From a bacterium (lineage in GTDB: Bacteria > Patescibacteriota > Minisyncoccia > Sungbacterales > HO2-52-23), in assembly GCA_030697705.1 (NCBI GenBank), contig JAUYPE010000017.1:5066-69065 (forward strand): a stretch of DNA of 64,000 nucleotides. The letters run 5' to 3'. Within the stretch, counting starts at the first letter, position 1. Each line of letters starts with the position of its first letter. Below the pieces are notes generated by a model. It saw only the letters and a list, made by a program, of their open reading frames with translations. It made no database searches and was not told the origin of the DNA. This document shows, one piece after another, positions 1 to 64,000 of the stretch. The position numbers were made by a program, and so were the translations under genes.

Positions 1-1
1 T

Positions 2-373
2 TTTGATGATGTCGCAATTATTTGTGATCTAGATTATCTATTTAGCAATGACTTCAAAAATTTACTGAAAGAGGTTGGTATGGATGAGAATATTCCTCAA
101 AAATTGCGACAACATATTGAATGGACAGATTCCGGCGACCCCTCCTTAAAATATATTCTTGAAAAGATTGCCGAGAAAGGAGAGCCGCAAGATTTAGAGC
201 AGGTACTGTCTGATCTAGCGGTCAAGAGAGTTTTTGCTTTTAGAAAGGGGTCGCCGGAGATGTATTATGTAAATAATAATGGAGATAAAAATGGCTGGGT
301 TAATATTCAAAATGAAGCGGATTTGCTAGAATCAGAGTATCTAAAAGATTTGATGAATAAGATATTAACCTAG
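2..373 (+). CDS. hypothetical protein, 5'-partial (reading frame is open from the window start)
   Basis: ORF 80..373 has no in-frame stop upstream back to position 2. No recognisable motifs. Confidence 0.4.
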   Translation, partial: FDDVAIICDLDYLFSNDFKNLLKEVGMDENIPQKLRQHIEWTDSGDPSLKYILEKIAEKGEPQDLEQVLSDLAVKRVFAFRKGSPEMYYVNNNGDKNGWVNIQNEADLLESEYLKDLMNKILT

Positions 374-379
374 CTATTT

Positions 380-470
380 TGTCCGCCGAAAATTCCGTCC
401 GTCCGAGCAAGGGAATGGCGGAAGGGAGGTGTGGGGGGAATTCCGCCATTCCCTTGCAAAAAATAGAGGC
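380..470. repeat. GC-rich hairpin element (gggaatggcggaa ... ttccgccattccc), possibly a degenerate copy of the dispersed palindromic repeat family
   Basis: 13-bp perfect inverted repeat at 410-422 and 447-459. It resembles the ccgagc / ggaat and ttccgcc motifs of the elements at 8846, 47240-47425 and 49634. Confidence 0.35.
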
Positions 471-972
471 CAGCTCCGCCGCCTTGCTCGTTGAGAGCAG
501 AACCCAGCAAAAAAGTTTTCTTTTCCTTTTAGAAGAAAAAATCGGGCGCGCTCAAATCCGGAAATGCAAAGAAAACTTTTTTGTGGGGCGTGTCGGTTTC
601 CGGCACGGCGGCGGGGCGGCTTCATTGGGGGTTTTGCTCAAAGTAGGTTCGTCCAAGGTTCAGAATTTCCCACCTATATCCCCTCATTGGAAAGGAGGAT
701 CCCCTCGCAGTTGTTTAGTGCACAGATAATCAAGCGGCGGATTCAGGTATGCTCCCACGATCTGCTTGTCCCCGAATGGCAGGTAACCCCATACACATTT
801 GATATTGACCCTTATTTCAATGTATGAGGTACCTGCCGGGGCATGGTGAGCGAGGTAAAAAGAGTGGATTATGGGGCTTGACAAAAGAAATGAGGTTCGC
901 TATGTTTGGTGCGGTCATTCGGAGTTTTGGGGTAGAGGAAGTTCTTTGTAACAAATTTTAGATATAGGAGTT

Positions 973-1743
973 TTGCCCATGAAGAGGCAAGTTTTGGCTC
1001 TAGCAGTGACTATTTTAGTTCTTTCCTTGGCAAGCTCCGCGCTTGCCAATAACAGGCACAACTGTGACGGATTGCCGAGTGCCAGCCAATTACATTCGTA
1101 TCTTGTTGCTGCGGCAACGGGGACGGGTGTGAGTGGTCTGCTTGGACCGGGCACGAGTGCGGGCGGGCTCTTTGGCGGCACCCGTATGTGGGGAGCCATC
1201 GTGAATCGCGACGGGAAGCTCTGCGTGTCGGTCACCTCGACTGCAGATCCCACGCAGGTGTGGCCGGGTAGCCAAGCTATCGCGAAGGCAAAGGCCTACA
1301 CGGCGAATGCCTTTAGCGTTGATCCCTTGGCACTCTCTACTGCGCGGCTCTATCTGTTTGTCCAGCCGGGACACTCGTTGTATGGGCTGAACAACTCCAA
1401 TCCCTTTGACCCGCAATTCCTTGCGCCACCCGCAGGAGAAGGCGGGCAGAAGGGGCAGATTGGCGGCGGCGTTATAACTTTTGGTGGGGGCGTCCCGCTC
1501 TACAATGCCGCAGGTAGCATTATCGGCGGGCTCGGTGTCAGCGGAGATACTGCCTGTGCGGATCACGAGGTAGCAAAACGCGCTCGCGATTTGGCAGGTT
1601 TGAACCCGCCGGGCGGACCGCTGGCAGACGATATTGTTTACACCATCGCGGATAGTCCTCCTCCCAGCGTGTTCGGCCATCCGGTATGCCTTGGCACCTT
1701 GCGAAATGGCGTACCTATCGGCGATGAAACGCCGGCACCGTAG
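973..1743 (+). CDS. secreted GlcG/DUF336-family (heme-binding / HbpS-like) protein
   Basis: N-terminal signal peptide (MPMKRQVLALAVTILVLSLASSALA). Gly-rich DUF336-like core (ANAFSVDPLALSTARLY, GGGV..PLY..AG..IGG.GVSG). AGGAG Shine-Dalgarno 7 nt upstream. Confidence 0.55.
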   Translation: MPMKRQVLALAVTILVLSLASSALANNRHNCDGLPSASQLHSYLVAAATGTGVSGLLGPGTSAGGLFGGTRMWGAIVNRDGKLCVSVTSTADPTQVWPGSQAIAKAKAYTANAFSVDPLALSTARLYLFVQPGHSLYGLNNSNPFDPQFLAPPAGEGGQKGQIGGGVITFGGGVPLYNAAGSIIGGLGVSGDTACADHEVAKRARDLAGLNPPGGPLADDIVYTIADSPPPSVFGHPVCLGTLRNGVPIGDETPAP

Positions 1744-1783
1744 TCCTTTATTTTTTAACATCCGAAGCTCACGGATGACCACA

Positions 1784-1820
1784 GAAGCGCTCTTGATCAA
1801 AAATCAAGAGCGTTCTTTTT
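1784..1820 (+). terminator. rho-independent terminator between convergent genes
   Basis: Stem gaagcgctcttgatc / atcaagagcgttc, AAAAA loop, followed by TTTTT. Confidence 0.6.
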
Positions 1821-1898
1821 ATATCCAAAAAAAGCGGGAGAAATTTATTTTTCCGGATGAGGGATAGATAGCGTACTATCCGGTATCTCGGAGCAATA

Positions 1899-4886
1899 CT
1901 ACTCCTCCGCTTCAACGATGAAGCTCGTGGTAACGACGCGACCGGCATGTTTGAACTCGCCAAATATCTCATACAATCCTTGAGTCGGAAAGGTGAGGCG
2001 CGCCTGAATTTTCGGCCCAAATCGGTCGGGGATGAGGTGAGCGTGGTATTTCACATAGTCCTGGAACAACTGCTGGAAATAGGCGGAACCCGGTAAATAT
2101 GGCTGACCATGGGTGTGAGTAATGCGTCCCAAATCAGCACGCACTACCGCAATATGCATCGCCGCTCCAAGGTATGGTTCCAAGTCGTGAACAGGCACGC
2201 CATTCTTTTCAATTGCATAGGCCAGTTTAGCAACTTCACCAGTATTAATTTTTTTTGGAACTTCCAGCGTTACGCGGTAGCCGTCAATATCTTTTACAAG
2301 TGTGCGATCAAGATGTGTAATCGCGTCGCTGTTTTTTTCCATGCTGTTCGTACCGGATACGGATGCGTCGCCAACTTCAATGAAGGACTGCTGGGAAAGC
2401 TCGCGCCCGCCCACAACATAATCAATGAGAATGGTATAACGCCCCGCCGCGGGGAAGGTATAACGGAGCGGAAAGACAGCACTTTTTTTGATCTCCGGCG
2501 TGACGGGACCCACATCCTCGGTGTGAACGTGCGCGAATGTCTTAAGATCCTCGCCTACGATAACGAAGTGAAGAATCCTGTCGTGGTACACACCCAAATC
2601 CTCCGCTGGTCCGACAATCTGTCCGCGTTCAATCCTCCCAATACTTACCGAGAGATCTATTGGTATACCGGCAACCGGCTTGGTTGGTACGGTGGTAATG
2701 GTAACGCCGCTTTGCCGCGGGCGAGTAAAATATGCGTATTCGTTCGCATCCACAAGATGATACAGCCCGATATTGAAAGTGCATCCCGTCGTCGTATCGG
2801 CGGAGAGCGCTACACCGTCTCGAATAGGAACAGAAGGAAGCCAAAAGTTTCCATCCCTCCTGCAAATTTTTTCAAAATCGGTTCTGATGAATTGCGTATC
2901 AATGAGCCATATGCCGACCGAGAGGACGAGTGTTGTTCCTACCGCGATAAACAAAGAACGCACCACGCCTAGTACCGTCGGTGGTAGTGGTGAGGAATCT
3001 CCGCCCGCCGAGGGAGATGAACCGAGCGCAACATACGCCCCGTACCGTCCCGCACTCACGCGGTATAGCATCACGGTAATAAGAAGAACGCCGAGGGCAA
3101 TAGCAAGCAACACGATCTCAAACCAGCCAAACGAACGGGCATTCGGATCAATACGGCTCGTCGTAATGGCATCCGGATACTCAAGCGAGAATGAAGCAAT
3201 TGCGTCAAACGCCTCGGGGCGGGAGACAAAAACATCAATGCGCCACACCCCCGGCAAAGGAATCCCACTTCGTGAAAAAACATAACGCCCGGGCGCGCGC
3301 TCCTCTACCGCCACGGTCAAGGGACCAATCCCCTGCGCCTCGTTCGTGAGCTTCACGATGACGGCACCAAGCGTTGGTACCGCTCGGGTTTTTTCATCCG
3401 CAATGGCAACTAAAAATTTATCGGGTTCTATGGGATTCACGGATAAATCAATTCCTACTTCTTGGCTTGTCGCATGACGCGCAAAAGTAAACCGTTCGGG
3501 AGGCTGGGGCGGTGTCGTGATGATCAAAAAACTTGTCGCAAAAATAAGCATCACGCCAATGACGACCTCCAGTAAAAAAGTCGCGGGGAACCATTGCACC
3601 ATGCGCCTCGTACGGACAGGTGCCTGTGGAGTGTTTTGGCACGCGAGAAGCGTCGAGCGATCCGCCGCAAGTTGATGATAAAACCGCACTGCTGCAAATG
3701 CCCCGCCGAGCAGTGAAAGAATAATAAACCACTCGCCCCACGTGGAATTAAAAAGATAATGGGGGCTTTTGAGATCAAGCCAAATGATATACACGCCCGT
3801 CACTCCCGCAACACCGAAAATAACGCTCATCGCACGCGAAAATGCCGCGTAGGAAAAAGCTGTGGGAAGGAGATTTTTTATTTTTGCCAAGGTCGGTATC
3901 ACTGTGATACTGATAACCAGCAATCCTCCGATCCAAAGTTCTTTGGACAGAAGATGCACAGCGGTAATCGCAACCGAAAGCGCAGGGAAAAATGCGGTAG
4001 CCGCTGAATGGCTCACCCGGGTGCGCGAGAGAACGATAAGGAAAGCAATACCGGCAAGGAGCCACTCTTTTGACGAGATGGCGCGCGCATCGACAAATAT
4101 GCGGCGGCGGAACATAAAAAACACGAGGGTGAACATGATCGCAAGACCGCCACGGATAAGTGCATGTGTTCCGTCAAGCGTTCTTAGAAAAATGAGAAAG
4201 GTCGCAGCAAAGCCGGTTCCGCGCAATGCTCCCAAATCAAATGTTTTAAGAACAAGCAGGGTAGTGACACCTGCGAGGACGAGAAAAATGCCAAAACATA
4301 GTGAAAATGTTAAACGGCGCTGAAGGACATTGACCTCTTCATTTTTTACCATGCCACTCAAGCGATTTTTTAATGGCTTCAATATGATGACAAGCACCAA
4401 TAAAAACCCCCAGATGATGGACTGTCCTAAAAGTTCAAGCCAGAGCGCAACGGCCTGCGGAATAGTAGTAACATGTTGGACTTGAATCTGGCCCGCTGTA
4501 ACGGCAGAGATGGTTTCTTTCCCTACGGAAAAGACAAACGCGCCTTTCGAAAAGTGCCCATCATCCGCAGATGTCACCTGCCAGACAACCGTGTAGGTGC
4601 CCATACCGGCATCATGAACACTCGCTTGAAAAAAATGAGCGTCGGCCTGATCTATGCCCGCATCTTTTTCGTCAATACGTATACCGTCCGGTCCGAGCAC
4701 GGTCATGCCGCTCGCATTCGCCTCAATGCGCTCGCTGAAGTGGATGCGAACGCGAGTCGGCAGGCGTTCATGTACCACCGATGCTTGGGGCTCGTACGTA
4801 ATGGGTGTTGCATGGGCGGATGCGCTTTGTCCTCCCGCTCCAGGCGCAAGTAAAATAATGGCGGTTAAGAAGAGTTTTGATCGCAT
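1899..4886 (-). CDS. CopC-CopD fusion copper resistance/uptake membrane protein with a long C-terminal extracytoplasmic region (YtkA/FixH-like Ig-like domains, His-rich)
   Basis: Start at MRSKLFLTAIILL (signal peptide). The ORF track begins 53 codons upstream, but that part is non-homologous. CopC-like beta domain with HATP..H and MGTYTVVWQVTSADDGH. About 8-10 TM helices typical of CopD follow. C-terminal about 450 aa contain repeated HxH motifs (HVHTE, HTHG, HAHL). Confidence 0.7.
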   Translation of the reverse strand: MRSKLFLTAIILLAPGAGGQSASAHATPITYEPQASVVHERLPTRVRIHFSERIEANASGMTVLGPDGIRIDEKDAGIDQADAHFFQASVHDAGMGTYTVVWQVTSADDGHFSKGAFVFSVGKETISAVTAGQIQVQHVTTIPQAVALWLELLGQSIIWGFLLVLVIILKPLKNRLSGMVKNEEVNVLQRRLTFSLCFGIFLVLAGVTTLLVLKTFDLGALRGTGFAATFLIFLRTLDGTHALIRGGLAIMFTLVFFMFRRRIFVDARAISSKEWLLAGIAFLIVLSRTRVSHSAATAFFPALSVAITAVHLLSKELWIGGLLVISITVIPTLAKIKNLLPTAFSYAAFSRAMSVIFGVAGVTGVYIIWLDLKSPHYLFNSTWGEWFIILSLLGGAFAAVRFYHQLAADRSTLLACQNTPQAPVRTRRMVQWFPATFLLEVVIGVMLIFATSFLIITTPPQPPERFTFARHATSQEVGIDLSVNPIEPDKFLVAIADEKTRAVPTLGAVIVKLTNEAQGIGPLTVAVEERAPGRYVFSRSGIPLPGVWRIDVFVSRPEAFDAIASFSLEYPDAITTSRIDPNARSFGWFEIVLLAIALGVLLITVMLYRVSAGRYGAYVALGSSPSAGGDSSPLPPTVLGVVRSLFIAVGTTLVLSVGIWLIDTQFIRTDFEKICRRDGNFWLPSVPIRDGVALSADTTTGCTFNIGLYHLVDANEYAYFTRPRQSGVTITTVPTKPVAGIPIDLSVSIGRIERGQIVGPAEDLGVYHDRILHFVIVGEDLKTFAHVHTEDVGPVTPEIKKSAVFPLRYTFPAAGRYTILIDYVVGGRELSQQSFIEVGDASVSGTNSMEKNSDAITHLDRTLVKDIDGYRVTLEVPKKINTGEVAKLAYAIEKNGVPVHDLEPYLGAAMHIAVVRADLGRITHTHGQPYLPGSAYFQQLFQDYVKYHAHLIPDRFGPKIQARLTFPTQGLYEIFGEFKHAGRVVTTSFIVEAEE

Positions 4887-5083
4887 ATGAAGAAGATGAC
4901 AATAGCCCTTGGATAATAATTTTCGTCGCGAAATTTTATGATTTTGAGTGAGACAAAGTACAATTTCAAAACATATACGCATTATATGTTCAAAAATCCT
5001 TTGCAAAGCTGTTGCAAAGATCCAAAGCTTATACGTGCAGGACAAAGGTTATTACGCAGGGGTACTCCGGTCGTTGATTTATC

Positions 5084-5638
5084 TTAAGCTTTTTTTCGTT
5101 CCCCCCTAAAAAAAGATATGATCACAATAACCATAACCACAACTACCGCGCCCAAGAGAAAAAGGTTGATAATGCGATTTTGTGCGGCGTCAGCTGTTTT
5201 TTCTTCAGCGCCCCCTACGGTCAAGGGGAATGTTGCCTCGGCAAGCGTCTTGCCATCTTTGTCAAAACGCACTTTCATGTTATACAGCCCGCCGTAGGGA
5301 AAGGCAAAAGTCATCCCCGGCGGTACGATAGCGGAGTCTGACCCAACAATCCCCACATCAAGAACGGGCGGCATGTAGTTTGCATTCGTACCGGTTGATG
5401 TAATCGTCACCCAGACATCATCCACCGCAAGTGCTGTGGAGCGGTCTTTAGTGAAAAGCTGGAAAGCGAACTGTACGGGGGTTCCCAGAAAAATACCGCC
5501 CGTCGCATCGTAGTCCACATTGGCAATGTATTCACCAGCCGGCTTATCAAGCTGAATACCGAATCCGTTTGCCAGCACGTCTCCGACTGGCATAAAGATA
5601 AAAAGAGAAATAAAAAAAATAAAGGTGAAATATCTCAT
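5084..5638 (-). CDS. secreted Ig-like protein with C-terminal TM anchor, hypothetical (copper cluster neighbour)
   Basis: Signal peptide, beta-rich core, C-terminal hydrophobic helix followed by RGERKKA. Confidence 0.5.
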   Translation of the reverse strand: MRYFTFIFFISLFIFMPVGDVLANGFGIQLDKPAGEYIANVDYDATGGIFLGTPVQFAFQLFTKDRSTALAVDDVWVTITSTGTNANYMPPVLDVGIVGSDSAIVPPGMTFAFPYGGLYNMKVRFDKDGKTLAEATFPLTVGGAEEKTADAAQNRIINLFLLGAVVVVMVIVIISFFRGERKKA

Positions 5639-5713
5639 GAACAGTATTTTTTAGCGATACGATCCCCGTCTCCTCCATTCTAGTAGGAGACGGGGACCCC
5701 TACATGATGAATA

Positions 5714-6463
5714 CTATTCGTGCATTACGCGTGGACGAAGAAGCCACGCTACCCCGCCAAGAAGTATGCCGAAAACGCCAAGCACGATGCCAATGACGGC
5801 TTTGGAGCCAGTGCTCGCAACTTCATCTTGTGTCGTATTTTGGGCAAACTCAATTCCCTGCACTCTTTCTTCAAGCTCGGAGAAAGTCGTCTTCACCGGA
5901 GGGAAGGTACTCTCTGCCTTGGAAACCGGACAGCCGAAGCCGCTCTTCTTTGCCTTCTGGGTAACACTATCCGAGACAACTTTCTCCATCATATCATCGG
6001 AAACAGTGTCGCTTGAATTACAGCTGAAGACCAGATCAATGGGTGTGGCATTAATCGTTCCGAAGATACGAAAGGTATACGTTGTCTGAACACTGGGATA
6101 AAAAACCGCCTCATAACTGCCGGGAGTTTCCCGAACCGCCTTGAGATCCATTATTTTCTTTACACTCCCTGCACTTACCTCAACTTTGAGCGTTTTTTCA
6201 AGTTCCGTAACGGGCGCACCCTCGGCATCAGAATCCTCATCATGATGATCGGTATCTCCCCCGACTTTCTTACTCATAGATACTGCCAGAGAAAACCCGG
6301 CACGGTCATCAACCGCAACTGGCTCATTCAGAAAACCAACGGTAAAAACATACTCTTTGCCCCCGATCTGGTATACGCGATGCTCATGAGCGAGCGCGGC
6401 AACGGGTATCGCAAGGGCAAGCAGAGCTATCACAAACGAAATACCACACAAACGAGTTTTCAT
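5714..6463 (-). CDS. YcnI-like (DUF1775-type) membrane-anchored putative copper-binding protein
   Basis: Start at MKTRLCGISFVIALLALAIPVAALA. Predicted mature N-terminus is HEHRV (His at +1 as in YcnI His-brace proteins). C-terminal TM anchor. Lies next to the CopCD fusion as ycnI lies next to ycnJ in Bacillus. Confidence 0.45.
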   Translation of the reverse strand: MKTRLCGISFVIALLALAIPVAALAHEHRVYQIGGKEYVFTVGFLNEPVAVDDRAGFSLAVSMSKKVGGDTDHHDEDSDAEGAPVTELEKTLKVEVSAGSVKKIMDLKAVRETPGSYEAVFYPSVQTTYTFRIFGTINATPIDLVFSCNSSDTVSDDMMEKVVSDSVTQKAKKSGFGCPVSKAESTFPPVKTTFSELEERVQGIEFAQNTTQDEVASTGSKAVIGIVLGVFGILLGGVAWLLRPRVMHE

Positions 6464-6536
6464 AATGGAGAAAAGTGGTGAGAAGTAGTGCCCTCTTAAT
6501 AAGAGGTGGATAATGCTCATCACGCGATATTAATAA

Positions 6537-6938
6537 TCACTCCGCAAAACTCATATCATGCGACCCTTCAGCAAATAATCGGGAGTGTACAATACCGCTT
6601 GATAATGCCCTCCGCACCGGATCAAAAATCTTCGCGAAATTAGCTACCGTTTCACAAACGCGGTACAGCACCAGAAAGTATGACCGCTTGTGTGTTCTTT
6701 TCTCAAGAAAGGGCTGAAACAGTGTCGCGTGTTTGGTAATGAATGCCATCGCTAAGAGCGCTGCCCACCAGCGCCGTTCTTCGCCATGATGTGCCGCCTG
6801 CTCCTCACTTCCAAATAGTCTATCCGGGTGATGGTGATCAAAGACCGTGATATGTAAAACCAATGCAAAAAGCACCGCTAGCGCGAGAAAAAACCAGAAC
6901 AATCTTGGATGAAAATATTTTTTTAAGCGTGCTGACAT
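6537..6938 (-). CDS. small His-rich membrane protein, hypothetical
   Basis: Two hydrophobic helices with HHHPD and HHGEER motifs. Confidence 0.4.
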   Translation of the reverse strand: MSARLKKYFHPRLFWFFLALAVLFALVLHITVFDHHHPDRLFGSEEQAAHHGEERRWWAALLAMAFITKHATLFQPFLEKRTHKRSYFLVLYRVCETVANFAKIFDPVRRALSSGIVHSRLFAEGSHDMSFAE

Positions 6939-7103
6939 ATGTTTGAAAGTATACCGTACTCGGAACGGTCAATCAACATTCGCTACAACGAATAAGAAGT
7001 CAAAAAGCGGGCGCCCTATAGGGTCTTTGCTCATTCATTGTTGAGGACGTATACTGGCACACAAAGGTCGGACTTTTTTATAATGACCTATTACACTACT
7101 ACA

Positions 7104-7421
7104 ATGGAAGAACGCAAAGAAGGCGGCGGTGCCTGCGGAGGGAGTGGATGCCAGCACGGTTGTTCGGGTGCGCATGGTGGCATGTGGGACGGCGAGGGAA
7201 TGCACAAATTTTTCCTGCTCCGAATGCTGCTTCTCTTGGCAATCGTGAGTTTCGTCTTCTGGGGTGGTATGAAACTTGGCGAACTGAAAAGTTCGCTTTA
7301 TGGAGATGGTTACCGTCACAAGATATACAACAGCTATGGTTGTTATCCGCGCCAGCGCACTTTGTATTATGATGACAGTGTAATTCCTGATAACACTTAC
7401 GACGTACCCGAGGCACTGTAA
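7104..7421 (+). CDS. small Cys/Gly/His-rich membrane protein, hypothetical
   Basis: GGGACGGSGCQHGCSGAHGG N-terminus followed by one TM helix. Start uncertain (ORF track 7038). Overlapping antisense ORFs exist. Confidence 0.3.
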   Translation: MEERKEGGGACGGSGCQHGCSGAHGGMWDGEGMHKFFLLRMLLLLAIVSFVFWGGMKLGELKSSLYGDGYRHKIYNSYGCYPRQRTLYYDDSVIPDNTYDVPEAL

Positions 7422-7539
7422 TGCAATCGGCAAGAAAAATGATTCTGCGGGACATGAACAATGGGTAACCGGAACCGCAAAAAAATCCCGATGATATCAT
7501 CGGGATTTTTTTATACCCTCCTTCCTCTTTTTATAATAA

Positions 7540-8823
7540 TCAAACGCGCTTGCCAAGCTCGGCGGCGGTTTCCTGGCTTGTCTCAATATTCTCAAGAATC
7601 TCAAACGCGGATGCCTTGCCGATCGTCATTGCGCCGAGTCCCGCGGCGGCCATAGCCGCAAGTCCGCCCAGAGCAATTCCCCACCGCGGTCCTTGATGCT
7701 CCCCGATCCAACCGATAATGGGACCTCCAATTGGTGTAGAACCTAAAAATGCAACCGTCCACAACGCCATAACCCGCCCGCGCATTTCCGGTGCGCTCTC
7801 CACCTGAAGCAGAACATTGCCCAGCGAGGTAAAATTAATGGAAAAAATACCGATAAGGACGAGTGCGATGATGGCAAGTGTGTAGTTCGGCGCGATGGCT
7901 GCAAGAAGCATGGCTCCACCAAGCAGCATTGCCGCGCGTATGAGAAGGCGAGGTGAGGCGGTATGACGGCGCGCGGTAAAAAATAAACCGCCGAGCACCG
8001 ACCCCAAACCCATCGCGCCCGTCAGTGCCGCATAGCCGTGTGGTCCTGCGTGGAAGGTAAACTCCGCCAGAAGTGGCAAACTCACAATGAATTCGTACGC
8101 AAGCGTACCAATAACTGCCATCATAAGGAGTGTATTGCGCAGGAGAGGTGTTGCGGCGATATAACGGAATCCTTCCATGAGTTGACCGCGTATTCGTGTG
8201 ACGCGCGGTGGTGGACTTAATTCTCGCTCGTGCATAAGTATCAATGCTCCCAACACTCCCACGTATGAAAACGCATTGATCATAAAACACCACGCGAGCC
8301 CGACGCCCGCGATGAGGATACCGGCGATTGTCGGCCCGATGACGCGCGTAAGATTAATTTCCATGGAATTGAGCGAGACGGCATTGCCGAGCTGTTCCGT
8401 ATCCACCATTTCCAAAACGAAGGTCTGGCGCGTGGGATTATCAATTGCGTTGACCATACCGAGACAGAGTGCCAGCACGCCAACCATCCACAGCTGGACC
8501 GTATCGGTCATGACGAGAATCCCCAGAATGAGTGCTAAAATTCCCGAGAGTGATTGGGTGAAATAAAGGATTTTTCGTTTGGGAAATCTGTCCGCAATGA
8601 CCCCGCCGAACGGTCCGAAGATCAAAATGGGAAGAAATTGCAGTGCGGTGATTACACCGAGCGCCGTGCCTGAACCCGTAATTTTCAAAACCAGCCACGC
8701 CTGTCCGATTGTTTGCATCCATGTTCCGCACAACGAAACCGCCTGTCCGATGAAATACAGGCGGTAGTTGCGAACTTTGAGCGAAGAAAATGTTTGATGT
8801 CCGAACGCGATAATCCGTTGCAT
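7540..8823 (-). CDS. MFS transporter
   Basis: 12-TM layout, MFS signature GPFGGVIADRFPKRK between TM2 and TM3. Confidence 0.8.
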   Translation of the reverse strand: MQRIIAFGHQTFSSLKVRNYRLYFIGQAVSLCGTWMQTIGQAWLVLKITGSGTALGVITALQFLPILIFGPFGGVIADRFPKRKILYFTQSLSGILALILGILVMTDTVQLWMVGVLALCLGMVNAIDNPTRQTFVLEMVDTEQLGNAVSLNSMEINLTRVIGPTIAGILIAGVGLAWCFMINAFSYVGVLGALILMHERELSPPPRVTRIRGQLMEGFRYIAATPLLRNTLLMMAVIGTLAYEFIVSLPLLAEFTFHAGPHGYAALTGAMGLGSVLGGLFFTARRHTASPRLLIRAAMLLGGAMLLAAIAPNYTLAIIALVLIGIFSINFTSLGNVLLQVESAPEMRGRVMALWTVAFLGSTPIGGPIIGWIGEHQGPRWGIALGGLAAMAAAGLGAMTIGKASAFEILENIETSQETAAELGKRV

Positions 8824-8845
8824 GAAAACTAGAGCTTGTATGTTC

Positions 8846-8935
8846 TGGTCGTCATCCCGAACGAAGTGAGGGATCCCGTACGGTTTCAGTATTCTGAATG
8901 ATAACGGGATTCCTCGTTAGCACTCGGAATGACGG
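8846..8935. repeat. palindromic dispersed repeat (MITE/REP-like), unit about GTCATyCCGArnGAAGyGAGGrATCCC in inverted pair
   Basis: gtcatcccgaacgaagtgagggatcccg ... cgggattcctcgttagcactcggaatgac. Related copies at 47307-47425 and 49634-49735. Confidence 0.6.
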
Positions 8936-9003
8936 AACAGAGGTAAGCATATAAATCCTAAAAATAGTCTCTTCCATCGTAACAAAACCCATCTCTTTGC
9001 GTC

Positions 9004-9048
9004 AAAAAAAATAAAAATCCCACCGCCGCATATCGCTTGGGGTGGGAT
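9004..9048 (-). terminator. rho-independent terminator for gene 9091..9405
   Basis: On the minus strand: 9-bp stem aatcccacc / ggtgggatt, then a T-run. Confidence 0.55.
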
Positions 9049-9090
9049 TATTTCGCCTCCTTTCCCCCGCTATTTTTGCAAGAACCTTGG

Positions 9091-9405
9091 TCAGCCAGCC
9101 ACTTCATAATACTGCAGAGCACTCTGTTCCGCCTCAAGCCAGTCCTCAAGGGCATCAGCATCCTTATGCAACCTGTAAACTTTCTCGGCTTCGTTCCTTA
9201 TTTTCTCACGAAGCGGAGAATAACCGATTCCAAAAGGAGGGTGAGAGAAAGTTCCAAAGAGGTGCTCCGCCTCATACCAATTGCGATCCCTCCGACGCTT
9301 TTCTTTGTCATGCCACCTTAACCAAGCCCGCACTTGCACGAGATGACTAAACTTCTCAAGAGACACCGGTTCTCTGTACCTTATTCGACTTACCTCACCC
9401 ATGGT
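9091..9405 (-). CDS. hypothetical protein
   Basis: Start at MGEVSRIRY. The longer ORF-track start would overlap the GIY-YIG gene. Confidence 0.4.
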   Translation of the reverse strand, partial: TMGEVSRIRYREPVSLEKFSHLVQVRAWLRWHDKEKRRRDRNWYEAEHLFGTFSHPPFGIGYSPLREKIRNEAEKVYRLHKDADALEDWLEAEQSALQYYEVAG

Positions 9406-9499
9406 CAGTCTCCTCGGTTCGCAGGTTTTTCTCCTACCCTTTCCTATCTCAACGAGAGCACAAACATAGCATAAACAATTTTTTCCGTCAAACGACGGG

Positions 9500-9763
9500 T
9501 CATCCAGTCGATGGGTTTGCCCTTGCGCACAGTTCCCATTTTTGCGTCCGCGTGAGTTTTTTGAGCGCATACTCCCGCCGCATGGCTCCGCGTCGCGTGC
9601 GGCACAGTTCCGCATACCGCACGACCACCGGTCGGCGTGTTCTGGTATACCGTGCACCTGACTTCAGAGAATTATGCGCATGGAGACGCCGTGCCAAATC
9701 ATTCGTCGCGCCGACATAGAGCGTCCCGTCAGCGCACTCAAGAATATAAACGCAGTACCTCAT
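9500..9763 (-). CDS. GIY-YIG nuclease family protein (UPF0213-like)
   Basis: YCVYILECADGTLYVGATNDLARRLHAHN, canonical GIY-YIG. Confidence 0.8.
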   Translation of the reverse strand: MRYCVYILECADGTLYVGATNDLARRLHAHNSLKSGARYTRTRRPVVVRYAELCRTRRGAMRREYALKKLTRTQKWELCARANPSTG

Positions 9764-9774
9764 AGCAGTCCGTT

Positions 9775-11229
9775 TTACTCCTTTTCCAGATCAAGCACCT
9801 CGTCAATACGGATTTTGGCGACGAATTCCGGCACGTGACTCACGAGAATCATTGCGCCTTCGTAGCGATTCAGTGCCTCGGCAATGACGGGAATGTGGCG
9901 GAAGTTCATGTGGTTCGTTGGCTCGTCAAGCATAAGGAGTCCGGGGCGTTGCAGAACCAGACGCGCAAAGGTGACAAGCCCTTTCTGCCCTTCCGAGAGA
10001 GCGCCGATTTTCGTGCGAATCATATCGGCGGTGATGAGAAATCCTGCCGCTGCGCTGCGCATCTCTTCCTCAACTGGAGCCGCCATCGCCCCCATGAGCG
10101 TGTCGTGCACTGTATCGTCAAAGTTAAGCGTTGAAAAATCCTGGCGGTAGTAGCCCACGCGCGTACCCTCGGTGATACGACTACCCTTAGCTATGCCTTT
10201 GGCAATTGATTCCAATAGCGTAGACTTCCCGATGCCATTTTGCCCTTTCAACAAAAGATGCTGGCGGCGCTTGAGCGAGATAGCAACAGTTTTTTTGACG
10301 GGCTTATGGTTTTTGATAATAGAAAATGAAGTGATGCCGACGATTTCACCGATACTGTCCTCTTGTGCCGGAATAGTGAATCGCCGAATCGCACGGTCTT
10401 CCTTGCGCACCACCACCTTCTCCTCCTCAAGCTCCGCCGCCTCCTCGCGCATGCGCTTCGCCACCAGGCGCATCTGCCCGCCCTTAAACGCAAACCGGTT
10501 CGCCTTGTCTTTATTCTCCTGAATTTTTTTAGCAAGTTGGGCGTTGGCGCGGTTCTCCTTTTCTATCCGCGCGGTAATTTGCGCCACGACGTCAAAATAA
10601 TTTCCCGCATAGTGCTCCAGCCGCTGGGTGAAAGCATCAAGATACAGCACGCCTTCAGTAAACGCGTTCAAAAAATCGGCATCATGCGAAATGACCATGC
10701 AGGTCTTGGGATAGTCAATGAGGAATTGCCGCAGATGCGCGATACCCGCCGCATCAAGATTGTTTGTTGGCTCGTCAAGAAGTAATACGTCCGGCTCCTG
10801 GATAAGCGCGGAAGCAAGAAGTAAACGCGCCTGCTGTCCTCCGGAGAACGACGAAATCAATCGGTCATGCGGTGCGTGGAGATTCATCACCTCAAGCACC
10901 GCATCAATTTTCGGATCAATATCATATACTTTTTTGCTGAAGCATTTTTCAAAAAACCCCTGCACGGTGAGATTCAGTTCTCCGCGCGGCATTGCTTGGC
11001 GCGCCGTTGCAATAGTAAGCCCGCGGGGAATATTAATAGACCCTTCATCAGGTTTTAACACACCGGTTATCAGCCCGAAAAGCGTGCTCTTGCCGGCACC
11101 GTTCTGCCCCATGACGGCAAACTTCGCGCCCTGTCGCAGAGCAAAACTCCCCTCTTTCATGATGAGTTTTTTCGGCCCGTATTCAAATGAAACCGCGTCA
11201 AACCGCACGACGACATCTCCCTGCGACAT
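9775..11229 (-). CDS. ABC-F family ATPase (two ABC domains, no TM domain)
   Basis: Two Walker A motifs (GQNGAGKST, GQNGIGKST) and two LSGGQ-like signatures (SGGQQARL, SEGQKGLV). Confidence 0.85.
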   Translation of the reverse strand: MSQGDVVVRFDAVSFEYGPKKLIMKEGSFALRQGAKFAVMGQNGAGKSTLFGLITGVLKPDEGSINIPRGLTIATARQAMPRGELNLTVQGFFEKCFSKKVYDIDPKIDAVLEVMNLHAPHDRLISSFSGGQQARLLLASALIQEPDVLLLDEPTNNLDAAGIAHLRQFLIDYPKTCMVISHDADFLNAFTEGVLYLDAFTQRLEHYAGNYFDVVAQITARIEKENRANAQLAKKIQENKDKANRFAFKGGQMRLVAKRMREEAAELEEEKVVVRKEDRAIRRFTIPAQEDSIGEIVGITSFSIIKNHKPVKKTVAISLKRRQHLLLKGQNGIGKSTLLESIAKGIAKGSRITEGTRVGYYRQDFSTLNFDDTVHDTLMGAMAAPVEEEMRSAAAGFLITADMIRTKIGALSEGQKGLVTFARLVLQRPGLLMLDEPTNHMNFRHIPVIAEALNRYEGAMILVSHVPEFVAKIRIDEVLDLEKE

Positions 11230-11325
11230 GCCCGCCAGCGTACCCTATTTTAAGACAAAGGGAAAGGGAGGAAAAAACCATGTTCCATCTTTATCTGTGT
11301 TCATTATCTAAAAATTCCTTGTATA

Positions 11326-12246
11326 TCAGCGGATTCCCGTATCAACATCAATCATGAGCGTCACGGAGCTATTCGTCTTGATATGGACAAGAATGGGAAC
11401 ACCACTGATCCCCCCAACGCCAACCCCCGGATGCGCCATATCAATCCAATAATCCCCCTCCGGCAAAGTCGCGCTGAACTTTCCTTCCGCGTCCGGGGTG
11501 AGTGTGACGACAAGCGTCTTTTTATCCGGCTTATAGACGAAAACTTTCCGTATGGCAAATGTTTCCGGCGATGGCGTGCAGGGACGGTCAATCCTTTCCA
11601 CAGGGCAGATGGGGCCGATCGTCATCACGCCTTCCAGTGTGCCAGTTTTTGTTGTTTGCGGCTGAACGGAAAAACGGATAGGGATGGAAAGTGAATCCGC
11701 ATATTCGGGAAGTCCGGAGGGATTATCCTTTTCCAAAACGATTGTGCCGGTTTTTGTTGTTGCATTTTCAAATATAAGAGTCGCCTCAAACGGAACGAAC
11801 TCCGTTGTCATCCACTCCTTTTGCGCCTGTGCGGGAATAATGCCGAGTTGCTTTCCATTCGCGTCAAAAATCTTAACCGGAAACGATGCTTCAAAATACC
11901 AAGTCCCCCGCGCCTCTCCTTTCACGATGAGCGGACTCGCCACCACGGTATCGGGAAGCGGCGAGCTCACGCGAATAATATCATTTTCTGTTGGTTGGAT
12001 GACTTCGGGCGGCTGTACCGTTTCCGTAAACGACTTTTCCCCCGCGCGGCATTGGCGCGGATAGGATTCCGCCACCGGAAATCCCAAACCTGCGCATCGC
12101 GCAAAACTGTCTGCCGCCCGAATTTTTTGCCATTGAAACACAAAGCACCAGTCATCCGTGCATGAGAGAATAAACCAGCCTCCAAGGCCGGCAACGACCG
12201 CGAGAACGCTCGTTATGGCAATAGCTAATTTTATTTTCATGTTCAA
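11326..12246 (-). CDS. GerMN / Gmad2 Ig-like domain secreted lipoprotein-like protein
   Basis: N-terminal anchor. Repeated beta-rich domains typical of GerM-like proteins. Confidence 0.45.
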   Translation of the reverse strand: MNMKIKLAIAITSVLAVVAGLGGWFILSCTDDWCFVFQWQKIRAADSFARCAGLGFPVAESYPRQCRAGEKSFTETVQPPEVIQPTENDIIRVSSPLPDTVVASPLIVKGEARGTWYFEASFPVKIFDANGKQLGIIPAQAQKEWMTTEFVPFEATLIFENATTKTGTIVLEKDNPSGLPEYADSLSIPIRFSVQPQTTKTGTLEGVMTIGPICPVERIDRPCTPSPETFAIRKVFVYKPDKKTLVVTLTPDAEGKFSATLPEGDYWIDMAHPGVGVGGISGVPILVHIKTNSSVTLMIDVDTGIR

Positions 12247-12264
12247 TTGTAATTATACTTTTGA

Positions 12265-13236
12265 TTAATCGATAATCTCTTTGATGAGCAGATCTTGCAA
12301 TTTCTTTACCTCTGCATCGTCATACATGCTCACGGTCGTTACCAGCGGCGTTAGCTTTTTCATAGACTTGACTATCATGTCTAGTTTTTTTTGGTCGTCC
12401 ATCACGTCGGTTTTGGTCAAAACGACAATTTCTTTTTTTTGCGCGAGCGCCGGATCAAAGCGTTCAAGCTCTCTGCGGACGACGGCATAGGTGTGCGGGA
12501 GATCTTCATGTTCCAATGAAATCAGATGGGCGAGCACTTTCGTGCGTCTGACATGCCGGAGAAATTTATGCCCCAAACCCCTCCCTTCCGCCGCACCTTC
12601 AATGAGTCCGGGAATATCGGAAATGATATAGCCGTGTACCTCGCCGAGATTCGGCTCAAGCGTGGTAAAAGCATAGTCGCCCACCTTGCCCTTGGCATTC
12701 GTCATCGCATTAAGAAGTGTTGTTTTTCCGGCGTTCGGCAGTCCGATCAAACCGATATCCGCAATTAATTCAACCTCAATAAAAAAATCCGCCTCCTCTC
12801 CCGCACTGCCGCGCGTGAATTTTTCGGGCGTCTGATTCGTGGAGCTTTTGAACGACTCGTTGCCCCGTCCCCCATGGCCGCCCTTGAGCAGGAGCACGCG
12901 CTCGCCGTCGTGCAGGAGTGAAATTTTCTCTCCCGTTTTTTTGTTGGTAATGATGGAGCCGACCGGAAACGGTATCTCAAGATCTTTGCCGTCCCCGCCG
13001 TGCGAGTTTTTATTTTTGCCATTCTCCCCCCGTTCCGCTATAAATTTCTTCTCAATCTGATACCGTGCGAGAAGATTGACATTGCGCACCGCCGTCGCGT
13101 ACACGCTCCCTCCTCGTCCGCCATCGCCGCCGGACGGCCCGCCAAATTCGCGATTTTTCTCATGCAACCACCGCACCACGCCGTGGCCGCCGTCCCCCGC
13201 CTTAATATGCAATGTTATCTCATCAACGAATGCCAT
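12265..13236 (-). CDS. obg: GTPase Obg
   Basis: FVDEITLHIKAGDGGHGVV, GGDGGRGGSV, Gly-rich Obg fold, G domain GLPNAGKSTLL and DIPGLIEGA. Start at MAFVDE. Confidence 0.9.
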   Translation of the reverse strand: MAFVDEITLHIKAGDGGHGVVRWLHEKNREFGGPSGGDGGRGGSVYATAVRNVNLLARYQIEKKFIAERGENGKNKNSHGGDGKDLEIPFPVGSIITNKKTGEKISLLHDGERVLLLKGGHGGRGNESFKSSTNQTPEKFTRGSAGEEADFFIEVELIADIGLIGLPNAGKTTLLNAMTNAKGKVGDYAFTTLEPNLGEVHGYIISDIPGLIEGAAEGRGLGHKFLRHVRRTKVLAHLISLEHEDLPHTYAVVRRELERFDPALAQKKEIVVLTKTDVMDDQKKLDMIVKSMKKLTPLVTTVSMYDDAEVKKLQDLLIKEIID

Positions 13237-13258
13237 AGATAGTGTGGACATGTATCAT

Positions 13259-13861
13259 TCACCCTTGTTGAACGACATTCAATTCAGAACATGCAAAAAG
13301 ATAAAGGGGATTGAATTTTTCCTTAGGATTAAAGAAGGAACAGAATTGCGTCTCATGAGTATTCTGAAAGATGTCTTTATAACGAACCGTTCCTGTCACA
13401 TAAACTTTAAGTTGTTCAGATTGCACCTGTTGTAATTCTTCAGTATTGAGAGCTCTACCATCAGTAACTCTCATAGCACGTTCTGAGTTTGAGCCAAGCA
13501 TGATTTTTCCATTTTGAGCCATAAAGTCAGATTGTATCGTTGTTGGGGGGGTTGAAATTATGTCTAGGTGTCCTGAAAATTGCATATCTAAAGCAGGTGT
13601 TGTCCCTGCATTTTTTACCAATATTTCAGCAGCCAGCGGGCGGTCTTGATTTGGTAATTCAGCTATTCTTATTGTCTCAATAACAATGTATGGTCGTTGC
13701 GCAATCAGAAAAAAATCATGTGCTTGACTAAGAGATTGAACAGCTACATATGCTGAGTATGCTGAAATAAATACACTAAACAATGAGAAAAGTGCCAACA
13801 ACGTCGAAACTTTATTTTCTGGTTTTTCTATCCACTGCGGGGAGGTAATCTTTTCTTCCAT
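13259..13861 (-). CDS. hypothetical membrane-anchored protein (AT-rich region)
   Basis: N-terminal TM helix. No recognisable family. Confidence 0.45.
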   Translation of the reverse strand: MEEKITSPQWIEKPENKVSTLLALFSLFSVFISAYSAYVAVQSLSQAHDFFLIAQRPYIVIETIRIAELPNQDRPLAAEILVKNAGTTPALDMQFSGHLDIISTPPTTIQSDFMAQNGKIMLGSNSERAMRVTDGRALNTEELQQVQSEQLKVYVTGTVRYKDIFQNTHETQFCSFFNPKEKFNPLYLFACSELNVVQQG

Positions 13862-14174
13862 GTGTGGGTTATTATTCTAGATTCTATGCCCCAGATTTTT
13901 ATACGATCTTCATATTGTAGAAGGGTTATTTTATTTTCGGAATAGCTTAGGCAACAAGGTACGCGTCGGCGAGAGTGTACTGTGAGCACATGGTAAGAAT
14001 GAGGAAAGCATATCATGCTTCTGGCGCGCGGGCTATCTGTTATAGGTAGTGGCACATTGCTACGGTTCATATTATACGCTCACGCAAAGACCTCCAGAAT
14101 ATGTGCCAGCTGTGCATATGAGAATCCGTTTAAAAATGCCCCATGCGAATGCCGGGACATAAATATTGTGCTCT

Positions 14175-14219
14175 TTGCCAATCTTTCCGAATAAAAATAA
14201 ACCTCCAGAACATTCATGA
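14175..14219 (-). terminator. rho-independent terminator for gene 14214..14597
   Basis: Stem cctccaga / tctggagg, followed on the minus strand by TTTATTTTTATT. Confidence 0.55.
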
Positions 14220-14597
14220 CTCTGGAGGTTGGTAGGTATTTATCCAGCGTCCTCTTCGATATATCTTCTCTTTATCTAAGAAACTTTCCAACCGATACTG
14301 CGCTTCACTCGCTTCACGGATAAGCGTGAATGTTGCCGCAGGCCGGTATCCGAGGTCAAGGTTTGGTATCTCGTCCGGATGCCATCCGGTCATCTCGCAA
14401 ATTTTTTGTGCAATTCTCCTTGTTCGCACAAAGATTCGGCATCCATCCACCGGATCTTGTTCTTCTCCTTCATCGTTAAAAACCAGAATATCGTACACAT
14501 CCACAACCACGACATCGGTTGTGGCGTGGAACAGCTCGCGCACGTGAGCGGGCGTCTCTACCCAAGGAATCCGCATTGCTTGAATCCTCGCACGCAA
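14214..14597 (-). CDS. hypothetical protein (downstream neighbour of the patatin gene)
   Basis: ORF only. No known motifs. Confidence 0.4.
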   Translation of the reverse strand: MRARIQAMRIPWVETPAHVRELFHATTDVVVVDVYDILVFNDEGEEQDPVDGCRIFVRTRRIAQKICEMTGWHPDEIPNLDLGYRPAATFTLIREASEAQYRLESFLDKEKIYRRGRWINTYQPPES

Positions 14598-14737
14598 GAG
14601 TGACCATGCTATAAAATATACTGAAATATAAATAACATATATTATGGCTACCCGTCAACTCCGCACTATAGACAATATTAGAATCTGTTTTCAAAGTCAG
14701 AATCGCTTATATCCTTATCTCATCACCCTTTCCGATG

Positions 14738-15763
14738 TCAGAGATTTGGTTTGCTGATTTTAGCTTTTATCGGCACTGCGTCTCGGCGGTGCCGTGTAGC
14801 CATTTGTGTAGCGTGTGCCTGAAAACTGTCAAAGTCCCATCGGCTAAAGAAATCACGTCCCGTAGCAACACCCGACTGATAGAGGGCTTCTTTTCGTTGA
14901 GGCGTGATATTAAACTCCGTCGTATGCACGCCAAGCGTGGGAATCGGAATTGTCCGCATGAAATCAGTATCTTTGATATAACGCGCATCGTGCGCTTCCA
15001 TCATGGTTGAGAATAGCGCGCTCAAAAGGGTGATAGGGCCGATGATGGTATGCAATTTTCCTTCTTCCGGATCAACCAATTTAAATCCGAGAGTCGGCCA
15101 ATCCTGATGAAATCCTTTGCCGGGCTCATCCAGAATAAAAAGAGGATAATTGCTTAAAATACCACCATCAACAAGATATGCTTTTTTTTGGTCAGGTAAT
15201 CTTTGTATTATCGGTTTGTAGAAGTAGGGAATGCTCATGCTCATCCTTACCGCAAGAGCCACATTAAGATTATCCGGGTTGATGCCAAAATCCTTCGCGT
15301 CTCCCGGCATAATCAGTAATCGTCCGCGCGAGATGTCTGACACTACCACTTGCAGTTTGTAACGGAATTGGGGGTCGTCGGCATATTCCTGAATCACCAA
15401 ATCGCCGAACGTCTTAATACCCTTTTTAGCAAGAAGTTCACCCATCCAATTTTTTAAAAAATCGCCTTTATACAGGCCCTTGTTAAAGAGAAGATTGATT
15501 GCCGGCCCCACCAAGGGAATCGCACCAATTGCATTGGCATCTTTGAAGCGCAGATAATCGATTTCATCCATGAGTGTTTTTAATTCCGCGGTCGAATAGC
15601 CGGCGGCAACAAGTCCCGCGATAATCGCCCCCGCAGAGGTTCCTGCGAGATTGACAAACTCGTATCCCAATTCTTCCGCCACCGCAACAGCGCCAACCAG
15701 CCCGCTCCCCTTTACCCCCCCGCCCTCAAACACCGCATCTATTTTTTGAGATGGTATGCTCAT
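14738..15763 (-). CDS. patatin-like phospholipase
   Basis: GGGVKG oxyanion hole, GTSAG nucleophile elbow, DGG catalytic Asp motif. Confidence 0.85.
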   Translation of the reverse strand: MSIPSQKIDAVFEGGGVKGSGLVGAVAVAEELGYEFVNLAGTSAGAIIAGLVAAGYSTAELKTLMDEIDYLRFKDANAIGAIPLVGPAINLLFNKGLYKGDFLKNWMGELLAKKGIKTFGDLVIQEYADDPQFRYKLQVVVSDISRGRLLIMPGDAKDFGINPDNLNVALAVRMSMSIPYFYKPIIQRLPDQKKAYLVDGGILSNYPLFILDEPGKGFHQDWPTLGFKLVDPEEGKLHTIIGPITLLSALFSTMMEAHDARYIKDTDFMRTIPIPTLGVHTTEFNITPQRKEALYQSGVATGRDFFSRWDFDSFQAHATQMATRHRRDAVPIKAKISKPNL

Positions 15764-16131
15764 AAGATTAGACCCCTTTGGGTGGAATAAAAAATCCTTA
15801 TCTTGAAGTTGAGTATATCACACATCAAGCAATTACCGGTAGAAGACGTCCCTGTATGTTTACGAAGAAAATATACGGTTAGAACCTGAAATTTATCCCA
15901 TAGATAAAAGAAAAAGAGCACCTTTCAGTGCTCTCAATCCCAAGGGACTCCGGCTACTGGATGAAGTTAGAACCTGTTTACTAGAAGGAAGATCGGCTTT
16001 TGCATATAGTTTTGCGGCATAATTACGCCCAACTCTGCTCTGTTAAATTTACCCAAAAATGATCTGCCCCGCAACGACTGAACGCTGCGGGGACTTTTGT
16101 TGAATAAAAATCTGATGACATGAACGAGGAG

Positions 16132-16698
16132 CTATCTCCTGTTGCCTACTCCTTTGAGCACTTTGAACTCAAAGATATAGATACCAAGATGCTCCTTTTC
16201 AGGCGGATAGATGCGCTGGAGCACTTGTAGAGCACCAGCAGGATCATCGGGAACAATATGCCCCGCTTTCTCGTGCTGAAGCATCTCTGAAAAAGTTTTA
16301 TACATGCGCACATCTACCACCTGCACTACCCCAGAAAGCCGTTCGCTCTCCAAGCGGACACTGTCGCCTTTCTGTATCCGCTTGATACTGTCATAGCCAA
16401 CACGCGCCTCCAAAGGTTTTGTGCCTGCCATAATCGCGTTGAAATACTGCCGTTTGACTCGCATCGTCTTCATCACTTTTTCCTCCATAACGAGACCCCA
16501 TTGTTGAGTGATTACGCCGCGCTTGTATGCTTCCGGCATCATGGCTTCAATCTGCCATCCATGATGCTGGAGTGTTTCTACCTCCACACTTGTGGGAACT
16601 GTGTGGGTATAGAGTTTGTGCCCATACTCCCGTAAAAATGACGGGAGTTCTGCCACCAGAGCCGAGAATACCTGAATGTCTTCGGCAACAAGCGGCAT
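16132..16698 (-). CDS. ASCH (PUA-like) domain protein with N-terminal extension
   Basis: C-terminal half (MKTMRVKRQYFNAIMAGTKPLEAR ... IYIFEF) fits ASCH. Hairpin plus T-run terminator downstream at about 16040-16090. Confidence 0.5.
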   Translation of the reverse strand: MPLVAEDIQVFSALVAELPSFLREYGHKLYTHTVPTSVEVETLQHHGWQIEAMMPEAYKRGVITQQWGLVMEEKVMKTMRVKRQYFNAIMAGTKPLEARVGYDSIKRIQKGDSVRLESERLSGVVQVVDVRMYKTFSEMLQHEKAGHIVPDDPAGALQVLQRIYPPEKEHLGIYIFEFKVLKGVGNRR

Positions 16699-16776
16699 TA
16701 GTTTGATGGGCTCTCCTTTTTTGGGAGTTGTGGCGGCAATTCCAAGTACGGTCCCATCAGGAGATTTCGCAACCAG

Positions 16777-17115
16777 TTAGTCAATGACCTCAACCCGTAT
16801 CCCAACCACCCCATATTTTTGCTCATCCTCATCAGAATAAAATTGCTTTATTTGATTGAGAAGAAACTCCCTGCTTTCTCCGCCAAAAAGAGAAGGGTCA
16901 TGATCGGCAAACAGTTCCCTGAACGATTGATAACGGAGCAATCCTTTCACTCGTGTTTTGACTTTTTTCTCGGGATTTTCATGTGCACTAAACTCAATTT
17001 TATCTCCTATAATGATTTGCTGTCGCTTCTCATCATAGAGGCGCGACTCAATAACTTTCGCATGAGTAGCGATTTTTTCAAAAGGTTCGGATGATAATTT
17101 CATTTGGTACTGCAT
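16777..17115 (-). CDS. ASCH domain protein
   Basis: MKLSSEPFEKIATHAKVIESRLYDEKR ... IGDKIEF ... GIRVEV, classic ASCH layout. Confidence 0.55.
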   Translation of the reverse strand: MQYQMKLSSEPFEKIATHAKVIESRLYDEKRQQIIIGDKIEFSAHENPEKKVKTRVKGLLRYQSFRELFADHDPSLFGGESREFLLNQIKQFYSDEDEQKYGVVGIRVEVID

Positions 17116-17237
17116 AGGATTCCGCTTGACTTTGTTGTATCAATAATGATTCAAACAAGATCATCTCTTTCCCCTGCAAGGAAAATCAGTTTTTGCGTAT
17201 GATTTTTGAGTATAAACCTACCCCACCCTGCCACTCA

Positions 17238-17606
17238 CTATATCATTCTCTCCAATACCACAGTCCTGTATTTGCAATCAACTATGGCTTTATAACCAAA
17301 CTTTGATAAGAAGCTGATACCTGCTAACGGCATACTTTCTGATATTAAAACTTGAATGTAATTTAGCACTCCTTCCATCGCCGCAAGTGCAAGGGCTACA
17401 GGGACTTCAATAACCTGACCATTAGCAATTTGTGTTTTAGTTACACCAATAACTTCAAGCCCAAGTTCCTTTGCTATTTTTTGCGTTACTTGTAAATCTC
17501 CAGTAAAACCCGTGTCTAAAACAACAAAAGGGGCTTGCACAGATTGCCCCCAAGCCACGACAACTTTTATGAACGGTATGTTTTCTACAAAGACGCCGCT
17601 TACCAT
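17238..17606 (-). CDS. retropepsin-like (clan AA) aspartic protease
   Basis: VVLDTGFTGDL (DTG catalytic motif), about 120 aa as for single-domain retropepsins. Confidence 0.65.
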   Translation of the reverse strand: MVSGVFVENIPFIKVVVAWGQSVQAPFVVLDTGFTGDLQVTQKIAKELGLEVIGVTKTQIANGQVIEVPVALALAAMEGVLNYIQVLISESMPLAGISFLSKFGYKAIVDCKYRTVVLERMI

Positions 17607-17609
17607 ATT

Positions 17610-17888
17610 TTATTTATGTTCAGCAAAAGACCCTGCCATTGTTTCAGCCACATCAAATCCTATCTTCACGACATAAAAGACCTTGTGAGGATGATTTTGT
17701 CTAGCTAATTCAAGAGCTTCAGCACTCGTGTTGCCGAGGTATGCTTTTTTGCTATCAATATCAATAGCCAAAAACTTACCCCTTTCTTTGGGATCATAAC
17801 TAACCTTTATCTGCCCATATATTTTAGCCCCTTCCTCGGCAATCTTCTGAATATCTGCCTTTTTAATTAGTTCTTCATTATTATCCAT
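17610..17888 (-). CDS. small protein paired with the retropepsin-like protease (DUF5678-like)
   Basis: 4-nt spacing to the protease gene. Family assignment from memory, not verified. Confidence 0.4.
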   Translation of the reverse strand: MDNNEELIKKADIQKIAEEGAKIYGQIKVSYDPKERGKFLAIDIDSKKAYLGNTSAEALELARQNHPHKVFYVVKIGFDVAETMAGSFAEHK

Positions 17889-18112
17889 AAGGTTTGAAAA
17901 GGTAAGGAGTTAACAATAACTCTACCATAGCACCCATTTATAGAGAATACAACAATGCACCCCACCCCGCGTAGCACCATTTCTCTATGTTTAGGTTATC
18001 CCCACCCCCTCTTGACTCTCAACGCCCAGCAGGTATACAGTGAGCACATACACGCTCCAGCCAGCCGCAAGGCCCGCTGGAGTTTCCCGTTTTTACTGGT
18101 ACAATCAAGGAT

Positions 18113-18689
18113 ATGGCGACCTATTTGTTCATTGACGGGGAAAACTTCAAGGGTAAGGTACGCGCGGTTTTCAAAGACGCCAGTAAGCAACGGCCAGTAT
18201 GGCATGAGTATGACTTTAAGGGTCTTTTGGACAAGGTGCTCAATGGCATTGCCATAGATCGGCAGGTATTCTATTTTGCCAGTATTAAGGAGCACGCGGA
18301 AAGCATGGAGAAGTCAAAGCAACTGATTGAAGAACAACGCCTGCTCAAGACCCATCTTGAGCGGCAGGGTGCGGGGTCAGGTGGAAGACGGCAAGTGGAT
18401 GAGGAAGGTATTGATTTTCAGAGAGAAGGGTGTGGATGTTCGGATTGCCGTGGATATGATGGCTACCGCGTGCGATAAAAAAGCGGATGAGATTATTTTG
18501 GGAAGTTCTGATTCTGATTTACAGCCGGCCATAAAAGAGGTACGAGAGCATGGGGTCAAATGCGTATACCTAGGTTTTGAGACGCAACCAAACAAAGGCA
18601 TCTCTTACAATACCAACCGAACTATTCTCGTTCGCAATTCAGAGATTTTTGAGTTTGAGAAAATAGGTAGCAAGTCAAAAGAGAATTGA
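18113..18689 (+). pseudogene. NYN/LabA-like (DUF88) nuclease gene interrupted by a frameshift
   Basis: N-terminal half in frame 2 (YLFIDGENF ...) and C-terminal half in frame 0 (KGVDVRIAVDMM ... ILGSSDSDLQPAI ... VYLGF) overlap at 18327-18478. Frame switch near 18355-18400 (ggtgcggggtcaggtgg). Confidence 0.7.
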
Positions 18690-18727
18690 AACAGAAATAT
18701 CCTATAATAATGTGATCACTCGCTTTC

Positions 18728-19147
18728 TTACAATGACGGATTTGCATTGAGGTGATGAAGGAGTTTGTCTATAACCTCATTCTGGGAGTAATTTCCCTTA
18801 ATCATATAGTCAATGGCACCAAGAGCCATTCCTTGCTCAATATCTTCTTTCTGACCACAATTCGTCAGAAAAACAACCGGAATACCTTTGGTACGCTGGT
18901 CATTCTTCAACATGCGCACTGCTTGAAAACCTTCGTGGCTCACAATAAGATCCATGGTGATAATATCGGGCTTTATCTCAAAGACCTTCTCAATGAAATC
19001 ATCTGGTATCTTCTCCAATGAAAAGAAGTCAAATCCTCTTTCCTCAAATATTACTTTGTACATGTCGGTGATGAATACATCTTGCTCAACGAACAGAATC
19101 TTATAGTGATTTTTTGTTTTATTTTCATTCATATTTTTCTTTTCCAT
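18728..19147 (-). CDS. stand-alone response-regulator receiver (REC) domain protein
   Basis: CheY-like fold: ILFVEQD, phospho-acceptor D in IITMDL, conserved T (VVFLT) and K (IKG). Confidence 0.8.
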   Translation of the reverse strand: MEKKNMNENKTKNHYKILFVEQDVFITDMYKVIFEERGFDFFSLEKIPDDFIEKVFEIKPDIITMDLIVSHEGFQAVRMLKNDQRTKGIPVVFLTNCGQKEDIEQGMALGAIDYMIKGNYSQNEVIDKLLHHLNANPSL

Positions 19148-19150
19148 AAC

Positions 19151-19543
19151 TCAAAGTGGTAATCGTTTCCAGCCGTTCCAATCGTCCTTTCGCGCATCCT
19201 TGCCGTCACCCTCATAGAGCATCCATTGTCCAGTATACTTGCGGGTGTCTGTATTTGCCACAATACCACCGAATACTTTGCGGCCTTTCTTTTTCAATCC
19301 AGCGATATATGCCCGCAGACCGTCTGACTTTGATGCGAAGTCCGTCAAGTGTATGCCATGCGGATCAAAAAGCCCGATACTTCCGTCTTTTATCATTACG
19401 ACAAAATCAACATAGAATGGCGCTTGATCATCTTTTGGCCCATACTGCACGGCAAGGAATACTGCGTCGCGGTCTCCGTTTTTGAACCACCAAAGACAAA
19501 GTATCAAAAAAACGGCAATACGCATCACTATACTTATTACCAT
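19151..19543 (-). CDS. hypothetical membrane-anchored protein
   Basis: Stop is 3 nt upstream of the REC gene start (operon-like). N-terminal TM helix. Start uncertain (19543 or 19525). Confidence 0.4.
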   Translation of the reverse strand: MVISIVMRIAVFLILCLWWFKNGDRDAVFLAVQYGPKDDQAPFYVDFVVMIKDGSIGLFDPHGIHLTDFASKSDGLRAYIAGLKKKGRKVFGGIVANTDTRKYTGQWMLYEGDGKDARKDDWNGWKRLPL

Positions 19544-20182
19544 TGCACGAAACGCAAAGACCCGAACTGTACTCAACCAGCCATAGAAGAAGATGAGCTT
19601 GAAAAGCAGATTGCCGCCGAGCTTGCCAAGCTGGAAATCCCCACTGATTTCAAGGATTGGGCTATGGCGCGCTTGCGTGATATGAATACGCAAGAGGTAT
19701 CAGACCGAGAACAGATTTGCGGTAACCAACGGCGCGAATACGATGCGTGCGTGCGCAAGGTCAATAATCTCATTGATATGCGAGCCAACGGCGAGATTGA
19801 CGAGGATGAGTTCAAAAACAGGAAGACCGCGCTTTTGGCAGAAAAGGCGCGGCTTCAAGAGTTTCTGAATGATACCGATAAGCGCGTGGACAACTGGCTT
19901 GAGATCGCCGCGCGCGGCTTTAATTTTGCGGAAAAAGCTCGTGGAGCGTTTGAAACGGGCGGCGCTGAGGTCAGGAAAGAGATTTTTGCCGCGTTAGGTT
20001 CGGACTTCCTGCTGAAAGACAGAAAATTAAGCATTTCACTGGATAATCTGCTGTTTCCGATACAAACTGCCGCAAAAGAAGCTCAAAACATTTCTACAAG
20101 GTTAGAACCTGCAAAAAACGCGATAGATAAAAAAGAAATCGGGCATTTATATGCCCGAAATCCTGTCATGCTCCGGCGGTAG
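19538..20182 (+). pseudogene. large serine recombinase C-terminal remnant (zinc-ribbon YYHC motif plus coiled-coil), catalytic domain missing
   Basis: YYHCTKRKDPNCTQPAIEEDELEKQIAAELAKLEIP and a long coiled-coil region match the C-terminal part of large serine recombinases. Nothing resolvase-like upstream. Ends overlapping the tRNA-Asn 3' end. Confidence 0.55.
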
Positions 20183-20208
20183 GATTCGAACCTACGACCC
20201 ACTGGTTA

Positions 20209-20748
20209 CATGTATTCCATTATTTCCATAATGGCATGGACTATATCTTTACCGTATGGTTTTGCCAATGCTCGCCATGTAGGTACTCTGGTATCTAGTC
20301 TCTACGGAGCTCCCCGCTAAAAGGCAGGGTTCCCACGGTATTACCCGTCTTTGTGTCAAAAAGATTTGGGCTTCACCGTTATCCCAGAGAGTTCACTCTT
20401 GGGTTTCCCCAGGAGGCTGCGCTATGCCTGCGTGTATCTCTCGGTGACAATTCGCGCATACGAGAACGCATTTATTGATTTCCTTTTTGATCTTTTCCCA
20501 ACTGCGCGTTACTCCGCGCACCGAGATACCGAAATCTTTTTTCTTTGGGTCAAGATGATGAAAATCGAGCGCTCCCGCATAGCGTTTATAGCCACAAAGC
20601 TGACATTTGTCGCCCTCGTATTCACGTGCCATTGTGCAAAGTTTATGTCTTCGCTCTGAAACAGCTTTTCGCAGATACTCGGCACGATCGGCATACGTTC
20701 TTTTATCTGGCATGCATGGTTAAGTATACCAGACTGGCGAACTCGTTC
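20209..20748 (-). other. group I intron (self-splicing) within tRNA-Asn, carrying an HNH endonuclease ORF
   Basis: 5' exon ends in U, intron ends in G (…acatg|taa). Conserved group I core elements: R-like gagactagatac and S-like aaagatatagtcc in the 3' part. Confidence 0.7.
20393..20713 (-). CDS. HNH homing endonuclease (intron-encoded)
   Basis: CQLCGYKRY..GALDFHHLDPKKKDF ... CANCHREIH, HNH with two Cys pairs. Same orientation as the tRNA, starts 35 nt inside the intron. Confidence 0.8.
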   Translation of the reverse strand: MPDKRTYADRAEYLRKAVSERRHKLCTMAREYEGDKCQLCGYKRYAGALDFHHLDPKKKDFGISVRGVTRSWEKIKKEINKCVLVCANCHREIHAGIAQPPGETQE

Positions 20749-21348
20749 ACAGCCAGTCGCTCTACCACTGAGCTACGCCGGAATATGATTCTGGAAAAGT
20801 ACGTACCCTCACCATCCGCGACCAGTATAACAAGCGTGCGGAGGATTCGCAAGCAGGTGTATCCGTCCACCTCACATTGGACTTTTCTGATTGAGCGCTT
20901 ACCATAACCGGGACCGTCAATCGTTTTGCGTAAATAGTCCTGTGGATAAGTTTTTCTCGACGCAGCGTTCATGAAAGTTTGACCTGATCAGGATGCAAGA
21001 TTGCAATACTCGCATGATCATTGAGCTGAACTTCAGAAATCTCAAACTGTTCTTCGGTCTTGTTACCTCGCTTCCCCGATCAATCAATGGCTACCTCGCC
21101 AACTACTTTTATTCAATCCTTGCCTACGCGTTACGATAGTTTTCTTTTCTCCGTGATACCTTTTTCCTTCACCAATACGATACGCTTCAAAACTCACATC
21201 ACATGGGTCTGCTTTAGCGCACCCTGTTTATCTGGGGTTTGGGGAGTTTCGTAATTCAAAGAAAGAGTAATTAATAACGACATCATAATACCGGTACTTA
21301 CGTATGACAAGCATGGTTTTATCTACACCCTTCTTTTCAAAGGAACGC

Positions 21349-21384
21349 AGAAAAATGAACCTCCGACCAGCAAGCTGGTCGGAA
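21349..21384 (-). terminator. rho-independent terminator downstream of the PQQ dehydrogenase gene
   Basis: Stem tccgaccagc / gctggtcgga with T-run on the minus strand. Confidence 0.5.
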
Positions 21385-21413
21385 TAGTCTAGTTCAAGGC
21401 AGTATATTTCATC

Positions 21414-22637
21414 TTAGCGCACTTGCGGCGGTGCAATGCGATAAATGACTCCCGCTTTGTCGTCAGAAACATATAAGGCATGATCGGGACCGAACACGAG
21501 ATCAACTGGTCGCCCAAGCGCTTCGTTTTGCGCGGTTAGCCAACCGGAAATAAAATCTTCCATATTTTTATACGCTCTGGCCTTATCAAACTTCATCCGT
21601 ACCACCTTATACCCCGTCGGACGCGTCCGATTCCATGAACCGTGGTACGCGACCAAAAGATTGCCCGCATAGTCCTTCGGCCAGCCAGCATCGGACGGAA
21701 CGAACGCAAGACCCAGAGGCGCCGAATGTGCGGGAAGATCTATAAAACTCTCTGTTTCAAACGGCTCCATACACGGATTACGGATATACGTGTTGTGATC
21801 AAAATCCGTGTCGTGGATATTTTTGCCGTAGCAATTCGGCCAGCCGTAGTTCTTCCCCTCTTCCACAATATTAATTTCATCCGGCGGGATATTATCACCG
21901 ATCAAATCCCGGCCCATTTCTGTTACCCACATTTTTTTGGTTTCCTGGTGCCAGACAAAAAATACTGCATTGCGAAGCCCTCGCGCAAATTGGCGAAAAT
22001 CGCTTCCGTCTTTTTCCATCACATATATTGCGGCACGCCGCTGATCTTTTTCAATGCAGACATTGCAGGATGAGCCGATGGATACATAGAGCTGATTGTC
22101 CGGTCCAAAACCAATGGTACGGGTGAAGTGACCATCGCCGGATGGCAATGCGGCAGTTTTTTCCAGAACATCAGGACCATCTGCACCGAGTCGCAAACGC
22201 GATACTTGATGTTCTTCTGCAAAGTAAAGGTACTGTTGTGAGGAATCAGCGGGATCAAATGCAAGTCCATGAGGATTACGCAGTCCGGTTACGGCGTCAT
22301 CCTGATGCGTTACGGAGCCATTTTCCACCCGCAAAAATGTGATCGCTCCTTCGCCTGTTCGCGAGACCCACATATTACCTTCTTGATCAAATGCCATGAC
22401 CCGCACACCGGGCAAATTTTTCGCAAAGATTTCAATTGAAAATCCGGGAGGCAGCGCGAGTGGAAAACTTGTTTCATTTTTTCCTGCGGGATATTCGGTG
22501 ATTAGTTTTGCAATATCTTCCGGTGGACTTTTCAGTACCGGACTAATGCCACGAAGATTATGCCAATAAAAAACTCCGATCCGCGCCGCAAGCGCGATGA
22601 ATAAAACTGACGCAAGCGTGAGTGTTATTTTTTTCAT
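21414..22637 (-). CDS. PQQ-dependent sugar (glucose/sorbosone) dehydrogenase, beta-propeller
   Basis: N-terminal anchor, then a soluble glucose dehydrogenase-like propeller (GLAFDP, LYVSIGSS, HGSWNR, LYVSDDKAG). Start taken at MKKITL. Confidence 0.75.
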   Translation of the reverse strand: MKKITLTLASVLFIALAARIGVFYWHNLRGISPVLKSPPEDIAKLITEYPAGKNETSFPLALPPGFSIEIFAKNLPGVRVMAFDQEGNMWVSRTGEGAITFLRVENGSVTHQDDAVTGLRNPHGLAFDPADSSQQYLYFAEEHQVSRLRLGADGPDVLEKTAALPSGDGHFTRTIGFGPDNQLYVSIGSSCNVCIEKDQRRAAIYVMEKDGSDFRQFARGLRNAVFFVWHQETKKMWVTEMGRDLIGDNIPPDEINIVEEGKNYGWPNCYGKNIHDTDFDHNTYIRNPCMEPFETESFIDLPAHSAPLGLAFVPSDAGWPKDYAGNLLVAYHGSWNRTRPTGYKVVRMKFDKARAYKNMEDFISGWLTAQNEALGRPVDLVFGPDHALYVSDDKAGVIYRIAPPQVR

Positions 22638-22727
22638 TCTCCATCTCATAGATGATAAAACGAAAAATAGTGAAGCTCAAATAATCATATCACGGATGCG
22701 GCATGGCTGTGAGAAATCCTGATGCTA

Positions 22728-24641
22728 TTAGGGGCGCACATCAAAGCAGGTGATGCCCGTATCCCTGTCAGTACATTTTTTGAAGTCGGCGCCGTCAAAA
22801 CCGTTTTTCCAACCAGCTTTTTTTGAGTTAAAGTCGGTGTCGGTACCGAGTACCGCCGAGCCAAGGAGCTCAAGTGAGGTGCCAAGATGATAACTCTTGC
22901 GGTCAGGACTCGGGCTGTAATTATAGAGTACCGTCGTGGAGGCGGGATCGGTAGGTAAAACGGCAAGAAAACGAGGGGTAAGTAGTGAGAGTGAGGAGGG
23001 ATACAGCGGTGTCCTCTGACTTGCGGCATACTGCTGTAAACCTTGCGCGATTTGAGTAAGATCATTAATGCGGTGCATGTCGCGGAATTTTCTCTGCGCC
23101 TGAGCTACAACACCGCCCAACACCTCGGCGAGCGGTCGGGATCCCGCGGGCGACTTTACCTCATAGACCTTGTTGAAGTCGGTATACTTCACCGAAAGCT
23201 CAACAGTACCTCTAACCGCGGGATTTTTCTCATCCGCAACCGACAAATACACGAGTATGCGGCGCGGCAATAAATCTTTCTGTGAAAGCCAGATCTCCCC
23301 ATGCAATTTTTTGACCGCTCGTATTGCCTCATCGGCGGCGCGATCAATGTCAGCATCTACCGTAGGAGCAATACCCTGTTCCTGCCGTCGCGCATGCCCG
23401 ATAGCAACCAGTTCATTAAAAACTTGCGCGATGCCGGAGGAGGTTACATCAAAACCATAGTGCGAAGTGGCAACACCGTCTATGGATTCGTCGGCGAGTT
23501 CAGTTATGTTGGCAAGAAACGAAGTATTACCAATGATATCCTGAAAGCGTGCTATCTCCACGACGGTCAGTCCCGATGTGACCGATTGGGCAGGCGCTGG
23601 AGAATTATTCCCGGTAGGCCCGGATAGCGCGTCGCGAATATGGGCGAGATCAACGCTGATCCATTGATTTTTGATCCCACTCAAGTCAATCCCGATGGGC
23701 GGAATCTCGGTGAGTACTGCGTAGGCGGCACTTTGCGTCAGGCGCATCTCGCCGCCAAGAGAAAAGTCGCCGAACTCCTGCGAATTGACCGTTGCGCTCA
23801 CGGTGGCGCTTCCCAACGGATGGGTAGCGTTGTGGCGATCAAAAACGCCCTCCGCGTGGATTTTCAGGGAGACATTATCTTGAGATGATAAGCCATCTTC
23901 CGGAAAATCAGGTGAACCGGATGACTGGGCAAAAAGCGCTGAAAGAACATTCGCCGTTTCTTGAGAACCGGTTAAGGGAATGAGTAACGCCACACTTATT
24001 CCAGAGCTTGGTCCGGTTGCAGCAATGAGATCTGCGTTATAACGAAATGATGATGCGTTGAGTAAATTTTTGAATGCGGCGGGAATCGCCACCGCGGGCG
24101 CCTCCTTTCGGAAATACCGATAATAGAGAAATGCACCATAACCGGTCAGCATCACCAAGAGAAGCATGGTGACTATCCGCCTGCCTGTTCGTCTTCCCGT
24201 GCCTTCTCTTCCCGACAAAACCGAGGGGCTCCATGTCGCCGACGGGTGCAGTTGAACGGTATGTCCCGAATCCATGGAAGTCCTCATGCCCGCGGGTCTT
24301 TGTTCGGCGGGAACGACGAAAGGGGCCGTCGATCTTTGGGGTTGCTGGGGCAGGAGTGGTGTCGCGGAACGCTGTTGTTCTTTGGACTGAAAACGGGTGA
24401 TTCCCGGCGGCTGGTAGTTTGCCGAGGCGAATGGTGGACGCTCTTTTGGTATATTCCCACCGGGCATGAAGTCCACCGCTCCGCCCGATGCAGGGTGAAC
24501 CGTCGCAATAGCCATCTCGGTATCCTCGCGCGTCCAGCCGCCCGTTATGAGCGCTTCACGAATCTCGGCGACTGAAAAGCCGTTTTTGATCTGGGTTTCA
24601 ATGTAGGTGAGAATCTCTTTAGTGACCATAAAAGGTGGCAA
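22728..24641 (-). CDS. large hypothetical membrane-anchored protein with a Pro/Gln-rich linker
   Basis: Small N-terminal cytoplasmic domain, one TM helix (IVTMLLLVMLTGYGAFLYY), about 450 aa extracytoplasmic region. Confidence 0.5.
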   Translation of the reverse strand: MPPFMVTKEILTYIETQIKNGFSVAEIREALITGGWTREDTEMAIATVHPASGGAVDFMPGGNIPKERPPFASANYQPPGITRFQSKEQQRSATPLLPQQPQRSTAPFVVPAEQRPAGMRTSMDSGHTVQLHPSATWSPSVLSGREGTGRRTGRRIVTMLLLVMLTGYGAFLYYRYFRKEAPAVAIPAAFKNLLNASSFRYNADLIAATGPSSGISVALLIPLTGSQETANVLSALFAQSSGSPDFPEDGLSSQDNVSLKIHAEGVFDRHNATHPLGSATVSATVNSQEFGDFSLGGEMRLTQSAAYAVLTEIPPIGIDLSGIKNQWISVDLAHIRDALSGPTGNNSPAPAQSVTSGLTVVEIARFQDIIGNTSFLANITELADESIDGVATSHYGFDVTSSGIAQVFNELVAIGHARRQEQGIAPTVDADIDRAADEAIRAVKKLHGEIWLSQKDLLPRRILVYLSVADEKNPAVRGTVELSVKYTDFNKVYEVKSPAGSRPLAEVLGGVVAQAQRKFRDMHRINDLTQIAQGLQQYAASQRTPLYPSSLSLLTPRFLAVLPTDPASTTVLYNYSPSPDRKSYHLGTSLELLGSAVLGTDTDFNSKKAGWKNGFDGADFKKCTDRDTGITCFDVRP

Positions 24642-24770
24642 TACTTAAGAAGCGTTTCAAGAATGAGCGAGACGAGCAGTCCATGGAGCAAAGACGCCAT
24701 GCATCGCTTTTACCCCTGCCACAAGGATAAAATCATTTTCCGTCAGACCGTCCCGCTGGTAAAATACCAG

Positions 24771-25658
24771 TCATCGGTTTTGCTCCGCCAGATGCTTCAA
24801 CACCTCGCGTGAACGGTTTATGATCTCGATCGGCGAGCTATCTGCCTTGATAATGTAATCCACGGCACCGAGCGCCAAGCCGCGCTCCCGCTCTTCTTTT
24901 TGTCCGAGATTGGAGAGGATAAGGACAGGAATGGTTTTGTATTCCGGCGATGCCTTGAGTTCTTTGAGAAAGGCAAAGCCGTCTTTTTTTGGCAGAAGGA
25001 TGTCAAGGAGGAGGAGATCAACGGGACCGGCAGTGAGTATCTTCATCCCTTCATCGGTATCGTGTGCAATGGAAACCTTGCCGGCAGCCTGTTCCAATTT
25101 TGTCTTGAGCATCTCAAGAATGAACAGGTCGTCCTCAATAACAAGCAGATGCGCATTTCGCAAAGGATCACCCCCTGTCATGGCGAGAGCATCCGATTGC
25201 GGTGACAACACTCGGCTTGGCTCCTGATTCATCGGAGGAGGAGCGGCAACGGGGACGGGGGTGCTCAAAACGGTTTTTATTTTTACCAGCACCTCTTGAG
25301 GATCAAAATTAACCTTAACAAGATAATCGCGCGCGCCAAGGCGCAGAGCCCGTTCAATCTCAACGGGCTGCCCGGAATTGGAAATAATAACGACGGGAAG
25401 TGCAGGCATAATCGCCTGCCGCCCGAGCTCCTCCATCACCCAGAAGCCATCCCGCCCAGGAAGCATCATGTCCAAAAGCAAAAGGGCAGGGTGTGATTTC
25501 TTCACCAGCTGTATCCCCTCAATGCCGTTGGGTGCGACCTTGACCGCATACCCCGCCTCCTCCAGTTTTTTCGTCAGGAGCGAACTGATGATCTTCTCAT
25601 CTTCAATGAGAATGATGAGTTTTTGATCTGCATTTTTTTCCGCATCCTCAGTATCCAT
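24771..25658 (-). CDS. tandem receiver-domain protein (two REC domains, no output domain)
   Basis: Two CheY-like domains, each with DD/E acidic pocket, phospho-acceptor D (LLLLDMM, LLLLDIL), conserved T/S and K. GGAGGA Shine-Dalgarno 8 nt upstream of ATG 25658. Confidence 0.8.
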   Translation of the reverse strand: MDTEDAEKNADQKLIILIEDEKIISSLLTKKLEEAGYAVKVAPNGIEGIQLVKKSHPALLLLDMMLPGRDGFWVMEELGRQAIMPALPVVIISNSGQPVEIERALRLGARDYLVKVNFDPQEVLVKIKTVLSTPVPVAAPPPMNQEPSRVLSPQSDALAMTGGDPLRNAHLLVIEDDLFILEMLKTKLEQAAGKVSIAHDTDEGMKILTAGPVDLLLLDILLPKKDGFAFLKELKASPEYKTIPVLILSNLGQKEERERGLALGAVDYIIKADSSPIEIINRSREVLKHLAEQNR

Positions 25659-25787
25659 ATAATTTCCTCCAGTATATAAGAGTTTGCTCCGCAAAGAAAG
25701 CAACCGCCTCTCGGGCGGTGTGGATAACTTTATACCCATATGGTATACTGTTCCCGTGGATTGTTCTCTTATGTTATAACTGCTTTT

Positions 25788-26303
25788 ATGGATGCTCTAA
25801 ATGTCATAAACGGTATCGTGGTTAGTCTTGGCATCCCAACCATCATAGGGGTTGCTGTTTATATTGGTAGGAAGTTACAGATCCTAGAAGATTTAAAGGA
25901 TATTAGGGGAAGATTTAATGTTGTTGAGTCCAAAGTAGGCGATCTTTGGGCGGATAGGCTTGCTCCGGCAAAATCTCCGAGACAATTAAATGAAATGGGC
26001 AATAAAATACTGGGAGAAAGCGGGATTAAAGGAATTGTTGAGGAGAAAAGAGATGATTTACTCAAAATCATCAGAGAGAAGAATATAACGAATGCTTATG
26101 ATGCGGAGTTGGCGGTAATGGGAGTCATGAAAGAGCTACCCAAACATTGCCCTGATATTGTGGAGAAACTCAAAGATGGAGCTTTCAAAGTAGGAGCTAA
26201 CCCGGATACCTTGTTATTTGTAGGAGGGATTTATTTGAGAAATCTGATCTTTGAAGATTTAGGATTTGCCCTGAATGACCTAGATAAAGCAAAAGATACC
26301 TAA
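25788..26303 (+). CDS. hypothetical membrane-anchored protein (AT-rich)
   Basis: TM helix at N-terminus. Start uncertain (25740 or 25788). Confidence 0.4.
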   Translation: MDALNVINGIVVSLGIPTIIGVAVYIGRKLQILEDLKDIRGRFNVVESKVGDLWADRLAPAKSPRQLNEMGNKILGESGIKGIVEEKRDDLLKIIREKNITNAYDAELAVMGVMKELPKHCPDIVEKLKDGAFKVGANPDTLLFVGGIYLRNLIFEDLGFALNDLDKAKDT

Positions 26304-26309
26304 TAATAG

Positions 26310-26465
26310 ACCCGTCCCCTTATAATTTTCGTTACGAGATGTTCAGATTTCGAGCGAGACAAAACAAAAATCTTTCGACATATACGCTGTATATGTCGAA
26401 AGATTTTTGTAAAGTCGTAGCCGAAATGTGAACATTGCAGTAGAAAGGTTATAAGGGGACAGGTC
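26310..26465. repeat. IR-flanked structured element containing a perfect 19-bp-stem hairpin
   Basis: 17-bp inverted repeat gacccgtccccttataa / ttataaggggacaggtc with one mismatch. Inside, a perfect hairpin aaaaatctttcgacatata-cgctg-tatatgtcgaaagattttt (26366-26408). Confidence 0.6.
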
Positions 26466-26491
26466 TTATGTTTGAAGTAAAGAAAGTAAAC

Positions 26492-26533
26492 AAAAAAGGT
26501 CGCCTCGTCCAAGGTGACCTTTTTTGTTTTTGT
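26492..26533. terminator. bidirectional rho-independent terminator (downstream of rpoD and of gene 25788..26303)
   Basis: AAAAAA ggtcgcc tcgtccaa ggtgacc TTTTTTGTTTTT. Confidence 0.6.
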
Positions 26534-26539
26534 GAGAGT

Positions 26540-27805
26540 TTAATACTCCAGCAATTTATGCGCGGAGTCGTGGGTGCGGATGCGCTCAAGCGCCTTTGCC
26601 TCAATCTGGCGGATGCGCTCGCGCGTTACGCCAAACTCCCGTCCCACCTCTTCCAGCGTGTGCGTAATGCCGTCGTCCATGCCAAAACGCATGGCAAGGA
26701 TTCTCTTTTCGCGGTCGGTCAGCTCGTCAATAATCGCCATCAGCTGGTCACGCAGGAGCCGCCGCGCCGCAACTTGCGAAGGCGAGAGCGATTTTTCGTC
26801 TTCAATAAATTCGCCGAGCACCGACTCATCGTCGTCCTCGCCCACGGGCGCCTCCAACGAAACGGTATCCTGCGCTATTTTTTCAATCAAGTGCACTTTT
26901 TCAAGCTCAATATTCATCTCGGCGGCTATTTCTTCCGGAAGCGGTTCGCGCCCCAGATCCTGCACAAGGCGGCGGCGCACCTGCTGGTATTTTGAAATCG
27001 TCTCCCCCATGTGGACGGGAATGCGAATCGTCCGCGCCTGGTCGGCAAGCGCGCGGGTAATCGCCTGTTTGATCCACCACGTTGCGTAGGTTGAAAATTT
27101 ATACCCCCGCCGATAGTCAAATTTCTCCACCGCCTTAAAAAGCCCGATGTTGCCTTCCTGAATAAGGTCAAGCAAGCTCAAGTGCGACGAGCGGCCGACA
27201 TATCTTTTGGCGATAGAAACCACCAGGCGAAGATTGGCCTGCGTGAGTTTTTTGCGTGCCTCGTCGTCGCCCTTCTCAATGCGCCGCGCCAGCGATTTTT
27301 CCTCATCACCGGTGAGCAACGGAATGCGCCCGATCTCGCGCAAATACATCTGCACGGAGTCCTGGCTTAACTGGTCAAAGTCAATCGCCGCTTCTTTTCG
27401 TGCACCTTTCGCTTTAGCGCTTTTTTTGCCCATGGGAACGGTCTGTTTTTCTATCTCTTCTATCAATTCCTTGCTTTCCAGCACGTCAATATTGCCTTTT
27501 TCAAATCGCGTATAGAGATCCTCTAAAAGAAAAATATCATCCTCAATTTTCGGGAAGTAGTAGAGAATTTCGGAATAAGTAACGAAACCGCGGTCGCGTC
27601 CCCGCTTCATAAGCGTCTGCACTTTCGCCTCTATCTCCACGGCGCTCGCCAGTTTTACCTTCAATGGAGGCACGGTTTTTTTTGGTTTCTTCATTATTGC
27701 GCCCGTTTTTTTCTTTTCTTTCGGGCGCGCATGTCTTTTTCGCGCCGGACGCGTACGCGGGGGGGATGGTTTTTTATGCGTTTTCTTTTTTGGTTTGGCG
27801 GCCAT
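26540..27805 (-). CDS. rpoD: RNA polymerase sigma-70 factor RpoD with Lys/Arg-rich N-terminal extension
   Basis: Region 1.2 [12 protein letters not shown], region 2 ([31 protein letters not shown]-like), regions 3 and 4 ([17 protein letters not shown]). Confidence 0.95.
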
Positions 27806-27815
27806 GTGTAAAAAA

Positions 27816-29597
27816 TTATGAGCTTAATGCGCGAAGGAGTTCCGAAGTATTTTTAAATTCGCCGAGCAGTGTGGCAACATCCTCGCGGTTCCCCTTGCCC
27901 TCCTGTTCATGGATGCGTCCCGCGAGCGCACCCAGCCGCTCTTTGGCACCCTCTTTCTCCAACTCGCGCCGGCAGAGTGCAAGCTCAACCGCGAGATCTT
28001 TGTCTTTCGCCATCTCGGCGATTGCGTCTCCCTTAAATTGCAAAATAGCAAGCGCATTCGACGGAGCTCCCTCGCTCCCCTCTTGCGGTGATGCACCGAC
28101 ATCGGTGAGGAGATGGAAAATTTCCTTATGCCTAGGCGAGAAGAGTGAAATAGTCTCACCCGCACTCGCCTCGGCCGTCCGCACCGCCGGATCCATCAGC
28201 GAAAGAAGTGCTAAATAACGCTCTTCCAACAAAGCGCGCCGACCCGAAACCGGCTTCACCGGCTCGTTCGCCGCGGGAGCTTGTTCCATCGGTCTGTTTG
28301 TCTCAATAGGCGTTCGCCGCTCCAGCTCTTTGCGAATCGCCTCTTCCGGCACAATCAAACGCCGCGAGAGCTCTCCTATCCAATGCGCCCGCTCTACCTC
28401 GTCGGTCAGCTCGCGAAGAAACGGCAGAAGCAGAGCGGTAATCGCTTTCTTGCCCGAGGCGGTCGCCGGATTCTCCCGCGCAAAAGCCCGTTCCGTATAA
28501 AACTCAACCACGGGCTTAGCTGTCTCAACCGCGCGCGCCCATGCCGCCGGGTCTTCCCGCACGGTGTCGGCAGGGTCATTCCCCGAGGGAATATGCGCCA
28601 CACGGCGGTCAAAGTCAAACTGCGCCGCAAGCGCGAGCGACCGCCTCGTCGCCGACTCCCCCGCCCCGTCCGCATCAAACGAACACACCAGCGTCTCGGC
28701 AAGACGTCGCAGAATCTTTAGTTGCTGGACCGTCAGCGCGGTGCCGGATACGGCGACGGTGTGGGTCACTCCCGCCTGGTGCGACATCACGCAGTCCATG
28801 TAGCCCTCCACAATGACGGCGGTATTTTTTTTGCGAATCTCTTGGCGCGCACGGTCAAAACCATAGAGCACGGATGATTTATCATAGAGCGGCGTCTGCG
28901 GCGTATTAATGTACTTTCCGCCCGAGGCGGACCCGCCTTGGGCGGGTGCTTTTGGATCTTCAAATATCCTGCCGCCGAATCCGATGACCTTCCCGCTCGG
29001 GTCGGCGATTGGGAACATGATTCTGCTTCTGAAGCGGTCGTACCACGAGCCGCGCTCCGGTGACTTTATCGCCAGTCCCGCCTTCCCAATTTCTTCCTGC
29101 GTGAATCCTTTTGTCCCAAGGGCGCGGGAGAGCGTCTCCCAGCTCTGCGGCGCAAAGCCGATGCGAAAGTTTTTGATCGTTTCGGGTGTAAGACCGCGTT
29201 CAGACAAATAGTTCTGAACATCGGATGCTCGCCCAAGTTCGATGATAAAAAACTGCGCCGCACTTTCGCAGAGAGCTCCCAGCCGCCCGCGCTCGGAGCG
29301 TGCCTGCGGATTCTCGCGGCGGATGATGACGCCCGTGCGCTCCGCAAGAAGGTTTAATACCTCGGGAAAACTATGCCCCTCCATTTCCATTAAAAATTGA
29401 AAAACATCCCCCCCTTTTCCGCATCCGAAGCAATGCCAGCTCGCCCGCGCGGGCGAGACGAAAAACGACGGCGTTTTTTCTCCGTGGAAGGGGCAGTTCG
29501 CCTTGTAGTTCACCCCGGCTTTTTGCAACCGCACATACGACTGGATGAACTCCACGATATCAAGCCGTGCTTTGATTTCTTCCGCTGGTGTGGGCAT
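27816..29597 (-). CDS. dnaG: DNA primase DnaG
   Basis: Zinc-binding [23 protein letters not shown] region ([16 protein letters not shown]). Conserved dnaG-rpoD gene order. Confidence 0.9.
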
Positions 29598-29623
29598 AGG
29601 GAAAGTGAGATATTGCCTCCATT

Positions 29624-30994
29624 CTATCCTCTTTCCCCGCCTTTTTCAATCAATTGCTCAACCTTTTGTTTTGCTTCTTCCAGAAGCTCTTTTGCTTTTA
29701 TGCGCGCCTCATGCGATTGCCTCACCAATTCAGCGATTTTTTGTTGAGCCGCTCTTGGTAAAATGGGAATAAGAATATCTTTTATACTCTCTTTTGGTAC
29801 GGCGGTGAGAATAGTGCCAGCACAGCGTTGTGTAAGCTGATTTTGCACAATGAAACTTTTTGCAATAACAAGCAGAACTTCCGGCAGAACTTCATCGCTT
29901 CTGAATTGAAAAAATCCGGTTGATGCCAGATACCCCTCTTGCTCTTGAGTGACAAGAGCAACTTTTCCCAGTGAACCCTCAACACTAGAGACGATTACAT
30001 CGCCCGCTTTCAATACTCTTTTTGCTCTGCTTGGAGCTTCTTTTCCTAAAACTTTCGTAAAGCCGTCAATTGTCCCGATAGCAGAATTAATATTGGAAAG
30101 CTCAACATAGTTAAAAGATTTATCGGGTTGCACCAGTGTATTAAACTTTGCAAGTACATTATCAAATACTTCCTCCAGCGAACTTGCTTTGTCTGACCTT
30201 AGTTTTGCAAGGAGTTTTTTATATTTCGGTTGAAAGTATTCAGCATCCATCCGGTGTGCATTCTCTATGTCCGAGAAATTGATAATGCTGTACAAATCCC
30301 CATCCGTCGTGAAATCCTTTAACCCCAGCTCCTCCAAAAGCAACTGTTCGGCTTGAGTGTAAAGAGATTTTGAATTCTCTAATTCATGGAGAAAATATTT
30401 GTATGTATCCCCTATTTGTTGTGTTACTTTCTGATCAAAAATAGGGATTTTGAACTTTTTAATCTGTCCAAGAAAGATATTTGCCTGAACGCTACTTACT
30501 ATCTCTCGTTGTGTTTGTAGTAAACCATATTTTGAATTGAGAAATGCGGTCAGATAATAAGGTGACATGGTGTCAAGCGGAGTAATTTTAGCGATAGCTT
30601 GATTGGCATTCGCGCTTCGTGGAAGGTTATGTGCTATTGCCGCGTTTCCGATTGTTCCCGCCATAGTGAGTAAAACTTGACCATTGTTGACTTTTGATTT
30701 TTTTAATATCTCATTAACTTTCTCGCTGATGTACTTTACACTGCTCAAATCAATATATCCGTCATGAACATCACCCACATTTATGTATGGTACGCCTGAC
30801 TCTTGCCATTCAATATGACTAGTAAGCGAGTACGCCCCAAAACTGATAACCGATTTTGAAATTTGCTCTAAGGTTTTTGTTTCTAGCATGGTAAATTTTT
30901 GCTCCAAAGCCAAATACTCCGGCTGATAATACTCCGCATCCAGCCGGTGCGCTCCCTCAAGTTGCGATTTTTGGATTATAGAGAAAGTTGCCAT
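29624..30994 (-). CDS. hsdS: restriction-modification specificity (S) subunit with two target-recognition domains
   Basis: Two TRDs, each followed by the conserved helical spacer (IPIFDQKVTQQIGD..; IPILPRAAQQKIAELV..). Start at MATFSII (ORF track 31102 would overlap upstream gene). Confidence 0.75.
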   Translation of the reverse strand: MATFSIIQKSQLEGAHRLDAEYYQPEYLALEQKFTMLETKTLEQISKSVISFGAYSLTSHIEWQESGVPYINVGDVHDGYIDLSSVKYISEKVNEILKKSKVNNGQVLLTMAGTIGNAAIAHNLPRSANANQAIAKITPLDTMSPYYLTAFLNSKYGLLQTQREIVSSVQANIFLGQIKKFKIPIFDQKVTQQIGDTYKYFLHELENSKSLYTQAEQLLLEELGLKDFTTDGDLYSIINFSDIENAHRMDAEYFQPKYKKLLAKLRSDKASSLEEVFDNVLAKFNTLVQPDKSFNYVELSNINSAIGTIDGFTKVLGKEAPSRAKRVLKAGDVIVSSVEGSLGKVALVTQEQEGYLASTGFFQFRSDEVLPEVLLVIAKSFIVQNQLTQRCAGTILTAVPKESIKDILIPILPRAAQQKIAELVRQSHEARIKAKELLEEAKQKVEQLIEKGGERG

Positions 30995-31079
30995 ACATGT
31001 GTGGATAACCCAGTATTGTTGAGTTTTTGTTGGTAGTGTGCTATGTTTAACTTGGTATATCGGAAGAGGGCGTCGACCG

Positions 31080-31889
31080 TTAGGACGATGGCCCTTTTTC
31101 ATTTGTCTCTAGGGATATAGGCAATCTTTGTTGTATGTCACCATCTACAAAGATATTGAATTTATAGTTTTTAAATCCTTGCGTAAAGTCAGAAACGCCC
31201 ACATTCTTCTTAAAATGTTCAAGAAATCTTCGTTTATATTTATCACCGCGCTGAATCATTCCGGTCTTAAATTTCAAGTCATACGATATCGCTCCAATCA
31301 TAAGATCAGCGATTTGAAGCAGATCATTTGATTTTGAGTCAAAACGCGCCACTCCTGCGATGGATAAGCGACTAAGAGCATCATTGATTTTTCTTTTCAC
31401 ATTCACTTCAAATTTTACATCACGAGGTACTGTTACATGATCAGCAATGACGATTGCGATTTCATTTTGCGCGATATTTGACTTGATAAGCCGAATGGTT
31501 ATATCCTCATACGCTTGCCAAGGATTGCCACCAAATTCCCTCTGAAAATAATTCCCTTGTTTATCAAGTGTATATGAGCAGAAATTGAATCCTTCCGTAG
31601 CAAAAAAAGCGTTTATGGCAAAGACAGCGAAATTAAAATTTTTGTCCGAGAGCTTGTTAAATTTAAGCTCATCATAAAATTGTCGTTTGCTCCTCTCATA
31701 AACGGTCTTGCTTTGAAGATAGTATGGCTGTGAGCATTTGATAGCGCCCACGGTAAAAAACGCCTCCGTCCGATTACTCAAACTTCCGCTCTCATCAAGG
31801 AAAAAGAACTTTGACCAGATGCTTTTATAATCGGCGAGCGCAAGATCTCCTCCTTTCTTATCTTTATGAAAAATTTTATCAAACATCAT
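31080..31889 (-). CDS. DUF3800 family protein inserted between the methyltransferase and S-subunit genes
   Basis: N-terminal FLDESG motif and C-terminal LLQIADLMIGAI motif, characteristic of DUF3800 as I recall it. Confidence 0.55.
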   Translation of the reverse strand: MMFDKIFHKDKKGGDLALADYKSIWSKFFFLDESGSLSNRTEAFFTVGAIKCSQPYYLQSKTVYERSKRQFYDELKFNKLSDKNFNFAVFAINAFFATEGFNFCSYTLDKQGNYFQREFGGNPWQAYEDITIRLIKSNIAQNEIAIVIADHVTVPRDVKFEVNVKRKINDALSRLSIAGVARFDSKSNDLLQIADLMIGAISYDLKFKTGMIQRGDKYKRRFLEHFKKNVGVSDFTQGFKNYKFNIFVDGDIQQRLPISLETNEKGPSS

Positions 31890-31899
31890 GATAGTGCAG

Positions 31900-33852
31900 T
31901 CAAAAACTAAACTTTTGCTCTTTTATAAACTTTAAAAATCCGTCGGCGATGTTGTCCAAGTCGCTGTCTAGTATCTTCTTGCCCCTTCCGTCATGAGCGT
32001 AATTTCCAATTGCGTCTTTCTTGTACATATAATCGCCGGAGTTGTCTTTGCCGCCCTTTTTAGACACAGCCATAAAAATCGGATAGTCCTTTTGCGGCTC
32101 ACCAGCTTCTCCGCCCCATTTCTGCAAAAACAGCACGCTCGTTTTTGTGCCGGTGTGAGGCTTGAATGTATTGCCGTGCAATCCGACCACAGCCAGTATC
32201 CGCGCCTTGTCAAAAAGATACTCGCGGATACTCTCCATATTGGTGTTATTAAGCACGCCCTGCGGAAGCACGATTGCCATTCTGCCGCCCGGGCGGATCA
32301 TATCAAGCGTGCGTTCAATGAAAAGAATATGCCGCTCGGCTTTGTTTACCAGTTTGCCTTTTTTCTTGCCGAAAAAATACTGGCGCAAGATGCCATGGTC
32401 TTTAATCTCGCCCGCAAACGGAGGATTGGTGAGCAGTATGTCAAAATTGAGATAGTGAAATGTTTTTTTATTTTCTTCATTGTCTGCGGTGGAGCCCATA
32501 TCAAACAATCTTTTCTGGAGTTCTGATCGCGCATAAAGCAGATGGCCGTCTTCTCCCTGCCATTCTCGGGAATCAAGGGAGTTGAGCTTAAACAGATGCG
32601 ATCTGCCATCTCCGGCGATAAGCATAAGCGCGCGGGATGTTTTGGAAATTTCGTCCGCAAAATCAATACCCCAGATATTTTTTTGAGCATATTCGCGCAT
32701 CGCCTCATCCGAGCCGCGCAAGTGCCTATCCTTGACGGAATACATCGCGCTGATGAGAAATCCGCCGGAGCCAGCCGCCGGATCTATGACATATTCGTCC
32801 GGTTTAGGATCAAGCATTTTGACGGCCATATTGATGACATGGCGCGGGGTGAAATACTGACCTTTCTTGCCTTTGGCAACTTCGGGTATGAGGTACTCAA
32901 ATGCCTCGTCAATGATTGAGAGATCGGAGCCGAACAGACGGGTTCGTTCAAGCTCTCCGACTACAACGGAAAGATGATCGGGAGACAAGCTGATGTTTTC
33001 CTGCTCGTAGAATGTGCCGGGCCATTTTTTGATAGCTTTTTTAAACAGGTCGTTGATGGTGTTGTATGTTTTTCCCGGATCGCGATATTTGCGAAAAAAG
33101 ATTTCTTTGTCCGGACGCACAAGCGCCTCCGACTCATCATAGAGCTTGGCGTACACAAGTTTGAACACCTCATTGAAAACATCAACGCCCGCGTTTGCAA
33201 GGACAAGCTCCTGCATGGAGTCAATGACTTCTTTGAGATTGATTTTCGTGTTTGTATGTTCAAAGTAGGTTTTCTTTGCTTCCAGAAGGTCATCAATGGT
33301 CTGATCCGATCTCGGAAGATCGGGAAGAGTGTCATTGAACTCGCGTGGGTAAAAACGATACAAGATGACGCGCTTGATGCCGTTTCCCCATACACCAATC
33401 TCCGCGCCCTCGGCGTTTAAATAACCTTTCATCTGCTCAATGCCTTTGCTCTCGGTGGGCGCTTTTACCTCCACAAGAATATAGGGGGTGATTTTGTCCG
33501 GCTTATAAACAACGATATCAACGGCTTTACTGTGAATTTCACGCCCGAAATGAATATCTTTTTCCGTATCCATTCGGTCAAACGGATAGTGATAGTGCTT
33601 ATTGAGCTTAGAGAGCCAAAGTTGGCGGACGATTTCTTCCGGCTTGCCGGTATTTTTCTTTTCATCAAAAACGAACCGAAGCTTGCCCGACTTCAAATCT
33701 TTAATGTAATAACGATCTTTTTCTTCTTCGGTAATGTGTAAAACATCATGAATAGCAATTCCCTCAAACTCTCTCAAGCCAAATGCCATTTCAGAGTCCC
33801 TGAAAATCTTTGTGATAATCTCTTCTGTTCTGTTTGGTTTTTTGGTGGGCAT
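31900..33852 (-). CDS. hsdM: N6-adenine DNA methyltransferase subunit with N-terminal PD-(D/E)xK nuclease-like (HsdR_N-type) domain; either type I HsdM fusion or type IIB (BcgI-like) A subunit
   Basis: MTase motif I VIDPAAGSGGFL and motif IV NPPF (LLTNPPFAG). N-terminal DIVVYKPD ... ILVEVKAP fits a restriction-endonuclease fold. No separate hsdR gene in the window. Confidence 0.75.
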   Translation of the reverse strand: MPTKKPNRTEEIITKIFRDSEMAFGLREFEGIAIHDVLHITEEEKDRYYIKDLKSGKLRFVFDEKKNTGKPEEIVRQLWLSKLNKHYHYPFDRMDTEKDIHFGREIHSKAVDIVVYKPDKITPYILVEVKAPTESKGIEQMKGYLNAEGAEIGVWGNGIKRVILYRFYPREFNDTLPDLPRSDQTIDDLLEAKKTYFEHTNTKINLKEVIDSMQELVLANAGVDVFNEVFKLVYAKLYDESEALVRPDKEIFFRKYRDPGKTYNTINDLFKKAIKKWPGTFYEQENISLSPDHLSVVVGELERTRLFGSDLSIIDEAFEYLIPEVAKGKKGQYFTPRHVINMAVKMLDPKPDEYVIDPAAGSGGFLISAMYSVKDRHLRGSDEAMREYAQKNIWGIDFADEISKTSRALMLIAGDGRSHLFKLNSLDSREWQGEDGHLLYARSELQKRLFDMGSTADNEENKKTFHYLNFDILLTNPPFAGEIKDHGILRQYFFGKKKGKLVNKAERHILFIERTLDMIRPGGRMAIVLPQGVLNNTNMESIREYLFDKARILAVVGLHGNTFKPHTGTKTSVLFLQKWGGEAGEPQKDYPIFMAVSKKGGKDNSGDYMYKKDAIGNYAHDGRGKKILDSDLDNIADGFLKFIKEQKFSF

Positions 33853-33855
33853 AGA

Positions 33856-34500
33856 TTATTTTATTGGTTTCCAGTAGTTGTTCTTTAAAACCGAAACCAC
33901 TTTACCTTTGAGCTCTACATCATCAGTAAAAAGGATATTATTATATTTTGGATTTTCCGGTTTGAGATACACATACGGGGGCTTATCATCAGACATAAAT
34001 CGTTTTATCGTACTGTCATCCCCGATCTGCGCATAGACAATCTCACCCGATATAAACTCTTTCTTTGTTTGCACTAAGACAGCATCACCATCATCAATGC
34101 CTGCGTTGATCATAGAATCGCCTAAAACTTTAAGAATGAATAGATCCTCATCCAAGCGAGAAATCTCCTTTGAGAGCGTTTTCCATTCTCCGGAAATCTC
34201 AAACGATTGAATGGGAGTGCCCGCGCTCGTAACTCCAAGGAACGCCGCGAGAGGCGGTTGGTCAAGGACATTATACCCTGTCCGTAATATGGCAAGCCCG
34301 CGCGCCGCCGTCTCATTGCGCCTTATCAATCCCGCTCGCTTGAGTTTCTCTAAAAGGTCCATCACCGACTGATTGGAAGAAACGCCAAGACGCTCCCGCA
34401 TCTCTTCAAATGTGGGTGGGTATCCCGTATCTCTCGTGTACTCGTATATAATACTTAAGAGCTCTTTTTGCCTCTTGGTAATGATCTTCTCCATCACCAT
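33856..34500 (-). CDS. lexA: LexA-family repressor (winged-helix DNA-binding domain plus S24 peptidase)
   Basis: N-terminal LTKRQKELL..GYPPTFEEM..LG..S...V..HL..L.RAGLI. C-terminal LKVLGDSMINAGIDDGDAVLV with catalytic Ser, and Lys in IKRF. Confidence 0.8.
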   Translation of the reverse strand: MVMEKIITKRQKELLSIIYEYTRDTGYPPTFEEMRERLGVSSNQSVMDLLEKLKRAGLIRRNETAARGLAILRTGYNVLDQPPLAAFLGVTSAGTPIQSFEISGEWKTLSKEISRLDEDLFILKVLGDSMINAGIDDGDAVLVQTKKEFISGEIVYAQIGDDSTIKRFMSDDKPPYVYLKPENPKYNNILFTDDVELKGKVVSVLKNNYWKPIK

Positions 34501-34509
34501 TAGTGTACC

Positions 34510-34523
34510 CGACCATATGTTCT
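34510..34523. promoter_or_regulatory. candidate LexA (Cheo-type) operator immediately upstream of lexA
   Basis: cgaccatatgttct matches CGAACRNRYGTTCG at 12/14 positions. It sits 10 nt upstream of the lexA start. Confidence 0.4.
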
Positions 34524-34783
34524 GGATGCAAATAGATGTCTGTGGATAAGTTCCACATAAGTTCGGAAGAAAATGGCGTTAGAATTTCCAATCAAGTAGT
34601 TGGCGAAGGTGAACGAGCCGCTGGAATTATTCACTGCAATGATTGTCATGAATAAGGCGTTGGTGGTATTCTTAACCGAGAGGCGGTAGTTCTCTTTATA
34701 TCGTATCGCCTGTGAAGTAAAGAAATAAAAGGTCGAAACATGTTATCTGCATTATAAACTTTACCGTAATTCTAGAACAAATC

Positions 34784-35671
34784 ATGAAAAAAATAATTAT
34801 CAGCTTGAGTGTGATCGCGGCGATAGCCGCAGTTGCGGTGGGTGCGACCACGGCGTTCTTCTCGGATACCGAGACCTCGCGAGGCAACACCTTTACCGCA
34901 GGAGCGATTGACTTAAAGATTGACAGCAGATGCCACTGGAGCGGCGGGGACACGGGATCAACGACGTGTCCGTGGGAGAGTGCGAATTGGCAAGAAACCG
35001 ATCTGGGAACTCAGAAATTCTTCAGCTTCAATGATATCAAGCCGGGTGACTGGGGAGAGAACACTATCAGCATCCATGTCCACGACAATGACGCATGGGG
35101 ATCGTGGGGCATTGCAAACGCAACGAGCAGTGAGGGCACTTGCACCGAACCTGAAACGGAAACGCAGGCATTGGGAACTACTCCGTGCGTGGAAAACGCC
35201 ACGCCGGGTCAGCTTAGAGCGGGCATGACCGGTAAGGCGTGGCTTGATCAGGGAAGTACTCCGGGATTTCAGTGCAATGATCCGAATGGTGATACGACAA
35301 CAGCCGGTGCGGGATGCCTTCGTGATCCGTTTGAGGGAGATAATGTGTGGCAACAACAATCTGAACCGGTAATCGCGAGCACTGTGGCTCCCCAGTCATT
35401 CTTTGATGTTTTCACGAATATTGATCTGGCAGGACCCCTTGCGGCAGAGGCGAGCGCAAAATGCGAGGCGGCGGCGGTAGACGGACACGATGACTACGGA
35501 CCATGCCACGGCCTTGCACGGGATGGTCGTTTGGTAGGGAGCGTTACTTATTACATCGGCTGGAAGTGGCATCTTGATCCCAGTACCGGAAATGAAGCGC
35601 AAACCGACACGCTTGGCGGCGATGTGTGGTTTAAAGCCGAACAGCACCGCAATAATCCCGGTCCCACCTAA
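34784..35671 (+). CDS. TasA/camelysin-like (peptidase M73 family) secreted protein with SipW-cognate signal peptide
   Basis: Signal MKKIIISLSVIAAIAAVAVGATTAFFSDTE (TIGR04088-type AFFSDTE motif). Camelysin-like FFSFNDIKPGDWGENTISIHV. Confidence 0.7.
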   Translation: MKKIIISLSVIAAIAAVAVGATTAFFSDTETSRGNTFTAGAIDLKIDSRCHWSGGDTGSTTCPWESANWQETDLGTQKFFSFNDIKPGDWGENTISIHVHDNDAWGSWGIANATSSEGTCTEPETETQALGTTPCVENATPGQLRAGMTGKAWLDQGSTPGFQCNDPNGDTTTAGAGCLRDPFEGDNVWQQQSEPVIASTVAPQSFFDVFTNIDLAGPLAAEASAKCEAAAVDGHDDYGPCHGLARDGRLVGSVTYYIGWKWHLDPSTGNEAQTDTLGGDVWFKAEQHRNNPGPT

Positions 35672-35742
35672 CGACGATCTTCGTCTTTGACGTAAACTAA
35701 CCTTCTCTTGGTTCTTATCAGAGCGGAGAGAAGATATGTCTC

Positions 35743-36537
35743 ATGAAAAAGATCATTTTTAGTTTGGGCGTGATCGGCGCGGTTGCCGTTATGGCGGTTG
35801 GGGGTACCGTTGCGTTTTTTAACGACACGGAGACCTCACAGGGTAATGTCTTTATAGCCGGATCCGTGGATCTGCAGGTGGACAGCTTCGGCGCGTCTTA
35901 CAATGGCGAGGATATTGAGACGCCCGGCTCGGCGTGGACCTCCCGAAATTTGACGAACCAGAAATTCTTTTCGTTTGACGACATTAAGCCCGGGGACTAT
36001 GGCATGCGTCACATCAGCGTACATGTGGACGGCAATCCTGCGTGGGCGTGCCTCCTCGTAACGAACAAAGAGGACGAAGAGAATGATCTGAACGATGCGG
36101 AGCATGACGCGGGAGATACCACACCGGATAGGGGCGAGCTCTCGCGCTACCTGCATGCCTTCGGCTGGCAGGACGATGACTCTGACGGAAGGTATGATCC
36201 GCACCATGGCGAAAAGGCGCTCAAAATCCACAACGATCCCGATGCGGACTTTAACTCGTTCTTTGATGTCTTCTATGATCTTGACATAGCCGACTCGCAG
36301 TCCAGCACCGATCCGCTTCCGCCAAATGGCCCGGCAACGACGCGCAATATCGCGGTTGCGTGGTGCGCGGGCGTGCAGTCGGTCAATCATCAGACGGGAG
36401 TAATCTCCTGCGACGGCTCCGATGTGCGGGATGATGCGCAGTCCGACTCGTTCAGTGCCGACGTGGTGCTCTACGGAGAACAGGTGCGCAATAATCCGAA
36501 TTTCAGGTGTGCGGACGTCCTCCTGCCTCCGCTCTAA
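35743..36537 (+). CDS. TasA/camelysin-like secreted protein with SipW-cognate signal peptide (paralog)
   Basis: VAFFNDTETSQGN and FFSFDDIKPGDYGMRHISVHV. Confidence 0.7.
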   Translation: MKKIIFSLGVIGAVAVMAVGGTVAFFNDTETSQGNVFIAGSVDLQVDSFGASYNGEDIETPGSAWTSRNLTNQKFFSFDDIKPGDYGMRHISVHVDGNPAWACLLVTNKEDEENDLNDAEHDAGDTTPDRGELSRYLHAFGWQDDDSDGRYDPHHGEKALKIHNDPDADFNSFFDVFYDLDIADSQSSTDPLPPNGPATTRNIAVAWCAGVQSVNHQTGVISCDGSDVRDDAQSDSFSADVVLYGEQVRNNPNFRCADVLLPPL

Positions 36538-36650
36538 TGTTAAGAAGAGTAACTCCACAAGATATGCGCTAAGACCTTTCACTCCCCCTCTCCGCTTGTG
36601 ACGGAGGGAGGGAGCACAGAGAGCTTATCACACAGGAGGTCTTGATTTTT

Positions 36651-37187
36651 ATGGACACAAAAAAAATTGCCATCACCAGTTATTATGTGTTTGTCAGCGT
36701 ACTCGGCATCGTGGGAGTTTTGGTTGTCGTTTCGGCTTTCCCGATTACCGGTAATTTTAAGATTATGGCGGTGTTGTCCGGCTCTATGGAGCCGGCTATT
36801 CGGACCGGCAGTATTGTCGTCGTGCGTCCCAGTACCAGCTATTCCATTGGCAATATTGTTACCTTCACCGGAACAAGTGGGGGGAAAAGCATCCCGATCA
36901 CGCATCGGGTGATGGAAATACGAGTGGATCGGGGCGTGCCTTCATATATAACTAAAGGAGACGCGAATAATGCGCCCGACGCACGGCTCGTTGCGCACCG
37001 AGAGATTATCGGGGGGTTGGTATTTTCTGTTCCCTATCTTGGCTATGGGGTGGAGACCGCGCGAAAGCCCTACGGTCTTGCGGCACTGATTCTGCTTCCC
37101 GCGGCATTGATCATCATTGACCAGGCGGGAAGAATTAAAAAAGAACTTGCCAGGTTACGACGCGAAAAAGAAGAAAAAACCATCTGA
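36651..37187 (+). CDS. sipW: signal peptidase I, SipW (S26B, archaeal/ER-type)
   Basis: LSGSMEP catalytic Ser box and conserved His in ITHRV. AGGAGG Shine-Dalgarno 12 nt upstream of ATG 36651. Confidence 0.75.
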   Translation: MDTKKIAITSYYVFVSVLGIVGVLVVVSAFPITGNFKIMAVLSGSMEPAIRTGSIVVVRPSTSYSIGNIVTFTGTSGGKSIPITHRVMEIRVDRGVPSYITKGDANNAPDARLVAHREIIGGLVFSVPYLGYGVETARKPYGLAALILLPAALIIIDQAGRIKKELARLRREKEEKTI

Positions 37188-37189
37188 AC

Positions 37190-39463
37190 ATGAAAACGAA
37201 AAGTTTTTTTCCAAAAATAACGGCGCTCGCCCTTATCCTCACGCTTAACGCGGGCGGGATTTTGACGGTCGGCTCCACGCTCGCGTTTTTTAACGATGCC
37301 GAGACAGCGGGTGATAGTTTGTTTGTGGCGGGAATACTTAATTTTTCCCTCGCTTCTGATGAATGGACTCCTGTTGATAGTGCCGGGGCGCTCAAATCAG
37401 GAGATATGATAACGCGGCATATGAGCATTCTGGCGGGTGACAGTATTCCCTTTCAATATCGGATCAGAACAATAAAAACATCGGGAGATGATGCGTTTTG
37501 CGGCGCACTGCACATGGTTGCGAGCCGTGGGGCTGTTTCGTTGTATGACGGCGTGCTGATGGATTTTGATCTCACGCCTCCGGTAGAAATTGAGGGAGAC
37601 GGACAGGATGATTGGTCGTTTAAGATGAGTATGCCGACCAGTGCTGGCTCCTTTGTCGGGAAAACATGCGAATTTCGCTTTGTCGTGGACGGATGGCAGG
37701 TGGAGTTTCCCGACGGGACAGGCGGATTCAGCGACCGAGAGGCGCTTGAAAATATTCTTGAGAGCGATGATACGGCTCGAGAAGACGGCGGGCAAAACAT
37801 TTCAGCGCTGGAGGACTCATACGGCGAACAGGAGCATCCGGATGACACGAATGGAACTGCGGGCGACCTGCGGGTAAAATCACAATCGGGCGGGAAGAAT
37901 AAACGCGCCTTCGTCCGCTTTGATTTCCCTTTTCCCGACGGGACGGCAATTCAGTCGGCGGCATTAAAAATGTTCATGGATGATGCGCCTTCCGCGTCGC
38001 GGACGTATGCGGTCGCCCGAACGCTCTCGCCATGGACTGAAGCGAGTATTTCGTGGAACAATCAGCCGGGAACATCCAGTCCCATGAGCGCATCGGCGGT
38101 AACCGGAATTACCGATGATCAATGGCTTGCGTGGGATGTCAAAGATGACGCGAGCGCATTTGTGGCGGGTACGGCTACCAATTATGGATGGACCGTATTT
38201 GACGCGATGGAGAGTTCGGCAACCGCCCGTGAGGGAAAGTTCAGCTCAAGTGAAAATAGCCATCAAGACAAGCGACCGGTGCTGGAGGTCGCATTCAGCG
38301 CACCCCCCGCAACCACATCGCATATCGTCATAAACGAAGTATACGCCGATGTGGGAGACGGAAGGGGTTCCGAAGGGACGAATGAGTGGGTTGAGCTCTA
38401 TAACCCGACGGAGTCGGCTGTTGACATCAAGGATTGGCAGGTGTGCGATGCGGCATCGTGCGATTCGTTTGCAACAACTTCATCCTCAATCATGCTTCCG
38501 AGCCGCGGATTCGCAGTGGTGACGGCTGGTACCTCCACCTGGCAACATTGGGTGCTTCCCGAAGGAGCGATACGGATCGTTCTTGGCGCGAACATCGGCG
38601 GTGGACTCGCAAATCCCGGAGATGCGGTTATTTTGAAGAATGCCTCCAGCGCCGAAATTGACGCGATGAGCTACGGGACCGACACCTCAAAATTAAATCC
38701 TGCAGTTCCCGTTTCAGGCGAGGGCAACTCACTTGCGCGAATCGTAAAGGGATACGACGCAGAATTGGCAAACGACTGGATTATCAATGCGACGGCAAAT
38801 CCGGGAACCAATCCATCCGAGGATGGTACCAGTGAGGTCATGCGCTTCACGAGCCGCGGTAGTGAAGTTGCGGCCGGTGAGAACGGCTTGCCCGCTCTGG
38901 ACACTACGGCGATTCCCGACGAACCGGAAAAACAGATTCTGAAAGAAGAGCCACCGCCTGAAGTTAAGAAGGATGGAGAAGAAACGGAGGACGCCGGGGT
39001 AAGAGATGCGATTAACACCGATGGGGAGCCGGCGTCCTCCCATGCGGCACCAACCGATGGAGATGAATTGCCGCTTATGGTACCGTCAGAAGAAGATCAA
39101 GCAACCACGATGGTGGTTGTTGAATCACACGACGCTGCGACGACAACCTTGTTGATTCTTGAAGGAGAGCTACAATCAACGCCTGTGGAGGAGCGTGTGC
39201 CTGCCGATACAGAGACACCTCACGCCGACGGGACGGAACAAGATATCGTACCGGAACCGGATGGGGTAAATCACAGCAACATGGGTGAGAGTCAAATTTT
39301 ACCTCCGGCGACCATCCCGGAAGTTACGAATGAAAACGCCCTACTGCCAGCGGAAAATAAGCCCGCTGGTGGCGGTGATGGAGGGGGTGATCCGACCACT
39401 CCCGCGGGCGGCGAGGAAGTACCGTTGCCCACACCCATTGCCGACAACGCGGTATTGCAATAA
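37190..39463 (+). CDS. large secreted protein with SipW-cognate signal peptide and a lamin-tail domain (LTD)
   Basis: LAFFNDAETAGD signal motif. LTD-like HIVINEVYADVGDG...NEWVELYNPTESAVDIKDWQV...GDAVILKNASSAEIDAMSYG. Acidic, Pro/Glu-rich C-terminus. Confidence 0.6.
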   Translation: MKTKSFFPKITALALILTLNAGGILTVGSTLAFFNDAETAGDSLFVAGILNFSLASDEWTPVDSAGALKSGDMITRHMSILAGDSIPFQYRIRTIKTSGDDAFCGALHMVASRGAVSLYDGVLMDFDLTPPVEIEGDGQDDWSFKMSMPTSAGSFVGKTCEFRFVVDGWQVEFPDGTGGFSDREALENILESDDTAREDGGQNISALEDSYGEQEHPDDTNGTAGDLRVKSQSGGKNKRAFVRFDFPFPDGTAIQSAALKMFMDDAPSASRTYAVARTLSPWTEASISWNNQPGTSSPMSASAVTGITDDQWLAWDVKDDASAFVAGTATNYGWTVFDAMESSATAREGKFSSSENSHQDKRPVLEVAFSAPPATTSHIVINEVYADVGDGRGSEGTNEWVELYNPTESAVDIKDWQVCDAASCDSFATTSSSIMLPSRGFAVVTAGTSTWQHWVLPEGAIRIVLGANIGGGLANPGDAVILKNASSAEIDAMSYGTDTSKLNPAVPVSGEGNSLARIVKGYDAELANDWIINATANPGTNPSEDGTSEVMRFTSRGSEVAAGENGLPALDTTAIPDEPEKQILKEEPPPEVKKDGEETEDAGVRDAINTDGEPASSHAAPTDGDELPLMVPSEEDQATTMVVVESHDAATTTLLILEGELQSTPVEERVPADTETPHADGTEQDIVPEPDGVNHSNMGESQILPPATIPEVTNENALLPAENKPAGGGDGGGDPTTPAGGEEVPLPTPIADNAVLQ

Positions 39464-39472
39464 AAGAATATA

Positions 39473-40756
39473 ATGCATATTCCGGTTGTCAGCTTTTCGC
39501 TCCTAAAAAAGATTGTGCTCGCGGGCGTTGTGCTTGTGTGTTCATTCGGTTTTCCTTATGCACATGCCGCGAATGATGACCTTGTGGTTGAGTTTGAACA
39601 GACCCCCCTTTTTAACAAGGCGAATTTTCTGCCGGGCGAGATGGTAAGCCGTACCGTGAAGGTAACGAACAATACAGGCGCGTCCCAACAGATTACGACA
39701 GAGGCGATTGCCATAAGCGATCCGCATCATCTGGGCGATGTTTTACGCATAACGGTGAAAGAGGGCGCCATCATGTTTTTTGACGGAACGCTTGCGGAGT
39801 TTTTTGGCAGCGGCGCGCATATGCTCTCCCATCTGGCGGCAGGAGTTGCGACAACCTACACCTACTCGGTTTCGTTTAAGTCCGATGCGGGCAACGCGTA
39901 TCAGGAAGAATCGCTCGGTTTTGATATACTCGTCGGATTTGAGGGCAATGCGGGAGACGGCAATCCTTCTTCACCCGAAGGAGGTGTGACCCCGCAAGGT
40001 GGTGGAGGCACGGGCGGTACAAGTGGTGGAGGTGGTGATTCTGGCGGTCCTCGGGGGCTTACTATTACCGGCGAGCTTGTTCGCGTTGTTGAAATTGGCG
40101 AGACCACTGTGATCATTGAATGGGGCACGAGTTATGAATCCACGAGCCGCGTCGTGTACGGCACGGCGAGCGGATTATTCAATTTTTCCAACACTCCCAA
40201 TTACGGCTACCCACTTTCCACCATTGAATCCGACGCGCCGGCACATCCCAACGGTGTTCTCGCTCACCGCGTCCTCATCAGCGGACTCGTACCGGCAACG
40301 ATCTATTATTTTCGTACGATTTCCCACGCCTCACCCGACACAATCGGTTTTGAACATACTTTTACGACTCTAGGCTCCCGCGACAGTCAAAGCGCGGTCA
40401 TTGCTTCCGGCGGGCGGCTTCCCATATCCTCTTCGGGAGAGGTGCTTGTTTCGGCGGGTGGAGAAAGGAGCGTACAACGGATTGGATCGGGTGCCGAGGT
40501 GAATAATGCTCCCTTTCCTCTCTCTCGCGCTTCAGAAAGTAGCGCAGGCGACACGGGTGTTTCGGAACGCCGGAATGAAAATCTGTTGGAGGATGCTGGC
40601 CGCGCATTCACTCCCCTCCTCGCCGTTCTTTCCGCCGCCCTGCCGTTTGTCGGTAAAGAAGGAGGTCGCATCATGCTTATTGTTCTGATAATCGCTCTGC
40701 TTCTTTCCCTTATCGTCTGGCGCCTCTCTCGCCACAGAAGAAAAAATAAGAAGTAG
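39473..40756 (+). CDS. secreted protein with fibronectin type III-like domain, Gly-rich linker and C-terminal TM anchor
   Basis: Signal peptide. FN3-like LTITGELVRVVEIGETTVIIEWGT...YYFRTIS. C-terminal IMLIVLIIALLLSLIVW + RLSRHRRKNKK. Confidence 0.5.
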   Translation: MHIPVVSFSLLKKIVLAGVVLVCSFGFPYAHAANDDLVVEFEQTPLFNKANFLPGEMVSRTVKVTNNTGASQQITTEAIAISDPHHLGDVLRITVKEGAIMFFDGTLAEFFGSGAHMLSHLAAGVATTYTYSVSFKSDAGNAYQEESLGFDILVGFEGNAGDGNPSSPEGGVTPQGGGGTGGTSGGGGDSGGPRGLTITGELVRVVEIGETTVIIEWGTSYESTSRVVYGTASGLFNFSNTPNYGYPLSTIESDAPAHPNGVLAHRVLISGLVPATIYYFRTISHASPDTIGFEHTFTTLGSRDSQSAVIASGGRLPISSSGEVLVSAGGERSVQRIGSGAEVNNAPFPLSRASESSAGDTGVSERRNENLLEDAGRAFTPLLAVLSAALPFVGKEGGRIMLIVLIIALLLSLIVWRLSRHRRKNKK

Positions 40757-40792
40757 ATACTGACAGCGGTTTTTTCGGTATTCATCGGCACA

Positions 40793-41083
40793 CTATTGCG
40801 GAATGCCGTTTGGTACCGCTATTTCTGTTGTTGTCGCGACCGATACAGCACTTCTCTCTGTGGGAGTGGGTACTGCTGGCAGTGCGGCTTGCTGCGGTGG
40901 AGATTTTTTTTGCGGAGGGGATACCAATGGCGATCTCGTCAATGTGGGAGCAACAGGCGTCGCAAACTCATCCGGGCTCGGGAGCGTGAGCCGCATGCCA
41001 CTGCCCAGACGCGCTGAAAGAAAGACGGCATATCCTGCGACGACAAGCGTTGTAATACCGATAGCAAGAAGCGCGTTTTTCAT
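40793..41083 (-). CDS. small Pro-rich membrane-anchored protein, hypothetical
   Basis: N-terminal TM helix, PxxP-rich tail. Confidence 0.35.
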   Translation of the reverse strand: MKNALLAIGITTLVVAGYAVFLSARLGSGMRLTLPSPDEFATPVAPTLTRSPLVSPPQKKSPPQQAALPAVPTPTERSAVSVATTTEIAVPNGIPQ

Positions 41084-41163
41084 ATTTTTTTGTTACCCGT
41101 GTAAAATATGATACCGCACACCGGTATAATACGCCAGACATTTGTGTTTCAAGGGCAGTTTTT

Positions 41164-41742
41164 CTATCCCCCCGTCTGCCAGACGCGAATCGCCTCAAGC
41201 GGATAGATAAGCATGATGATATTGAGCGTGAGGTTATCGCGAATGAAGTAACCGACAAAAACCTCCATGGCAATCGTGAGTGCAATCGTAACCCACAGGG
41301 GCAAGATGCGCGCAAGCGCAAAACCGACCATCATAGCAAGGACATCGCTCACAGAATTGACGACGCTGTCGCCGAAGTAGTCATAGGAAATCGTAACGGT
41401 GCGGTAGCGATTGATGATATAACTTGAGTTTTCAAAAATTTCCCATACGCACTCAATCACAACAGCGAGCACGAGGCGGAAACCTATGGACGTGCGCTTT
41501 GTCACAAGCCAGAGCAAGCCGAAGAACGCAAAACCGTGGATGACATGCGAAAAAGTATACCAGTCGGTGAGATGCTGGGAGTTCTCGGAACTCGCGACGA
41601 TGCCATGCCAGAACTTGATGTATCCGCAATCGCACCACGGCACACGCCCCGTCCATAATAAAATAAGTGCGTGAATACCGAGTATGCCGACGACGCCGAG
41701 TGCGTACAGACGAAACGGAATGCGATTGAGCAAACTAATCAT
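41164..41742 (-). CDS. integral membrane protein (DUF2585-like), hypothetical
   Basis: Five to six TM helices with a CDCG motif. Confidence 0.4.
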
Positions 41743-41861
41743 GGGTACAGTATAGCAGAAAAATATTTCACTTGCCTTGTCCGGCTACAAAAAAACCGCT
41801 GGACGAACTATGCGGTCTACGATCTACAAAAACATTCCTTGTTTGTACTCATCAATAGATG

Positions 41862-42416
41862 TCAACTTTTCTGTTCTTTGAGCAGATCCTTATAGGCGTG
41901 GCGGATCTTTTCCACCTTCGGGGCGATGACGATTTCAACATATGGCTGATCAGGGTGAGTATCGTAATAGCGCTTATGGTATTCTTCAGCCGGATAAAAC
42001 GAATTGCCGAGCGGTTCGATTTTCGTCACGATCGGATCAGCATATTTTTTCTCCGCGGTCAGCGCCGCGATCATGCGCTCCGCTTCTGTTTTTTGTTCTG
42101 GTGTCGTGTAAAGAATCGTGGAGCGGTATTGCGTGCCCATGTCGGCACCCTGGCGATTCAGCGTCGTGGGATCGTGACTTGCGAAAAAAACTTCCAGCAG
42201 TTTTGCAAAAGGGATAATACTCGGGTCGTACACAATGCGGATAACCTCGGCGTGCCCCGTCGTACCGTCAGAGACACGGTTGTAGGATGGGTTCGCTACC
42301 GATCCACCCGCGTATCCGGGTGTAACTTCGGCAATGCCCTTTAATTGCAAAAAAACCGCCTCCGTGCACCAGAAGCACCCCCCGCCAAACGCAACCACTT
42401 CCATAGATCCGGTCAT
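41862..42416 (-). CDS. msrA: peptide methionine sulfoxide reductase MsrA
   Basis: GGGCFWC active-site motif. HDPTTLNRQG..G.QYRS. Confidence 0.9.
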   Translation of the reverse strand: MTGSMEVVAFGGGCFWCTEAVFLQLKGIAEVTPGYAGGSVANPSYNRVSDGTTGHAEVIRIVYDPSIIPFAKLLEVFFASHDPTTLNRQGADMGTQYRSTILYTTPEQKTEAERMIAALTAEKKYADPIVTKIEPLGNSFYPAEEYHKRYYDTHPDQPYVEIVIAPKVEKIRHAYKDLLKEQKS

Positions 42417-43378
42417 AGTTTTATGTAATTATTGACAATTGGTTGTTCATTCACCATGCGGTTAACAAGAATCGCCGCCAGCGCGCCGCCTGCAGTGGTA
42501 CCGGTAATTGCCAGTACCGCATCAAACGCGTCGTAAGAAACGGGAAAGACGGCAAACTGAAGCGGAAGCGCATACAGAAACAACCCGCCCACCGCACCGG
42601 CAAGAAACCCGCGTGCGGTTGATTTTTTAACTATGCCGCTACTCACAATTCCCACCATGCTTATTGTTGAGAGGGCAAGAAGCCAATTGGGAAGATGGGG
42701 GTAGCTCCCTGCCGCGCGACTTCCCGCAACGACGCCAGCATCAAAAAGCGCGCCCTGAAAGGTAAGGGTGAATAGAGCCGCAAGCAGTGCCGGAATGACG
42801 GGACCGAAAAATCGTTCGGCAAAAAAATAAACGGCGATGGAGAGAAATGCTGCAATGCACGCTCCGCCAAAACCGGCAATCGCGTAGGGACTGAAAGGGA
42901 AAAAAGGCGCGAAGAAAATGAGCAGAATATTTAAGAGCGACGCCAGAAGAAGCGCACCGAATATCTCGCGTCCGGCAAGATCGCGTTCTTTTTTAATTTC
43001 ATGGACAAGCAAGGTGAGCGCGGTGATGGCGGCGCCAAAAAAGAAAAAATGCGGCGGACTCCAGATGATAAGCACCGACTCAACCGTTTCTTTGCCGCGC
43101 CACCGGTGCCACGCCTCATCAAATGGAATAGTCATAGGAACAACGAGCAGCGCAAAAAAAATTCTCCGCCAGGAAGGCATCCCCCGTCGCCGCCATGCGA
43201 AAAAACTTTGTGCGAGCATGACGAAGAGACTGCCCTGCACGAGGAGGTGCGGGAGGATAAAAAAACTATCCCTTCCTTTGGCAAGATGCCACCAACCGTC
43301 AAAGCTTACGCCGAACGAGGCAACCGCTCCTGCGAGGATGGCGACATGAAGCGCGTGGATGTGTTTTTTTGTTTCCAT
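42413..43378 (-). CDS. polytopic membrane protein, hypothetical
   Basis: About 8 TM helices. 4-nt overlap with msrA. Confidence 0.5.
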   Translation of the reverse strand: METKKHIHALHVAILAGAVASFGVSFDGWWHLAKGRDSFFILPHLLVQGSLFVMLAQSFFAWRRRGMPSWRRIFFALLVVPMTIPFDEAWHRWRGKETVESVLIIWSPPHFFFFGAAITALTLLVHEIKKERDLAGREIFGALLLASLLNILLIFFAPFFPFSPYAIAGFGGACIAAFLSIAVYFFAERFFGPVIPALLAALFTLTFQGALFDAGVVAGSRAAGSYPHLPNWLLALSTISMVGIVSSGIVKKSTARGFLAGAVGGLFLYALPLQFAVFPVSYDAFDAVLAITGTTAGGALAAILVNRMVNEQPIVNNYIKL

Positions 43379-43462
43379 ATGAAAAGGAAAGAAAAGATGA
43401 AAGCTCCGCGCTTCTAGTATACCACTTAATGAAAGATTGAGGAAGATGCTGTATCCGGGTAC

Positions 43463-44300
43463 TCCTAGTCAATTGGTACAAGCGTTAATGATTTTTGCAG
43501 ATACTCATGCGGGTTTTCAAACAATTCCGGCAGGGAAAATCTGAAGCAAAATTCCCTCACATAGTCAGGCATCTTCTCAGGGGTAGCATGGTGATACATT
43601 CTTCTGATGAAGGTACGCAGGTTTCCGAACATTCTCTCAATCTCCGAGGTGTGAGCAAACTCAAACTTCTCGTGAATATCCCTCATATGCCGTACTGGCC
43701 ACCAGCGGTTGATCCCTTGGTAGATAGCGGCGCGTCGTCCGTATGCAGGCGGCTCCGAGGACGCACATGCTGTTCAAGGAAGCGTACAAGCATGGTGGCG
43801 CTGGACGCTATGCCCCGAGAGCATCTCAAACGCTACCTTGCGCGTTCCCTTCTGCTTCCCCATGAGTAACGACCATCGGGTGCCATACGCTTCATCCAAC
43901 TGCACGATATGCTCAAGAATAAGAGGATTTTCCGGTATCTGCGTCCGAAACAGATCACACCATCGTCGTACCGCTTCTTCAGAAAAAACAGCGAGTGCCT
44001 GTGTCCGCTTCACCGGCACTCTACTGGTCCAACACCAGAGCAAGAGCCAGAACTTTTGATACGACAGCTTCATGTCTTTGAGCCATGTGTGGGAGACCAG
44101 GGAAAACTTTAAGCGACGAGGGGCGACATCGGTACCGATCCTCGTATCGTAACACCCTACGAGACCTGGAGGTGGGACAGAAGACATTCTTACCAAAAAG
44201 AACGCGGCGGAGGTACTTCTTTACTTGAGCTTCTGAAGGTATCTGTTTGAGATGGTACCTATCGGGTAGTATACCCAATTTGTACCAACTGACTTAGGAG
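43463..44300 (-). mobile_element. IS1595-family insertion sequence, transposase degraded by frameshifts, with about 22-bp terminal inverted repeats
   Basis: TIR ctcctagtcaattggtacaag (43463-43483) versus revcomp of 44274-44300 ctcctaagtcagttggtacaaat. Transposase fragments: ISXO2-like N-terminal part (IVQLDEAYGTRW..GKQKGTRKVAF, 43774..44196) and C-terminal part (TSEIERMFGNLRTFIRRMYHH, 43465..43686) in different frames. Confidence 0.6.
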
Positions 44301-44351
44301 ACCCATATTTGTCATATTGCGATAAGGGTACATCTGTGCTAGTATGAACAG

Positions 44352-44687
44352 GTGAAGTTTCTGCTGAAATTTTTATTCAAAATCATCCTGACGGGAGTCG
44401 TGCTCTACGGTCTCACACAATACTTCCCCACCTTCCATCTCGAGGGTGGACTTCAAAGTTTTGCCCTTGCGGGATTTGTGCTTGCGGTGCTCAACGCAAC
44501 CGTCTATCCCATTCTGCGCCTCATTACGACCCCTTTGCGTTGGCTGACCCTCGGTCTCTTCGGGCTGGTCATCAATATGGCGGTACTCGCCCTTGCCGAT
44601 TCACTCCTCCCCAATCTTACGATTGATAATCTTGGAACACTTTTTTGGGCATCGCTCGTCATCGCCGTTGCCCATATCTTTTTTTAA
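44352..44687 (+). CDS. DUF360 / phage-holin-4_2 family small membrane protein
   Basis: Four short TM segments, about 110 aa. Family assignment tentative. Confidence 0.45.
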   Translation: MKFLLKFLFKIILTGVVLYGLTQYFPTFHLEGGLQSFALAGFVLAVLNATVYPILRLITTPLRWLTLGLFGLVINMAVLALADSLLPNLTIDNLGTLFWASLVIAVAHIFF

Positions 44688-44717
44688 AACACACACCCGT
44701 AAAAATAAAAAACTGGC

Positions 44718-44936
44718 ATGCGACAAATCATTCTCATAGCACAGGTTATCATCTCTCTTCTCCTTATCGTCTCCGTACTCTTGCAACAGCGGGGCGGCGG
44801 CCTCTCGCAGGTATTCGGCGGGACGGGTGGTGCCTACCGCACACGCCGAGGCGTTGAGCGTGTAACGCTCTGGGCAACCATTATTCTCGCCATACTCTTC
44901 CTCATAGCAGCGCTTTTAAGCATCCGACTTCGCTAA
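44718..44936 (+). CDS. secG: preprotein translocase subunit SecG
   Basis: Two TM helices flanking LLQQRGGGLSQVFGGTGG. Confidence 0.75.
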   Translation: MRQIILIAQVIISLLLIVSVLLQQRGGGLSQVFGGTGGAYRTRRGVERVTLWATIILAILFLIAALLSIRLR

Positions 44937-44994
44937 ACGAAGAAGATACTTTCAAGGATCTTTCTATCCGCACTCTACTTCTAGAGCATGTGCC

Positions 44995-46752
44995 ATGGAT
45001 GAACACACCAATAGACCGGCAGGCGGCTACTCTGCGCTTCCGTTCAAAAAACTCCTTTATCTCCCCCATCTCCTGTCAAAAAAAGAAAAGCGCGTAATGG
45101 CGCTTCTTGCTCTTTTATGTCTTACCAGCGGTACATGGCTGTTGATGCGCGGCTACCATAACATCACGCAGCCCATTCCCGCCATTGGATCGTCCTACAC
45201 CGAGGGAGCAGTTGGCGAACCGATTACGATCAATCCTCTGCTCGCGAGCCGCGATATTGATCGCGACCTGAGTCGCCTCGTCTACGCCGGTCTGCTCACT
45301 TATGGCCCGGATGGCACTCCCGTTCCCGATCTGGCCGATCGCTACGAAGTCAGTGCCGATGGTAAGATATACACCGTTACGATCCGAAACGGTCTCATCT
45401 GGCATGACGGCAAACCTCTTACCGCCGACGATGTCGCCTTTACCGTCAAACTCATTCAAAATCCGCAGTACAAGAGTCCGCTCCGCGCCAACTGGCAAGG
45501 TGTTTTGGCGGAAGTATTAAATCCACAAACCATCCGCTTCACCCTTCGCGCTCCCTATGAGCCGTTTATAGAAAATCTTACCGTCGGCATCATTCCCCTC
45601 CACCTGTGGGAAAATGTAACCCCCGAGCAAATGCCGCTCCATGAGCTCAATCTCAAGCCGGTCGGCTCCGGTCCCTATCAATTCTCCGGTATCAAACAAA
45701 GCACCGCCGGCTCACTCACCTCCTACACCCTTACACGCAATAAAAAATATCACCGCGAGGGTCCTTATCTTCAAACGATCACGTTCCAATTCTACCCCAC
45801 TGAGAGCGCTCTTTCGAGCGCGTGGCGCGCCGGCACAATTGAGGGATTCGGCCCGGTTGCGAACCCCTCGGAACTCCCCGCTACCATTCAAGCCGCCTCG
45901 CTTCACCCCCTTGAGATGCCGCGCATTTTTGGTATTTTCTTCAATCAAAAACGCTCTCCCGCGCTCGCCGATTCTACCGTAAGATCCGCTATTGCCCGCG
46001 CTATAGATAAAAAAAAGCTTGCTGATTCGGCATCCGCCAGCGGCAAGGTTCCGCTTGACGGCGTTCTCCCGTGGATCAGCGCACCGGATGAACTGAAAAA
46101 CATCTTCAATCCCGAAGTGGCACGTACACTGCTTGATCAAGGCGGATGGAAGGAGACCGATGCAGACGGCATTCGCCAAAAAAAACTCAAAGACGCAAAA
46201 GGCAAGCAAATTCTCACACGACTGGCATTCACACTCTCAACATCCGATTGGCCGGATCTCCTGCAGACCGCAGACAGTATTAAAGAAATGCTCCGCGCGG
46301 TGGGCATTGAAATTACGATTGAAAAAAAACCTTTTACGGAACTTCAATCTTCGGTCATTCGCCCGCGCGCTTTTGACATCCTGCTCTTCGGGCAGGTGTA
46401 CGGTTATGAGCCGGATCCGTTTGCTTTCTGGCATTCTTCCCAAACACGCGATCCGGGACTGAATGTCGCCCTCTATGCAAGTAAGAGTGCGGACAAACTA
46501 CTGGAAAGTGCCCGCACGACAGAGGACTCCGCAGAACGCGCGAGAGAATACGAGCAATTCTCGCGCCTCCTTCTCAAGGATACGCCCGCCGTCTTTCTCT
46601 TTTCCCAGTTGTATCTTTACCTCCTGCCAGCCGACATACAGGGCGTGAATTTATCAAAAATCTCACTTCCCGCAGACCGTTTTAATGACATTAATCTCTG
46701 GTACCGGAGTACGAAAAGAGCATGGAGCGCTAGCGCGCCTCAGAAGAATTAA
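44995..46752 (+). CDS. ABC transporter substrate-binding protein, family 5 (oligopeptide/nickel type)
   Basis: Signal anchor. SBP_bac_5 pattern (YTVTIRNGLIWHDGKPLTADDVAFT). Confidence 0.8.
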   Translation: MDEHTNRPAGGYSALPFKKLLYLPHLLSKKEKRVMALLALLCLTSGTWLLMRGYHNITQPIPAIGSSYTEGAVGEPITINPLLASRDIDRDLSRLVYAGLLTYGPDGTPVPDLADRYEVSADGKIYTVTIRNGLIWHDGKPLTADDVAFTVKLIQNPQYKSPLRANWQGVLAEVLNPQTIRFTLRAPYEPFIENLTVGIIPLHLWENVTPEQMPLHELNLKPVGSGPYQFSGIKQSTAGSLTSYTLTRNKKYHREGPYLQTITFQFYPTESALSSAWRAGTIEGFGPVANPSELPATIQAASLHPLEMPRIFGIFFNQKRSPALADSTVRSAIARAIDKKKLADSASASGKVPLDGVLPWISAPDELKNIFNPEVARTLLDQGGWKETDADGIRQKKLKDAKGKQILTRLAFTLSTSDWPDLLQTADSIKEMLRAVGIEITIEKKPFTELQSSVIRPRAFDILLFGQVYGYEPDPFAFWHSSQTRDPGLNVALYASKSADKLLESARTTEDSAERAREYEQFSRLLLKDTPAVFLFSQLYLYLLPADIQGVNLSKISLPADRFNDINLWYRSTKRAWSASAPQKN

Positions 46753-47125
46753 AAAAGCGCACCGACTTGCATTGATTTTGAAACCATGCTATACTGTTCC
46801 TATCGATGAGTCATGTGGAGAGTCGTTCTTGCCAAGAGACAAGAAAAATTCTCCAGGTGACTACTCAAAAAAGAGAGGGTTTATCTCTCTTTTCGCAGAG
46901 AAAGACAGTGTTTTGGGACGCCACTCATGGCTATCCCGCATTGCGTGTGCATCATGTATTCTTGAGGTTCAGGAATCGCAGAGGTGCATTGCTAGTTTTT
47001 TTACGAGTTGTTTTTCTGTTGGTTATTCTAGTAGACACCTAATGCCCTCCGCCGCATCTTCTTTACGGATGACAGCGAACCACTAATTATGGTACATTAA
47101 TTCTCGCGAACAGCATCGGCAGTTC

Positions 47126-47209
47126 GGGGATGTGGTGGAATCGGCAGACACGCAGCGTTCAGGGCGCTGTGAGCGCAAGCTCGTGGGAGTTCAACTCTCC
47201 CCATCCCCA
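47126..47209 (+). tRNA. tRNA-Leu(CAG), type II with long variable arm
   Basis: ggggatg tg gtg..cac g cagcg ttcaggg cgctg, variable hairpin gagcgcaagctc, T arm gggag ttcaact ctccc, then catcccc a. Anticodon CAG. Confidence 0.75.
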
Positions 47210-47270
47210 TCAATATGAGCGTAGGGGAAATCAGGGAGTTTCCGCCCATGGCGGACCCGCCTTTGGCGGA

Positions 47271-47288
47271 CAACTCTCCCCATCCCCA
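47271..47288 (+). repeat. direct repeat of the tRNA-Leu 3' end (caactctccccatcccca)
   Basis: 18/18 identity with 47192-47209, 62 bp downstream of the tRNA. Confidence 0.7.
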
Positions 47289-47306
47289 TTTTGTTAAAAA
47301 ATCAGT

Positions 47307-47425
47307 CGTCATCCCGAATGAAGTGAGGGATCCCGCGCAATTTCAATATCGCCAAAAACTTACGGAATTCCTCCCTCACGGGACACCTGCCAGCAGTCGT
47401 TCCACTCGGAATAGCGACAGAACGA
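47307..47425. repeat. palindromic dispersed repeat copy (same family as 8846-8935 and 49634-49735)
   Basis: gtcatcccgaatgaagtgagggatcccg ... ggaattcctccctcac ... cactcggaatagcgac. Confidence 0.55.
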
Positions 47426-47613
47426 TAAGCCTGCACGTGATCGTTTTTCAATCTTGTCCCATTTTATTTATTCTTCATTTATCTAATCGCGCATCGTACT
47501 GACGGATCATATCCGCTCTAGAAACTCCTGCGCTTAAGCTCAACCGCTATTCTTTTGGCTTTTTCCGGCTATCCGGTAATTTTCAAAATGGCGTTCCGCT
47601 CCGTATTTTCATT

Positions 47614-49449
47614 ATGCCTCCACAAACCGCACCCTCACCGCAAAGACCGCACACCCATCGTCCCAGACCGGCAGGCAATCGCCACCTCGCAAATCGCCAT
47701 CATCGTCGACCGCACTCACCGCATGGTGGCGGCCGCCATACGTTCGTTACCCCGCCGGCGCATAAAGACGACCATCGTCCTCACGCACTCTCGTTCCTTC
47801 CGCTCGGCGGATGCGGCGAAGTTCAACGCAGTTGCTACGTCTACGAATACGGCGACGACATCGTCATCGTAGACATGGGGCTCCAATTCCCCGATGAGGA
47901 CATGCCGGGAATTGATTATCTCATTCCCAACATTGAGTACCTCAAGAAAAAAATCCACAATATCCGCGGTATCGTCATCACGCACGGTCACTACGACCAC
48001 ATCGGTGCGATCCCCCACCTCTTGGCGTCGCTTGGCAATCCCCAGATTTTTGCCACGGCCCTCACGCGCGGCATAATCATGAAGCGGCAGGATGACTTTA
48101 AGGGCTCCCCCACGCCAAAGATAGAGATCGTGACGCCCGAATCCATTATACGGTTGGGCAATTTTCAAATTGAATTCTTTCACGTCAACCACAATATTCC
48201 CGACTGCGTCGGCGTTGTTCTCAAAACCCCGGGCGGGACGGTGGTGCATACCGGCGACTTTAAGTTTGACCACACGCCGGTCAATGAAAAACCCGCCGAT
48301 ATGCCGCGCCTTACCCAAATCGGCAATGACGGCGTTACCCTGCTCGTATCCGAGAGCACCGATGCGGAGTGGGAGGGGCATCAGATTTCCGAATCCGAAG
48401 TACAGAAATCTCTGGAAGAGATTTTCAAAGTGGCACAAGGGCGCATTATCGCCGCGACATTCTCCTCCCTCCTCACGCGCATCCAGCAGATGATCTGGCT
48501 CTCGGAACAATACGGTCGCAAAGTATTGATTGAAGGATTCAGCATGAAGCAGAATGTCGCCGTCGCCCGCGAGCTCGGCTATCTCAAAGCAAAGCCGGGC
48601 ACGCTCATTGAGTCCAAAGAGATTAGTAACTATGCCGAGCATCAGCTCACCATTTTGTGCACCGGCGCGCAGGGCGAGGATCATGCTGTGCTGATGCGCA
48701 TTGCCAATAACGAACATAAAACCGTCAAACTTCTGCCGGGCGACTCCATTATTTTTTCCTCGTCCGTTATTCCAGGCAACGAAGGAACCGTCCAGCGCAT
48801 GAAGGATGTTTTATTTAAACGAATCCACAAGGTCTACCACTACGCAACCATGGATGTGCACGCAGGCGGGCACGCCAAGCGTGAGGAGCTGACGCAGATG
48901 ATTAAGCTGATGCGGCCGCAATTCTTCATTCCCATTCACGGCAACTACTTCATGCTCAAGCTCCACACCGAGCTTGCTGAAGCCGCTGGTGTGGCGAAAG
49001 AAAATATCATGATCGCGGAGGACGGCGACAAAATTCGCGTTTCGCCTATGGATGGTATTGAGAAGCTCGCCGAAAAAGCGCCCATTGAACATGTCATGGT
49101 AGACGGACTTGGTGTGGGCGATGTCAAAGAAGTCGTTTTGCGGGACCGCACACACCTCGCCGAGGACGGCATATTCGTTGTTATCGGCATCGTGGACGCT
49201 AAAACGGGCAAGGTCAAAACCAGCCCTGATATTGTCTCGCGCGGTTTTATTTATCTGAAAGAATCGCAAGAATTATTGAAAGAAGTGCGCAAAACGACGC
49301 GCAAAATCATTGAAGAAATAACGCTTCACGGCGAGCGCCCCATTAACTGGGTCTTTGTCAAAGACGAACTGCGGGAAAAACTCGGACAATTCCTCTTCCA
49401 AAAAACCCAGCGCCGTCCTATGGTACTGCCGGTGGTGATTGAAGTATAA
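47614..49449 (+). CDS. rnj: ribonuclease J (beta-CASP metallo-beta-lactamase RNase)
   Basis: HGHYDHIG motif and beta-CASP region. N-terminal 60 aa are low-complexity Pro/His/Arg-rich, so the true start may lie downstream. Confidence 0.85.
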   Translation: MPPQTAPSPQRPHTHRPRPAGNRHLANRHHRRPHSPHGGGRHTFVTPPAHKDDHRPHALSFLPLGGCGEVQRSCYVYEYGDDIVIVDMGLQFPDEDMPGIDYLIPNIEYLKKKIHNIRGIVITHGHYDHIGAIPHLLASLGNPQIFATALTRGIIMKRQDDFKGSPTPKIEIVTPESIIRLGNFQIEFFHVNHNIPDCVGVVLKTPGGTVVHTGDFKFDHTPVNEKPADMPRLTQIGNDGVTLLVSESTDAEWEGHQISESEVQKSLEEIFKVAQGRIIAATFSSLLTRIQQMIWLSEQYGRKVLIEGFSMKQNVAVARELGYLKAKPGTLIESKEISNYAEHQLTILCTGAQGEDHAVLMRIANNEHKTVKLLPGDSIIFSSSVIPGNEGTVQRMKDVLFKRIHKVYHYATMDVHAGGHAKREELTQMIKLMRPQFFIPIHGNYFMLKLHTELAEAAGVAKENIMIAEDGDKIRVSPMDGIEKLAEKAPIEHVMVDGLGVGDVKEVVLRDRTHLAEDGIFVVIGIVDAKTGKVKTSPDIVSRGFIYLKESQELLKEVRKTTRKIIEEITLHGERPINWVFVKDELREKLGQFLFQKTQRRPMVLPVVIEV

Positions 49450-49633
49450 TGTTGTTGCTCGGAACCGCGCTATTTGAAACTCGCTCGTCCCGCCAGCGCG
49501 GAACTCGCTAAGCATCCGGCGCACACTCGTGCGAGACGCACGAGACCATGCTGTGCGCCTCCTGATTGTTTCAAACAGCACAGATCCCTCGCTGGGGAAT
49601 ATGGGAGCAGGAACCCTCCTTATATTCCTCCTT

Positions 49634-49735
49634 CGTCATTCCGAGCATAGCGAGGAATCCCATAAGATACTGAACCACTGCAAGATCGCCTCCTCTTTAG
49701 ATTGTCATTCCCGCGAAGGCGGGAATCCACCCTCC
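49634..49735. repeat. palindromic dispersed repeat copy
   Basis: gtcattccgagcatagcgaggaatccc ... gtcattcccgcgaaggcgggaatcc. Confidence 0.55.
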
Positions 49736-49741
49736 CCCATT

Positions 49742-51136
49742 ATGAAAAACAAAAAAGGGTTCATCCAACTACCCATCCTCATCGCAATCATTGCGAGTGT
49801 TTTAGTTTTGGGCGGTATTGGCTATTTTGAAATACGCCAATATACTAGCCATTCAACACAAGATAAAAAACAACCTACTTCCCAGGTCAGCAAAGCAACA
49901 ACTACGCCCGAGCTTTCGGAAGTTGAAAAATTGAGAAAAGAAGTTGATCAGCTTAAGAAGCAAAAATCTCCTGAATCTCAAATACAACCTACTATCGTAA
50001 AACAAAAAACAATAGACGCAACTCCAACAAAACAAGTAATCCTATCCAATGCCGACATTATTAAAAAAGTTAAGCCCGCAACTGTTTTTATAGAAACAGA
50101 AAAAGCGACTGGTAGCGGGATGATTATAGATTCAGACGGATATGTTTTGACCAACGCTCATGTGGTTCAAGGCGCATCTTCGGCTAAAATCAAACTTTCA
50201 GACAACCGATCGTTTTCCGCTTCGGTAGTCGGCAGAGATGAAGTTATTGACTTGGCAATTTTGAAAATCATCGGCAGTAATTTTTCTAAAGTAGAGCTCG
50301 GCAATTCTGATAGTGTGGCGCAAGGTGACAATGTTTTTGCCCTTGGCTATCCTTTTGGTCTTGAGGGAGATGTAAGTTTCAAGGAAGGCACCATTTCAAG
50401 AAAAATTGATAGCGAAGACACGACCTATTTTGAAACATCCGCGGAGATTCATCCAGGCAATAGCGGCGGTCCATTGGTTAATAAAGATGGTGAGGTTATT
50501 GGTATAAATACACTCATTATTGGGAAAAGCATCAATAATATTCTAATTGGAGAGACGATCAAGCTAGCCATACCCATTAATATTGCGAAAAGTATCCTTT
50601 CAGAATTGGAACATGGCAGGAGTATTATAATTTCTACAAAAAATACAGAACAAATTACACCCCCTGATACTCCCCACAAACCATTATTAAGTATAGAGCA
50701 GAGTGGTGCAGTTTCTTCTTTTATGAAGGATTGGAATGCTATCATTAGAACCATTAATGGAGGTGTAGACGCATTGGATAAGTCTCGAACAAGTTATTTT
50801 CTTGGAAACTACAATGATGCTCTAAATTATAGCCAAGATGAACAGGTATCCTTCACTTCAGCATACTATTCGGTCAAATCATTAGTACCTTCGGGTCTTC
50901 CTTTCTTTAATGTCATAAATGATGTGGTTCGTCTTAAGGTAGAAGAAATTCTGCACCTAAAAATATCCTCTGAGTATCGAAAAAGTGCAGTGCAGGCAAA
51001 ACTTGATGGCAACATATCAGGTGTATATGGCAGTTTTACTGAAGAGAGTAATCATATTACCAGCGCGTCACAAATAGGTACAGAATCGAAAAAAAAGTTT
51101 GACGCTTGGATTAATCAGGTAAATCAATATAGGTAA
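49742..51136 (+). CDS. trypsin-like (S1 family, HtrA-like) serine protease with N-terminal TM anchor and C-terminal non-PDZ domain
   Basis: Start at MKNKKGFIQLPILIAIIAS. Catalytic triad context TNAHVV, D in VIDLAIL, GNSGGPLVN. Confidence 0.75.
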   Translation: MKNKKGFIQLPILIAIIASVLVLGGIGYFEIRQYTSHSTQDKKQPTSQVSKATTTPELSEVEKLRKEVDQLKKQKSPESQIQPTIVKQKTIDATPTKQVILSNADIIKKVKPATVFIETEKATGSGMIIDSDGYVLTNAHVVQGASSAKIKLSDNRSFSASVVGRDEVIDLAILKIIGSNFSKVELGNSDSVAQGDNVFALGYPFGLEGDVSFKEGTISRKIDSEDTTYFETSAEIHPGNSGGPLVNKDGEVIGINTLIIGKSINNILIGETIKLAIPINIAKSILSELEHGRSIIISTKNTEQITPPDTPHKPLLSIEQSGAVSSFMKDWNAIIRTINGGVDALDKSRTSYFLGNYNDALNYSQDEQVSFTSAYYSVKSLVPSGLPFFNVINDVVRLKVEEILHLKISSEYRKSAVQAKLDGNISGVYGSFTEESNHITSASQIGTESKKKFDAWINQVNQYR

Positions 51137-51151
51137 GAGATCAAGTGTCAT

Positions 51152-51427
51152 ATGCATTTTTTAAAACAATTTTTTGAGAAAAAACATAAAAAAGATTTCG
51201 AACAAAAAGTTCTATTGCGTTATCAAGCACTAGCTGGCTTGGTTGGTAATGGCGGTGAAATGATAAATAGAGACAAGGAGAGTCGGGCTAGAGCATGGGT
51301 TCACGAACAAGAGAAACTTCTCGCCCCCAAAGAAGCATTTTGGAGTAGTCGCACCATACAAGCTGCATTTATCGGAGGAGTTTTTGTTTTACTCGCTACA
51401 ATTGTTACACTGTACTTATCAAAATAA
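51152..51427 (+). CDS. small hypothetical protein with C-terminal TM helix
   Basis: ORF only. Confidence 0.35.
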   Translation: MHFLKQFFEKKHKKDFEQKVLLRYQALAGLVGNGGEMINRDKESRARAWVHEQEKLLAPKEAFWSSRTIQAAFIGGVFVLLATIVTLYLSK

Positions 51428-51611
51428 TGATCTGCGAGAACTCTTAGCTTATGAAAAGAAAAGACCCCATGAGGACGGGACATCATAGGGTGATCTTTTC
51501 CGTTGGTGATGCCTCCATACTAGCAGAATAGGACGGTATGTCAAGGCATCCTTATCCTCAAGAGGATATCACCACAAGGGGGACAATGTCAGAGCTTATC
51601 CACATCATACT

Positions 51612-52634
51612 ATGCAAAAACCAACACTTTTGAGCGGGATTCAGCCATCGGGTGTCATCCATATCGGGAATTATTTGGGTGCAATAAAACAGTGGGTAGA
51701 GTTGCAAAAGACGCATCATGTTTTTGCCATGATCGCGGACTTGCACGCCATCACCATTCCGCAAGAGCCGGAGAAGCTACGGGAAAACACGCTCCGCATG
51801 GTAAAACTTTTGGTCGCGTGCGGCATCTCCGCCAAAGGCGGATCCGTCTCCGACGGAAATCCTGATGAGTCCGTCTTATTCGTCCAGTCCCATGTTCCCG
51901 CACATACGGAATTGGGCTGGATTTTGAATACCATTACGCCCCTCGGCGAATTGGAGAGAATGACGCAGTTCAAAGAAAAACAGGAGAAATCCGGACTCTA
52001 TGCTGGACTCTTGAACTATCCCACCCTCATGGCGGCGGATATTCTTTTGTATCAGACGGAGGTTGTGCCTGTCGGAGAGGATCAGGAACAGCATCTAGAA
52101 CTCACGCGCACGCTTGCCAATAAATTCAACAATCGTTTTGGCGAGACATTTATAGTTCCCAAAGCGCTTATCCAAAAAGATACGGCGCGGATTATGGGGC
52201 TGGATGATTCGTCCAAAAAAATGTCCAAGTCGGCGACAAGCGCGAATAATTATATTTCATTATTAGACGAACCGGACGAGATTCGGCGCAAGATAAAAAT
52301 CGCCGTTACGGATTCTGACGGTACCGTTCGCTACGACGAGGAGCACAAAACCGGCATCGCCAATCTCATGCGCATTTACCGTGCGTTTTCAGATAAGCCG
52401 CTTGAGGAAATTGAAAATAAATACGCTGGCAAGGGTTATGCGAATTTCAAGAGCGGTCTTGCGGATCTCTTAATTGAAAAACTAGAACCGATTCAGAAAA
52501 AATATGAGGAGCTGACTAAAGACGAGAGTGGCATTATGGACATCCTCATGGCAGGCGCAAAACATGCCAATAGCGTAGCCGAGTCATCTCTGGCAACGGC
52601 AAAAAAGAATGTTGGCTTTCTTGCGCGAGAATAA
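51612..52634 (+). CDS. trpS: tryptophan--tRNA ligase
   Basis: Class I HIGH-type PSGVIHIGNYLGA and KMSKS (KKMSKS). Confidence 0.9.
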   Translation: MQKPTLLSGIQPSGVIHIGNYLGAIKQWVELQKTHHVFAMIADLHAITIPQEPEKLRENTLRMVKLLVACGISAKGGSVSDGNPDESVLFVQSHVPAHTELGWILNTITPLGELERMTQFKEKQEKSGLYAGLLNYPTLMAADILLYQTEVVPVGEDQEQHLELTRTLANKFNNRFGETFIVPKALIQKDTARIMGLDDSSKKMSKSATSANNYISLLDEPDEIRRKIKIAVTDSDGTVRYDEEHKTGIANLMRIYRAFSDKPLEEIENKYAGKGYANFKSGLADLLIEKLEPIQKKYEELTKDESGIMDILMAGAKHANSVAESSLATAKKNVGFLARE

Positions 52635-52644
52635 GCACCAAAAA

Positions 52645-52717
52645 CGCTCCCATCGGGATTCGAACCCGAGTTTCATGGATGAGAACCATGTGTCCTAGGC
52701 CTCTGGACGATGGGAGC
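52645..52717 (-). tRNA. tRNA-Glu(CTC)
   Basis: gctccca tc gtcc agaggcctagg acac atgg ttctcat ccat ... gggttcgaatccc gatgggagc g. Glu-type D arm, anticodon CTC. Confidence 0.7.
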
Positions 52718-52780
52718 ATCGGTCAGAATATAGCATTATTTTTCATATATCACAACCGCGCGCACTTCCCGCCATCAAGA

Positions 52781-54064
52781 TTATTTCCAATAGGCATCCT
52801 GCCTGACTAAGTATTTTGATGCGTCTTCGGGATGCGCCATTATTTTTTTCACAATACGCTCCATACGCATACCTTGACTTCCTTTCACCAAGATTAAATC
52901 GCCGGGCTGAATGTGCGATACGATTTCTTCTGCCGCAGATATGGCATCAGAAAATATATATACCTGTTTACCTATCACGTGCACCTCCTCGGCAATTATT
53001 TTTGAATGAGAGCCAATCGCTATAAGAACATCAGTGGACTCTCTCACCAGCCGGCCGATCGCGCGATGAGCTTCTTCGGCGTACTCGCCCAATTCAAGCA
53101 TATCGCCAAGAATTGCGATCCTGCGTTTTGCTGGTAACCCTGTGAGCGTGGTGAGCGCCGCGCGCATCGCCTCCGGTGCGGCATTGTACGTATCGTCAAG
53201 GATAAGCGTATCGTGAATACCCTCTAGTAGACGCATCCTCCCTGTTGGAGGTTTGTATTCATGCAGTGCAGCAACGCTCTCATGGAGATTAATATCCATC
53301 ACCCCACCAACAGCCACCGCTGCAGCAATCGCGTACATCTGCGGCTCACCAAAGATACTGTCAAGCCGCACCGTGGTTAAAATGCCATCATAAACGAGCT
53401 GAAATGACATTCCCTTGGGCACTCCCTTTCGTTCTCCTTTACGTATTAAGTCAATGGAATATTCTTCCGCGCGCACATCGGATTCAGGATTCTTCCCAAA
53501 AGTCAGTATGCGAGCTTTTGTTTTTTGGCACATCGCACGCACTACCTCATCATCGGCATTGAGAATGGCTGTTCCGTCCGCGGGAAGTGCCGTAATGAGT
53601 TTCTCCTTTTCTTCCGCAACTGCCGCGGGACTCGCAAAAAACTCAATATGAACTGGCGTCTTACCAATTGCCGTCACTACTGCTATTTTCGGTTTCGCAA
53701 TTCCGAGCAGAATATCCATATCGCCCGGACGGTCAATGCCATACTCAAGAATCAAAACTTCGGGATATTTCACGCGCCAAAGATATATCCGCCCAAATGC
53801 GATTTTAAGCCACCACACCCATTTAAAAATATTTTGCCCACAATGCGAAATTCCTAAGATCGTGAGTGGCAGACCGATTTCATTATTAAAATTCTTCTCT
53901 GGCTGACGGATGCGATATTTTTTTGCCAATATGCAGGCAATCGCCTCGCGCGTGGACGTCTTCCCCACCGATCCTGTCACGCCGATAATAACCGGCTTGT
54001 ACCGCCGGATCGTTGCTCGCGCCAGTTTTACGAGTATTTGTTGGAGTATTGATTTTTTTAGCAT
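52781..54064 (-). CDS. murF: UDP-N-acetylmuramoyl-tripeptide--D-alanyl-D-alanine ligase MurF
   Basis: Mur ligase P-loop IGVTGSVGKTST. dcw cluster context. Confidence 0.8.
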   Translation of the reverse strand: MLKKSILQQILVKLARATIRRYKPVIIGVTGSVGKTSTREAIACILAKKYRIRQPEKNFNNEIGLPLTILGISHCGQNIFKWVWWLKIAFGRIYLWRVKYPEVLILEYGIDRPGDMDILLGIAKPKIAVVTAIGKTPVHIEFFASPAAVAEEKEKLITALPADGTAILNADDEVVRAMCQKTKARILTFGKNPESDVRAEEYSIDLIRKGERKGVPKGMSFQLVYDGILTTVRLDSIFGEPQMYAIAAAVAVGGVMDINLHESVAALHEYKPPTGRMRLLEGIHDTLILDDTYNAAPEAMRAALTTLTGLPAKRRIAILGDMLELGEYAEEAHRAIGRLVRESTDVLIAIGSHSKIIAEEVHVIGKQVYIFSDAISAAEEIVSHIQPGDLILVKGSQGMRMERIVKKIMAHPEDASKYLVRQDAYWK

Positions 54065-54295
54065 AACACGATAGTATTAGTGAACCACTCGCTGGTCTGC
54101 TTCTACATTTTGGGAGAAGTAGGCGCAGAAGAGCTTTTCAGAAGTATTATAGACGCTTCCCATCAGCAAGGTAAATATTCTGTCAGCTGATAATTTCTAG
54201 TTATGTTCTCGGCTTCTCGCCAAGCCCTTCACACGGCTTGGCAATTTTTTTATTATTATTTTCTTCTTCCCTGCTCCCATTATGCTCCGGCGAGG

Positions 54296-54419
54296 AATTT
54301 GTCGGTTTGGGACAATAGGAGGCACTGTTTGCATGGTTCCGCCTTTGGCGGAAAACAGTGCCGACTCTTAGTATATTTTGTCCAGCGACAAAATATACGT
54401 GTCCCAAACCGACAAATGC
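54296..54419. repeat. nested-palindrome MITE/REP-like element in the murF-ftsI spacer
   Basis: Outer IR atttgtcggtttgggaca, inner IR ggcactgtttt / aaaacagtgcc around the motif ggttccgcctttggcgg that recurs at 47241-47263 and 61246-61262. Confidence 0.6.
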
Positions 54420-54423
54420 CGAG

Positions 54424-56151
54424 CTACTTTTCATCCGGAGGAATCTCGTAATAATTCAGCATGTATTCCGCCAAGTCGTGAAATGCCGGTGTAAGTGTGT
54501 TGGCGGCAAAACGGTTGCCCTTGGGATTGTTGAGCTGAAGTAAAACCAAAAACTTTGGATGAAACGCCGGCGCATATCCCACGAACGTGTGCGTTACCTT
54601 GTCCGAATAGCCGCGACTGGCAGGGTTGGGGATTTGTGCCGTACCGGTCTTGCCCGCCACAAAATATCCCTTGACGCCGGCATGATTTTCAAAGCCGTTG
54701 TGCACGACGGATACGAGCATCTTTGTCAATGTTTCAGCCGTCTCTTTCCGTATAACCTCGCGTATCACTACGGGGGTTTTCTTCGTCTCATTCCCCGCGT
54801 CATCAATAATACGGTCAATGACATAGGGACGCATAAGTTTTCCTCCGTTGGCAATCACACCTACGGCCGCCGCGAGTTGCATGGGCGTTACGGAAATCCC
54901 CTGCCCAAATGCGGCAGTTGCAAAATCAATATCCCTCCCAGCATTAAGATTGGCAATATTGCCCGCCACCTCACCCGGCGTATCTACACCCGCAGGCGTG
55001 CCAAGACCGAAGCGCTCAAGAATATCTTTTTGCTGGTCGTGCCCCATCATCCGCGCAATGTGCACCATACCCGTATTGAGCGACTTCTCCAAAACTTGCG
55101 TCATGGTTTGAAGGCCATACGCATTGCCGTCAAAATTTTTGATACGGTAACCGCCAATTTTGACCTCGCCTGTATCGGTATAAGTACTCGCTGGTGTTAT
55201 GATATTCGCATCAAGCGCCCCCGCCATCGTGAGGGGCTTTAACACCGAGCCCAACTCATAGACCGATTGTGTCAAGGGATTTAGAAAAACGGAAAGATCT
55301 TTTTCCTTGCCGAAGTCATTCGGATCAAATGACGGATCCCCCGCCATTGCCAAAATCCGGCCCGTCGCCGGCTCCAGCACCAGCACACCACCCGAATCGG
55401 CGCTCCATTTTTCTTTTGCCGCGCGTAAAACTTCTTCGCTTTTCATTTCAACATTATCATCAATCGTAAGAACAACATCGGAGCCATTTTTTTGCGGATG
55501 AAGAATGCGCCGCCCAAGCGCAACCAAGAAGCCCCCTGAATTCTGCGTACCTTCAGCGACACCCCGCTCACCTTTTAAATCTACATCGGAAAACCGTTCT
55601 ATACCGTAGCGCCCGACCTCTTCATTGCTTTCTTTGCTCACAAATCCGACCGCCTGGGCGGCACGCGTACCGTGAGGATAAATGCGCCGCCGCTCCTCTT
55701 CAAAACTCAAACCGGCAATGTTTTTTTTCGTGAATTCCTCCGCACGATCAGTATCCACTCTTTTCAGTAAAATCTCATAACCGTCTTCCGGATTCCCCAG
55801 TTTGCGCCGTATCATCTCACGATCAACGCCAAAAAAATCGGCAACCACTCCGGCCGCATCATCAGGATCGGCGATGAGCTTGGGTGAGGCGATAAGATTT
55901 TTATAGACCTTGTTGAGCGCAAGCGGGATAAGCGCGCCATTTCTATCCTGGGCATAGATGCCGCCCCGTTCCGGATCGGCCGCTTGAACCGTCTGATGCT
56001 GACCCGCCGCCGCTTTTGCATACGTGCGATGATTGACAATCTGCAAAACAAAAAGCCGCGCGGCAAGTGCCGTGAGCGCCAAGAAAAAAAAGAGCAGGAT
56101 AAGCTTTATCCGTGCTCCGATCTCATCTTCTGATTTCCTTTTTTTCTTCAT
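54424..56151 (-). CDS. ftsI: penicillin-binding protein 2 / FtsI-type transpeptidase
   Basis: N-terminal TM anchor, dimerisation domain, transpeptidase with SxxK (STFK-like), SxN and KTG(T) motifs (GKTGTAQ). Confidence 0.85.
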   Translation of the reverse strand: MKKKRKSEDEIGARIKLILLFFFLALTALAARLFVLQIVNHRTYAKAAAGQHQTVQAADPERGGIYAQDRNGALIPLALNKVYKNLIASPKLIADPDDAAGVVADFFGVDREMIRRKLGNPEDGYEILLKRVDTDRAEEFTKKNIAGLSFEEERRRIYPHGTRAAQAVGFVSKESNEEVGRYGIERFSDVDLKGERGVAEGTQNSGGFLVALGRRILHPQKNGSDVVLTIDDNVEMKSEEVLRAAKEKWSADSGGVLVLEPATGRILAMAGDPSFDPNDFGKEKDLSVFLNPLTQSVYELGSVLKPLTMAGALDANIITPASTYTDTGEVKIGGYRIKNFDGNAYGLQTMTQVLEKSLNTGMVHIARMMGHDQQKDILERFGLGTPAGVDTPGEVAGNIANLNAGRDIDFATAAFGQGISVTPMQLAAAVGVIANGGKLMRPYVIDRIIDDAGNETKKTPVVIREVIRKETAETLTKMLVSVVHNGFENHAGVKGYFVAGKTGTAQIPNPASRGYSDKVTHTFVGYAPAFHPKFLVLLQLNNPKGNRFAANTLTPAFHDLAEYMLNYYEIPPDEK

Positions 56152-56230
56152 ACCGGAAAGCGGTCCGGACAGCCTGCTTACTGCCGGAGATCAAGAGAAT
56201 CGTACCATAACGTATCTCATACCGCCATTA

Positions 56231-56620
56231 TCAGGGACGCGAGGCGGCGCGCGCCATGGCAACATTTTCCGGTTGCAGATAGGTGATGACTGATATCTTC
56301 TCCATCGTGGAGAAGATATCAGCGTGGTCAATGGCAACCGCTCCTTTCTTCGCCTGAAGCTCCAACTCCACGCGCAGGGTCTGGCGCGTAAGCTCTTCCG
56401 CAATGCGACCTTGCCGCTGAAGCGCCAAGTCCATGCTGAATGTCTGATAGAGCATGACGAGATACACACCCGTAAGCGCCACGACCGCAAGGCCAAGCAG
56501 CCACTCAAACGCCCCTATGGATACACCGTGATGCACCTTAACTCGCCCACCTCCAGCACCACGATCTGCTATACGGGTGGAAGCATTATGATATCCGGAA
56601 GAAGTAAGTATGACACTCAT
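56231..56620 (-). CDS. ftsL: cell division protein FtsL-like (single TM plus coiled-coil)
   Basis: Position between rsmH and ftsI. One TM helix then a helical region. Confidence 0.5.
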   Translation of the reverse strand: MSVILTSSGYHNASTRIADRGAGGGRVKVHHGVSIGAFEWLLGLAVVALTGVYLVMLYQTFSMDLALQRQGRIAEELTRQTLRVELELQAKKGAVAIDHADIFSTMEKISVITYLQPENVAMARAASRP

Positions 56621-56639
56621 GAAATTGATTAAAAAATGA

Positions 56640-56838
56640 GATTACCTAATAGACCTACTGCGTAATAACCTTTCTACTGCATTTATGCTTTTTCGGCTGC
56701 AAACAACTCACCGCTCGTCCACAAGGGATATTAGAGCTTATCAATGAATACGCTGTATTCACCTCCTCGCACTTCATTGTTTTCGCACGAAAAAGCATAA
56801 GTTCGTAACGAAAATTATTACGCAGTAGGTCTAATGAA
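56640..56838. repeat. inverted-repeat element between ftsL and rsmH; right arm encodes the last codons of rsmH
   Basis: About 20-bp IR ttacctaatagacctactgcgtaataa / ttattacgcagtaggtctaatgaa. Inner IR tttatgctttttcg / cgaaaaagcataa. Confidence 0.55.
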
Positions 56839-57732
56839 CCGACCGCCACGCAATTTTGCAGAACGCGCCCTCCGGTTTCGCCGTACCTCCCCACATTCCG
56901 CCGTCAAAGGCTTCCTGGTTATGATTTCAAAAATACCTTCCCATGCTTTTTGTTTGAAAAAATTCTTCACCAAGCGGTCTTCCAACGAATGAAAAGAAAT
57001 AATTGCTAGCCGTCCTCCGGGCGCCAAAAGGTCAGAAACTTCCGAGAGAAACCGATCGAGACATCCCAGCTCGTCATTAACCGCGATCCGCAATGCCTGA
57101 AACGTACGCGTCGCCGGATGAATTTTTCCCTGTTGGAATCTCCGTGGTACACCCTGTCGTATCGCGGCGACAAGCATACCCGTCGTCATAATCCGTATAT
57201 GCTTCCGTGCCGCCACAATCGCCTGTGCAATACCTCGCGCGAATCGTTCCTCCCCGTAATCGCGAATCATTCGCTCCAATTCATCTTGTCTCCGATTGTT
57301 AATGATATCCGCCGCTGTCTCTCCCCCTCCCTGCCGGTCATATCGCATATCCAGAGGTTCGTTTTTTTGAAAAGAAAATCCACGTCCCGCCTCGTCCACA
57401 TGCCAAGAACTGAAACCGAGGTCGAGTAAAATACCGTCAACGCGCCGTATGCCGCAACGCTCCAGAATACCCCAACTGTCCGCGTAATTTCCCGCTACGA
57501 CCGTCACATTCGCCATTTTTTCTTTTTTGATGCGCTCCGCAAACTTCTCCATCACCTCACTGTCGCGTTCAATCGCAATAACTCTTCCACCGGACCCGAC
57601 ACGCCCGCGCAACGCCAATGTATGTCCGCCGCCGTTTGCCGTACCGTCCAGCATGACTTCGCCGGGCTTCGGATCCAACAGCGTAAGCACACTTTCCAGC
57701 AACACAGGCGTATGCATTAATTCGCCGGTCAT
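56818..57732 (-). CDS. rsmH: 16S rRNA (cytosine1402-N4)-methyltransferase RsmH (MraW)
   Basis: HTPVLL..V, DGTANGGGHT, SAM-binding motifs. Confidence 0.9.
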   Translation of the reverse strand: MTGELMHTPVLLESVLTLLDPKPGEVMLDGTANGGGHTLALRGRVGSGGRVIAIERDSEVMEKFAERIKKEKMANVTVVAGNYADSWGILERCGIRRVDGILLDLGFSSWHVDEAGRGFSFQKNEPLDMRYDRQGGGETAADIINNRRQDELERMIRDYGEERFARGIAQAIVAARKHIRIMTTGMLVAAIRQGVPRRFQQGKIHPATRTFQALRIAVNDELGCLDRFLSEVSDLLAPGGRLAIISFHSLEDRLVKNFFKQKAWEGIFEIITRKPLTAECGEVRRNRRARSAKLRGGRFIRPTA

Positions 57733-57733
57733 A

Positions 57734-58168
57734 TCAATAAAGACCTAACTGTCCCAGCTTCTCGGCGATCATATCGGTATTTTTTTCAACCTCGTTTTTA
57801 TAACTGTTCCATCGCGCCTCTTCCCAGATTTCCAGCCGATCATAAACACCCGTGATAACCACCCGCTGATGAAGCCCCGCGTACTGCTTCAGGTAATCGG
57901 GCACCAGAATCCTGCCCAATTGATCAAGCTCCACCTCTGCGGCACCGGAAAAAAGCAGGCGCAAAAAACTCCGCGTGTCTCCCTGCCCCATCGGCAGATT
58001 GCTTAACTTCTCCGTCAGCTTTTGCCACTCGGTAAGCGGATAGACGAAGAGACAATTGTTTAAACCCCGCGTCACAATTACTCGATCGCCCAGCTCCTTA
58101 CGCAATTTTGCTGGCACAGCAAGACGCTTTTTTGGATCGATCGTATGCGTGTACTCGCCGATAAGCAT
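57734..58168 (-). CDS. mraZ: transcriptional regulator MraZ
   Basis: Two MraZ/SpoVT-AbrB repeats (DPKKRLAVPAK ... GRILVPD). Confidence 0.9.
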   Translation of the reverse strand: MLIGEYTHTIDPKKRLAVPAKLRKELGDRVIVTRGLNNCLFVYPLTEWQKLTEKLSNLPMGQGDTRSFLRLLFSGAAEVELDQLGRILVPDYLKQYAGLHQRVVITGVYDRLEIWEEARWNSYKNEVEKNTDMIAEKLGQLGLY

Positions 58169-58218
58169 AAAATGAGAAAGATTTAGAATCGGAAAGCGGG
58201 AGTTATACCCAAAATCAT

Positions 58219-58266
58219 TTACTTATCCACAGAATCATCCACAATTCGCCACTTCCCTTATCCATT
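58219..58266 (-). promoter_or_regulatory. candidate MraZ operator: 3-4 direct GTGG(A/C) repeats at about 10-12 bp spacing upstream of mraZ
   Basis: Plus-strand atccac (58225), atccac (58237), gccac (58248), atcca (58260), 57-96 nt upstream of the mraZ start. MraZ is known to bind spaced GTGG-type direct repeats in its own promoter. Confidence 0.45.
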
Positions 58267-58316
58267 TCCCTACTTTATTCCACTTATGATCATTATGCAA
58301 GTTTTTCGAGTCATTC

Positions 58317-58348
58317 TTTGAAAAAATAAAAAACGGCTTATATAAGCC
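58317..58348 (-). terminator. rho-independent terminator downstream of the PRTase gene
   Basis: Stem aacggcttat / ataagccgtt with T-run on the minus strand. Confidence 0.6.
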
Positions 58349-58414
58349 GTTAGATTTGTTGAAGCGTGCGATAATGCACAGCTTATCTACAGTTTATCAG
58401 TTTCCACCATTCTT

Positions 58415-59098
58415 CTAAAATACCTCTATGCGCCCCCCGTCCTTTACCAAAGGAACTCGGCGCAAACAATACGGACACTGATCCTTATTCCACTCATTGT
58501 CGGCGAGAGGATAATCGGCAAGCGAAAATTTAAACCTTCCGCTTGCAGGTTTCTCCAAAGCCATGAGCGGCATCGCCCCCCTATTGATTACAGCCATTTC
58601 GCCGACGACATAAGCGCCTTGCCACAAACAAACCTCGTAAAGCGCGTTGAGCGTCTTGCCCGTGGTGTGGATATCATCAACAATGAGCACCGCGTTTGAT
58701 GACCCCAGTGTGAACCGGTTCAACGCATAACCTTCTCCGCTTTTTTCCGCATATGCCAGATCGGGAGGAATCTTATGCATACGCAAAAAGGCGTATTGCA
58801 GTGCGACACCCAAAGGAATCGCGCCAATAGCCGCAGTGAGGATGGTGTTAAAATTGCCGGCAAGTCCCAGCCGATCAATCTCTTCAAACGCCACACCGGC
58901 AATCGCATGCCCAACCGTAAAGTTCCCAAACGCGCGGGAAAGCTGAATATGTATTCTGCTATGCAACCCGCTCGCCAAGAGATAATGCTCACCCGTCTCC
59001 TCCGCATCCAAAATAGTATCCGCCCATCGGCAAAAATCTATCAACTCCTGCCCTTTCCGCATAGCTTCTCCTTCTTCCTTAAAGTAACTCTGTCTCAT
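58415..59098 (-). CDS. phosphoribosyltransferase-domain protein (ComF-like?) with C-terminal CPYC motif
   Basis: PRPP-binding motif VLIVDDIHTTGKT. Confidence 0.55.
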   Translation of the reverse strand: MRQSYFKEEGEAMRKGQELIDFCRWADTILDAEETGEHYLLASGLHSRIHIQLSRAFGNFTVGHAIAGVAFEEIDRLGLAGNFNTILTAAIGAIPLGVALQYAFLRMHKIPPDLAYAEKSGEGYALNRFTLGSSNAVLIVDDIHTTGKTLNALYEVCLWQGAYVVGEMAVINRGAMPLMALEKPASGRFKFSLADYPLADNEWNKDQCPYCLRRVPLVKDGGRIEVF

Positions 59099-60140
59099 TT
59101 ACCATCATCCACCTTCCATCACGCCGTGCCGATTGGTACGCCGCATGACACGCATATGCGACATTCAACCCCTGCTCAATCGTATGAAGCGATTGCGAGT
59201 TGTCCAAAGAAGCAAGAATGTCTAACCACATCCTTTTATAGAGATGGGCGTTATAGGAACTCCAATCGCCGCCATAATCCGGTTCTCGTTGAAACCGTAG
59301 ATTCAGTCCTGAAACGACCAGACGATCTCCCGACGAATCAGGTCCATATACCAACGAGCCATTCTCAAATTGGAGGGCATGCGCGACTGTTCGGTGGGCG
59401 TACATACCATGCTGACCTGTCACCGCAAGACACACTGACCACATCAACTGCCTGCCAGTATCAAACTCCAGCACCCCGTGCATCGTATCGTATCCGCCAT
59501 ACTTTTTCAGTTCGGGATACGCCAATACCTGCCCGACAGCCCAAACGCGAGTAATGCGCGCCCTGGCAAACAAAAGTGCGGTCATGAAGTTGTGGCTCAA
59601 GCCGCCGGCAACGGGATTATACGCCGACTCGGTTCTCCATTTTCCATCACCCATAATACGATCGCAATTCGTCATCATATAACTCGTTGAGCCGGTCAGA
59701 AACTGCCCCAACCGTTCCCGTTCCCACTCTCCAAGTGCCGCCTGTACCGGATACGCGAAACTATATTTCTCGCTGAAAAGCATTTTTTTCGGATAGCGGC
59801 GAATCAGATCTCTAAACGCGGCAATATCCATAGAGGATGTTGCTAACGGCTTTTCAATGAAAACATACTTACCCGCCTCAAGTACTCGCCTTGCAGGCGC
59901 GAGATGCTCACCATCCGGCGTTGCAATCACTACGACATCCACATCTGGATGAGCAAGAAGCTCCGCTTCCGCCTTGCATATACGGACGCCTCGCCATCCT
60001 TCAAACTCCAGCACATTGCGAACCTTCTCATGGTTGTCATAGAACGCCACCGTTCGTATACCAGCCGCTACCAAACCGTGATAATTACTCATACCGCCAT
60101 CGCCGCATCCGATAATGCCAACTCCTCTGAGTGTTTCCAC
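59079..60140 (-). CDS. Gfo/Idh/MocA family NAD(P)-dependent oxidoreductase
   Basis: Rossmann GIIGCGDGG, EKP motif (YVFIEKPLA). Confidence 0.8.
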   Translation of the reverse strand: METLRGVGIIGCGDGGMSNYHGLVAAGIRTVAFYDNHEKVRNVLEFEGWRGVRICKAEAELLAHPDVDVVVIATPDGEHLAPARRVLEAGKYVFIEKPLATSSMDIAAFRDLIRRYPKKMLFSEKYSFAYPVQAALGEWERERLGQFLTGSTSYMMTNCDRIMGDGKWRTESAYNPVAGGLSHNFMTALLFARARITRVWAVGQVLAYPELKKYGGYDTMHGVLEFDTGRQLMWSVCLAVTGQHGMYAHRTVAHALQFENGSLVYGPDSSGDRLVVSGLNLRFQREPDYGGDWSSYNAHLYKRMWLDILASLDNSQSLHTIEQGLNVAYACHAAYQSARRDGRWMMVNETELL

Positions 60141-60380
60141 AAAAAACCTCCTCGGTTTTCAACGAACACCTTATCCGAAAATTCTCTTTTGCCACAAGTG
60201 AAGCTACCATAACAAACTCAAAAAAGCAAGAGTACCCGCCCAATGCCTTGCTGAACCGCTGGTGCAGTATTCTTGAATTAGTCCGAACGCATTTCGTCCC
60301 GACCTTGCGTCGGGACGAGGAAGTCCCCCCGCCTGTCTGCGTGCGTACACGCACAGGCAGGCGAAAATTCGGAAAGGCGG

Positions 60381-60455
60381 CGGAGCCGCACCGCTGATTC
60401 AGCAGGTGATTCAGTAGAATCATCCTAGGGGCTCACCTACTGGGTGACAATTTTC
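60381..60455. repeat. left arm of about 75-bp inverted repeat flanking a single-gene cassette
   Basis: ggcggcggagccgcaccgctgattcagcaggtgattcagtagaatcatcctaggggctcacctactgggtgacaat matches the revcomp of 61377-61450 at about 92%. Confidence 0.7.
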
Positions 60456-60533
60456 TCGCTATGCGAGATCTGGCGTAGCCATGACAAGTTTTTCTTTGGC
60501 GGCATACTCTTGCAAACAAATAAAATCTGGAAA

Positions 60534-61196
60534 TCAATTTGATTTAATTTTTCTTTGTCTGCGAATAATGAAATATATTGTAACAATAGCAACTATGGCA
60601 ACCAACGACAAAACAATTTTCGATGACTTTTCTGTAAGTTCAACGCTGGGAGCACCACCCGGGCTTATTCCTTTCGAAGTAATACGAGATTTATCTACTA
60701 AGCAGCCGTCCAAGCTTGTATCAGGGTCATCTTTGCTAATAAGTTCGATAGGATTACCAAATGATTTACAGTTGAAGCCAGCAACGCTACCAGTCATCAT
60801 CGGAGACCAAAAACGATACTTTTCTCCAAATGACCATGCAAAAATAGATATGACATTTTCTTTATCAATGACGATGAGCACTTCCGCACCAACCGGCGGC
60901 CATTCTGCAGTAAGGCCTACTTTTTCGTCTTTTGGCGGCCACTCTACATGTATAAAACGACTTGGGTTCCATGTTGGGTCAGTTGAATACCCCGCAGATA
61001 AAATGTCAGTACTGCCCAATGGTTGGAATTTCAAAGCGTCGGTATCGTATGACACGATTTTCGCTGGCGTAATGATACTTGCCCCCTGCAATTCTTCAGC
61101 AAGATTAACAAGTAGGGATTCAGCGTTGGCTATCGTAAAAGCAAAAAATACGAAAGCAAGGAAAACAAATAAAGCAGTTGTAGTTTTAGGAATCAT
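60534..61196 (-). CDS. secreted protein with signal peptide and C-terminal TM anchor, hypothetical (inside the IR-flanked cassette)
   Basis: Start at MIPKTTTALFVFLAFVFFAFTIANA. C-terminal IVLSLVAIVAIVTIYFII + RRQRKIKSN. The overlapping plus-strand ORF 60481..61239 is an alternative. Confidence 0.4.
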   Translation of the reverse strand: MIPKTTTALFVFLAFVFFAFTIANAESLLVNLAEELQGASIITPAKIVSYDTDALKFQPLGSTDILSAGYSTDPTWNPSRFIHVEWPPKDEKVGLTAEWPPVGAEVLIVIDKENVISIFAWSFGEKYRFWSPMMTGSVAGFNCKSFGNPIELISKDDPDTSLDGCLVDKSRITSKGISPGGAPSVELTEKSSKIVLSLVAIVAIVTIYFIIRRQRKIKSN

Positions 61197-61376
61197 GGTT
61201 AAAAAACTTTCTTCCCTCAAAATTTCAACCAGAGGATGATCCGCCTTTGGCGGAAAAATATGGTTCCCTCCAGAGGCGGGCAGGCGAGCCGATGTTTTTC
61301 TCCGGGCTCCCGATTTGTCCAAGAGCGAAGCGATTGGTTACAAATCGCAGTCCTTTAGGGTTCTTTTGCGATTTTG

Positions 61377-61450
61377 ACCCAGTAGGTGAGCCCCTAGGAT
61401 GATTCTACTGAATCATCTGCCAAATCAGTGGTGCGGCTCCGCCGCCAGTC
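61377..61450. repeat. right arm of the about 75-bp inverted repeat
   Basis: See left arm. 23 nt upstream of the tRNA-Tyr 3' end. Confidence 0.7.
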
Positions 61451-61472
61451 AAAAACTCGATCAACGAGAATA

Positions 61473-61556
61473 TGGGTAGGGTGAGAGTTGAACTCACGAG
61501 GCCTATTAGACAGCAGATTTACAGTCTGCCCCCGCCCCCTACGGGTCTACCTACCC
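61473..61556 (-). tRNA. tRNA-Tyr(GTA), long variable arm
   Basis: Acceptor gggtagg / cctaccc. Anticodon arm gcaga ctgtaaa tctgc is identical to E. coli tRNA-Tyr. T arm gtgag ttcaact ctcac. Confidence 0.7.
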
Positions 61557-62341
61557 AGCTCATTCATAATCCATTCAAATCGTTCACCATGCTTGGGATT
61601 CTTCGGTTGTATTTCTTGAAAAAAACGAATAATTTCCGGACGCTTTGTTATATAAAACCTAAAACCGCTTATATGAGATGGGTGGTAATCTAAAAACTTA
61701 CACGCTCTGTGGATACCCTTCAAAAGCGGCAGTGACCTATTGGTAAACGATATCTGTACACCAAATCGCAACCGGTACACAGATCCGTCAGTGTCAAAGA
61801 AACCTCGCACCAAGCGCTCAAGGTACTGCGATTTCTCAAAGATCCATTCGGGAACGCTAACCTGCGCTCGTACTTTATTGTATACCAAACCTTCATCTTT
61901 CAGCCAATGACTGAGTGCTACGGATCCAACATAAACATTCTTATAACCTGTCTTTCGGATGCCTATTTTGGGAGCTACCCCAAAGAGTCCCTTCATGAGC
62001 CGAACGATATATTCCGCATATGCATACTCTTTTGTCCCCAGTGTTACAATAACTTGATAGAACGAGAGGTTGCCGTCCCCCAGCATAATCCCAAAGAATT
62101 CAGCAAGATCGGGTGAATAGGATTTTGGAATGATAATATCCTCGCGTCTTTTTGCGCTATACCCTTTTTTAAGGTACGGCGTTGATACAATGCCCAGTCG
62201 CTGTATTCTCTGAAATACGGTCTGCTCGGCGATACCAAGAATCTTGCCAACTTCTCTAATCGTTTTATTTTCAACGGTATAGAGACGGTTGAGTTCTTTT
62301 CTCATCTTTCCTTCTTCCCCATGAGTCCATCGCCGAGGCAT
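61547..62341 (-). CDS. LAGLIDADG homing endonuclease (double-motif) with N-terminal HTH domain
   Basis: Two LAGLIDADG motifs: FGIMLGDGNLS and RGFFDTDGSVY. N-terminal sigma-70-region-4-like HTH (TIREVGKILGIAEQTVFQRIQRL). Start at MPRRW. Last codons overlap the tRNA-Tyr 5' end (stop is the tRNA U8-A9-G10). Confidence 0.75.
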   Translation of the reverse strand: MPRRWTHGEEGKMRKELNRLYTVENKTIREVGKILGIAEQTVFQRIQRLGIVSTPYLKKGYSAKRREDIIIPKSYSPDLAEFFGIMLGDGNLSFYQVIVTLGTKEYAYAEYIVRLMKGLFGVAPKIGIRKTGYKNVYVGSVALSHWLKDEGLVYNKVRAQVSVPEWIFEKSQYLERLVRGFFDTDGSVYRLRFGVQISFTNRSLPLLKGIHRACKFLDYHPSHISGFRFYITKRPEIIRFFQEIQPKNPKHGERFEWIMNELGR

Positions 62342-62443
62342 GACACCATCGTAGCAAAACAAGCGTGATAAAGCAAGTTTTGCAATTGATGGCTCTACTA
62401 TGCTAGTAAAGACTTCAGACCAAGAACACTCCAATCTCATGAG

Positions 62444-62515
62444 AGCCGACCCCGAGAGTCGAACTCGGAACCTTCGCTTTACAAAAGCGTTGCTCTGCCA
62501 TTGAGCTAGGTCGGC
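62444..62515 (-). tRNA. tRNA-Thr(TGT)
   Basis: gccgacc ta gctc aatggca gagc a acgct tttgtaa agcga aggtt ccgag ttcgact ctcgg ggtcggc t. Confidence 0.7.
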
Positions 62516-63150
62516 ACCTGTTCATTCGTTTCTTTAACCACGCTATCATTCCTCTGCTGTTCAATTTTTATGCGGTGCGGGCGCGACGAGGATTGTTGTT
62601 GGCGCATACCTTCTTCCCATTTCGGTGCAATGTGAAGCGTCCGGTGACGGACGCGCACGGCATCGGGCGTGCGCACTTTATTCTGTTCATCTCTCAACGA
62701 CACTCGGTCCGTGGAGGATATCACCGGTACCGCTATGCGCACTTTTCCGCGGGGAACCAGAGGATCGCGGGTACGCGGTGCGCCATCCTGCCTTTCACGA
62801 AGGTGTCGCACATACTCCCCCATCCCGTTTGCTCCACTCGCAAACGCACCCGCGGAGCGAATCTTTTGCAGAAGCCGGACGAGCGCATTATCGAGACGAA
62901 GAATTAAAATATGGCTTTTCAGGATCATTTTACCGACAAGATGGAGAAAAAAATCACGATAGTGACGCCCACGCCAAAACGTGCGGAAATGCATCAAAAT
63001 AAGAAGGAAGCGCGCCGAATCCTCATGAAGACGCTCGGTAATTTCATGCTCCGAAAACACAACAAGCCGGGGCGCATATGCCCGAACGCTTCGCCAGAGA
63101 AGTACACCACTCGCCGCACACACGAACAACAAAAGAAGATCAAGGATCAT
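62506..63150 (-). CDS. hypothetical protein with N-terminal TM helix (uncertain)
   Basis: Long ORF with a plausible TM start, but high GC and several overlapping alternative ORFs. It ends inside tRNA-Thr. Confidence 0.3.
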   Translation of the reverse strand: MILDLLLLFVCAASGVLLWRSVRAYAPRLVVFSEHEITERLHEDSARFLLILMHFRTFWRGRHYRDFFLHLVGKMILKSHILILRLDNALVRLLQKIRSAGAFASGANGMGEYVRHLRERQDGAPRTRDPLVPRGKVRIAVPVISSTDRVSLRDEQNKVRTPDAVRVRHRTLHIAPKWEEGMRQQQSSSRPHRIKIEQQRNDSVVKETNEQVPT

Positions 63151-63179
63151 GATGCAAAGAAAAAGAACATAAGCTCCAT

Positions 63180-63764
63180 CTATACCTCAAAGCGGATAAA
63201 AGAGCCGATTTTAATATTCTCCCCGAACCGCCCGATCGCCTCATTGACAAACTCACCAACCGTTCTTTCCTGATCTTTCACAAACGGTTGCGTCATCAGC
63301 GAGAGGGCGCCGAAATGGCTTGCGAGCTTGCCGGTTATGATTTCAGCCACGATCGCGTCCGGTTTGTTCAGCTTTGCCGTCTCCTCCGCAAAACGATCTT
63401 TTTCCACACGCCGAATAGTGTCAGGAACCGCATCGGGAGTCAGATAGAGCGGATTCATCGCGGCGATGTGAAGCGCGATACTGTGAGCGAACTCACGGAA
63501 GGTAGGATTCCGTGCAACAAAATCCGTCTCGCAAAAAACTTCCACCATTGCGCCGACACGGCCGTTGGAGTGGATATAGGAATCGACAAGCCCCGCACCG
63601 GTCGCACGGCTTGCTTTTTTAATCGCGGCGCTCCCCAATTTGTGCTCAAGCCATGCAAACGCCTTCGCATGGTCACCCCCGGACTCTTCAAGCGCGCGCT
63701 TCACGTCCGAGATGCCCGCACCCGTGCGCTCCCGCAAATCCTTAATCTCCTGCGCTGAAATCAT
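63180..63764 (-). CDS. tsf: translation elongation factor Ts (short form)
   Basis: ISAQEIKDLRERTGAGISDVKRALEESGGD (UBA-like N-terminus) and EVNCETDFVARN-like core (EVFCETDFVARN). Confidence 0.9.
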   Translation of the reverse strand: MISAQEIKDLRERTGAGISDVKRALEESGGDHAKAFAWLEHKLGSAAIKKASRATGAGLVDSYIHSNGRVGAMVEVFCETDFVARNPTFREFAHSIALHIAAMNPLYLTPDAVPDTIRRVEKDRFAEETAKLNKPDAIVAEIITGKLASHFGALSLMTQPFVKDQERTVGEFVNEAIGRFGENIKIGSFIRFEV

Positions 63765-63934
63765 AAAAGAAATCAAAAGAATAAGAGGTCGCCCCACCCA
63801 GGACATTTCGTTCTCTTTGCTGGCTATTGAAAATTAACAAAGAAAACGCTCCTTTTTCGGAAAAGTGTCAGAAACAAACATTGAAGATCTCCCACCCGGA
63901 TGAATGGCAGAGCAAGACGCGCCGTTTTTGATTA

Positions 63935-64000
63935 CTTACCCACAACACCTTCTTTTTTCTCATCGGCTTTGCGATCCGCCTGCATCCTCAAACCCTCGCG
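63935..64000 (-). CDS. rpsB: possible 3' end of rpsB (30S ribosomal protein S2), 3'-partial view
   Basis: Open frame ending ...ADEKKEGVVGK* at 63932-63934. Conserved rpsB-tsf order. Only 22 codons visible. Confidence 0.3.

Follow-up and report, generated by a model that had tools for sequence, protein, structure and literature searches.

What controls a DUF3800 gene that lies inside a restriction-modification (RM) operon? We addressed this question for a 64,000-nucleotide stretch of contig JAUYPE010000017.1 (hereafter, the window), from a bacterium in Patescibacteriota, in which such a gene separates a methylase gene from a specificity (S) gene. A first-pass annotation had likened this arrangement to PrrC, an effector that is kept in check by its RM complex. 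We found that the DUF3800 gene travels as a small mobile unit together with an antisense hairpin RNA, and its control therefore most likely comes from this RNA, not from the surrounding restriction enzyme. Judging from sequence, the DUF3800 gene and the small RNA (sRNA) probably form a self-contained, toxin-antitoxin-like module. We assign a probability of roughly 0.55 to the full reading, namely that the two parts are a compact, horizontally mobile module, that the sRNA is a dedicated antidote or regulator, and that the RM system is not the controlling partner. The relevant features are listed in Table 1.

Table 1. Features of the DUF3800 locus in the window (positions are those of the window)
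Feature	Position	Strand	Details
Specificity (S) subunit gene, 456 aa, two target-recognition domains	29624..30994	-	Pfam Methylase_S, two stretches
TTATCCACA, identical to the DnaA-box consensus	31000..31008	-	Just past the sRNA -35, 5 nt before the S start codon
Sigma-70-type sRNA promoter (predicted)	31019..31047	+	Hexamers read from the sequence and homologous position in 63 loci
Predicted antisense sRNA, ~50-55 nt	31048..31107	+	Covariance model, folding, strand asymmetry, promoter
16-bp imperfect hairpin, GUUA loop	31062-31100	+	Part of the predicted sRNA
DUF3800 gene	31080..31889	-	269 aa, intact, ATG start
Gene for fused restriction/methylase-type subunit, 650 aa	31900..33852	-	N-terminal HSDR_N_2 (PD-(D/E)xK-like) and gamma-class N6-adenine methyltransferase
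Gene for LexA-type repressor, first operon gene	33856..34500	-	Pfam LexA_DNA_bind and Peptidase_S24
Palindromic operator-like site CGACCATATGTTCT	34510..34523		Inverted repeat I2; gene strand reads AGAACATATGGTCG

A genuine DUF3800 gene of the RNase H-like kind lies between the methylase and S genes. Its open reading frame was confirmed, as were the gaps on its two sides: 10 nt to the end of the methylase ORF at 31900, and 85 nt to the S start codon, the ATG at 30994. This S start (MATFSII...) is conserved, and tblastn matches in relatives begin at its residue 1. The assignment to DUF3800, made from the sequence alone in the first-pass annotation, holds. Pfam family PF12686 matches with an E-value of 6.3e-9 and 37.1 bits (cutoff 21 bits), covers profile positions 1-148 of 149, and is a precomputed domain in all 120 homologues among the matches listed. 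In PADLOC, PDC-M04A matches (E 6.9e-20), and DUF3800_VII matches more weakly (1.2e-5). DUF3800 is the only Pfam family matched, with no PrrC-like ABC-ATPase or anticodon-nuclease domain, and NCBIfam gives no match for the 269-aa protein. Both peptide motifs that had been pointed out, FLDESG (residues 30-35) and LLQIADL (190-196), are present, and with them the N-terminal D-E motif (D32-E33) and the C-terminal QxxD motif (Q192..D195), in the definition quoted by PMC7736814. Columns D32, E33, S34, G35, Q192 and D195 are invariant in an alignment of 36 sequences, and so is D150.

Structure comparison, which had been suggested as a check, found a predicted RNase H-like fold. The modelled catalytic core resembles that of RNase HII/H2/H3 (RNase H type 2), and D32, E33, D150 and D195 (with Q192) are candidates for the four active-site carboxylates (DEDD). 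The protein is presumably a metal-dependent nuclease. A PDB sequence search with the family profile gave no match even at E 10, and only fold comparison was informative. Other DUF3800 proteins are reported to have a rearranged or DEED active site (PMC7736814 and the Cas12 literature).

The description of the flanking system had to be corrected, as it is not a classical type I hsdM/hsdS pair. There is no HsdR-like ORF within ~8 kb, and among proteins of solved structure the methylase is closest to RM.BsaXI, a type IIB enzyme (best PDB match, E 2.1e-26). The methylase matches Pfam families HSDR_N_2 (4.3e-19), N6_Mtase (4.1e-37) and Eco57I (2.1e-11). It has at least 7999 homologues at E<=1e-50, and the best 120 are all at least 75% identical. 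The S subunit matches PADLOC Specificity_I (2.1e-43). The best NCBIfam models of the two proteins are MAD2 (304 bits, under the cutoff of 720) and MAD5 (172 bits, under the cutoff of 400), and the operon starts with a regulator gene, like the mad1 gene of the mad1/mad2/mad5 core of the methylation-associated defence system (MADS). However, these scores are far under the cutoffs, and mad6, mad7 and mad8, which are mandatory in the authors' MADS model, are absent from the operon flanks that we inspected. We therefore rejected MADS membership. Type IIB systems such as BsaXI and BcgI likewise have a subunit with a nuclease-like domain and an N6-methylase, and a separate two-domain S protein. The domains of the host operon agree with this type, whose enzymes cleave on both sides of the recognition site. 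Thus, as far as its domains tell, the host operon is composed of LexA, a type IIB/MADS-like fused methylase and S, without HsdR.

The operon order is lexA-M-DUF3800-S; dnaG/rpoD border it at one end, and genes for secreted proteins at the other. The GC content of the operon is 0.38-0.48, versus 0.52-0.61 in its flanks. The first gene matches the NCBIfam lexA model TIGR00498 (153 bits, cutoff 111) and ends 3 nt ahead of the methylase gene. LexA is directly upstream of M in every RM locus of this operon family that we examined. Upstream of lexA, the palindrome CGACCATATGTTCT is located between -35-like and -10-like hexamers and has two mismatches to CGAACN4GTTCG. At the same position in 17 related loci, we found GACnAnnTnGTC and then GGTATACT-like hexamers. 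We infer that LexA would bind this palindrome.

In RM operons of the same family that lack DUF3800, the gap between M and S holds mutually unrelated genes and no hairpin, and thus the M-S position is a cargo slot. These cargo genes show no relatedness to each other at E 1e-3, and most have no Pfam family.

DUF3800 loci of this kind are sporadic, with 75 found among 185,579 species genomes. RM genes flank the gene on the same strand in 21 of these 75 loci, and in 33 of 120 loci that were chosen independently by the RNA motif (23/64 when contigs of at least 4 kb are considered). This recurrence contradicts the idea that the gene is a random passenger with respect to RM. A neighbourhood survey, proposed in the first-pass annotation, gave a divided answer: linkage to RM genes recurs, in ~30% of loci, but obligate linkage is absent, and the rest of the loci are in housekeeping contexts. 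The non-RM neighbours include PBP/MurE, PGK, MurJ/LepA, PolA, SecA, UvrB and NrdD genes. Simple hitch-hiking would not obviously predict so strong an association (~30%, and in every case between subunit genes).

These data bear on the PrrC analogy, according to which a complex of M and S binds and silences the DUF3800 nuclease, and phage inhibition of the RM system releases it. The tight, same-strand spacing of the gene between RM subunit genes, the recurrence of RM flanks in the two sets of loci, and the precedent of PrrC in EcoprrI are all in keeping with such a guardian. However, among close homologues (50-65% identical), ~70% lack RM genes next to them. Moreover, the RM systems around DUF3800 have three unrelated architectures (M-DUF3800-S, hsdM/hsdS/hsdR and mod-DUF3800-res), which makes one shared docking partner implausible, and the M-S slot of relatives is filled by unrelated cargo. 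The protein lacks PrrC-like domains. Its conserved partner is instead its own antisense RNA, described below, which accompanies DUF3800 in every context, RM or not. We therefore consider control by the RM complex quite unlikely. A functional link of DUF3800 to RM may nonetheless be hidden behind the ~30% association.

The conservation of NEKGPSS at the C-terminus of the protein reflects a nucleotide motif, the 16-bp hairpin, and not a protein motif, since some loci have the hairpin in frame whereas in ~20 others all of it follows the stop codon. The hairpin is single per locus and always at the DUF3800 3′ end, in ~66 of the 68 loci having downstream sequence (65 found with nhmmer, and L071 with the covariance model). 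In the window, the DUF3800 stop codon (31080-31082) sits in the hairpin loop, and the sRNA region covers the last 8 sense codons. The predicted sRNA has a short 5′ leader (GUAUAUC), the hairpin and a U-tract. Covariance model R1 matches it with 70.9 bits (E 4.4e-16), and this is the sole specific match in the 64 kb; a second match (26477-26533, 28.9 bits) proved to be a generic rpoD terminator and was set aside. The loop sequence (CCTAAC/GTTAGG) resembles integron attC core sites, yet it occupies the loop instead of the paired ends, and we rejected this interpretation.

Several observations point to a selected RNA that is made from the strand opposite the gene. The fold energy at the hairpin is -22.2 kcal/mol on the plus strand (z -3.1) versus -14.0 on the minus strand. 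Among 64 hairpin copies, 92.8% of cells are paired and 9 pairs are changed on both sides; no shuffle out of 500 attains the score, and RNAalifold gives the identical helix. There are 55 cells that are G·U-compatible only on the antisense strand (A·C on the gene strand), and the reverse case occurs in 2. Such a strand asymmetry could in principle also reflect mutation bias. Given the changes on both sides of pairs, the G·U asymmetry and the conserved promoter described below, we predict an antisense sRNA of ~50 nt.

This RNA appears to be previously uncatalogued, judged against Rfam families. No Rfam family matches the window at its gathering score, and none matches positions 29000-35000 at E<=10 or the relatives L004, L005 and L057 at E<=1. 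The same scan recovered the DUF3800-V motif in relative L074 (57.7 bits), so the models work.

Ahead of the hairpin is a predicted sigma-70-type promoter with consensus TTGACA-N16-18-TATAAT. Across 63 loci, the -35 is TTGACA in 27 and TTGACT in 12, and the -10 is TATACT in 19 and TATAAT in 15. Spacers measure 16-18 nt, with the -10 ending 11-15 nt short of the hairpin in 52 of the 63. At least 10 of the 12 promoter positions match in 40/63 loci, versus 4% of shuffles. The window copy is weaker than most relatives, with 8/12 positions matching: it has TTGAGT (31019-31024), a 17-nt spacer and TATGTT (31042-31047), 14 nt ahead of the hairpin. A generic promoter scan did not list this copy.

Just past the -35 is the 9-mer TTATCCACA. 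Perfect copies are present in 58 of 176 modules; if up to one mismatch is allowed, the count is 94 of 176. From background, 0.4% and 2.4%, respectively, would be expected. All copies are at most 65 nt beyond the -35, in either orientation. As a module-specific element, this DnaA box could be upheld only in part: it is strongly concentrated at the module end, yet the window as a whole has an excess (6 copies versus 0.4 expected), and in relatives the 9-mer also precedes lexA promoters, which shows that it does not belong to the module alone.

It could be argued that DUF3800 is an ordinary, dispensable RNase H-like housekeeping gene followed by a terminator, and that the hairpin is conserved merely through recent spread of the gene. 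The hairpin does have A and U runs on both sides, and the covariance model weakly matches the generic rpoD terminator mentioned above. However, 16 hairpin columns are invariant although the proteins are only 46-65% identical, and the same core lies beside a DUF3800 subfamily that tblastn misses at E 1e-5. Pairs in which both partners have changed, a G·U pattern confined largely to one strand and the conserved, dedicated convergent promoter also do not fit a mere terminator, nor does the sporadic distribution fit a housekeeping gene. We regard this explanation as very improbable. With its A and U runs, the hairpin would terminate transcription both ways regardless of any other role.

The association also holds in the reverse direction. 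When we searched metagenomes with the 20-nt hairpin core, a DUF3800 homologue was directly upstream in 77 of 95 loci by tblastn, and two more loci have the subfamily that tblastn misses, which gives 79/95. The leftover loci are remnants or unresolved. Several are products of deletion in which the RNA survives: mini-ORFs are left in L092 and L157, and in L095 the hairpin comes right after the M stop codon. Similarly, DUF3800 is disrupted and the hairpin kept in 9 of 73 genome copies. No conserved promoter or motif precedes the DUF3800 start codon, and conservation ends at the ATG.

These remnants are relevant to another explanation, in which the hairpin RNA is not an antidote but a cofactor, guide or substrate of an RNA-dependent enzyme, comparable to the RNAs of Argonaute/PIWI and Cas12 or to the IS110 bridge RNA. 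However, the RNA is nearly invariant and has no variable segment usable as a guide, and the common occurrence of RNA-only remnants better fits an antidote or a decaying locus than an obligate cofactor. We thus consider an RNA-dependent enzyme rather improbable.

The module is found mainly in Patescibacteria. A copy that is 60% identical occurs in Mucilaginibacter, which implies transfer between phyla. The DUF3800 gene does not look like a phage gene, given 0 matches of the 23-nt hairpin core in viral contigs and merely 6 distant matches of the protein in a phage collection (24-27% identity, temperate Mycobacterium and Gordonia phages). Could the unit instead be a selfish mobile element without a defence role, in which the RNase H-fold protein is a transposase- or integrase-like mobility enzyme and the hairpin is its recognition end? 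In favour of this, DUF3800 and the hairpin recur as a unit across dozens of genomic settings that are unrelated to each other, the 5′ boundary of the unit is sharp and coincides with the start codon, and the unit has moved between phyla. Serine recombinases adjoin four copies, and direct repeats of 11-19 nt flank 6 of 62 loci (e.g., L060 and L035), versus 3 of ~307 controls. We nonetheless hold this explanation to be decidedly doubtful. The excess of direct repeats is weak, and we draw no conclusion from it about target-site duplications.

Our preferred reading, in which the sRNA is the controlling partner, could work as follows. The first part of the module would be the DUF3800 protein, with its RNase HII/H2/H3-like fold and intact conserved acidic residues. 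The second would be the ~50-nt RNA at the 3′ end of the gene, transcribed from the opposite strand by its own sigma-70-type promoter. The conserved imperfect hairpin would serve both as the body of the sRNA and as a two-way terminator. The protein gene has no conserved promoter and is usually co-oriented within host operons, which suggests that the nuclease is made by read-through. In the window, read-through would come from the LexA-headed operon, which is probably damage-inducible. The sRNA would then act as a dedicated antidote or regulator of the nuclease, in one of two ways. It might attach to the protein, in the manner of type III toxin-antitoxin systems, or it might base-pair with the nuclease mRNA at its 3′ end, like the 3′-overlapping type I antitoxins. 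From the sequence conservation of the RNA, which pure antisense control would not require, we infer that the hairpin may bind the protein. A shift in the balance, by induction of the operon or by loss of a short-lived RNA during infection, would free the nuclease and stop growth. RM operons would be favoured landing sites and co-travellers in ~30% of loci, but not the controlling partner.

No DUF3800-RNA association so far is smaller or more clearly defined than this module, with its one protein gene and one RNA of ~50 nt, and the strand, promoter, terminator and structure of the sRNA can all be read from the sequence. It makes clear predictions: a ~50-nt plus-strand RNA, a protein that is toxic alone, and rescue by the RNA but not by M and S. 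Since an intact copy (L047) occurs in the cultured Mucilaginibacter frigoritolerans ATCC BAA-1854, these predictions are testable outside the uncultured Patescibacteria. Two further points are of more general use. What looks like a conserved stretch of C-terminal peptide can be the by-product of an RNA motif, and the LexA-headed RM operon family is now documented as one in which the M-S gap is a swap site for unrelated cargo genes.

A broader idea is that DUF3800 proteins, with their many unrelated partner RNAs, are RNase H-fold immune effectors under RNA control and make up a single widespread class, of which the Patescibacterial module is the simplest member. We consider this unlikely. The RNA would double as antidote and sensor, and the nuclease would be unleashed when the RNA is lost or titrated in infection. 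The placement between RM genes would imply a second-line role upon restriction failure, and this role would span type I, type IIB-like and type III systems. To our knowledge, no functional hypothesis has been offered for any of the eleven DUF3800-linked structured RNAs reported since 2017. Our literature search found no tested DUF3800 mechanism, and no transcript, toxicity, binding or phage study of this DUF3800 family. It also gave nothing usable on PDC-M04, on type VII retron experiments or on the function of the drum and skipping-rope motifs.

We now compare the module with known systems. PrrC, in the type IC operon EcoprrI, is likewise an accessory nuclease encoded inside an RM operon, but the place of prrC is between hsdS and hsdR rather than between hsdM and hsdS. 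DUF3800 belongs to a different protein family, and the host system here has no HsdR. Unlike PrrC, it lacks an obligate linkage to type I RM (21/75 and 33/120 loci are RM-flanked): most homologues have no RM partner and conserve the RNA partner instead. Reviews describe prrC as embedded in the prrABD operon.

DUF3800 genes are associated with 11 further structured RNAs, which may lie on either strand and to either side of the gene (PMC5737381). These motifs, DUF3800-I to -XI, like the drum and skipping-rope motifs, often end in a terminator, and their function is unknown (Weinberg et al. 2017, PMC5737381). The RNA described here is similarly a conserved, covarying RNA adjoining a DUF3800 gene. 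However, it fits none of the Rfam families even at permissive thresholds, and it is much smaller, with a single 16-bp hairpin. It also invariably lies on the opposite strand, where it overlaps or adjoins the 3′ end of the gene, has a recognisable promoter and is found mainly in Patescibacteria.

In type VII retrons, DUF3800 is in the effector position (Mestre et al. 2020, PMC7736814). These retrons are made up of a reverse transcriptase (RT), msr/msd and DUF3800, and the structured nucleic acid partner is assumed to control the effector (PMC7736814). The window module resembles them in combining a DUF3800/RNase H2-like protein with a dedicated structured nucleic acid. By contrast, the window gene has no adjacent RT, its neighbours being the methylase and S genes, and Rfam scans of the window found no retron or RT RNA family. 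Moreover, the retron DUF3800 proteins lack the Q of the QxxD motif (PMC7736814), whereas Q192 is invariant here.

DUF3800 is also an accessory of some Cas12 and VI-F loci. In the TPR-DUF3800 proteins of Cas12a2/Cas12a3 and VI-F CRISPR loci, a DUF3800 RNase H-fold domain again belongs to an immune locus that makes small RNAs. However, the window protein has no TPR domain, and the locus has no cas genes or CRISPR array.

Parallels to the preferred reading come from RNA antitoxins. In type III systems (ToxIN) and type I systems with a 3′-overlapping antisense RNA (txpA/RatA and bsrG/SR4), a small RNA is beside, or convergent with, a harmful protein gene. The module differs from ToxIN in having no tandem RNA repeats of the ToxI kind (none in 29500-34800) but a single, convergent hairpin at the 3′ end of the gene. 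Its protein is a 269-aa soluble RNase H-fold enzyme, rather than a small membrane peptide or a ToxN-type RNase, and its toxicity and the antidote role of the RNA are putative. Even so, the DUF3800 module shares with RNA-antitoxin pairs a terminator between the partners, horizontal spread and a protein gene that often decays.

The DUF3800 gene is tightly set between the methylase gene (M) and the specificity gene (S), as the first-pass annotation had described: it starts 10 nt after M and ends 85 nt before the conserved S start (MATFSII, at 30994), the residue at which tblastn matches to S in relatives begin. The family assignment is clear (PF12686, E 6.3e-9, 37.1 bits against a Pfam cutoff of 21), and PADLOC matches the protein to the candidate-defence model PDC-M04A (6.9e-20) and the retron-type model DUF3800_VII (1.2e-5). 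Six columns, all in the motifs FLDESG and LLQIADL, are invariant in a 36-sequence alignment (D32, E33, S34, G35, Q192 and D195). The predicted fold is RNase H2-like, consistent with published DUF3800 work: type VII retron DUF3800 proteins have similarity to RNase H2 and a DEED site (PMC7736814), and Cas12-linked TPR-DUF3800 proteins combine an RNase H fold and a rearranged catalytic site (PMC10910872). Candidate catalytic residues are D32, E33, D150 and D195. No experimental study of what DUF3800 proteins do turned up in the searchable literature.

An apparently conserved C-terminal peptide, NEKGPSS, proved on comparison of 3′ ends across loci to be a conserved nucleotide string, AAUGAAAAAGGGCCAUCGUCCUAACGGUCGACGCCCUUUUUCGAUAC, which is in frame in many loci and wholly past the stop codon in about 20 others. 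With an nhmmer profile, this motif is found once per locus, in fixed orientation and always at the DUF3800 3′ end, in 65 loci and the window. The covariance model of the motif (R1) adds the hairpin of related locus L071, and almost all motif-less loci are truncated by a contig end. The motif folds as a 16-bp imperfect hairpin. Among 64 copies, both sides change at 9 pairs, and the covariation score is reached by none of 500 shuffles. Shifting the pairing register lowers the paired fraction from 93% to 33-69%, and RNAalifold independently gives the identical helix. The sense strand has 55 A·C cells versus 2 G·U, and those 55 are G·U on the opposite strand; pairing is 88.1% in sense and 93.6% in antisense orientation. 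In the window, the + strand folds at -22.2 kcal/mol (z -3.1) versus -14.0 for the - strand. This asymmetry and the folding energies strongly suggest that the selected hairpin RNA is antisense to DUF3800 (table).

Coordinates of the module, its operon and related features
Feature	Sequence	Position	Strand	Detail
DUF3800 ORF	window	31080..31889	-	269 aa
M ORF	window	31900..33852	-	650 aa
Predicted sRNA	window	31048-31107	+	R1, 70.9 bits, E 4.4e-16
Hairpin of predicted sRNA	window	31062-31100	+	
sRNA -35	window	31019-31024		TTGAGT
sRNA -10	window	31042-31047		TATGTT
Palindrome upstream of lexA	window	34510-34523 (region 34505-34550)		AGAACATATGGTCG on gene strand, between -35-like and -10-like hexamers
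Same palindrome, relatives	L001, L003, L026, L056, L059, L063, L064, L095, L116, L117, L151, L168, L197, L199, L201, L203			
TTATCCACA sites	window	20941, 25719, 31000, 34541, 51596, 58223		
Second DUF3800 subfamily	L081	3248-3976	-	
Second DUF3800 subfamily	L124	161-928	+	
DUF3800-V RNA (Rfam)	L074	6246-6341	-	57.7 bits, beside hsdM
Orphan-module motif	L092	4028		motif-oriented
Orphan-module motif	L157	3485		motif-oriented
Orphan-module motif	L095	10967		motif-oriented
M-S gap gene	L196	6960-7331		
M-S gap gene	L198	6948-7793		
M-S gap gene	L200	7107-7736		
M-S gap gene	L202	5023-5838		
M-S gap gene, further locus	L001	10949-11743		
M-S gap gene, further locus	L026	7788-8414		
M-S gap gene, further locus	L003	9736-10708		
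M-S gap gene, further locus	L059	10873-13545		

A sigma-70-type promoter is conserved on the antisense strand at a fixed distance from the hairpin. Its -35 is TTGACA in 27 loci and TTGACT in 12, its -10 is TATACT in 19 and TATAAT in 15, and the spacer is 16-18 nt; in 52 of 63 loci, the -10 ends 11-15 nt ahead of the hairpin. Matches at 10 or more of the 12 promoter positions occur in 40 of 63 loci, versus 4% of shuffled controls, and the window has a weak copy (8 of 12). Given this promoter and its spacing, we predict an RNA of ~50-55 nt in which a short leader (AGUAUCG) precedes the hairpin and a U-tract follows it. A plain gene with a plain terminator would be a very improbable reading of a hairpin that has covariation and a conserved antisense promoter.

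The only other R1 match in the window (26477-26533, 28.9 bits) belongs to a generic rpoD terminator and was rejected as a second motif copy. The hairpin corresponds to no Rfam family, either in the window or in its relatives; a scan of the same kind did detect a DUF3800-V RNA in L074, whose distant DUF3800 gene (27% identity) is part of a type I RM operon. Immediately downstream of the DUF3800 stop codon, L074 and L075 have a conserved GC-rich stretch in common, which also lacks an Rfam match. In the sense-strand version of the window's hairpin, the loop contains the UAA stop codon of DUF3800 (31080-31082), and translation to the end of the ORF would open the 5′ half of the terminator. Read-through into S could in this way be coupled to translation, a coupling that is not universal, as the ORF ends earlier in about one-third of relatives.

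The 9-mer TTATCCACA, identical to the DnaA-box consensus, is concentrated at the module end (perfect in 58 of 176 copies versus 0.4% expected) and occurs 6 times in the 64 kb versus 0.4 expected. These six sites are outside the inspected long ORFs or at first codons; one is 5 nt before the S start, one 7 nt before an ORF starting at 51612 and one ~10-25 nt upstream of the lexA -35. Relatives have the 9-mer, in both orientations, next to lexA promoters as well as next to the sRNA promoter, and it is frequent elsewhere in these genomes too. Possibly it is an element that accompanies promoters generally in these genomes.

Searching metagenome contigs with the exact 20-nt hairpin core, which samples the main hairpin variant only, yielded at least 120 loci. 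Among the matches listed, a homologue of the window protein is directly upstream in 77 of the 95 loci whose upstream sequence extends for 800 nt or more. Gene and RNA are tightly coupled in both search directions, and it is highly probable that they form a two-part module. Two loci, L081 and L124, have the identical RNA core beside a DUF3800 gene of another subfamily (Pfam 1e-17 and 5e-16), which tblastn with the window protein does not match at E 1e-5. An extra GC-rich hairpin, AGAGGGCCCAGGAAAGCCCUAGUCCCUCUU, precedes the core in both. Moreover, 16 RNA columns do not vary among loci whose proteins share only 46-65% identity. Any sequence could satisfy pure antisense pairing, so these columns and the core beside a subfamily undetected by BLAST argue that the RNA is recognised by a protein, most simply DUF3800 itself. 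A recognised RNA could be a cofactor or guide of the protein, which we regard as unlikely.

The RNA often outlasts the gene. The genome set has 59 intact ORFs among 73, and 9 that are internally disrupted with the hairpin retained. L092 and L157 are deletion remnants in which the first ~15 codons (MSFF..NKEIK) are fused to the hairpin, and in L095, whose M is 85% identical to the window's, the hairpin lies 21 nt after the M stop codon with no ORF. L140, L136 and L144 are also orphan modules that lost the DUF3800 body and retain the first ~15 codons and/or the hairpin with its promoter; L144 has apparent remains of a second promoter unit directly upstream of the hairpin.

The window protein has 548 detectable homologues. 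The best 120 of these 548 are 60-87% identical, and nearly all source-named ones among them are labelled as Patescibacteria lineages. A scan of 185,579 species genomes gave 75 loci, two from Bacteroidota. Neighbouring ORFs, called by a longest-ORF heuristic with approximate intergenic distances, were clustered, and Pfam and custom HMMs served to annotate them. Same-strand RM genes occur within 6 kb in 21 of 75 genome loci (directly adjacent in 18); among the metagenome matches listed, RM genes flank 33 of 120 loci and 23 of the 64 contigs no shorter than 4 kb, in every case co-oriented. These fractions are lower bounds because many contigs are short. The ~30% RM association of the genome set is thus reproduced in motif-selected loci. 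The RM architectures are of three types: LexA-M-DUF3800-(0 to 4 genes)-S, the arrangement of the window (~9 loci); classical hsdM/hsdS/hsdR in which DUF3800 separates subunit genes (e.g., L024, L039, L040, L041 and L065); and type III mod-DUF3800-res (L018 and L035). The remaining ~70% of loci have housekeeping neighbours (PBP/MurE, PGK, MurJ/LepA, PolA, SecA, UvrB, NrdD), and a few adjoin serine recombinases, RhuM, NYN or Schlafen-like helicase genes. Most loci are independent of RM, and the module is enriched inside RM operons of these three kinds. The first-pass annotation proposed a PrrC-like effector silenced by the RM complex, but the domains differ, ~70% of loci have no RM neighbour and the conserved companion of the gene is an RNA; we consider such guarding quite unlikely.

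Neighbours are on the same strand upstream in 54 of 68 loci and downstream in 49 of 56, and no conserved sequence precedes the DUF3800 start codon across loci. With these properties, the gene behaves as a promoterless cassette. A shared stretch of at least 11 nt in a locus's own flanks occurs in 6 of 62 loci versus 3 of ~307 mismatched controls, and such direct repeats may be a trace of the insertion mechanism. Repeats bracket the module in L060 (flanks of 10001-10790), where ~19 nt from the start of the downstream hsdR, CAAAAAGTGGCATTATTAG, recur upstream of DUF3800, and in L035 (flanks of 4749-5550), where part of the res start recurs. An intact copy (261 aa, 60% identity, canonical hairpin) is present in a cultured Bacteroidota strain, Mucilaginibacter frigoritolerans ATCC BAA-1854 (L047; NZ_VLLI01000012.1, 181404-202195); its neighbours are three large ORFs on the opposite strand, one or more of them a serine recombinase. 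This copy shows transfer of the module between phyla, and the strain is a possible experimental host. Repeats and transfer could also be read as marks of a selfish mobile element, a reading to which we give little credence.

The genes around DUF3800 had been taken for a classical type I hsdM/hsdS pair, an assignment that we revise. M fuses an N-terminal HSDR_N_2 nuclease-like domain to N6_Mtase (Pfam), its closest solved relative is the type IIB enzyme RM.BsaXI (E 2.1e-26), and the operon flanks contain no HsdR-like gene. The first gene is a bona fide lexA (NCBIfam TIGR00498, 153 bits versus 111) that ends 3 nt before M. The palindrome upstream of it reads GACnAnnTnGTC at the homologous position in 17 related loci. 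The -10-like hexamer is almost at the lexA start codon, suggesting a leaderless mRNA. The operon is probably under LexA control, and DUF3800 would be as well. An SOS-controlled RM operon autoregulated by LexA would be unusual.

The M family has at least 7999 proteins at E<=1e-50, and the best 120 of these are at least 75% identical. Four M relatives that we inspected (77-87% identity) all have the order LexA-(small ORF)-M-X-S, with X of 123, 281, 209 and 271 aa, and the covariance model finds the hairpin in none of the four. These X genes and the genes after DUF3800 in other loci are mutually unrelated and mostly without a Pfam family, with weak AbiU2-HEPN and trypsin-like matches; gap genes of L059 weakly match AbiU2-HEPN, trypsin-like and NYN families. 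The M-S gap is a hypervariable cargo slot between conserved genes, and in the window the DUF3800 module is its sole occupant. GC content is 0.38-0.48 over the lexA-M-DUF3800-S block (29600-34600), lowest over DUF3800 and S, versus 0.52-0.61 in the dnaG/rpoD genes and the secreted-protein genes that flank it to either side, which suggests that the whole operon was horizontally acquired. The translated N-termini of the secreted-protein cluster (34784-40756, +) resemble SipW/TasA-type signal peptides (AFFSDTETS, AFFNDTETS, AFFNDAETA), and the cluster surrounds a signal-peptidase-like ORF (36642-37187).

The best-supported model, with a probability of roughly 55%, is a toxin-antitoxin-like or abortive-infection module in which the RNA would be antidote or regulator. 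In the window, the LexA-controlled operon would supply transcription of the nuclease gene, which would be expressed by read-through without its own promoter, and the RNA would be the dedicated partner of the nuclease. The partner role fits the frequent ORF decay with RNA retained and the promoterless expression, as well as two published properties of the family: DUF3800 genes pair with diverse structured RNAs (Weinberg et al. 2017, PMC5737381), and DUF3800 is the effector-position protein of type VII retrons (PMC7736814).

Among known systems, the host operon is not a member of MADS: in NCBIfam, M scores best with MAD2 and S with MAD5, each far under the cutoff, and the mandatory mad6-8 are missing from its flanks. 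The module is not a retron, because it has no RT, nor a ToxIN-type locus, because it has no repeats (no tandem repeats occur at the locus), nor a PrrC, given its domains and non-obligate RM linkage. It belongs instead to the known but unexplained kind of loci that combine DUF3800 with a structured RNA. Its hairpin RNA appears to be new and is much simpler than the motifs described so far; the strand, promoter and ends of this RNA can be read off the sequence.

What the first reader, a model, noticed from the sequence alone, without database searches (positions are those of the whole stretch)
31900..33852. Methyltransferase subunit carries its own restriction-endonuclease-like N-terminal domain; no hsdR nearby
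Residues about 90-160 (DIVVYKPD...ILVEVKAP) form a PD-(D/E)xK-like motif preceding the gamma-class MTase (NPPF). Together with a separate two-TRD S subunit this resembles type IIB RM enzymes (A = nuclease+MTase, B = specificity) rather than a classical type I system.
Basis: partly seen in the sequence, partly recalled or inferred. Interest (0 to 1): 0.55.

Follow-up and report, generated by a model that had tools for sequence, protein, structure and literature searches.

The report
LexA-led nuclease–methylase restriction operon
The gene encodes a DNA methyltransferase fused to its own DNA-cutting domain which, with a separate DNA-recognition subunit and no motor subunit, most likely forms a BcgI/BsaXI-style (type IIB-like) restriction enzyme; that kind is already known, but here it is co-transcribed with the SOS repressor LexA, a pairing that recurs throughout Patescibacteria.

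Summary
ORF 31900-33852 (-) encodes a 650-aa protein with an HSDR_N_2 PD-(D/E)xK domain (aa 61-180), a helical connector, a gamma-class N6-adenine MTase (DPAAGSGGF, then NPPF) and a C-terminal helix. A two-TRD S subunit lies downstream. No HsdR-like helicase was found in the window or in 81 related loci.

The closest solved structure, by both sequence and fold, is the type IIB enzyme BsaXI. Its four experimentally essential nuclease residues align with E97, D112, E128 and K130. These residues, plus a RecB/HsdR-type QxxxY motif, are conserved across the family. The type IIB-like reading is therefore supported, but cleavage itself is untested.

Three features lie outside the finding:
- The gene is the second in a lexA-RM-DUF3800-S operon with a dyad operator inside the promoter.
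- The RM-S gap is a variable slot that holds unrelated defence-type genes in other genomes. Here it holds an RNase H2-like DUF3800 protein.
- In 66 of 66 evaluable metagenome loci chosen by LexA similarity, an RM module follows lexA directly. It is this family in 51 and another RM type in 15.

The core system is a new member of a known kind. The LexA-led organisation is a possible new variant.

The parts
34541..34549 (-). DnaA-box-like 9-mer TTATCCACA upstream of the lexA promoter. Its role is unknown.
   Evidence: Read directly from the sequence. The exact 9-mer is at the equivalent position in L005, L013 and L014, TTATTCACA in L011, 1-mismatch variants in L003, L007, L008 and L019, and it is reversed in L016.
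34502..34531 (-). Putative lexA operon promoter. The -35 TTGCAT is at 34526-34531 and the -10 TACACT at 34502-34507. The dyad operator CCAGAACATATGGTCGGG (34508-34525) fills the spacer.
   Evidence: Sequence. The same TTGAC / (C)CNGAC-N6-GTCGGG / TAnnAT layout is present upstream of lexA in 13 related loci, and the arms are perfect palindromes in L013 and L017. It is the only strong match in the 64-kb window (PWM score 23.4, next best 11.5). LexA binding is inferred, not shown.
33856..34500 (-). lexA (LexA_DNA_bind + Peptidase_S24). The likely start is the ATG at 34494 (212 aa), 7 nt after the -10 hexamer, which suggests a leaderless mRNA.
   Evidence: TIGR00498 lexA scores 153 bits against a cut-off of 110.95, and Pfam matches. 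GDSM and KR motifs and an Ala-Gly pair are visible in the translation. NCBI's own model is 212 aa (P0272).
31900..33852 (-). RM subunit (650 aa): nuclease, helical connector, gamma-class m6A MTase and C-terminal helix. It starts 3 nt after the lexA stop codon.
33313..33672 (-). PD-(D/E)xK (RecB/HsdR-type) nuclease domain, aa 61-180. Putative catalytic residues are E97, D112, E128 and K130, with Q140xxxY144.
   Evidence: HSDR_N_2 E = 4.3e-19. The domain profile hits the BsaXI nuclease domain (1.5e-9), then Cas4 (0.0014) and HsdR 3h1t (0.0015), across the D...ExK...QxxxY region. Conservation is shown.
32053..32817 (-). N6-adenine MTase catalytic domain, aa 346-600 (motif I DPAAGSGGF, motif IV NPPF).
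   Evidence: N6_Mtase E = 4.1e-37. Motif positions. Motif residues are invariant in 120 close homologues.
31918..31959 (-). C-terminal helix (aa 632-645), the predicted contact with the coiled-coil conserved regions of S.
   Evidence: Helix H632-645 in the AF2 model. PMC11997821 describes a lone C-terminal helix with this role in the RM+S type IIB enzymes and in M.EcoKI. The contact is inferred.
31080..31889 (-). DUF3800 protein (269 aa) in the variable slot between RM and S. It has an RNase H2-like fold and is a likely accessory nuclease or defence effector.
   Evidence: Pfam DUF3800 37 bits against a cut-off of 21. PADLOC PDC-M04A E = 6.9e-20. The AF2 model has pLDDT 85.9, and all 24 top Foldseek PDB hits are RNase HII/H2/HIII. 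D32, E33, Q192 and D195 are invariant. GC is 0.375.
29624..30994 (-). S (specificity) subunit, 456 aa counted from M37, with two TRDs. The open frame extends to 31102.
   Evidence: Two Methylase_S stretches. It matches HsdS chains 5ybb_D and 3okg (1.3e-24) and 1yf2 over residues 42-452. The N-terminus MxxxSIIxKSQLEGAxRLDAEYYQPEY is shared with the S proteins of L001, L003 and L005.

Best explanation
The locus encodes a two-subunit, motor-less restriction-modification enzyme of the BcgI/BsaXI (type IIB-like, 'RM + S') kind. It is carried in a Patescibacteria chromosome as the cargo of a lexA-led operon.

Shown by sequence or structure prediction:
- The 650-aa RM protein joins a RecB/HsdR-type PD-(D/E)xK nuclease domain to a helical connector, a gamma-class N6-adenine methyltransferase and a C-terminal helix.
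- The S protein has two target-recognition domains.
- No helicase or translocase subunit is present.

Inferred by analogy with BsaXI and BcgI:
- Two RM chains bind one S through the C-terminal helices and the S coiled coil.
- The complex reads a bipartite asymmetric site, methylates one adenine in each half-site with AdoMet and cuts unmodified DNA at short fixed distances, without ATP-driven translocation.

Inferred from the operon layout:
- lexA, RM, DUF3800 and S are transcribed from one promoter whose spacer holds a dyad operator.
- LexA therefore represses its own operon, and DNA damage (RecA-stimulated self-cleavage) raises RM expression.
- The DUF3800 gene (RNase H2-like) occupies an exchangeable slot between RM and S. 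It is probably a separate or cooperating defence nuclease, not a core RM subunit.
For: Domains.

Closest solved relative:
- BsaXI RM is the top hit by sequence (E = 2.1e-26, both domains aligned) and by fold.
- BsaXI E73, D90, E105 and K107 align with E97, D112, E128 and K130.

Conservation:
- In 85 diverse relatives these four positions are kept in 70, 85, 79 and 80 of 86 sequences. Q140 and Y144 are kept in 79 and 78.
- In 120 close homologue clusters all are invariant or 119/120. The nuclease domain is as conserved (82%) as the MTase domain (83%).
- The domain profile hits BsaXI, Cas4 and HsdR nuclease domains across D...ExK...QxxxY. QxxxY is the RecB-family motif of HsdR (PMC2475608).

S partner: of 81 related loci, 65 have S within five genes downstream, 4 have fused M-S, 9 are truncated and 3 have none.

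No HsdR.

Operon:
- Gaps are 3 nt (lexA-RM), 10 nt (RM-DUF3800) and 85 nt (DUF3800-S).
- lexA lies upstream of RM in 13 of 13 Patescibacteria-type genome loci, directly in 12 and with one 149-aa ORF between in L005. It is directly upstream in 3 of 3 LexA-chosen look-ups and 51 of 66 LexA-chosen metagenome loci.
- The operator is conserved.

Slot contents.
Against: - No biochemical data exist. Cleavage, its position relative to the site, and AdoMet/ATP dependence are all inferred.
- Identity to BsaXI is only 22-24%. The protein lacks BsaXI's extra about 270 residues (knob and paddle), and two paddle residues were also needed for BsaXI cleavage.
- BcgI, the better size match, could not be compared.
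- The best curated profile hits are MADS MAD2 and MAD5, and PADLOC's top model labels the family 'type I MTase'. Other roles for the nuclease domain are therefore conceivable.
- LexA binding to the operator, and a single transcript, are not demonstrated. The generic promoter scan did not pick up the lexA promoter.
Confidence: 0.7

Rival explanations
1. Composite defence system. RM + S acts mainly as the methylation-based self/non-self sensor, and the gene in the variable slot (here the DUF3800 RNase H2-like protein) is the real effector. This would be a minimal relative of MADS, or of type I loci with embedded effectors.
For: - The best NCBIfam hits are MADS MAD2 (1.7e-90) and MAD5 (2.3e-50).
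- In MADS-like fashion, several relatives carry an AAA_15/OLD-type ATPase between M and S, with weak mad3 similarity (L015, L041, L055, L087).
- DUF3800 matches a PADLOC defence-candidate family and is a retron type VII partner (PMC7736814).
Against: - Scores are far below the MAD2 and MAD5 cut-offs (304 against 720, 172 against 400).
- 44 of 81 loci have M and S directly adjacent with nothing in the slot, so the pair works without a slot gene.
- Slot genes are mutually unrelated.
- The nuclease catalytic residues of RM are conserved whatever the slot holds.
Confidence: 0.15
2. Methylation-only (orphan M + S) system. The N-terminal PD-(D/E)xK-like domain is used for DNA binding, regulation or subunit contacts, not cleavage. 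Alternatively it is a classical type I system whose HsdR is encoded elsewhere.
For: - Databases name these proteins 'N-6 DNA methylase' or 'type I M'. PADLOC's best model is MTase_I.
- The S subunit is type I HsdS-like.
- Only 64 kb of the genome is visible.
Against: - All catalytic positions, including QxxxY, are under strong conservation equal to the MTase core.
- No HsdR-like ORF was found in 81 loci with up to 10 kb on each side, whereas type I hsdR is normally linked.
- The closest solved relative is an active nuclease-MTase fusion.
Confidence: 0.1
3. The lexA linkage is incidental. lexA is simply the cell's SOS repressor gene, and its 3' flank is an insertion hotspot for mobile RM modules, with no regulatory meaning.
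For: - The cargo after lexA changes type: this family, TdeIII-type II, D12 + HNH and others.
- Recombinase or transposase genes lie next to some loci (L087, L003).
- The cassette has low GC (0.375-0.458) against its neighbours (0.53-0.58).
Against: - Gaps of 1-5 nt, or overlaps, between lexA and the first RM gene in every case imply co-transcription.
- No separate promoter space exists.
- LexA also appears next to distant M-S pairs in other arrangements (L031, L041).
- Even as a hotspot, read-through from the LexA-controlled promoter would couple expression.
Confidence: 0.3

Closest known systems
BsaXI (type IIB RM; PDB 8w0p/8w2p/8w2q; PMC11997821)
   Same: It has an RM fusion chain with an N-terminal PD-(D/E)xK nuclease, a helical connector and a gamma-class m6A MTase, plus a separate S subunit and no motor. 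It is the best sequence and fold match. Its four essential nuclease residues align with E97, D112, E128 and K130.
   Different: Identity is only 22-24%. BsaXI RM is 916 aa with 'knob' and 'paddle' elements (the paddle also matters for cleavage), which the 650-aa protein lacks. BsaXI lacks the QxxxY motif at the aligned position. No LexA linkage is reported for it.
BcgI and other 'RM + S' type IIB enzymes (BcgI, BveI, Hso63250II, HpyUM, as described in PMC11997821)
   Same: The architecture described there is R, helical connector, then an EcoKI-like MTase with a lone C-terminal helix that packs on the S coiled coil. That matches the AF2 model. From my own knowledge, the BcgI A subunit is about 637 aa, close to the 650 aa here.
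   Different: No BcgI sequence was available to the tools, so homology was not tested. The S subunit here (456 aa) is a full-size type I-like HsdS.
Classical type I RM (EcoKI, EcoR124I)
   Same: The M core and the S subunit are HsdM/HsdS-like. The nuclease domain is the HsdR N-terminal type with D...ExK...QxxxY.
   Different: There is no HsdR and no SF2 motor. The nuclease domain is fused to M instead.
MADS (methylation-associated defence system) MAD2/MAD5
   Same: These are the best curated NCBIfam hits. The MAD2 model aligns from residue 64, so it includes the nuclease domain. Some relatives carry an ATPase between M and S.
   Different: Scores are well below the equivalog cut-offs. The operon has none of the other mad genes. 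The MADS paper could not be read here.
Type I RM loci with embedded 'restriction-linked' genes (prrC in EcoprrI; rlo genes of Campylobacter). From my own knowledge, not checked here.
   Same: A variable, unrelated defence-type gene sits inside the RM operon between its subunit genes.
   Different: Here the host system is motor-less, and the slot lies between RM and S in a lexA-led operon.

Membership tests
Type IIB RM, 'RM + S' group (BcgI/BsaXI-like) | One polypeptide with an N-terminal PD-(D/E)xK endonuclease, a helical connector and a gamma-class N6-adenine MTase | tested here: met
   Pfam HSDR_N_2 at 71-180 and N6_Mtase at 313-603. Motif order. AF2 domain layout. Full-length Foldseek alignment to BsaXI.
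Type IIB RM, 'RM + S' group (BcgI/BsaXI-like) | Nuclease catalytic residues equivalent to BsaXI E73/D90/E105/K107 are present and conserved | tested here: met
   They align with E97, D112, E128 and K130. They are conserved in 70-85 of 86 diverse relatives and in 119-120 of 120 close ones. The mutagenesis data are in PMC11997821.
Type IIB RM, 'RM + S' group (BcgI/BsaXI-like) | Separate S subunit with TRD1-CR1-TRD2-CR2, encoded next to RM | tested here: met
   Two Methylase_S stretches. HsdS structures match over residues 42-452. S lies downstream in 65 of 81 loci and is fused in 4.
Type IIB RM, 'RM + S' group (BcgI/BsaXI-like) | No ATP-dependent translocase subunit | tested here: met
   No ResIII or helicase domain in the window ORFs or in the ten largest neighbours of related loci. 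No ORF of 700 aa or more with Walker A plus DExH in any related locus. The rest of the genome is unseen.
Type IIB RM, 'RM + S' group (BcgI/BsaXI-like) | Cuts both strands on both sides of a bipartite site, excising a short fragment; needs AdoMet and Mg2+ | not testable with these tools
   This is a biochemical property.
BsaXI subfamily proper | 'Knob' (and often 'paddle') insertions; more than 50% identity to BsaXI (PMC11997821) | tested here: not met
   22-24% identity. The protein is 650 aa against 916 aa.
Classical type I RM | HsdR subunit (nuclease + SF2 helicase motor) together with HsdM and HsdS | tested here: not met
   HsdM-like and HsdS-like parts are present. No HsdR in the window or in related loci.
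MADS | MAD2 and MAD5 equivalogs plus the further mad genes in one locus | tested here: not met
   MAD2 scores 304 bits against a cut-off of 720, and MAD5 172 against 400. The operon holds only lexA, RM, DUF3800 and S, and its flanks are dnaG/rpoD and camelysin-like genes.
Type IIG/IIL single-chain RM (MmeI, BpuSI, DrdV) | Nuclease, MTase and TRD all in one chain | tested here: not met
   S is a separate gene. These structures rank below BsaXI and HsdM. Some relatives are M-S fusions of 779-1191 aa (L072, L076-L078).
LexA (SOS repressor) | LexA DNA-binding domain plus S24 self-cleaving peptidase; score above the equivalog cut-off | tested here: met
   TIGR00498 scores 153 bits against 110.95. 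Pfam matches. The GDSM serine, KR lysine and an Ala-Gly pair are visible in the translation. Self-cleavage and operator binding were not tested.
DUF3800 (PF12686; retron type VII partner; PADLOC PDC-M04A) | Pfam score above cut-off; N-terminal DE and C-terminal QxxD motifs; RNase H2-like fold | tested here: met
   37.1 bits against 21. D32/E33 and Q192/D195 are invariant. RNase HII/H2/HIII structures fill the top 24 Foldseek hits. The motifs are as described in PMC7736814.

The most novel reading that the evidence does not exclude
In Patescibacteria (and some neighbouring lineages such as Saganbacteria), lexA is regularly the first gene of an operon whose cargo is a restriction-modification system of changing type. 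Most often the cargo is this nuclease-MTase + S family, with a hypervariable defence-gene slot. Restriction and defence in these small-genome bacteria would then be wired to the SOS DNA-damage signal through a conserved dyad operator in a leaderless lexA promoter. This could serve either as inducible defence or as a feedback loop that raises methylation when self-restriction damages the chromosome.
Probability: 0.35. Interest if true: 0.65.

Novelty: new variant of a known kind. Interest (0 to 1): 0.5.

Why it matters
- Annotation: these very abundant proteins are annotated 'N-6 DNA methylase' or 'type I M' (more than 8000 candidates,439 representative clusters at E <= 0.001). With no REase gene alongside, they would probably be scored as incomplete or orphan systems, though I did not run a defence-system caller on them. 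Recognising them as self-sufficient nuclease-MTase enzymes changes how much restriction capacity is credited to Patescibacteria.
- New enzymes: the family could yield compact type IIB-like enzymes (650 aa, without knob or paddle). That is useful for testing how such enzymes cut on both sides of a site, a question the BsaXI paper leaves open.
- Regulation: if the lexA coupling is functional, it would be a general link between the SOS response and RM control. It would also make lexA a ready-made anchor for finding new defence genes, both in the RM-S slot and in the lexA 3' flank.

Tried and rejected
- HsdR search: I looked among every ORF of 300 aa or more in the window, the ten largest neighbours in related loci, and by a Walker A + DExH screen of all ORFs. 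None was found. The only hits were 508-aa proteins 5-6 kb away in the L026-L030 subclade, which are too short for HsdR.
- Rfam scan of the window and of 29-35 kb, looking for DUF3800-associated RNA motifs and other RNAs: only two tRNAs elsewhere.
- Repeat search for S-gene shufflon or phase-variation features: only short matches consistent with chance.
- Operator elsewhere in the window, as a test for a wider SOS regulon: no second strong site.
- Classic Cheo box GAAC-N4-GTTC: the window site fits with one mismatch, but the other loci do not. The conserved element is GAC-N6-GTC with CC/GG flanks.
- Homology between DUF3800 and the 271-aa and 281-aa slot proteins of L003 and L005: none.
- MADS membership: rejected on scores and gene content.
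- Viral contigs: relatives at 47% identity or less occur there, but none of the lexA-linked clade. I did not pursue this.
Full report
**Observation.** The ORF at 31900-33852 (minus strand) encodes 650 aa.
- DIVVYKPD is residues 112-119 and ILVEVKAP is 125-132. DPAAGSGGF (AdoMet motif I) is 357-365 and NPPF (motif IV) is 476-479, which is the gamma-class order.
- Pfam gives HSDR_N_2 over the whole model at residues 71-180 (E = 4.3e-19, 69 bits against a cut-off of 25). It gives N6_Mtase at 313-603 (E = 4.1e-37). The motif is therefore part of a real domain and not a chance match.
- Downstream on the same strand are a DUF3800 gene (31080-31889) and a two-TRD S gene. The S frame is open from 31102, but the conserved N-terminus starts at M37, at 30994.
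- A bona fide lexA lies upstream (TIGR00498, 153 bits against 110.95). Its stop codon is 3 nt before the RM start.
- The flanks are dnaG and rpoD on one side and camelysin-like, SipW-like and LTD genes on the other. Nothing resembling hsdR is present in the window.

**What the N-terminal domain is.**
- The best PDB sequence match of the whole protein is the RM chain of the type IIB enzyme BsaXI (8w0p, E = 2.1e-26). A second aligned stretch covers the N-terminal domain.
- In that alignment, BsaXI E73, D90, E105 and K107 fall on E97, D112, E128 and K130. Alanine mutants of those four BsaXI residues lose cleavage, and the residues are conserved across type IIB enzymes (PMC11997821).
- A profile of the domain alone hits BsaXI (1.5e-9), then a Cas4 nuclease (0.0014) and the HsdR of 3h1t (0.0015). 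Each alignment runs across aD...vExK...QLxxY. QxxxY is the RecB-family motif known from HsdR of EcoR124I (PMC2475608).
- The AF2 model (pLDDT 86.7) shows a beta-rich alpha/beta domain at 58-175, a helical region at 186-345, the Rossmann-type MTase and a last helix at 632-645. This matches the R, helical connector, M and lone C-terminal helix layout that the BsaXI paper describes for 'RM + S' type IIB enzymes such as BcgI.
- In Foldseek, three BsaXI chains come first (E = 5.6e-28 to 9.3e-26, 655-661 aligned columns). HsdM structures follow at about 1e-17 and align only about 420-470 columns.

**Is the nuclease likely to be active?**
- Among 85 diverse relatives from 50%-identity clusters, the residue is kept in these numbers of 86 sequences: E73 81, E97 70 (plus 6 D), D112 85, E128 79, K130 80, Q140 79, Y144 78.
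- Among 120 close homologue clusters, all are invariant or 119/120. The nuclease domain is as conserved (82%) as the MTase domain (83%).
- This is the pattern expected of a working catalytic domain.

**Family and context.** The family is large and taxonomically wide.
- In 81 related loci, S lies within five genes downstream in 65 (directly adjacent in 44). M and S are fused in 4, nine contigs end too soon and three have no S.
- No HsdR-like protein was found. The ten largest neighbours are housekeeping or unrelated proteins. No ORF of 700 aa or more carries Walker A plus DExH.
- The core unit is therefore RM + S without a motor.

**What it is not.**
- It is not a classical type I system, because HsdR is absent.
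- It is not a MADS locus. MAD2 scores 304 bits against 720 and MAD5 172 against 400, and no other mad genes are present.
- It is not a member of the BsaXI subfamily proper (22-24% identity, no knob or paddle).
- PADLOC's best model calls it a type I MTase (E = 1.7e-167, covering the nuclease domain). This shows how such proteins are currently filed.

**The operon.**
- In all 13 Patescibacteria-type genome loci with upstream sequence, lexA lies upstream of RM. It is directly upstream, usually 3-4 nt away, in 12, and one 149-aa ORF intervenes in L005. L018, a Nitrospira MAG, lacks it.
- Starting instead from LexA, three look-ups again gave lexA-RM-X-S in different neighbourhoods.
- Of 80 metagenome loci fetched by LexA similarity (63-79% identity), 66 have enough downstream sequence to judge. 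In 51 of them this RM family starts right after lexA.
- The other 15 also carry an RM module 1-5 nt after lexA:
  - an N6_N4 MTase with a TdeIII-type REase;
  - a different 611-628-aa N6_Mtase, with its own PEF...VVECK motif, plus a short S;
  - a fused MTase-S;
  - two D12 MTases plus an HNH protein;
  - an Eco57I-like MTase.
- The constant part is therefore lexA and its promoter, and the cargo is always RM.

**The promoter.** Upstream of lexA the loci share a -35 TTGAC, a dyad (C)CNGAC-N6-GTCGGG and a -10 TAnnAT. The dyad is a perfect palindrome in L013 and L017.
- In the window these elements are TTGCAT (34526-34531), CCAGAACATATGGTCGGG (34508-34525) and TACACT (34502-34507).
- The ATG at 34494 lies 7 nt after the -10 hexamer, as in other loci. 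This suggests a leaderless lexA mRNA and a 212-aa LexA, matching NCBI's model.
- No other strong operator copy exists in the 64 kb.
- That LexA binds this dyad is an inference from its position and symmetry.

**The slot between RM and S.** Its length varies from 282 to 3600 nt and its contents are unrelated families:
- DUF3800 (window, L014, L019);
- a NYN RNase (L001);
- OLD-like AAA_15 ATPases, with TOPRIM similarity in L015 and L055 (L015, L041, L055, L087);
- a trypsin-like protease plus an RnlA-DBD-like protein (L011);
- RhuM (L042) and DUF6119 (L061);
- several proteins with no family.

The window's DUF3800 protein keeps the DE and QxxD motifs. It is modelled at pLDDT 85.9, and only RNase HII/H2/HIII structures appear in its top 24 PDB matches. 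This agrees with the RNase H2-like assignment made for retron type VII partners (PMC7736814). The cassette has lower GC (0.375-0.458) than dnaG (0.58) or the camelysin-like gene (0.55), which is consistent with horizontal origin.

**Mechanism, with status.**
- Shown: the domain composition, the conserved catalytic residues, the S partner, the absence of a motor, the tight gene spacing, and the conserved promoter and dyad.
- Inferred by analogy with BsaXI and BcgI: (RM)2S assembly through the C-terminal helix and the S coiled coil, a bipartite site, m6A in each half-site, and ATP-independent cutting near the site.
- Inferred from layout: LexA autorepression of the whole operon and induction after DNA damage.
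- Speculative: the purpose of this coupling (inducible defence, or a feedback that raises methylation after self-cleavage), and the role of DUF3800.

**Novelty and limits.** The core is a new, uncharacterised member family of a known kind (RM + S type IIB-like). The lexA-led organisation with an exchangeable defence slot is, as far as the searchable literature shows, undescribed. However, the one paper on the Patescibacteria SOS network could not be read. No biochemical property was or could be tested. BcgI was not available for comparison, and only 64 kb of this genome is visible.

Noticed in passing
window 34541-34549 (-) and 31000-31008 (-); L005, L013, L014, L016, L007, L008: A DnaA-box-like 9-mer, TTATCCACA, sits 10 nt upstream of the lexA -35 hexamer in the window and at the equivalent position in most related loci. 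A second copy lies 8 nt before the S start codon in the window. Copies flank S in L016, L007 and L008. The window has 7 TTATNCACA sites where about 2 would be expected. The function is unknown; possibilities include DnaA control and a cassette boundary.
   Followed up: partly
L173, L174, L195, L197, L203, L213, L219, L237 and similar loci (gene directly after lexA): When lexA is not followed by this RM family, it is followed within 1-5 nt by another RM module: N6_N4 MTase + TdeIII REase, two D12 MTases + HNH, or another nuclease-like N6_Mtase + short S. The lexA 3' flank looks like a dedicated RM position.
   Followed up: partly
window 34494-34507 (-); lexA starts of L003, L005, L008, L019: The lexA ATG lies 6-7 nt after the -10 hexamer in the window and in related loci. 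This suggests leaderless lexA mRNAs. The longest ORF start at 34500 is probably not the one used.
   Followed up: no
window 29624-34500 compared with its flanks: The cassette is GC-poor against dnaG (0.58) and the camelysin-like gene (0.55). The values are lexA 0.44, RM 0.46, DUF3800 0.375 and S 0.40. This is consistent with horizontal acquisition, most recently of the slot gene and the TRDs.
   Followed up: no
L026, L028, L029, L030 (match at about 10001-12778): A subclade in methanotroph and other proteobacterial MAGs has a longer M (929-953 aa, close to BsaXI's length). A conserved 508-509-aa protein with GVGKT and DEAH motifs lies 5-6 kb downstream. Neither was examined.
   Followed up: no
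L072, L076, L077, L078: Single-chain M-S fusions of 779-1191 aa occur in the same family. They parallel the single-chain 'RMS' group of type IIB enzymes.
   Followed up: no
L093-L172 (IMG/VR contigs): Relatives of the RM protein at 47% identity or less are common on predicted viral or prophage contigs. None belongs to the lexA-linked Patescibacteria clade.
   Followed up: no
window 34784-40756 (+): Divergent from lexA is a cluster of two camelysin/TasA-like secreted proteins (Peptidase_M73 N-termini), a SipW-like S24/S26 peptidase, a 757-aa CBM96 + lamin-tail-domain protein and a 427-aa protein. It looks like a cell-surface fibre or matrix operon.
   Followed up: partly
window 29621-29649 (-): A good sigma-70-like promoter match (TTGAAA-17-TAGAAT) lies inside the 3' end of S, just upstream of dnaG. 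No convincing terminator follows S. Read-through from the lexA operon into dnaG-rpoD is therefore possible.
   Followed up: no
L087 5447-6763 (-); L003 470-1651 (-): A serine recombinase (L087) and a Transposase_mut gene (L003) lie immediately upstream of lexA in two loci. This hints at how the lexA-RM unit might move.
   Followed up: no

Follow-up and report, generated by a model that had tools for sequence, protein, structure and literature searches.

The window, the 64-kb stretch of DNA analysed here, comes from a Patescibacteria (CPR) host with a small genome and holds five genes in one shared orientation, in the order A, B, sipW, D and E (Table 1). Upstream of gene A is a 283-nt region, beyond which lies a divergent lexA. 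The 10 promoter-like sites in the lexA/A region are no excess over the 7.1 ± 2.5 expected from shuffles. The sipW ORF opens with a TTG at 36642, but the AGGAGG Shine-Dalgarno sequence at 36634–36639 makes the ATG at 36651 the likelier start.

Judged from 83 related loci, the gene order of the cluster is conserved among Patescibacteria genomes. The sipW gene is present in 75, and a contig edge ends seven of the eight loci that are without it. A TasA-like gene directly follows sipW, or is fused to it, in 61 of 69 loci; at least 10 loci have such a natural fusion of SipW and substrate in one ORF. The number of TasA-like paralogues per cluster ranges from two to five. An E-like gene is found downstream in 32 of the 61 loci with enough sequence. 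It is thus missing from about half of the loci with room for it, and E is therefore not an obligatory part.

Table 1. Genes, protein segments and nucleic acid features of the cluster, in window coordinates (↓, predicted cleavage).
Feature	Coordinates	Strand	Basis
Weak candidate sigma-70-like promoter, TTGTCA-18-TATTCT with TG	34643..34672	+	consensus match only, low confidence
Gene A	34784-35671	+	ORF
Gene B	35743-36537	+	ORF
Bipartite RNA hairpin between B and sipW	36570..36627	+	dG, shuffles, covariance model
sipW, 178-aa archaeal/ER-type signal peptidase I, N- and C-terminal TM segments	36651-37187	+	ORF; public gene call of 178 aa; TIGR02228, SEC11A alignment
Gene D	37190-39463	+	ORF; public gene call of 757 aa
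D residues 1-203: SipW-type signal, donor-strand-like segment, compact TasA-like beta-sandwich	37190..37798	+	BLASTP, hhalign
D residues 204-367: CBM96/DNRLRE domain	37799..38290	+	PF24517, NF033679
D residues 373-496: lamin tail domain	38306..38677	+	PF00932
D residues 497-757: acidic Pro/Glu/Thr-rich low-complexity tail	38678..39463	+	translation
Gene E	39473-40756	+	ORF
E residues 1-32: conventional Sec signal, PYAHA↓AN	39473..39568	+	sequence; A32 nearly invariant in 48 homologues
E residues 33-160: TasA-fold beta-sandwich without N-terminal donor-strand segment	39569..39952	+	AF2, Foldseek, hhalign
E residues 198-298: FN3 domain, preceded by Gly-rich linker 161-193	40064..40366	+	PF16656, AF2
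E residues 397-426: C-terminal TM helix, then basic tail RHRRKNKK	40661..40750	+	AF2 helix

Signal peptidase and SipW-type proteins

The peptidase had been described in an earlier note on this DNA as archaeal-type, with the motif SGSMEP, and the profile scores agree with this. The archaeal-type signal peptidase I model TIGR02228 gives 105.9 bits (cut-off 51.85), whereas the bacterial LepB model TIGR02227 gives only 15.4 bits (cut-off 47). The protein contains the motifs VLSGSMEPA (Ser), ITHRV (His) and KGDANN (Asp). These three residues presumably have the catalytic roles established for the family, where they replace the Ser/Lys dyad. Human SEC11A/C are the closest solved relatives (E 2.6e-10), and SGSMEP, (I/V)HRV and KGD(A/N)N line up between SipW and SEC11A (7p2p). 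By its sequence, sipW therefore encodes an archaeal/ER-type Ser-His-Asp signal peptidase and not one of the LepB type. It shares its enzyme type with Bacillus SipW, but at 103.1 bits against the cut-off of 190 for the Bacillus SipW equivalog model NF046067 it is not a Bacillus orthologue by the NCBI cut-off.

Genes A (295 aa) and B (264 aa) encode TasA-like proteins with the SipW-type signals GATTA↓FFSDTETS and GGTVA↓FFNDTETS, as read from the sequence, cleavage being predicted between A24 and F25 in both. The corresponding motif of D is GSTLA↓FFNDAETA, with predicted cleavage between A32 and F33. The three motif-bearing proteins that had been called consecutive are therefore present, although sipW lies between B and D and they are not strictly so. 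The model of the SipW-dependent-type signal, TIGR04088 (cut-off 19 bits), recognises A (27.7 bits) and B (25.6 bits). PF12389 (gathering cut-off 22.5 bits) does likewise, at 23.1 bits for A, over residues 6–48 only, and 28.3 bits for B, over residues 7–118. These two models had been proposed as checks, and D falls short in both of them (14.6 and 19.4 bits) as well as in TIGR04089 (16.7 bits). However, the profiles of the B family and of the D N-domain family match in hhalign with a probability of 98.5% (E 1.6e-15), over a range that covers the signal-motif region, and D matches B in BLASTP (E 1e-7). A, B and D can all be said to bear signal peptides of the SipW class on the basis of these comparisons. 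Two outcomes had been named beforehand as refuting the proposal, motifs missed by TIGR04088 and a peptidase of the LepB type, and neither was found.

A and B are 35% identical over their full length (E 4e-42), and B carries the name 'TasA family protein' in NCBI (MDZ4299904.1). At the sequence level, A and B resemble TasA and PF12389 mainly over the signal peptide and within the first ~100 residues. With the B. subtilis TasA equivalog model NF046066, B scores 16.6 bits against a cut-off of 450. The subunits should therefore be seen as members of the TasA family, rather than as TasA orthologues.

The AF2 model of B (pLDDT 73.7) is of low confidence at residues 17–40, the putative donor strand. 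Its best fold match in the PDB is the TasA fibre 8aur_A (E 2.1e-4, probability 1.0), which is also the sole match at E<=0.001, with a moderate fold similarity (TM 0.37/0.42). No PDB sequence was matched by the B family profile. The modelled fold supports a TasA-like assignment that extends past the signal peptide, and the description of A and B as two TasA/camelysin-like proteins stands. TasA residues 3–68 and B residues 1–67, which include the signal and the donor strand, are 39% identical (E 4e-6), the TasA sequence used having been checked against 8aur_A. In this alignment the TasA cleavage site, A27↓A28, falls opposite A24↓F25 of B, and AFNDIKSKDATFASGTLDL of TasA corresponds at the sequence level to the N-terminus of mature B, FFNDTETSQGNVFIAGSVDL. 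The donor strand of TasA is formed by residues 28–38 (PMC9674648). Within the B family, 10 of the 33 invariant columns fall in residues 24–50; the family also has four invariant cysteines, while B. subtilis TasA has none.

These cysteines are among the features that would fit a different, and unlikely, interpretation, in which the SipW-dependent proteins A, B and D are secreted or displayed at the surface without polymerising, either as monomers associated with the envelope or S-layer or as camelysin-like enzymes. On that reading D would bind glycans as a free protein, and E would be a membrane protein with no relation to the others beyond a chance resemblance of its beta-sandwich. PF12389 is named after camelysin, a reported metalloprotease, and its matches cover mainly the signal region; A and B also greatly exceed the compact TasA-fold core in size, and the TM-scores to TasA reach only 0.37–0.42. 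Inspection of the sequences of A, B and D, however, found no HExxH-type metalloprotease motif, and the strongest conservation is in the post-cleavage N-terminal segment that matches the TasA donor strand. A tight, conserved operon with several paralogues, its own peptidase and an anchored protein of the same fold is typical of a subunit system, and the experimentally studied SipW/TasA-family systems used for comparison all form fibres (PMC9245690, PMC9674648, PMC4292775). A cell-attached TasA-type fibre is most likely what the operon builds.

D had been recognised as a 757-aa lamin-tail-domain protein, and PF00932 finds this domain at 61.8 bits (cut-off 34.3). The CBM96/DNRLRE domain, found by PF24517 (81.2 bits, cut-off 26) and NF033679 (88.3 bits, cut-off 34), is an addition to that description, as is the recognition of E as a TasA-fold protein without the donor strand. 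The C-terminal tail of D has no membrane or wall anchor, and the D-type proteins of 48 other loci likewise have no C-terminal hydrophobic segment.

The anchored protein E

E does not have a SipW-type signal. The FFxDxE motif is absent, TIGR04088 has no match and the signal is of the ordinary AXA kind. Neither E nor, among the matches listed, the 48 members of its family match PF12389. The AF2 model has a pLDDT of about 74 as a whole and ~95 at residues 57–156. Foldseek aligns it with 8aur_A (E 3e-5) at an rmsd of 4.2 Å, the smallest among the top matches, so that the TasA fibre subunit is a top PDB fold match for the models of both B and the E N-domain. The N-domains of D and E are homologous by sequence: hhalign pairs the two families with a probability of 95.9% (E 5.5e-9; D 63–165 with E 47–153) and BLASTP pairs D 58–126 with E 42–110 (E 1e-5). 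Relative to this common core E begins ~16 residues later than D, which corresponds to the missing donor-strand segment. When the profiles of the B and E families are compared with each other directly, they do not match (probabilities of 21% and 0.2%); the sequence link between these two families runs only through D.

The FN3 domain and the TM anchor previously proposed for E both find support. PF16656 scores 28.0 bits in E itself (cut-off 30), yet it is present in 48/48 family members (best E 8e-12), with PF00041 in 35/48, and residues 198–298 are modelled confidently as a beta-sandwich (pLDDT 86–96). A disordered stalk, residues 305–380, lies ahead of the TM helix. A C-terminal hydrophobic 19-mer is found in 24 of 25 E-like proteins of other loci (mean Kyte-Doolittle 1.7–3.5), in most cases followed by basic residues.

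In Foldseek, the E model is matched best by WxLIP structures (9i25_C and 9i1y, E about 1e-6). Like E, the WxLIP of Enterococcus and Lactobacillus (DUF916-DUF3324-TM) have a signal peptide, a beta-sandwich, an Ig-like domain and a C-terminal TM helix, and these two-domain proteins bind WxL proteins by beta-strand insertion (PMC10599100). It is conceivable, although rather improbable, that E is a membrane-bound assembly factor or tether instead of a base subunit. It would then be either a nucleator resembling TapA or a chaperone, or a WxLIP-like protein that inserts a hairpin of its own into secreted partners and so holds them at the surface. TapA acts as a chaperone or nucleator and is not a filament subunit (PMC10151520), and the absence of E from about half of the clusters would fit such a role. 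However, the layout of the WxLIP fits E while the superposition is poor, at 17–18 Å compared with the far smaller rmsd to TasA, and the partners of WxLIP are WxL proteins rather than TasA-like ones. DUF916 and DUF3324 are in no E-family member among the matches listed, and are outside the 25 families that its 48 members match most often (E<=10). In addition, the N-domain of E is homologous to the core of the D N-domain, and TapA donates a strand that E does not have.

The hairpin between B and sipW

A hairpin between the second TasA-like gene and sipW had been noted before, as a possible attenuator of read-through, and is real. It has an outer stem, an internal loop, a GC-rich inner stem (36582–36614) and the loop CUUGUGA. 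The folding energy is -25.4 kcal/mol (z = -2.95), and 0/200 shuffles fold equally well. The covariance model R1 scores it at 46.1 bits (E 6.7e-6), the single match in the window. In other loci the outer stem is conserved (~GAAGYCUUUU...AUAAAGRCUUC) and the inner stem variable, the motif covaries, and the equivalent intergenic regions are enriched in hairpins. Rfam has no match at gathering score in the window and none at E<=1 in 34400–37300. The element can be regarded, from these alignments, as an inter-cistronic hairpin that is conserved and covarying in Patescibacteria clusters and lies outside Rfam.

There is no T-run 3' of the hairpin in this window and most other copies are also without a U-tract, hence it is not a canonical terminator. 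Transcription of sipW, D and E would have to pass through the hairpin, which takes up most of the short space ahead of sipW. In loci L003, L012 and L036 the hairpin occupies the entire 42–61-nt gap, and sipW must be transcribed through it there. The motif scores 10–29 bits higher on the plus strand than on the minus strand and often has G-U pairs, both of which point to a sense-strand RNA.

This bears on whether the hairpin is instead a generic transcription terminator, or a palindromic repeat of genome-wide occurrence, with no role specific to the operon. The weaker minus-strand matches are what an imperfect palindrome would give, and T-runs come after a few copies, such as that of L012. Nevertheless, all 33 R1 matches at E<=1 in 1.13 Mb, searched on both strands, are within TasA-like clusters. 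Taken with the usual lack of a U-tract, the transcription of sipW through the hairpin in three loci and the sense-strand bias, this makes the generic explanation very unlikely. A precedent for a 3' protective inter-cistronic hairpin is found in malE-malF (PMC5927463). There, too, a stable stem-loop without a U-tract comes right after an upstream cistron that is presumably abundant, although it is unrelated in sequence to the CPR motif. The hairpin between B and sipW is probably a partial attenuator or a 3' protective or processing structure. It would keep the mRNA of A and B in excess over that of sipW, D and E, setting the ratio of subunits to accessory proteins.

Assembly and comparison with known systems

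In the scheme inferred for polymerisation, anchoring and hairpin function, SipW would cut after the alanine in xA↓FF(N/S)DxE. The predicted cleavage would expose a segment at the mature N-terminus that can be aligned, position by position, with TasA donor strand residues 28–46. A and B may then polymerise head-to-tail, each subunit lending its N-terminal strand to complete the adjacent beta-sandwich, in the way that TasA of B. subtilis forms fibres. D, with its donor strand, compact TasA fold, CBM96 and lamin tail domains and acidic tail, may be incorporated as an adhesin subunit that binds glycans or surfaces. Exported through its ordinary AXA signal, E could accept a strand but not donate one, and its C-terminal helix would sit in the membrane behind the FN3 spacer and the stalk. 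Being strand-accepting only and held in the membrane, E would be the cell-proximal end that roots the fibre.

The likeness to the tapA-sipW-tasA operon of B. subtilis (8AUR), drawn in the earlier note, is partial. As in Bacillus, the TasA-like substrates have an archaeal/ER-type signal peptidase of their own, encoded next to them. By alignment and model, the substrates share with TasA the xA↓(A/F)FND cleavage motif, the donor-strand-aligning segment that follows and the jelly-roll fold of the subunit. The parallel is incomplete because a homologue of TapA is lacking: in NCBIfam and Pfam, none of the five proteins matches a TapA family at E<=1. Unlike B. subtilis, the CPR clusters have several subunit paralogues, the two in this window being as divergent as described above, and place the subunit genes before sipW. 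Their subunits have the four invariant cysteines, the Bacillus equivalog models fail on the proteins of this window, and the cluster adds an adhesin-like CBM96 and LTD subunit and a TM-anchored TasA-fold protein without the strand.

In chaperone-usher pili of the FimH/PapG type, beta-sandwich subunits are joined by N-terminal strands and one terminal subunit is strand-accepting only. This terminal subunit without an N-terminal extension resembles E by analogy only (PMC10151520). The proteins are unrelated and the CPR system has no chaperone, usher or outer membrane. The strand-less subunit is the distal adhesin in those pili, whereas here it would carry the membrane anchor.

B. cereus has SipW with two TasA paralogues and no TapA, and still forms fibres (PMC4292775). 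Its sipW-tasA...calY arrangement is in this respect like the CPR cluster; however, calY is transcribed separately, the host, a Firmicute, has a thick cell wall, and neither a membrane-anchored TasA-fold protein nor an LTD/CBM96 subunit is reported there. The archaeal bundling pili AbpA/AbpB of Pyrobaculum (7UEG) consist of TasA-superfamily subunits joined by donor strand complementation, and homologues of PF12389 occur in Patescibacteria (PMC9245690). These pili and other archaeal TasA-like filaments share with the CPR cluster the TasA-superfamily subunits and, within the operon, an accessory protein of several domains. The ABP operon differs in having no dedicated signal peptidase, and AbpB is TapA-like rather than an anchored subunit without a strand.

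On balance, genes A to E probably form a single operon whose products build an extracellular TasA-type fibre that depends on SipW, is tethered to the cell membrane and may serve in attachment. Systems of this kind are already known from Bacillus; the present architecture, with its conserved RNA hairpin, is specific to CPR.

The operon and its signal peptidase

The five genes of the operon lie on one strand (table), with A and B encoding TasA-like subunits, sipW a signal peptidase, and D and E two multidomain proteins. The intergenic gaps are 71 nt between A and B, about 110 nt between B and sipW, 2 nt between sipW and D, and 9 nt between D and E. An AGGAGG sequence at 36634–36639 is 11 nt ahead of the ATG and just 2 nt ahead of the TTG at the start of sipW. 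This spacing, together with the public gene call (178 aa), suggests that the SipW product is likely to be the 178-aa protein initiated at the ATG.

The operon is flanked by chromosomal genes. Divergent from it upstream are lexA and then a type I restriction-modification system, and convergent with it downstream are a small membrane ORF, a DUF2585 gene and msrA. The window also contains dnaG, rpoD, obg, rsmH, tsf and genes for a PBP and an aminoacyl-tRNA synthetase. Promoter consensus matches 5' of A are at no more than chance level, and a scan for canonical terminators found none at the hairpin between B and sipW and none after E. LexA as a regulator of the operon was considered and dropped, since lexA is not adjacent to the cluster in L001–L003, three related loci with available gene calls.

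Location of the operon, neighbouring and other window features, and of selected elements at related loci (L numbers: loci in other genomes, chosen by similarity to B)
Feature	Positions	Strand	Description
Gene A	34784-35671	+	295 aa ORF
Gene B	35743-36537	+	264 aa ORF
Hairpin	36570-36627		between B and sipW
sipW	ORF opens at TTG 36642	+	likelier start ATG 36651
Gene D	37190-39463	+	757 aa ORF
Gene E	39473-40756	+	427 aa ORF
Type I RM block with lexA	29624-34500	minus	immediately upstream of operon
RM specificity subunit	29624-31102	minus
DUF3800 protein	31080-31889	minus
N6 methylase + HSDR_N domain	31900-33852	minus
lexA	33856-34500	minus	after RM genes, divergent from A
Low-GC stretch	30001-32000		GC content falls to 0.39
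CopC-domain ORF	1899-5045	minus	1048 aa
IS1595-family remnant	43465-44196	minus	broken transposase
tRNA-Tyr	61472-61557
LAGLIDADG_3 ORF	61547-62440	minus	297 aa
tRNA-Thr	62443-62515
SipW-substrate fusions	L025:12773-14338; L079:13677-15167; L045:12442-14010; L033:11737-13188		also in L058, L075, L077, L081, L023, L055
Motif copies between TasA-like genes or just 5' of one	L013:1086-1144, 2501-2556; L057:66-148, 1390-1450; L059:7894-7949; L065:9406-9458; L012:603-660

Elsewhere in the window, the IS1595 remnant includes a 73-aa ORF whose match to PF12762 (28.2 bits) is confined to the final 40 positions of the model, and a 140-aa ORF beside it in another frame has no Pfam match. The LAGLIDADG_3 ORF (E 1.7e-10) is situated between two tRNA genes and overlaps that for tRNA-Tyr by 11 nt. 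The sole Pfam match of the 1048-aa ORF is a CopC domain at residues 78–174.

The signal motifs cited in the earlier note for A, B, D and SipW are all present in the translations. A and B score 27.7 and 25.6 against the SipW-cognate signal model TIGR04088 (cut-off 19), with D below it at 14.6. The peptidase scores 105.9 against TIGR02228, the archaeal-type signal peptidase I (cut-off 51.85), and 15.4 against the LepB-type TIGR02227 (cut-off 47). The proposal that it is of the SipW type therefore stands, and neither outcome that would have refuted the earlier note, signal motifs missed by TIGR04088 or a peptidase of the LepB type, was obtained. Among proteins of solved structure, its only relatives are SEC11A/C, the human catalytic subunits (E 2.6e-10), with which SGSMEP, (I/V)HRV and KGD(A/N)N align, indicating a Ser-His-Asp enzyme of the ER/archaeal type. 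No second signal peptidase was found among the approximately 45 window ORFs scanned, which represent just part of the genome. The window genes belong to the TIGR04088/PF12389 and TIGR02228 families but, by the NCBI equivalog cut-offs, are not orthologues of TasA and Bacillus SipW, sipW scoring 103 against NF046067 (cut-off 190) and B 16.6 against NF046066 (cut-off 450).

At least 10 Patescibacteria genomes have sipW joined to the D-type gene after it in one ORF of 480–730 aa. This has SipW at residues ~1–170, a linker of 60–80 residues, a SipW-type signal (e.g. GSTVSYFSDTEG) and a TasA-like domain. Such fusions of SipW with its own predicted substrate are independent evidence for the enzyme-substrate link.

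TasA-fold modules in A, B, D and E

A, B and D are very probably SipW-dependent secreted proteins of the TasA family. Against PF12389 (camelysin/TasA; cut-off 22.5), B scores 28.3 and A 23.1, over residues 6–48 only, with D below at 19.4. A and B are paralogues with 35% identity across their full length. In NCBI, B is a 'TasA family protein' from an unclassified bacterial MAG, and its 328 relatives in the protein collection, where named, belong to Parcubacteria, Pacebacteria, Campbellbacteria and other Patescibacteria. A camelysin-like protease was considered and rejected, no HExxH motif being seen in the translations.

A profile of 60 B-family proteins found no PDB sequence even at E<=10, so that it is the N-terminal alignment and the fold that connect the family to TasA. 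Residues 3–68 of B. subtilis TasA (residues 28–261 of the sequence used were verified as identical to the fibre subunit structure 8aur_A) align with B 1–67 at 39% identity (E 4e-6). This places the TasA SipW site between A27 and A28 opposite A24 and F25 of B, and TasA AFNDIKSKDATFASGTLDL opposite B FFNDTETSQGNVFIAGSVDL. The AF2 model of B (pLDDT 73.7) has 8aur_A as its sole PDB match at E<=0.001 (probability 1.0), the TM-scores of 0.37/0.42 being modest and, like the other fold evidence, derived from a single-chain model. Each subunit of the TasA fibre is completed by a donor strand from its neighbour, formed by residues 28–38 (PMC9674648). Within residues 24–50 of B are 10 of the 33 invariant columns of the family, and the AF2 monomer has low confidence at residues 17–40. 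Both points are consistent with, but no proof of, a strand shared between subunits. The invariant positions of the B family (alignment A1) include four cysteines, C103, C208, C223 and C256, of which B. subtilis TasA has none, and the acidic residues D28, E30, D47, D80, D85, E120, D184 and D235, candidates for disulfides or for Ca2+ sites like those of archaeal cannulae or AbpX-type proteins.

The LTD assigned to D is confirmed (PF00932, 61.8 against a cut-off of 34.3), and D also carries a CBM96/DNRLRE module (81.2/88.3 bits) that is absent from the earlier note. Over its first 200 residues, a SipW-type signal and a donor-like segment precede a compact sandwich. D matches B by BLASTP (E 1e-7), as does the 50-member family of D N-domains the B family in a profile comparison (probability 98.5%, E 1.6e-15). 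None of 48 D-type proteins from other loci has a C-terminal hydrophobic segment, their tails being acidic and rich in Pro, Glu and Val.

E has 51 relatives, all Patescibacteria where named. Its AF2 model has a signal helix, a beta-sandwich at 57–156 (pLDDT about 95), a Gly-rich linker, a second sandwich at 198–298, a disordered stalk at 305–380 and a terminal helix at 397–426. The FN3 domain proposed for E falls below the PF16656 cut-off (28.0 against 30), but the sandwich at 198–298 in the model supports it. The proposed membrane anchor is borne out by the terminal helix and by the E-like proteins of other loci, 24 of 25 of which have a hydrophobic segment at the C terminus, in most cases with basic residues after it. 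Compared with the PDB by Foldseek, E has as its top matches two-domain proteins, including WxLIP, with poor superposition (rmsd 16–24 Å). The TasA fibre subunit is sixth (E 3e-5), with by far the lowest rmsd (4.2 Å).

The N-domains of D and E are related by hhalign (95.9%, E 5.5e-9; D 63–165 with E 47–153) and by BLASTP (D 58–126 with E 42–110, E 1e-5). The E-domain profile also matches, in a small ORF set, D-type proteins of three other loci (L060, L001 and L052). Direct comparison of the B-family and E-family profiles gave a 14-column KPGD/LPGE match at a probability of 21%, and 0.2% in a second run. The homology of E is therefore supported via D only. In a Pfam scan of 48 E-family members, PF12389 was not among the 25 families most often matched at E<=10.

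Mature D, from F33, has about 16 additional N-terminal residues, FFNDAETAGDSLFVAG, relative to the core shared with E. Mature E, from A33 after a conventional AHA/A site, does not have this segment, and a weak alignment of TasA 50–75 with E 42–67 puts its start just past the TasA donor strand. By sequence and models, the operon thus contains four TasA-fold modules. A SipW signal and a donor-like strand are present in three, and the fourth, E, has neither and is anchored in the membrane.

Conservation of the cluster and its hairpin RNA motif

Scanning one genome for each GTDB species by pattern and tblastn gave 507 stretches that encode relatives of B. The 80 that were kept are labelled almost entirely as Patescibacteria lineages, the closest relative (75% identity) being from Sungiibacteriota. 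Others are from Parcubacteria, Paceibacterota, Saccharibacteria-labelled MAGs, Microgenomates, WWE3, CPR3, and Nomura-, Taylor-, Vogel-, Kaiser-, Adler-, Buchanan- and Moranbacteria. Six loci with a CPR-type cluster (L011, L016, L021, L027, L047 and L060) are in assemblies titled uncultured Gammaproteobacteria, Desulfobacterales or Pseudomonadales; these titles may have been given wrongly to Patescibacteria bins by automated labelling, or reflect contamination.

ORFs were called in 83 loci and searched with profiles of each operon part, and the resulting counts are conditional on the selection of loci by similarity to B. The gene order is two to five TasA-like genes, sipW, a TasA-like gene, often with LTD and sometimes CBM96, and an E-like gene. 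Of the 83 loci, 75 carry sipW, and seven of the other eight stop at a contig edge. In 61 of 69 loci, sipW is fused to a TasA-like gene or has one directly 3' of it. An E-like gene is downstream in 32 of the 61 loci with room for one; a count of 33/39 was discarded as biased by its definition of room. E is thus frequent without being universal, as about half of the clusters do not have it. The 16.7-kb locus L054 of Candidatus Microsyncoccus archaeolyticus PMX.50 has one TasA-like ORF of 419 aa, from 7974, with no sipW, D-type or E-type gene detected nearby.

The hairpin noted previously at 36585–36612 proves to be the inner part of a bipartite hairpin of 58 nt (dG -25.4, z -2.95), with none of 200 shuffles folding as well. 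The whole 123-nt gap does not fold significantly (z -1.4). At other loci where more than about 40 nt separate sipW from the nearest TasA-like gene upstream, the gap usually contains a comparable structure. Hairpins of -20 kcal/mol or lower are present in 91% of 32 such gaps, against 8% of random windows of equal length at those loci and 2% of shuffles (Mann-Whitney p about 1e-14). The outer stem is close to GAAGYCUUUU...AUAAAGRCUUC, followed by an internal loop and a GC-rich inner stem of 10–12 bp that varies in sequence between loci. The loop GCUUGUGAC is common to the copies in the window, L004, L009 and L039, despite their differing stems.

A MAFFT alignment of 20 copies has compensatory double changes at 13 of 14 RNAalifold pairs. 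The covariance model built from it, searched over both strands of 1.13 Mb, gave 33 matches at E<=1, one of them in the window and all within TasA-like clusters. In the model-based alignment, which is fitted to the structure and whose figures therefore favour it, 93% of cells pair (46–67% in slid registers), and the 113 double-change cells compare with 35 +/- 5 in shuffles (0/500 reach 113). Plus-strand scores are 10–29 bits above the palindromic minus-strand echoes and G-U pairs are common, indicating an RNA on the coding strand. Rfam has no match to the hairpin even at E<=1. The model also matches gaps between two TasA-like genes or just 5' of one, some of these being copies not seen before the search (L012, L013, L057, L059 and L065), so the motif marks the 3' side of particular subunit genes.

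Most copies have no U-tract after the hairpin. In several loci the hairpin occupies the entire 42–61-nt gap, so that transcription of sipW must pass through it. It is thus not a canonical terminator. The malE-malF hairpin is a protective 3' structure that keeps the upstream mRNA in excess (PMC5927463). By analogy, the element here may attenuate transcription in part, or may protect or process a 3' end, leaving subunit mRNA in excess.

A proposed anchored fibre

In the proposed mechanism, SipW would cut at xA/FF, baring the donor strand, and A and B would polymerise through strand complementation as TasA does. E would accept a strand but could not give one, ending the fibre at the membrane side. 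D would be built in via its own strand, with CBM96 and LTD displayed as a binding module, and the hairpin would tune subunit stoichiometry. The signal-peptide class, peptidase type, fold relationships, absence of the strand from E and its anchor, synteny, fusions and conservation of the RNA structure are each shown here. The anchored-fibre model as a whole is, on balance, somewhat favoured.

The operating principle is like that of B. subtilis tapA-sipW-tasA, although there is no TapA here. TapA gives a strand to start TasA filaments (PMC10151520; PMC9674648) and E is proposed only to accept one, so the anchoring logic would be inverted. In B. cereus, two paralogues and SipW are enough for fibres without TapA (PMC4292775). 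Archaeal ABP filaments share the fold and strand exchange, but without a dedicated peptidase (PMC9245690). The layout of E is like that of WxLIP, which has two domains and a TM anchor and retains secreted partners via strand insertion (PMC10599100). E is not a member of the WxLIP family, DUF916 and DUF3324 not being among the 25 Pfam families most often matched by the E family.

The gene-level annotation is public, and the occurrence of PF12389 homologues in Patescibacteria has been noted (PMC9245690); the kind of system is not new. Novelty is confined to the architecture and the RNA element. A literature search of incomplete coverage found the CPR cluster solely as a remark on PF12389 distribution, with no description of the conserved architecture of four parts, the anchored TasA-fold protein that has no donor strand, the fusions of SipW with a substrate or the RNA motif.

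Host and surface attachment of the ultra-small, host-dependent CPR bacteria is usually credited to type IV pili. The cluster, found in hundreds of Patescibacteria species genomes, is a concrete attachment candidate, a putative TasA-type donor-strand fibre with a dedicated peptidase, a base anchored to the cell and a subunit resembling an adhesin. The operon also supplies a conserved, clearly covarying RNA motif that is absent from Rfam. It is a tentative possibility, less probable than the fibre model itself, that many CPR/Patescibacteria have a self-contained TasA-type pilus with a logic unlike that of Bacillus. In such a pilus E would root the fibre, the paralogues would form the shaft, the CBM96 and LTD subunit would be a host or glycan adhesin, and the RNA motif would set the subunit ratio. 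If true, this would extend the assembly logic of the TasA superfamily, a strand-less anchored acceptor taking the place of the strand-donating TapA, and would give episymbiotic ultra-small bacteria a second attachment organelle beside type IV pili.
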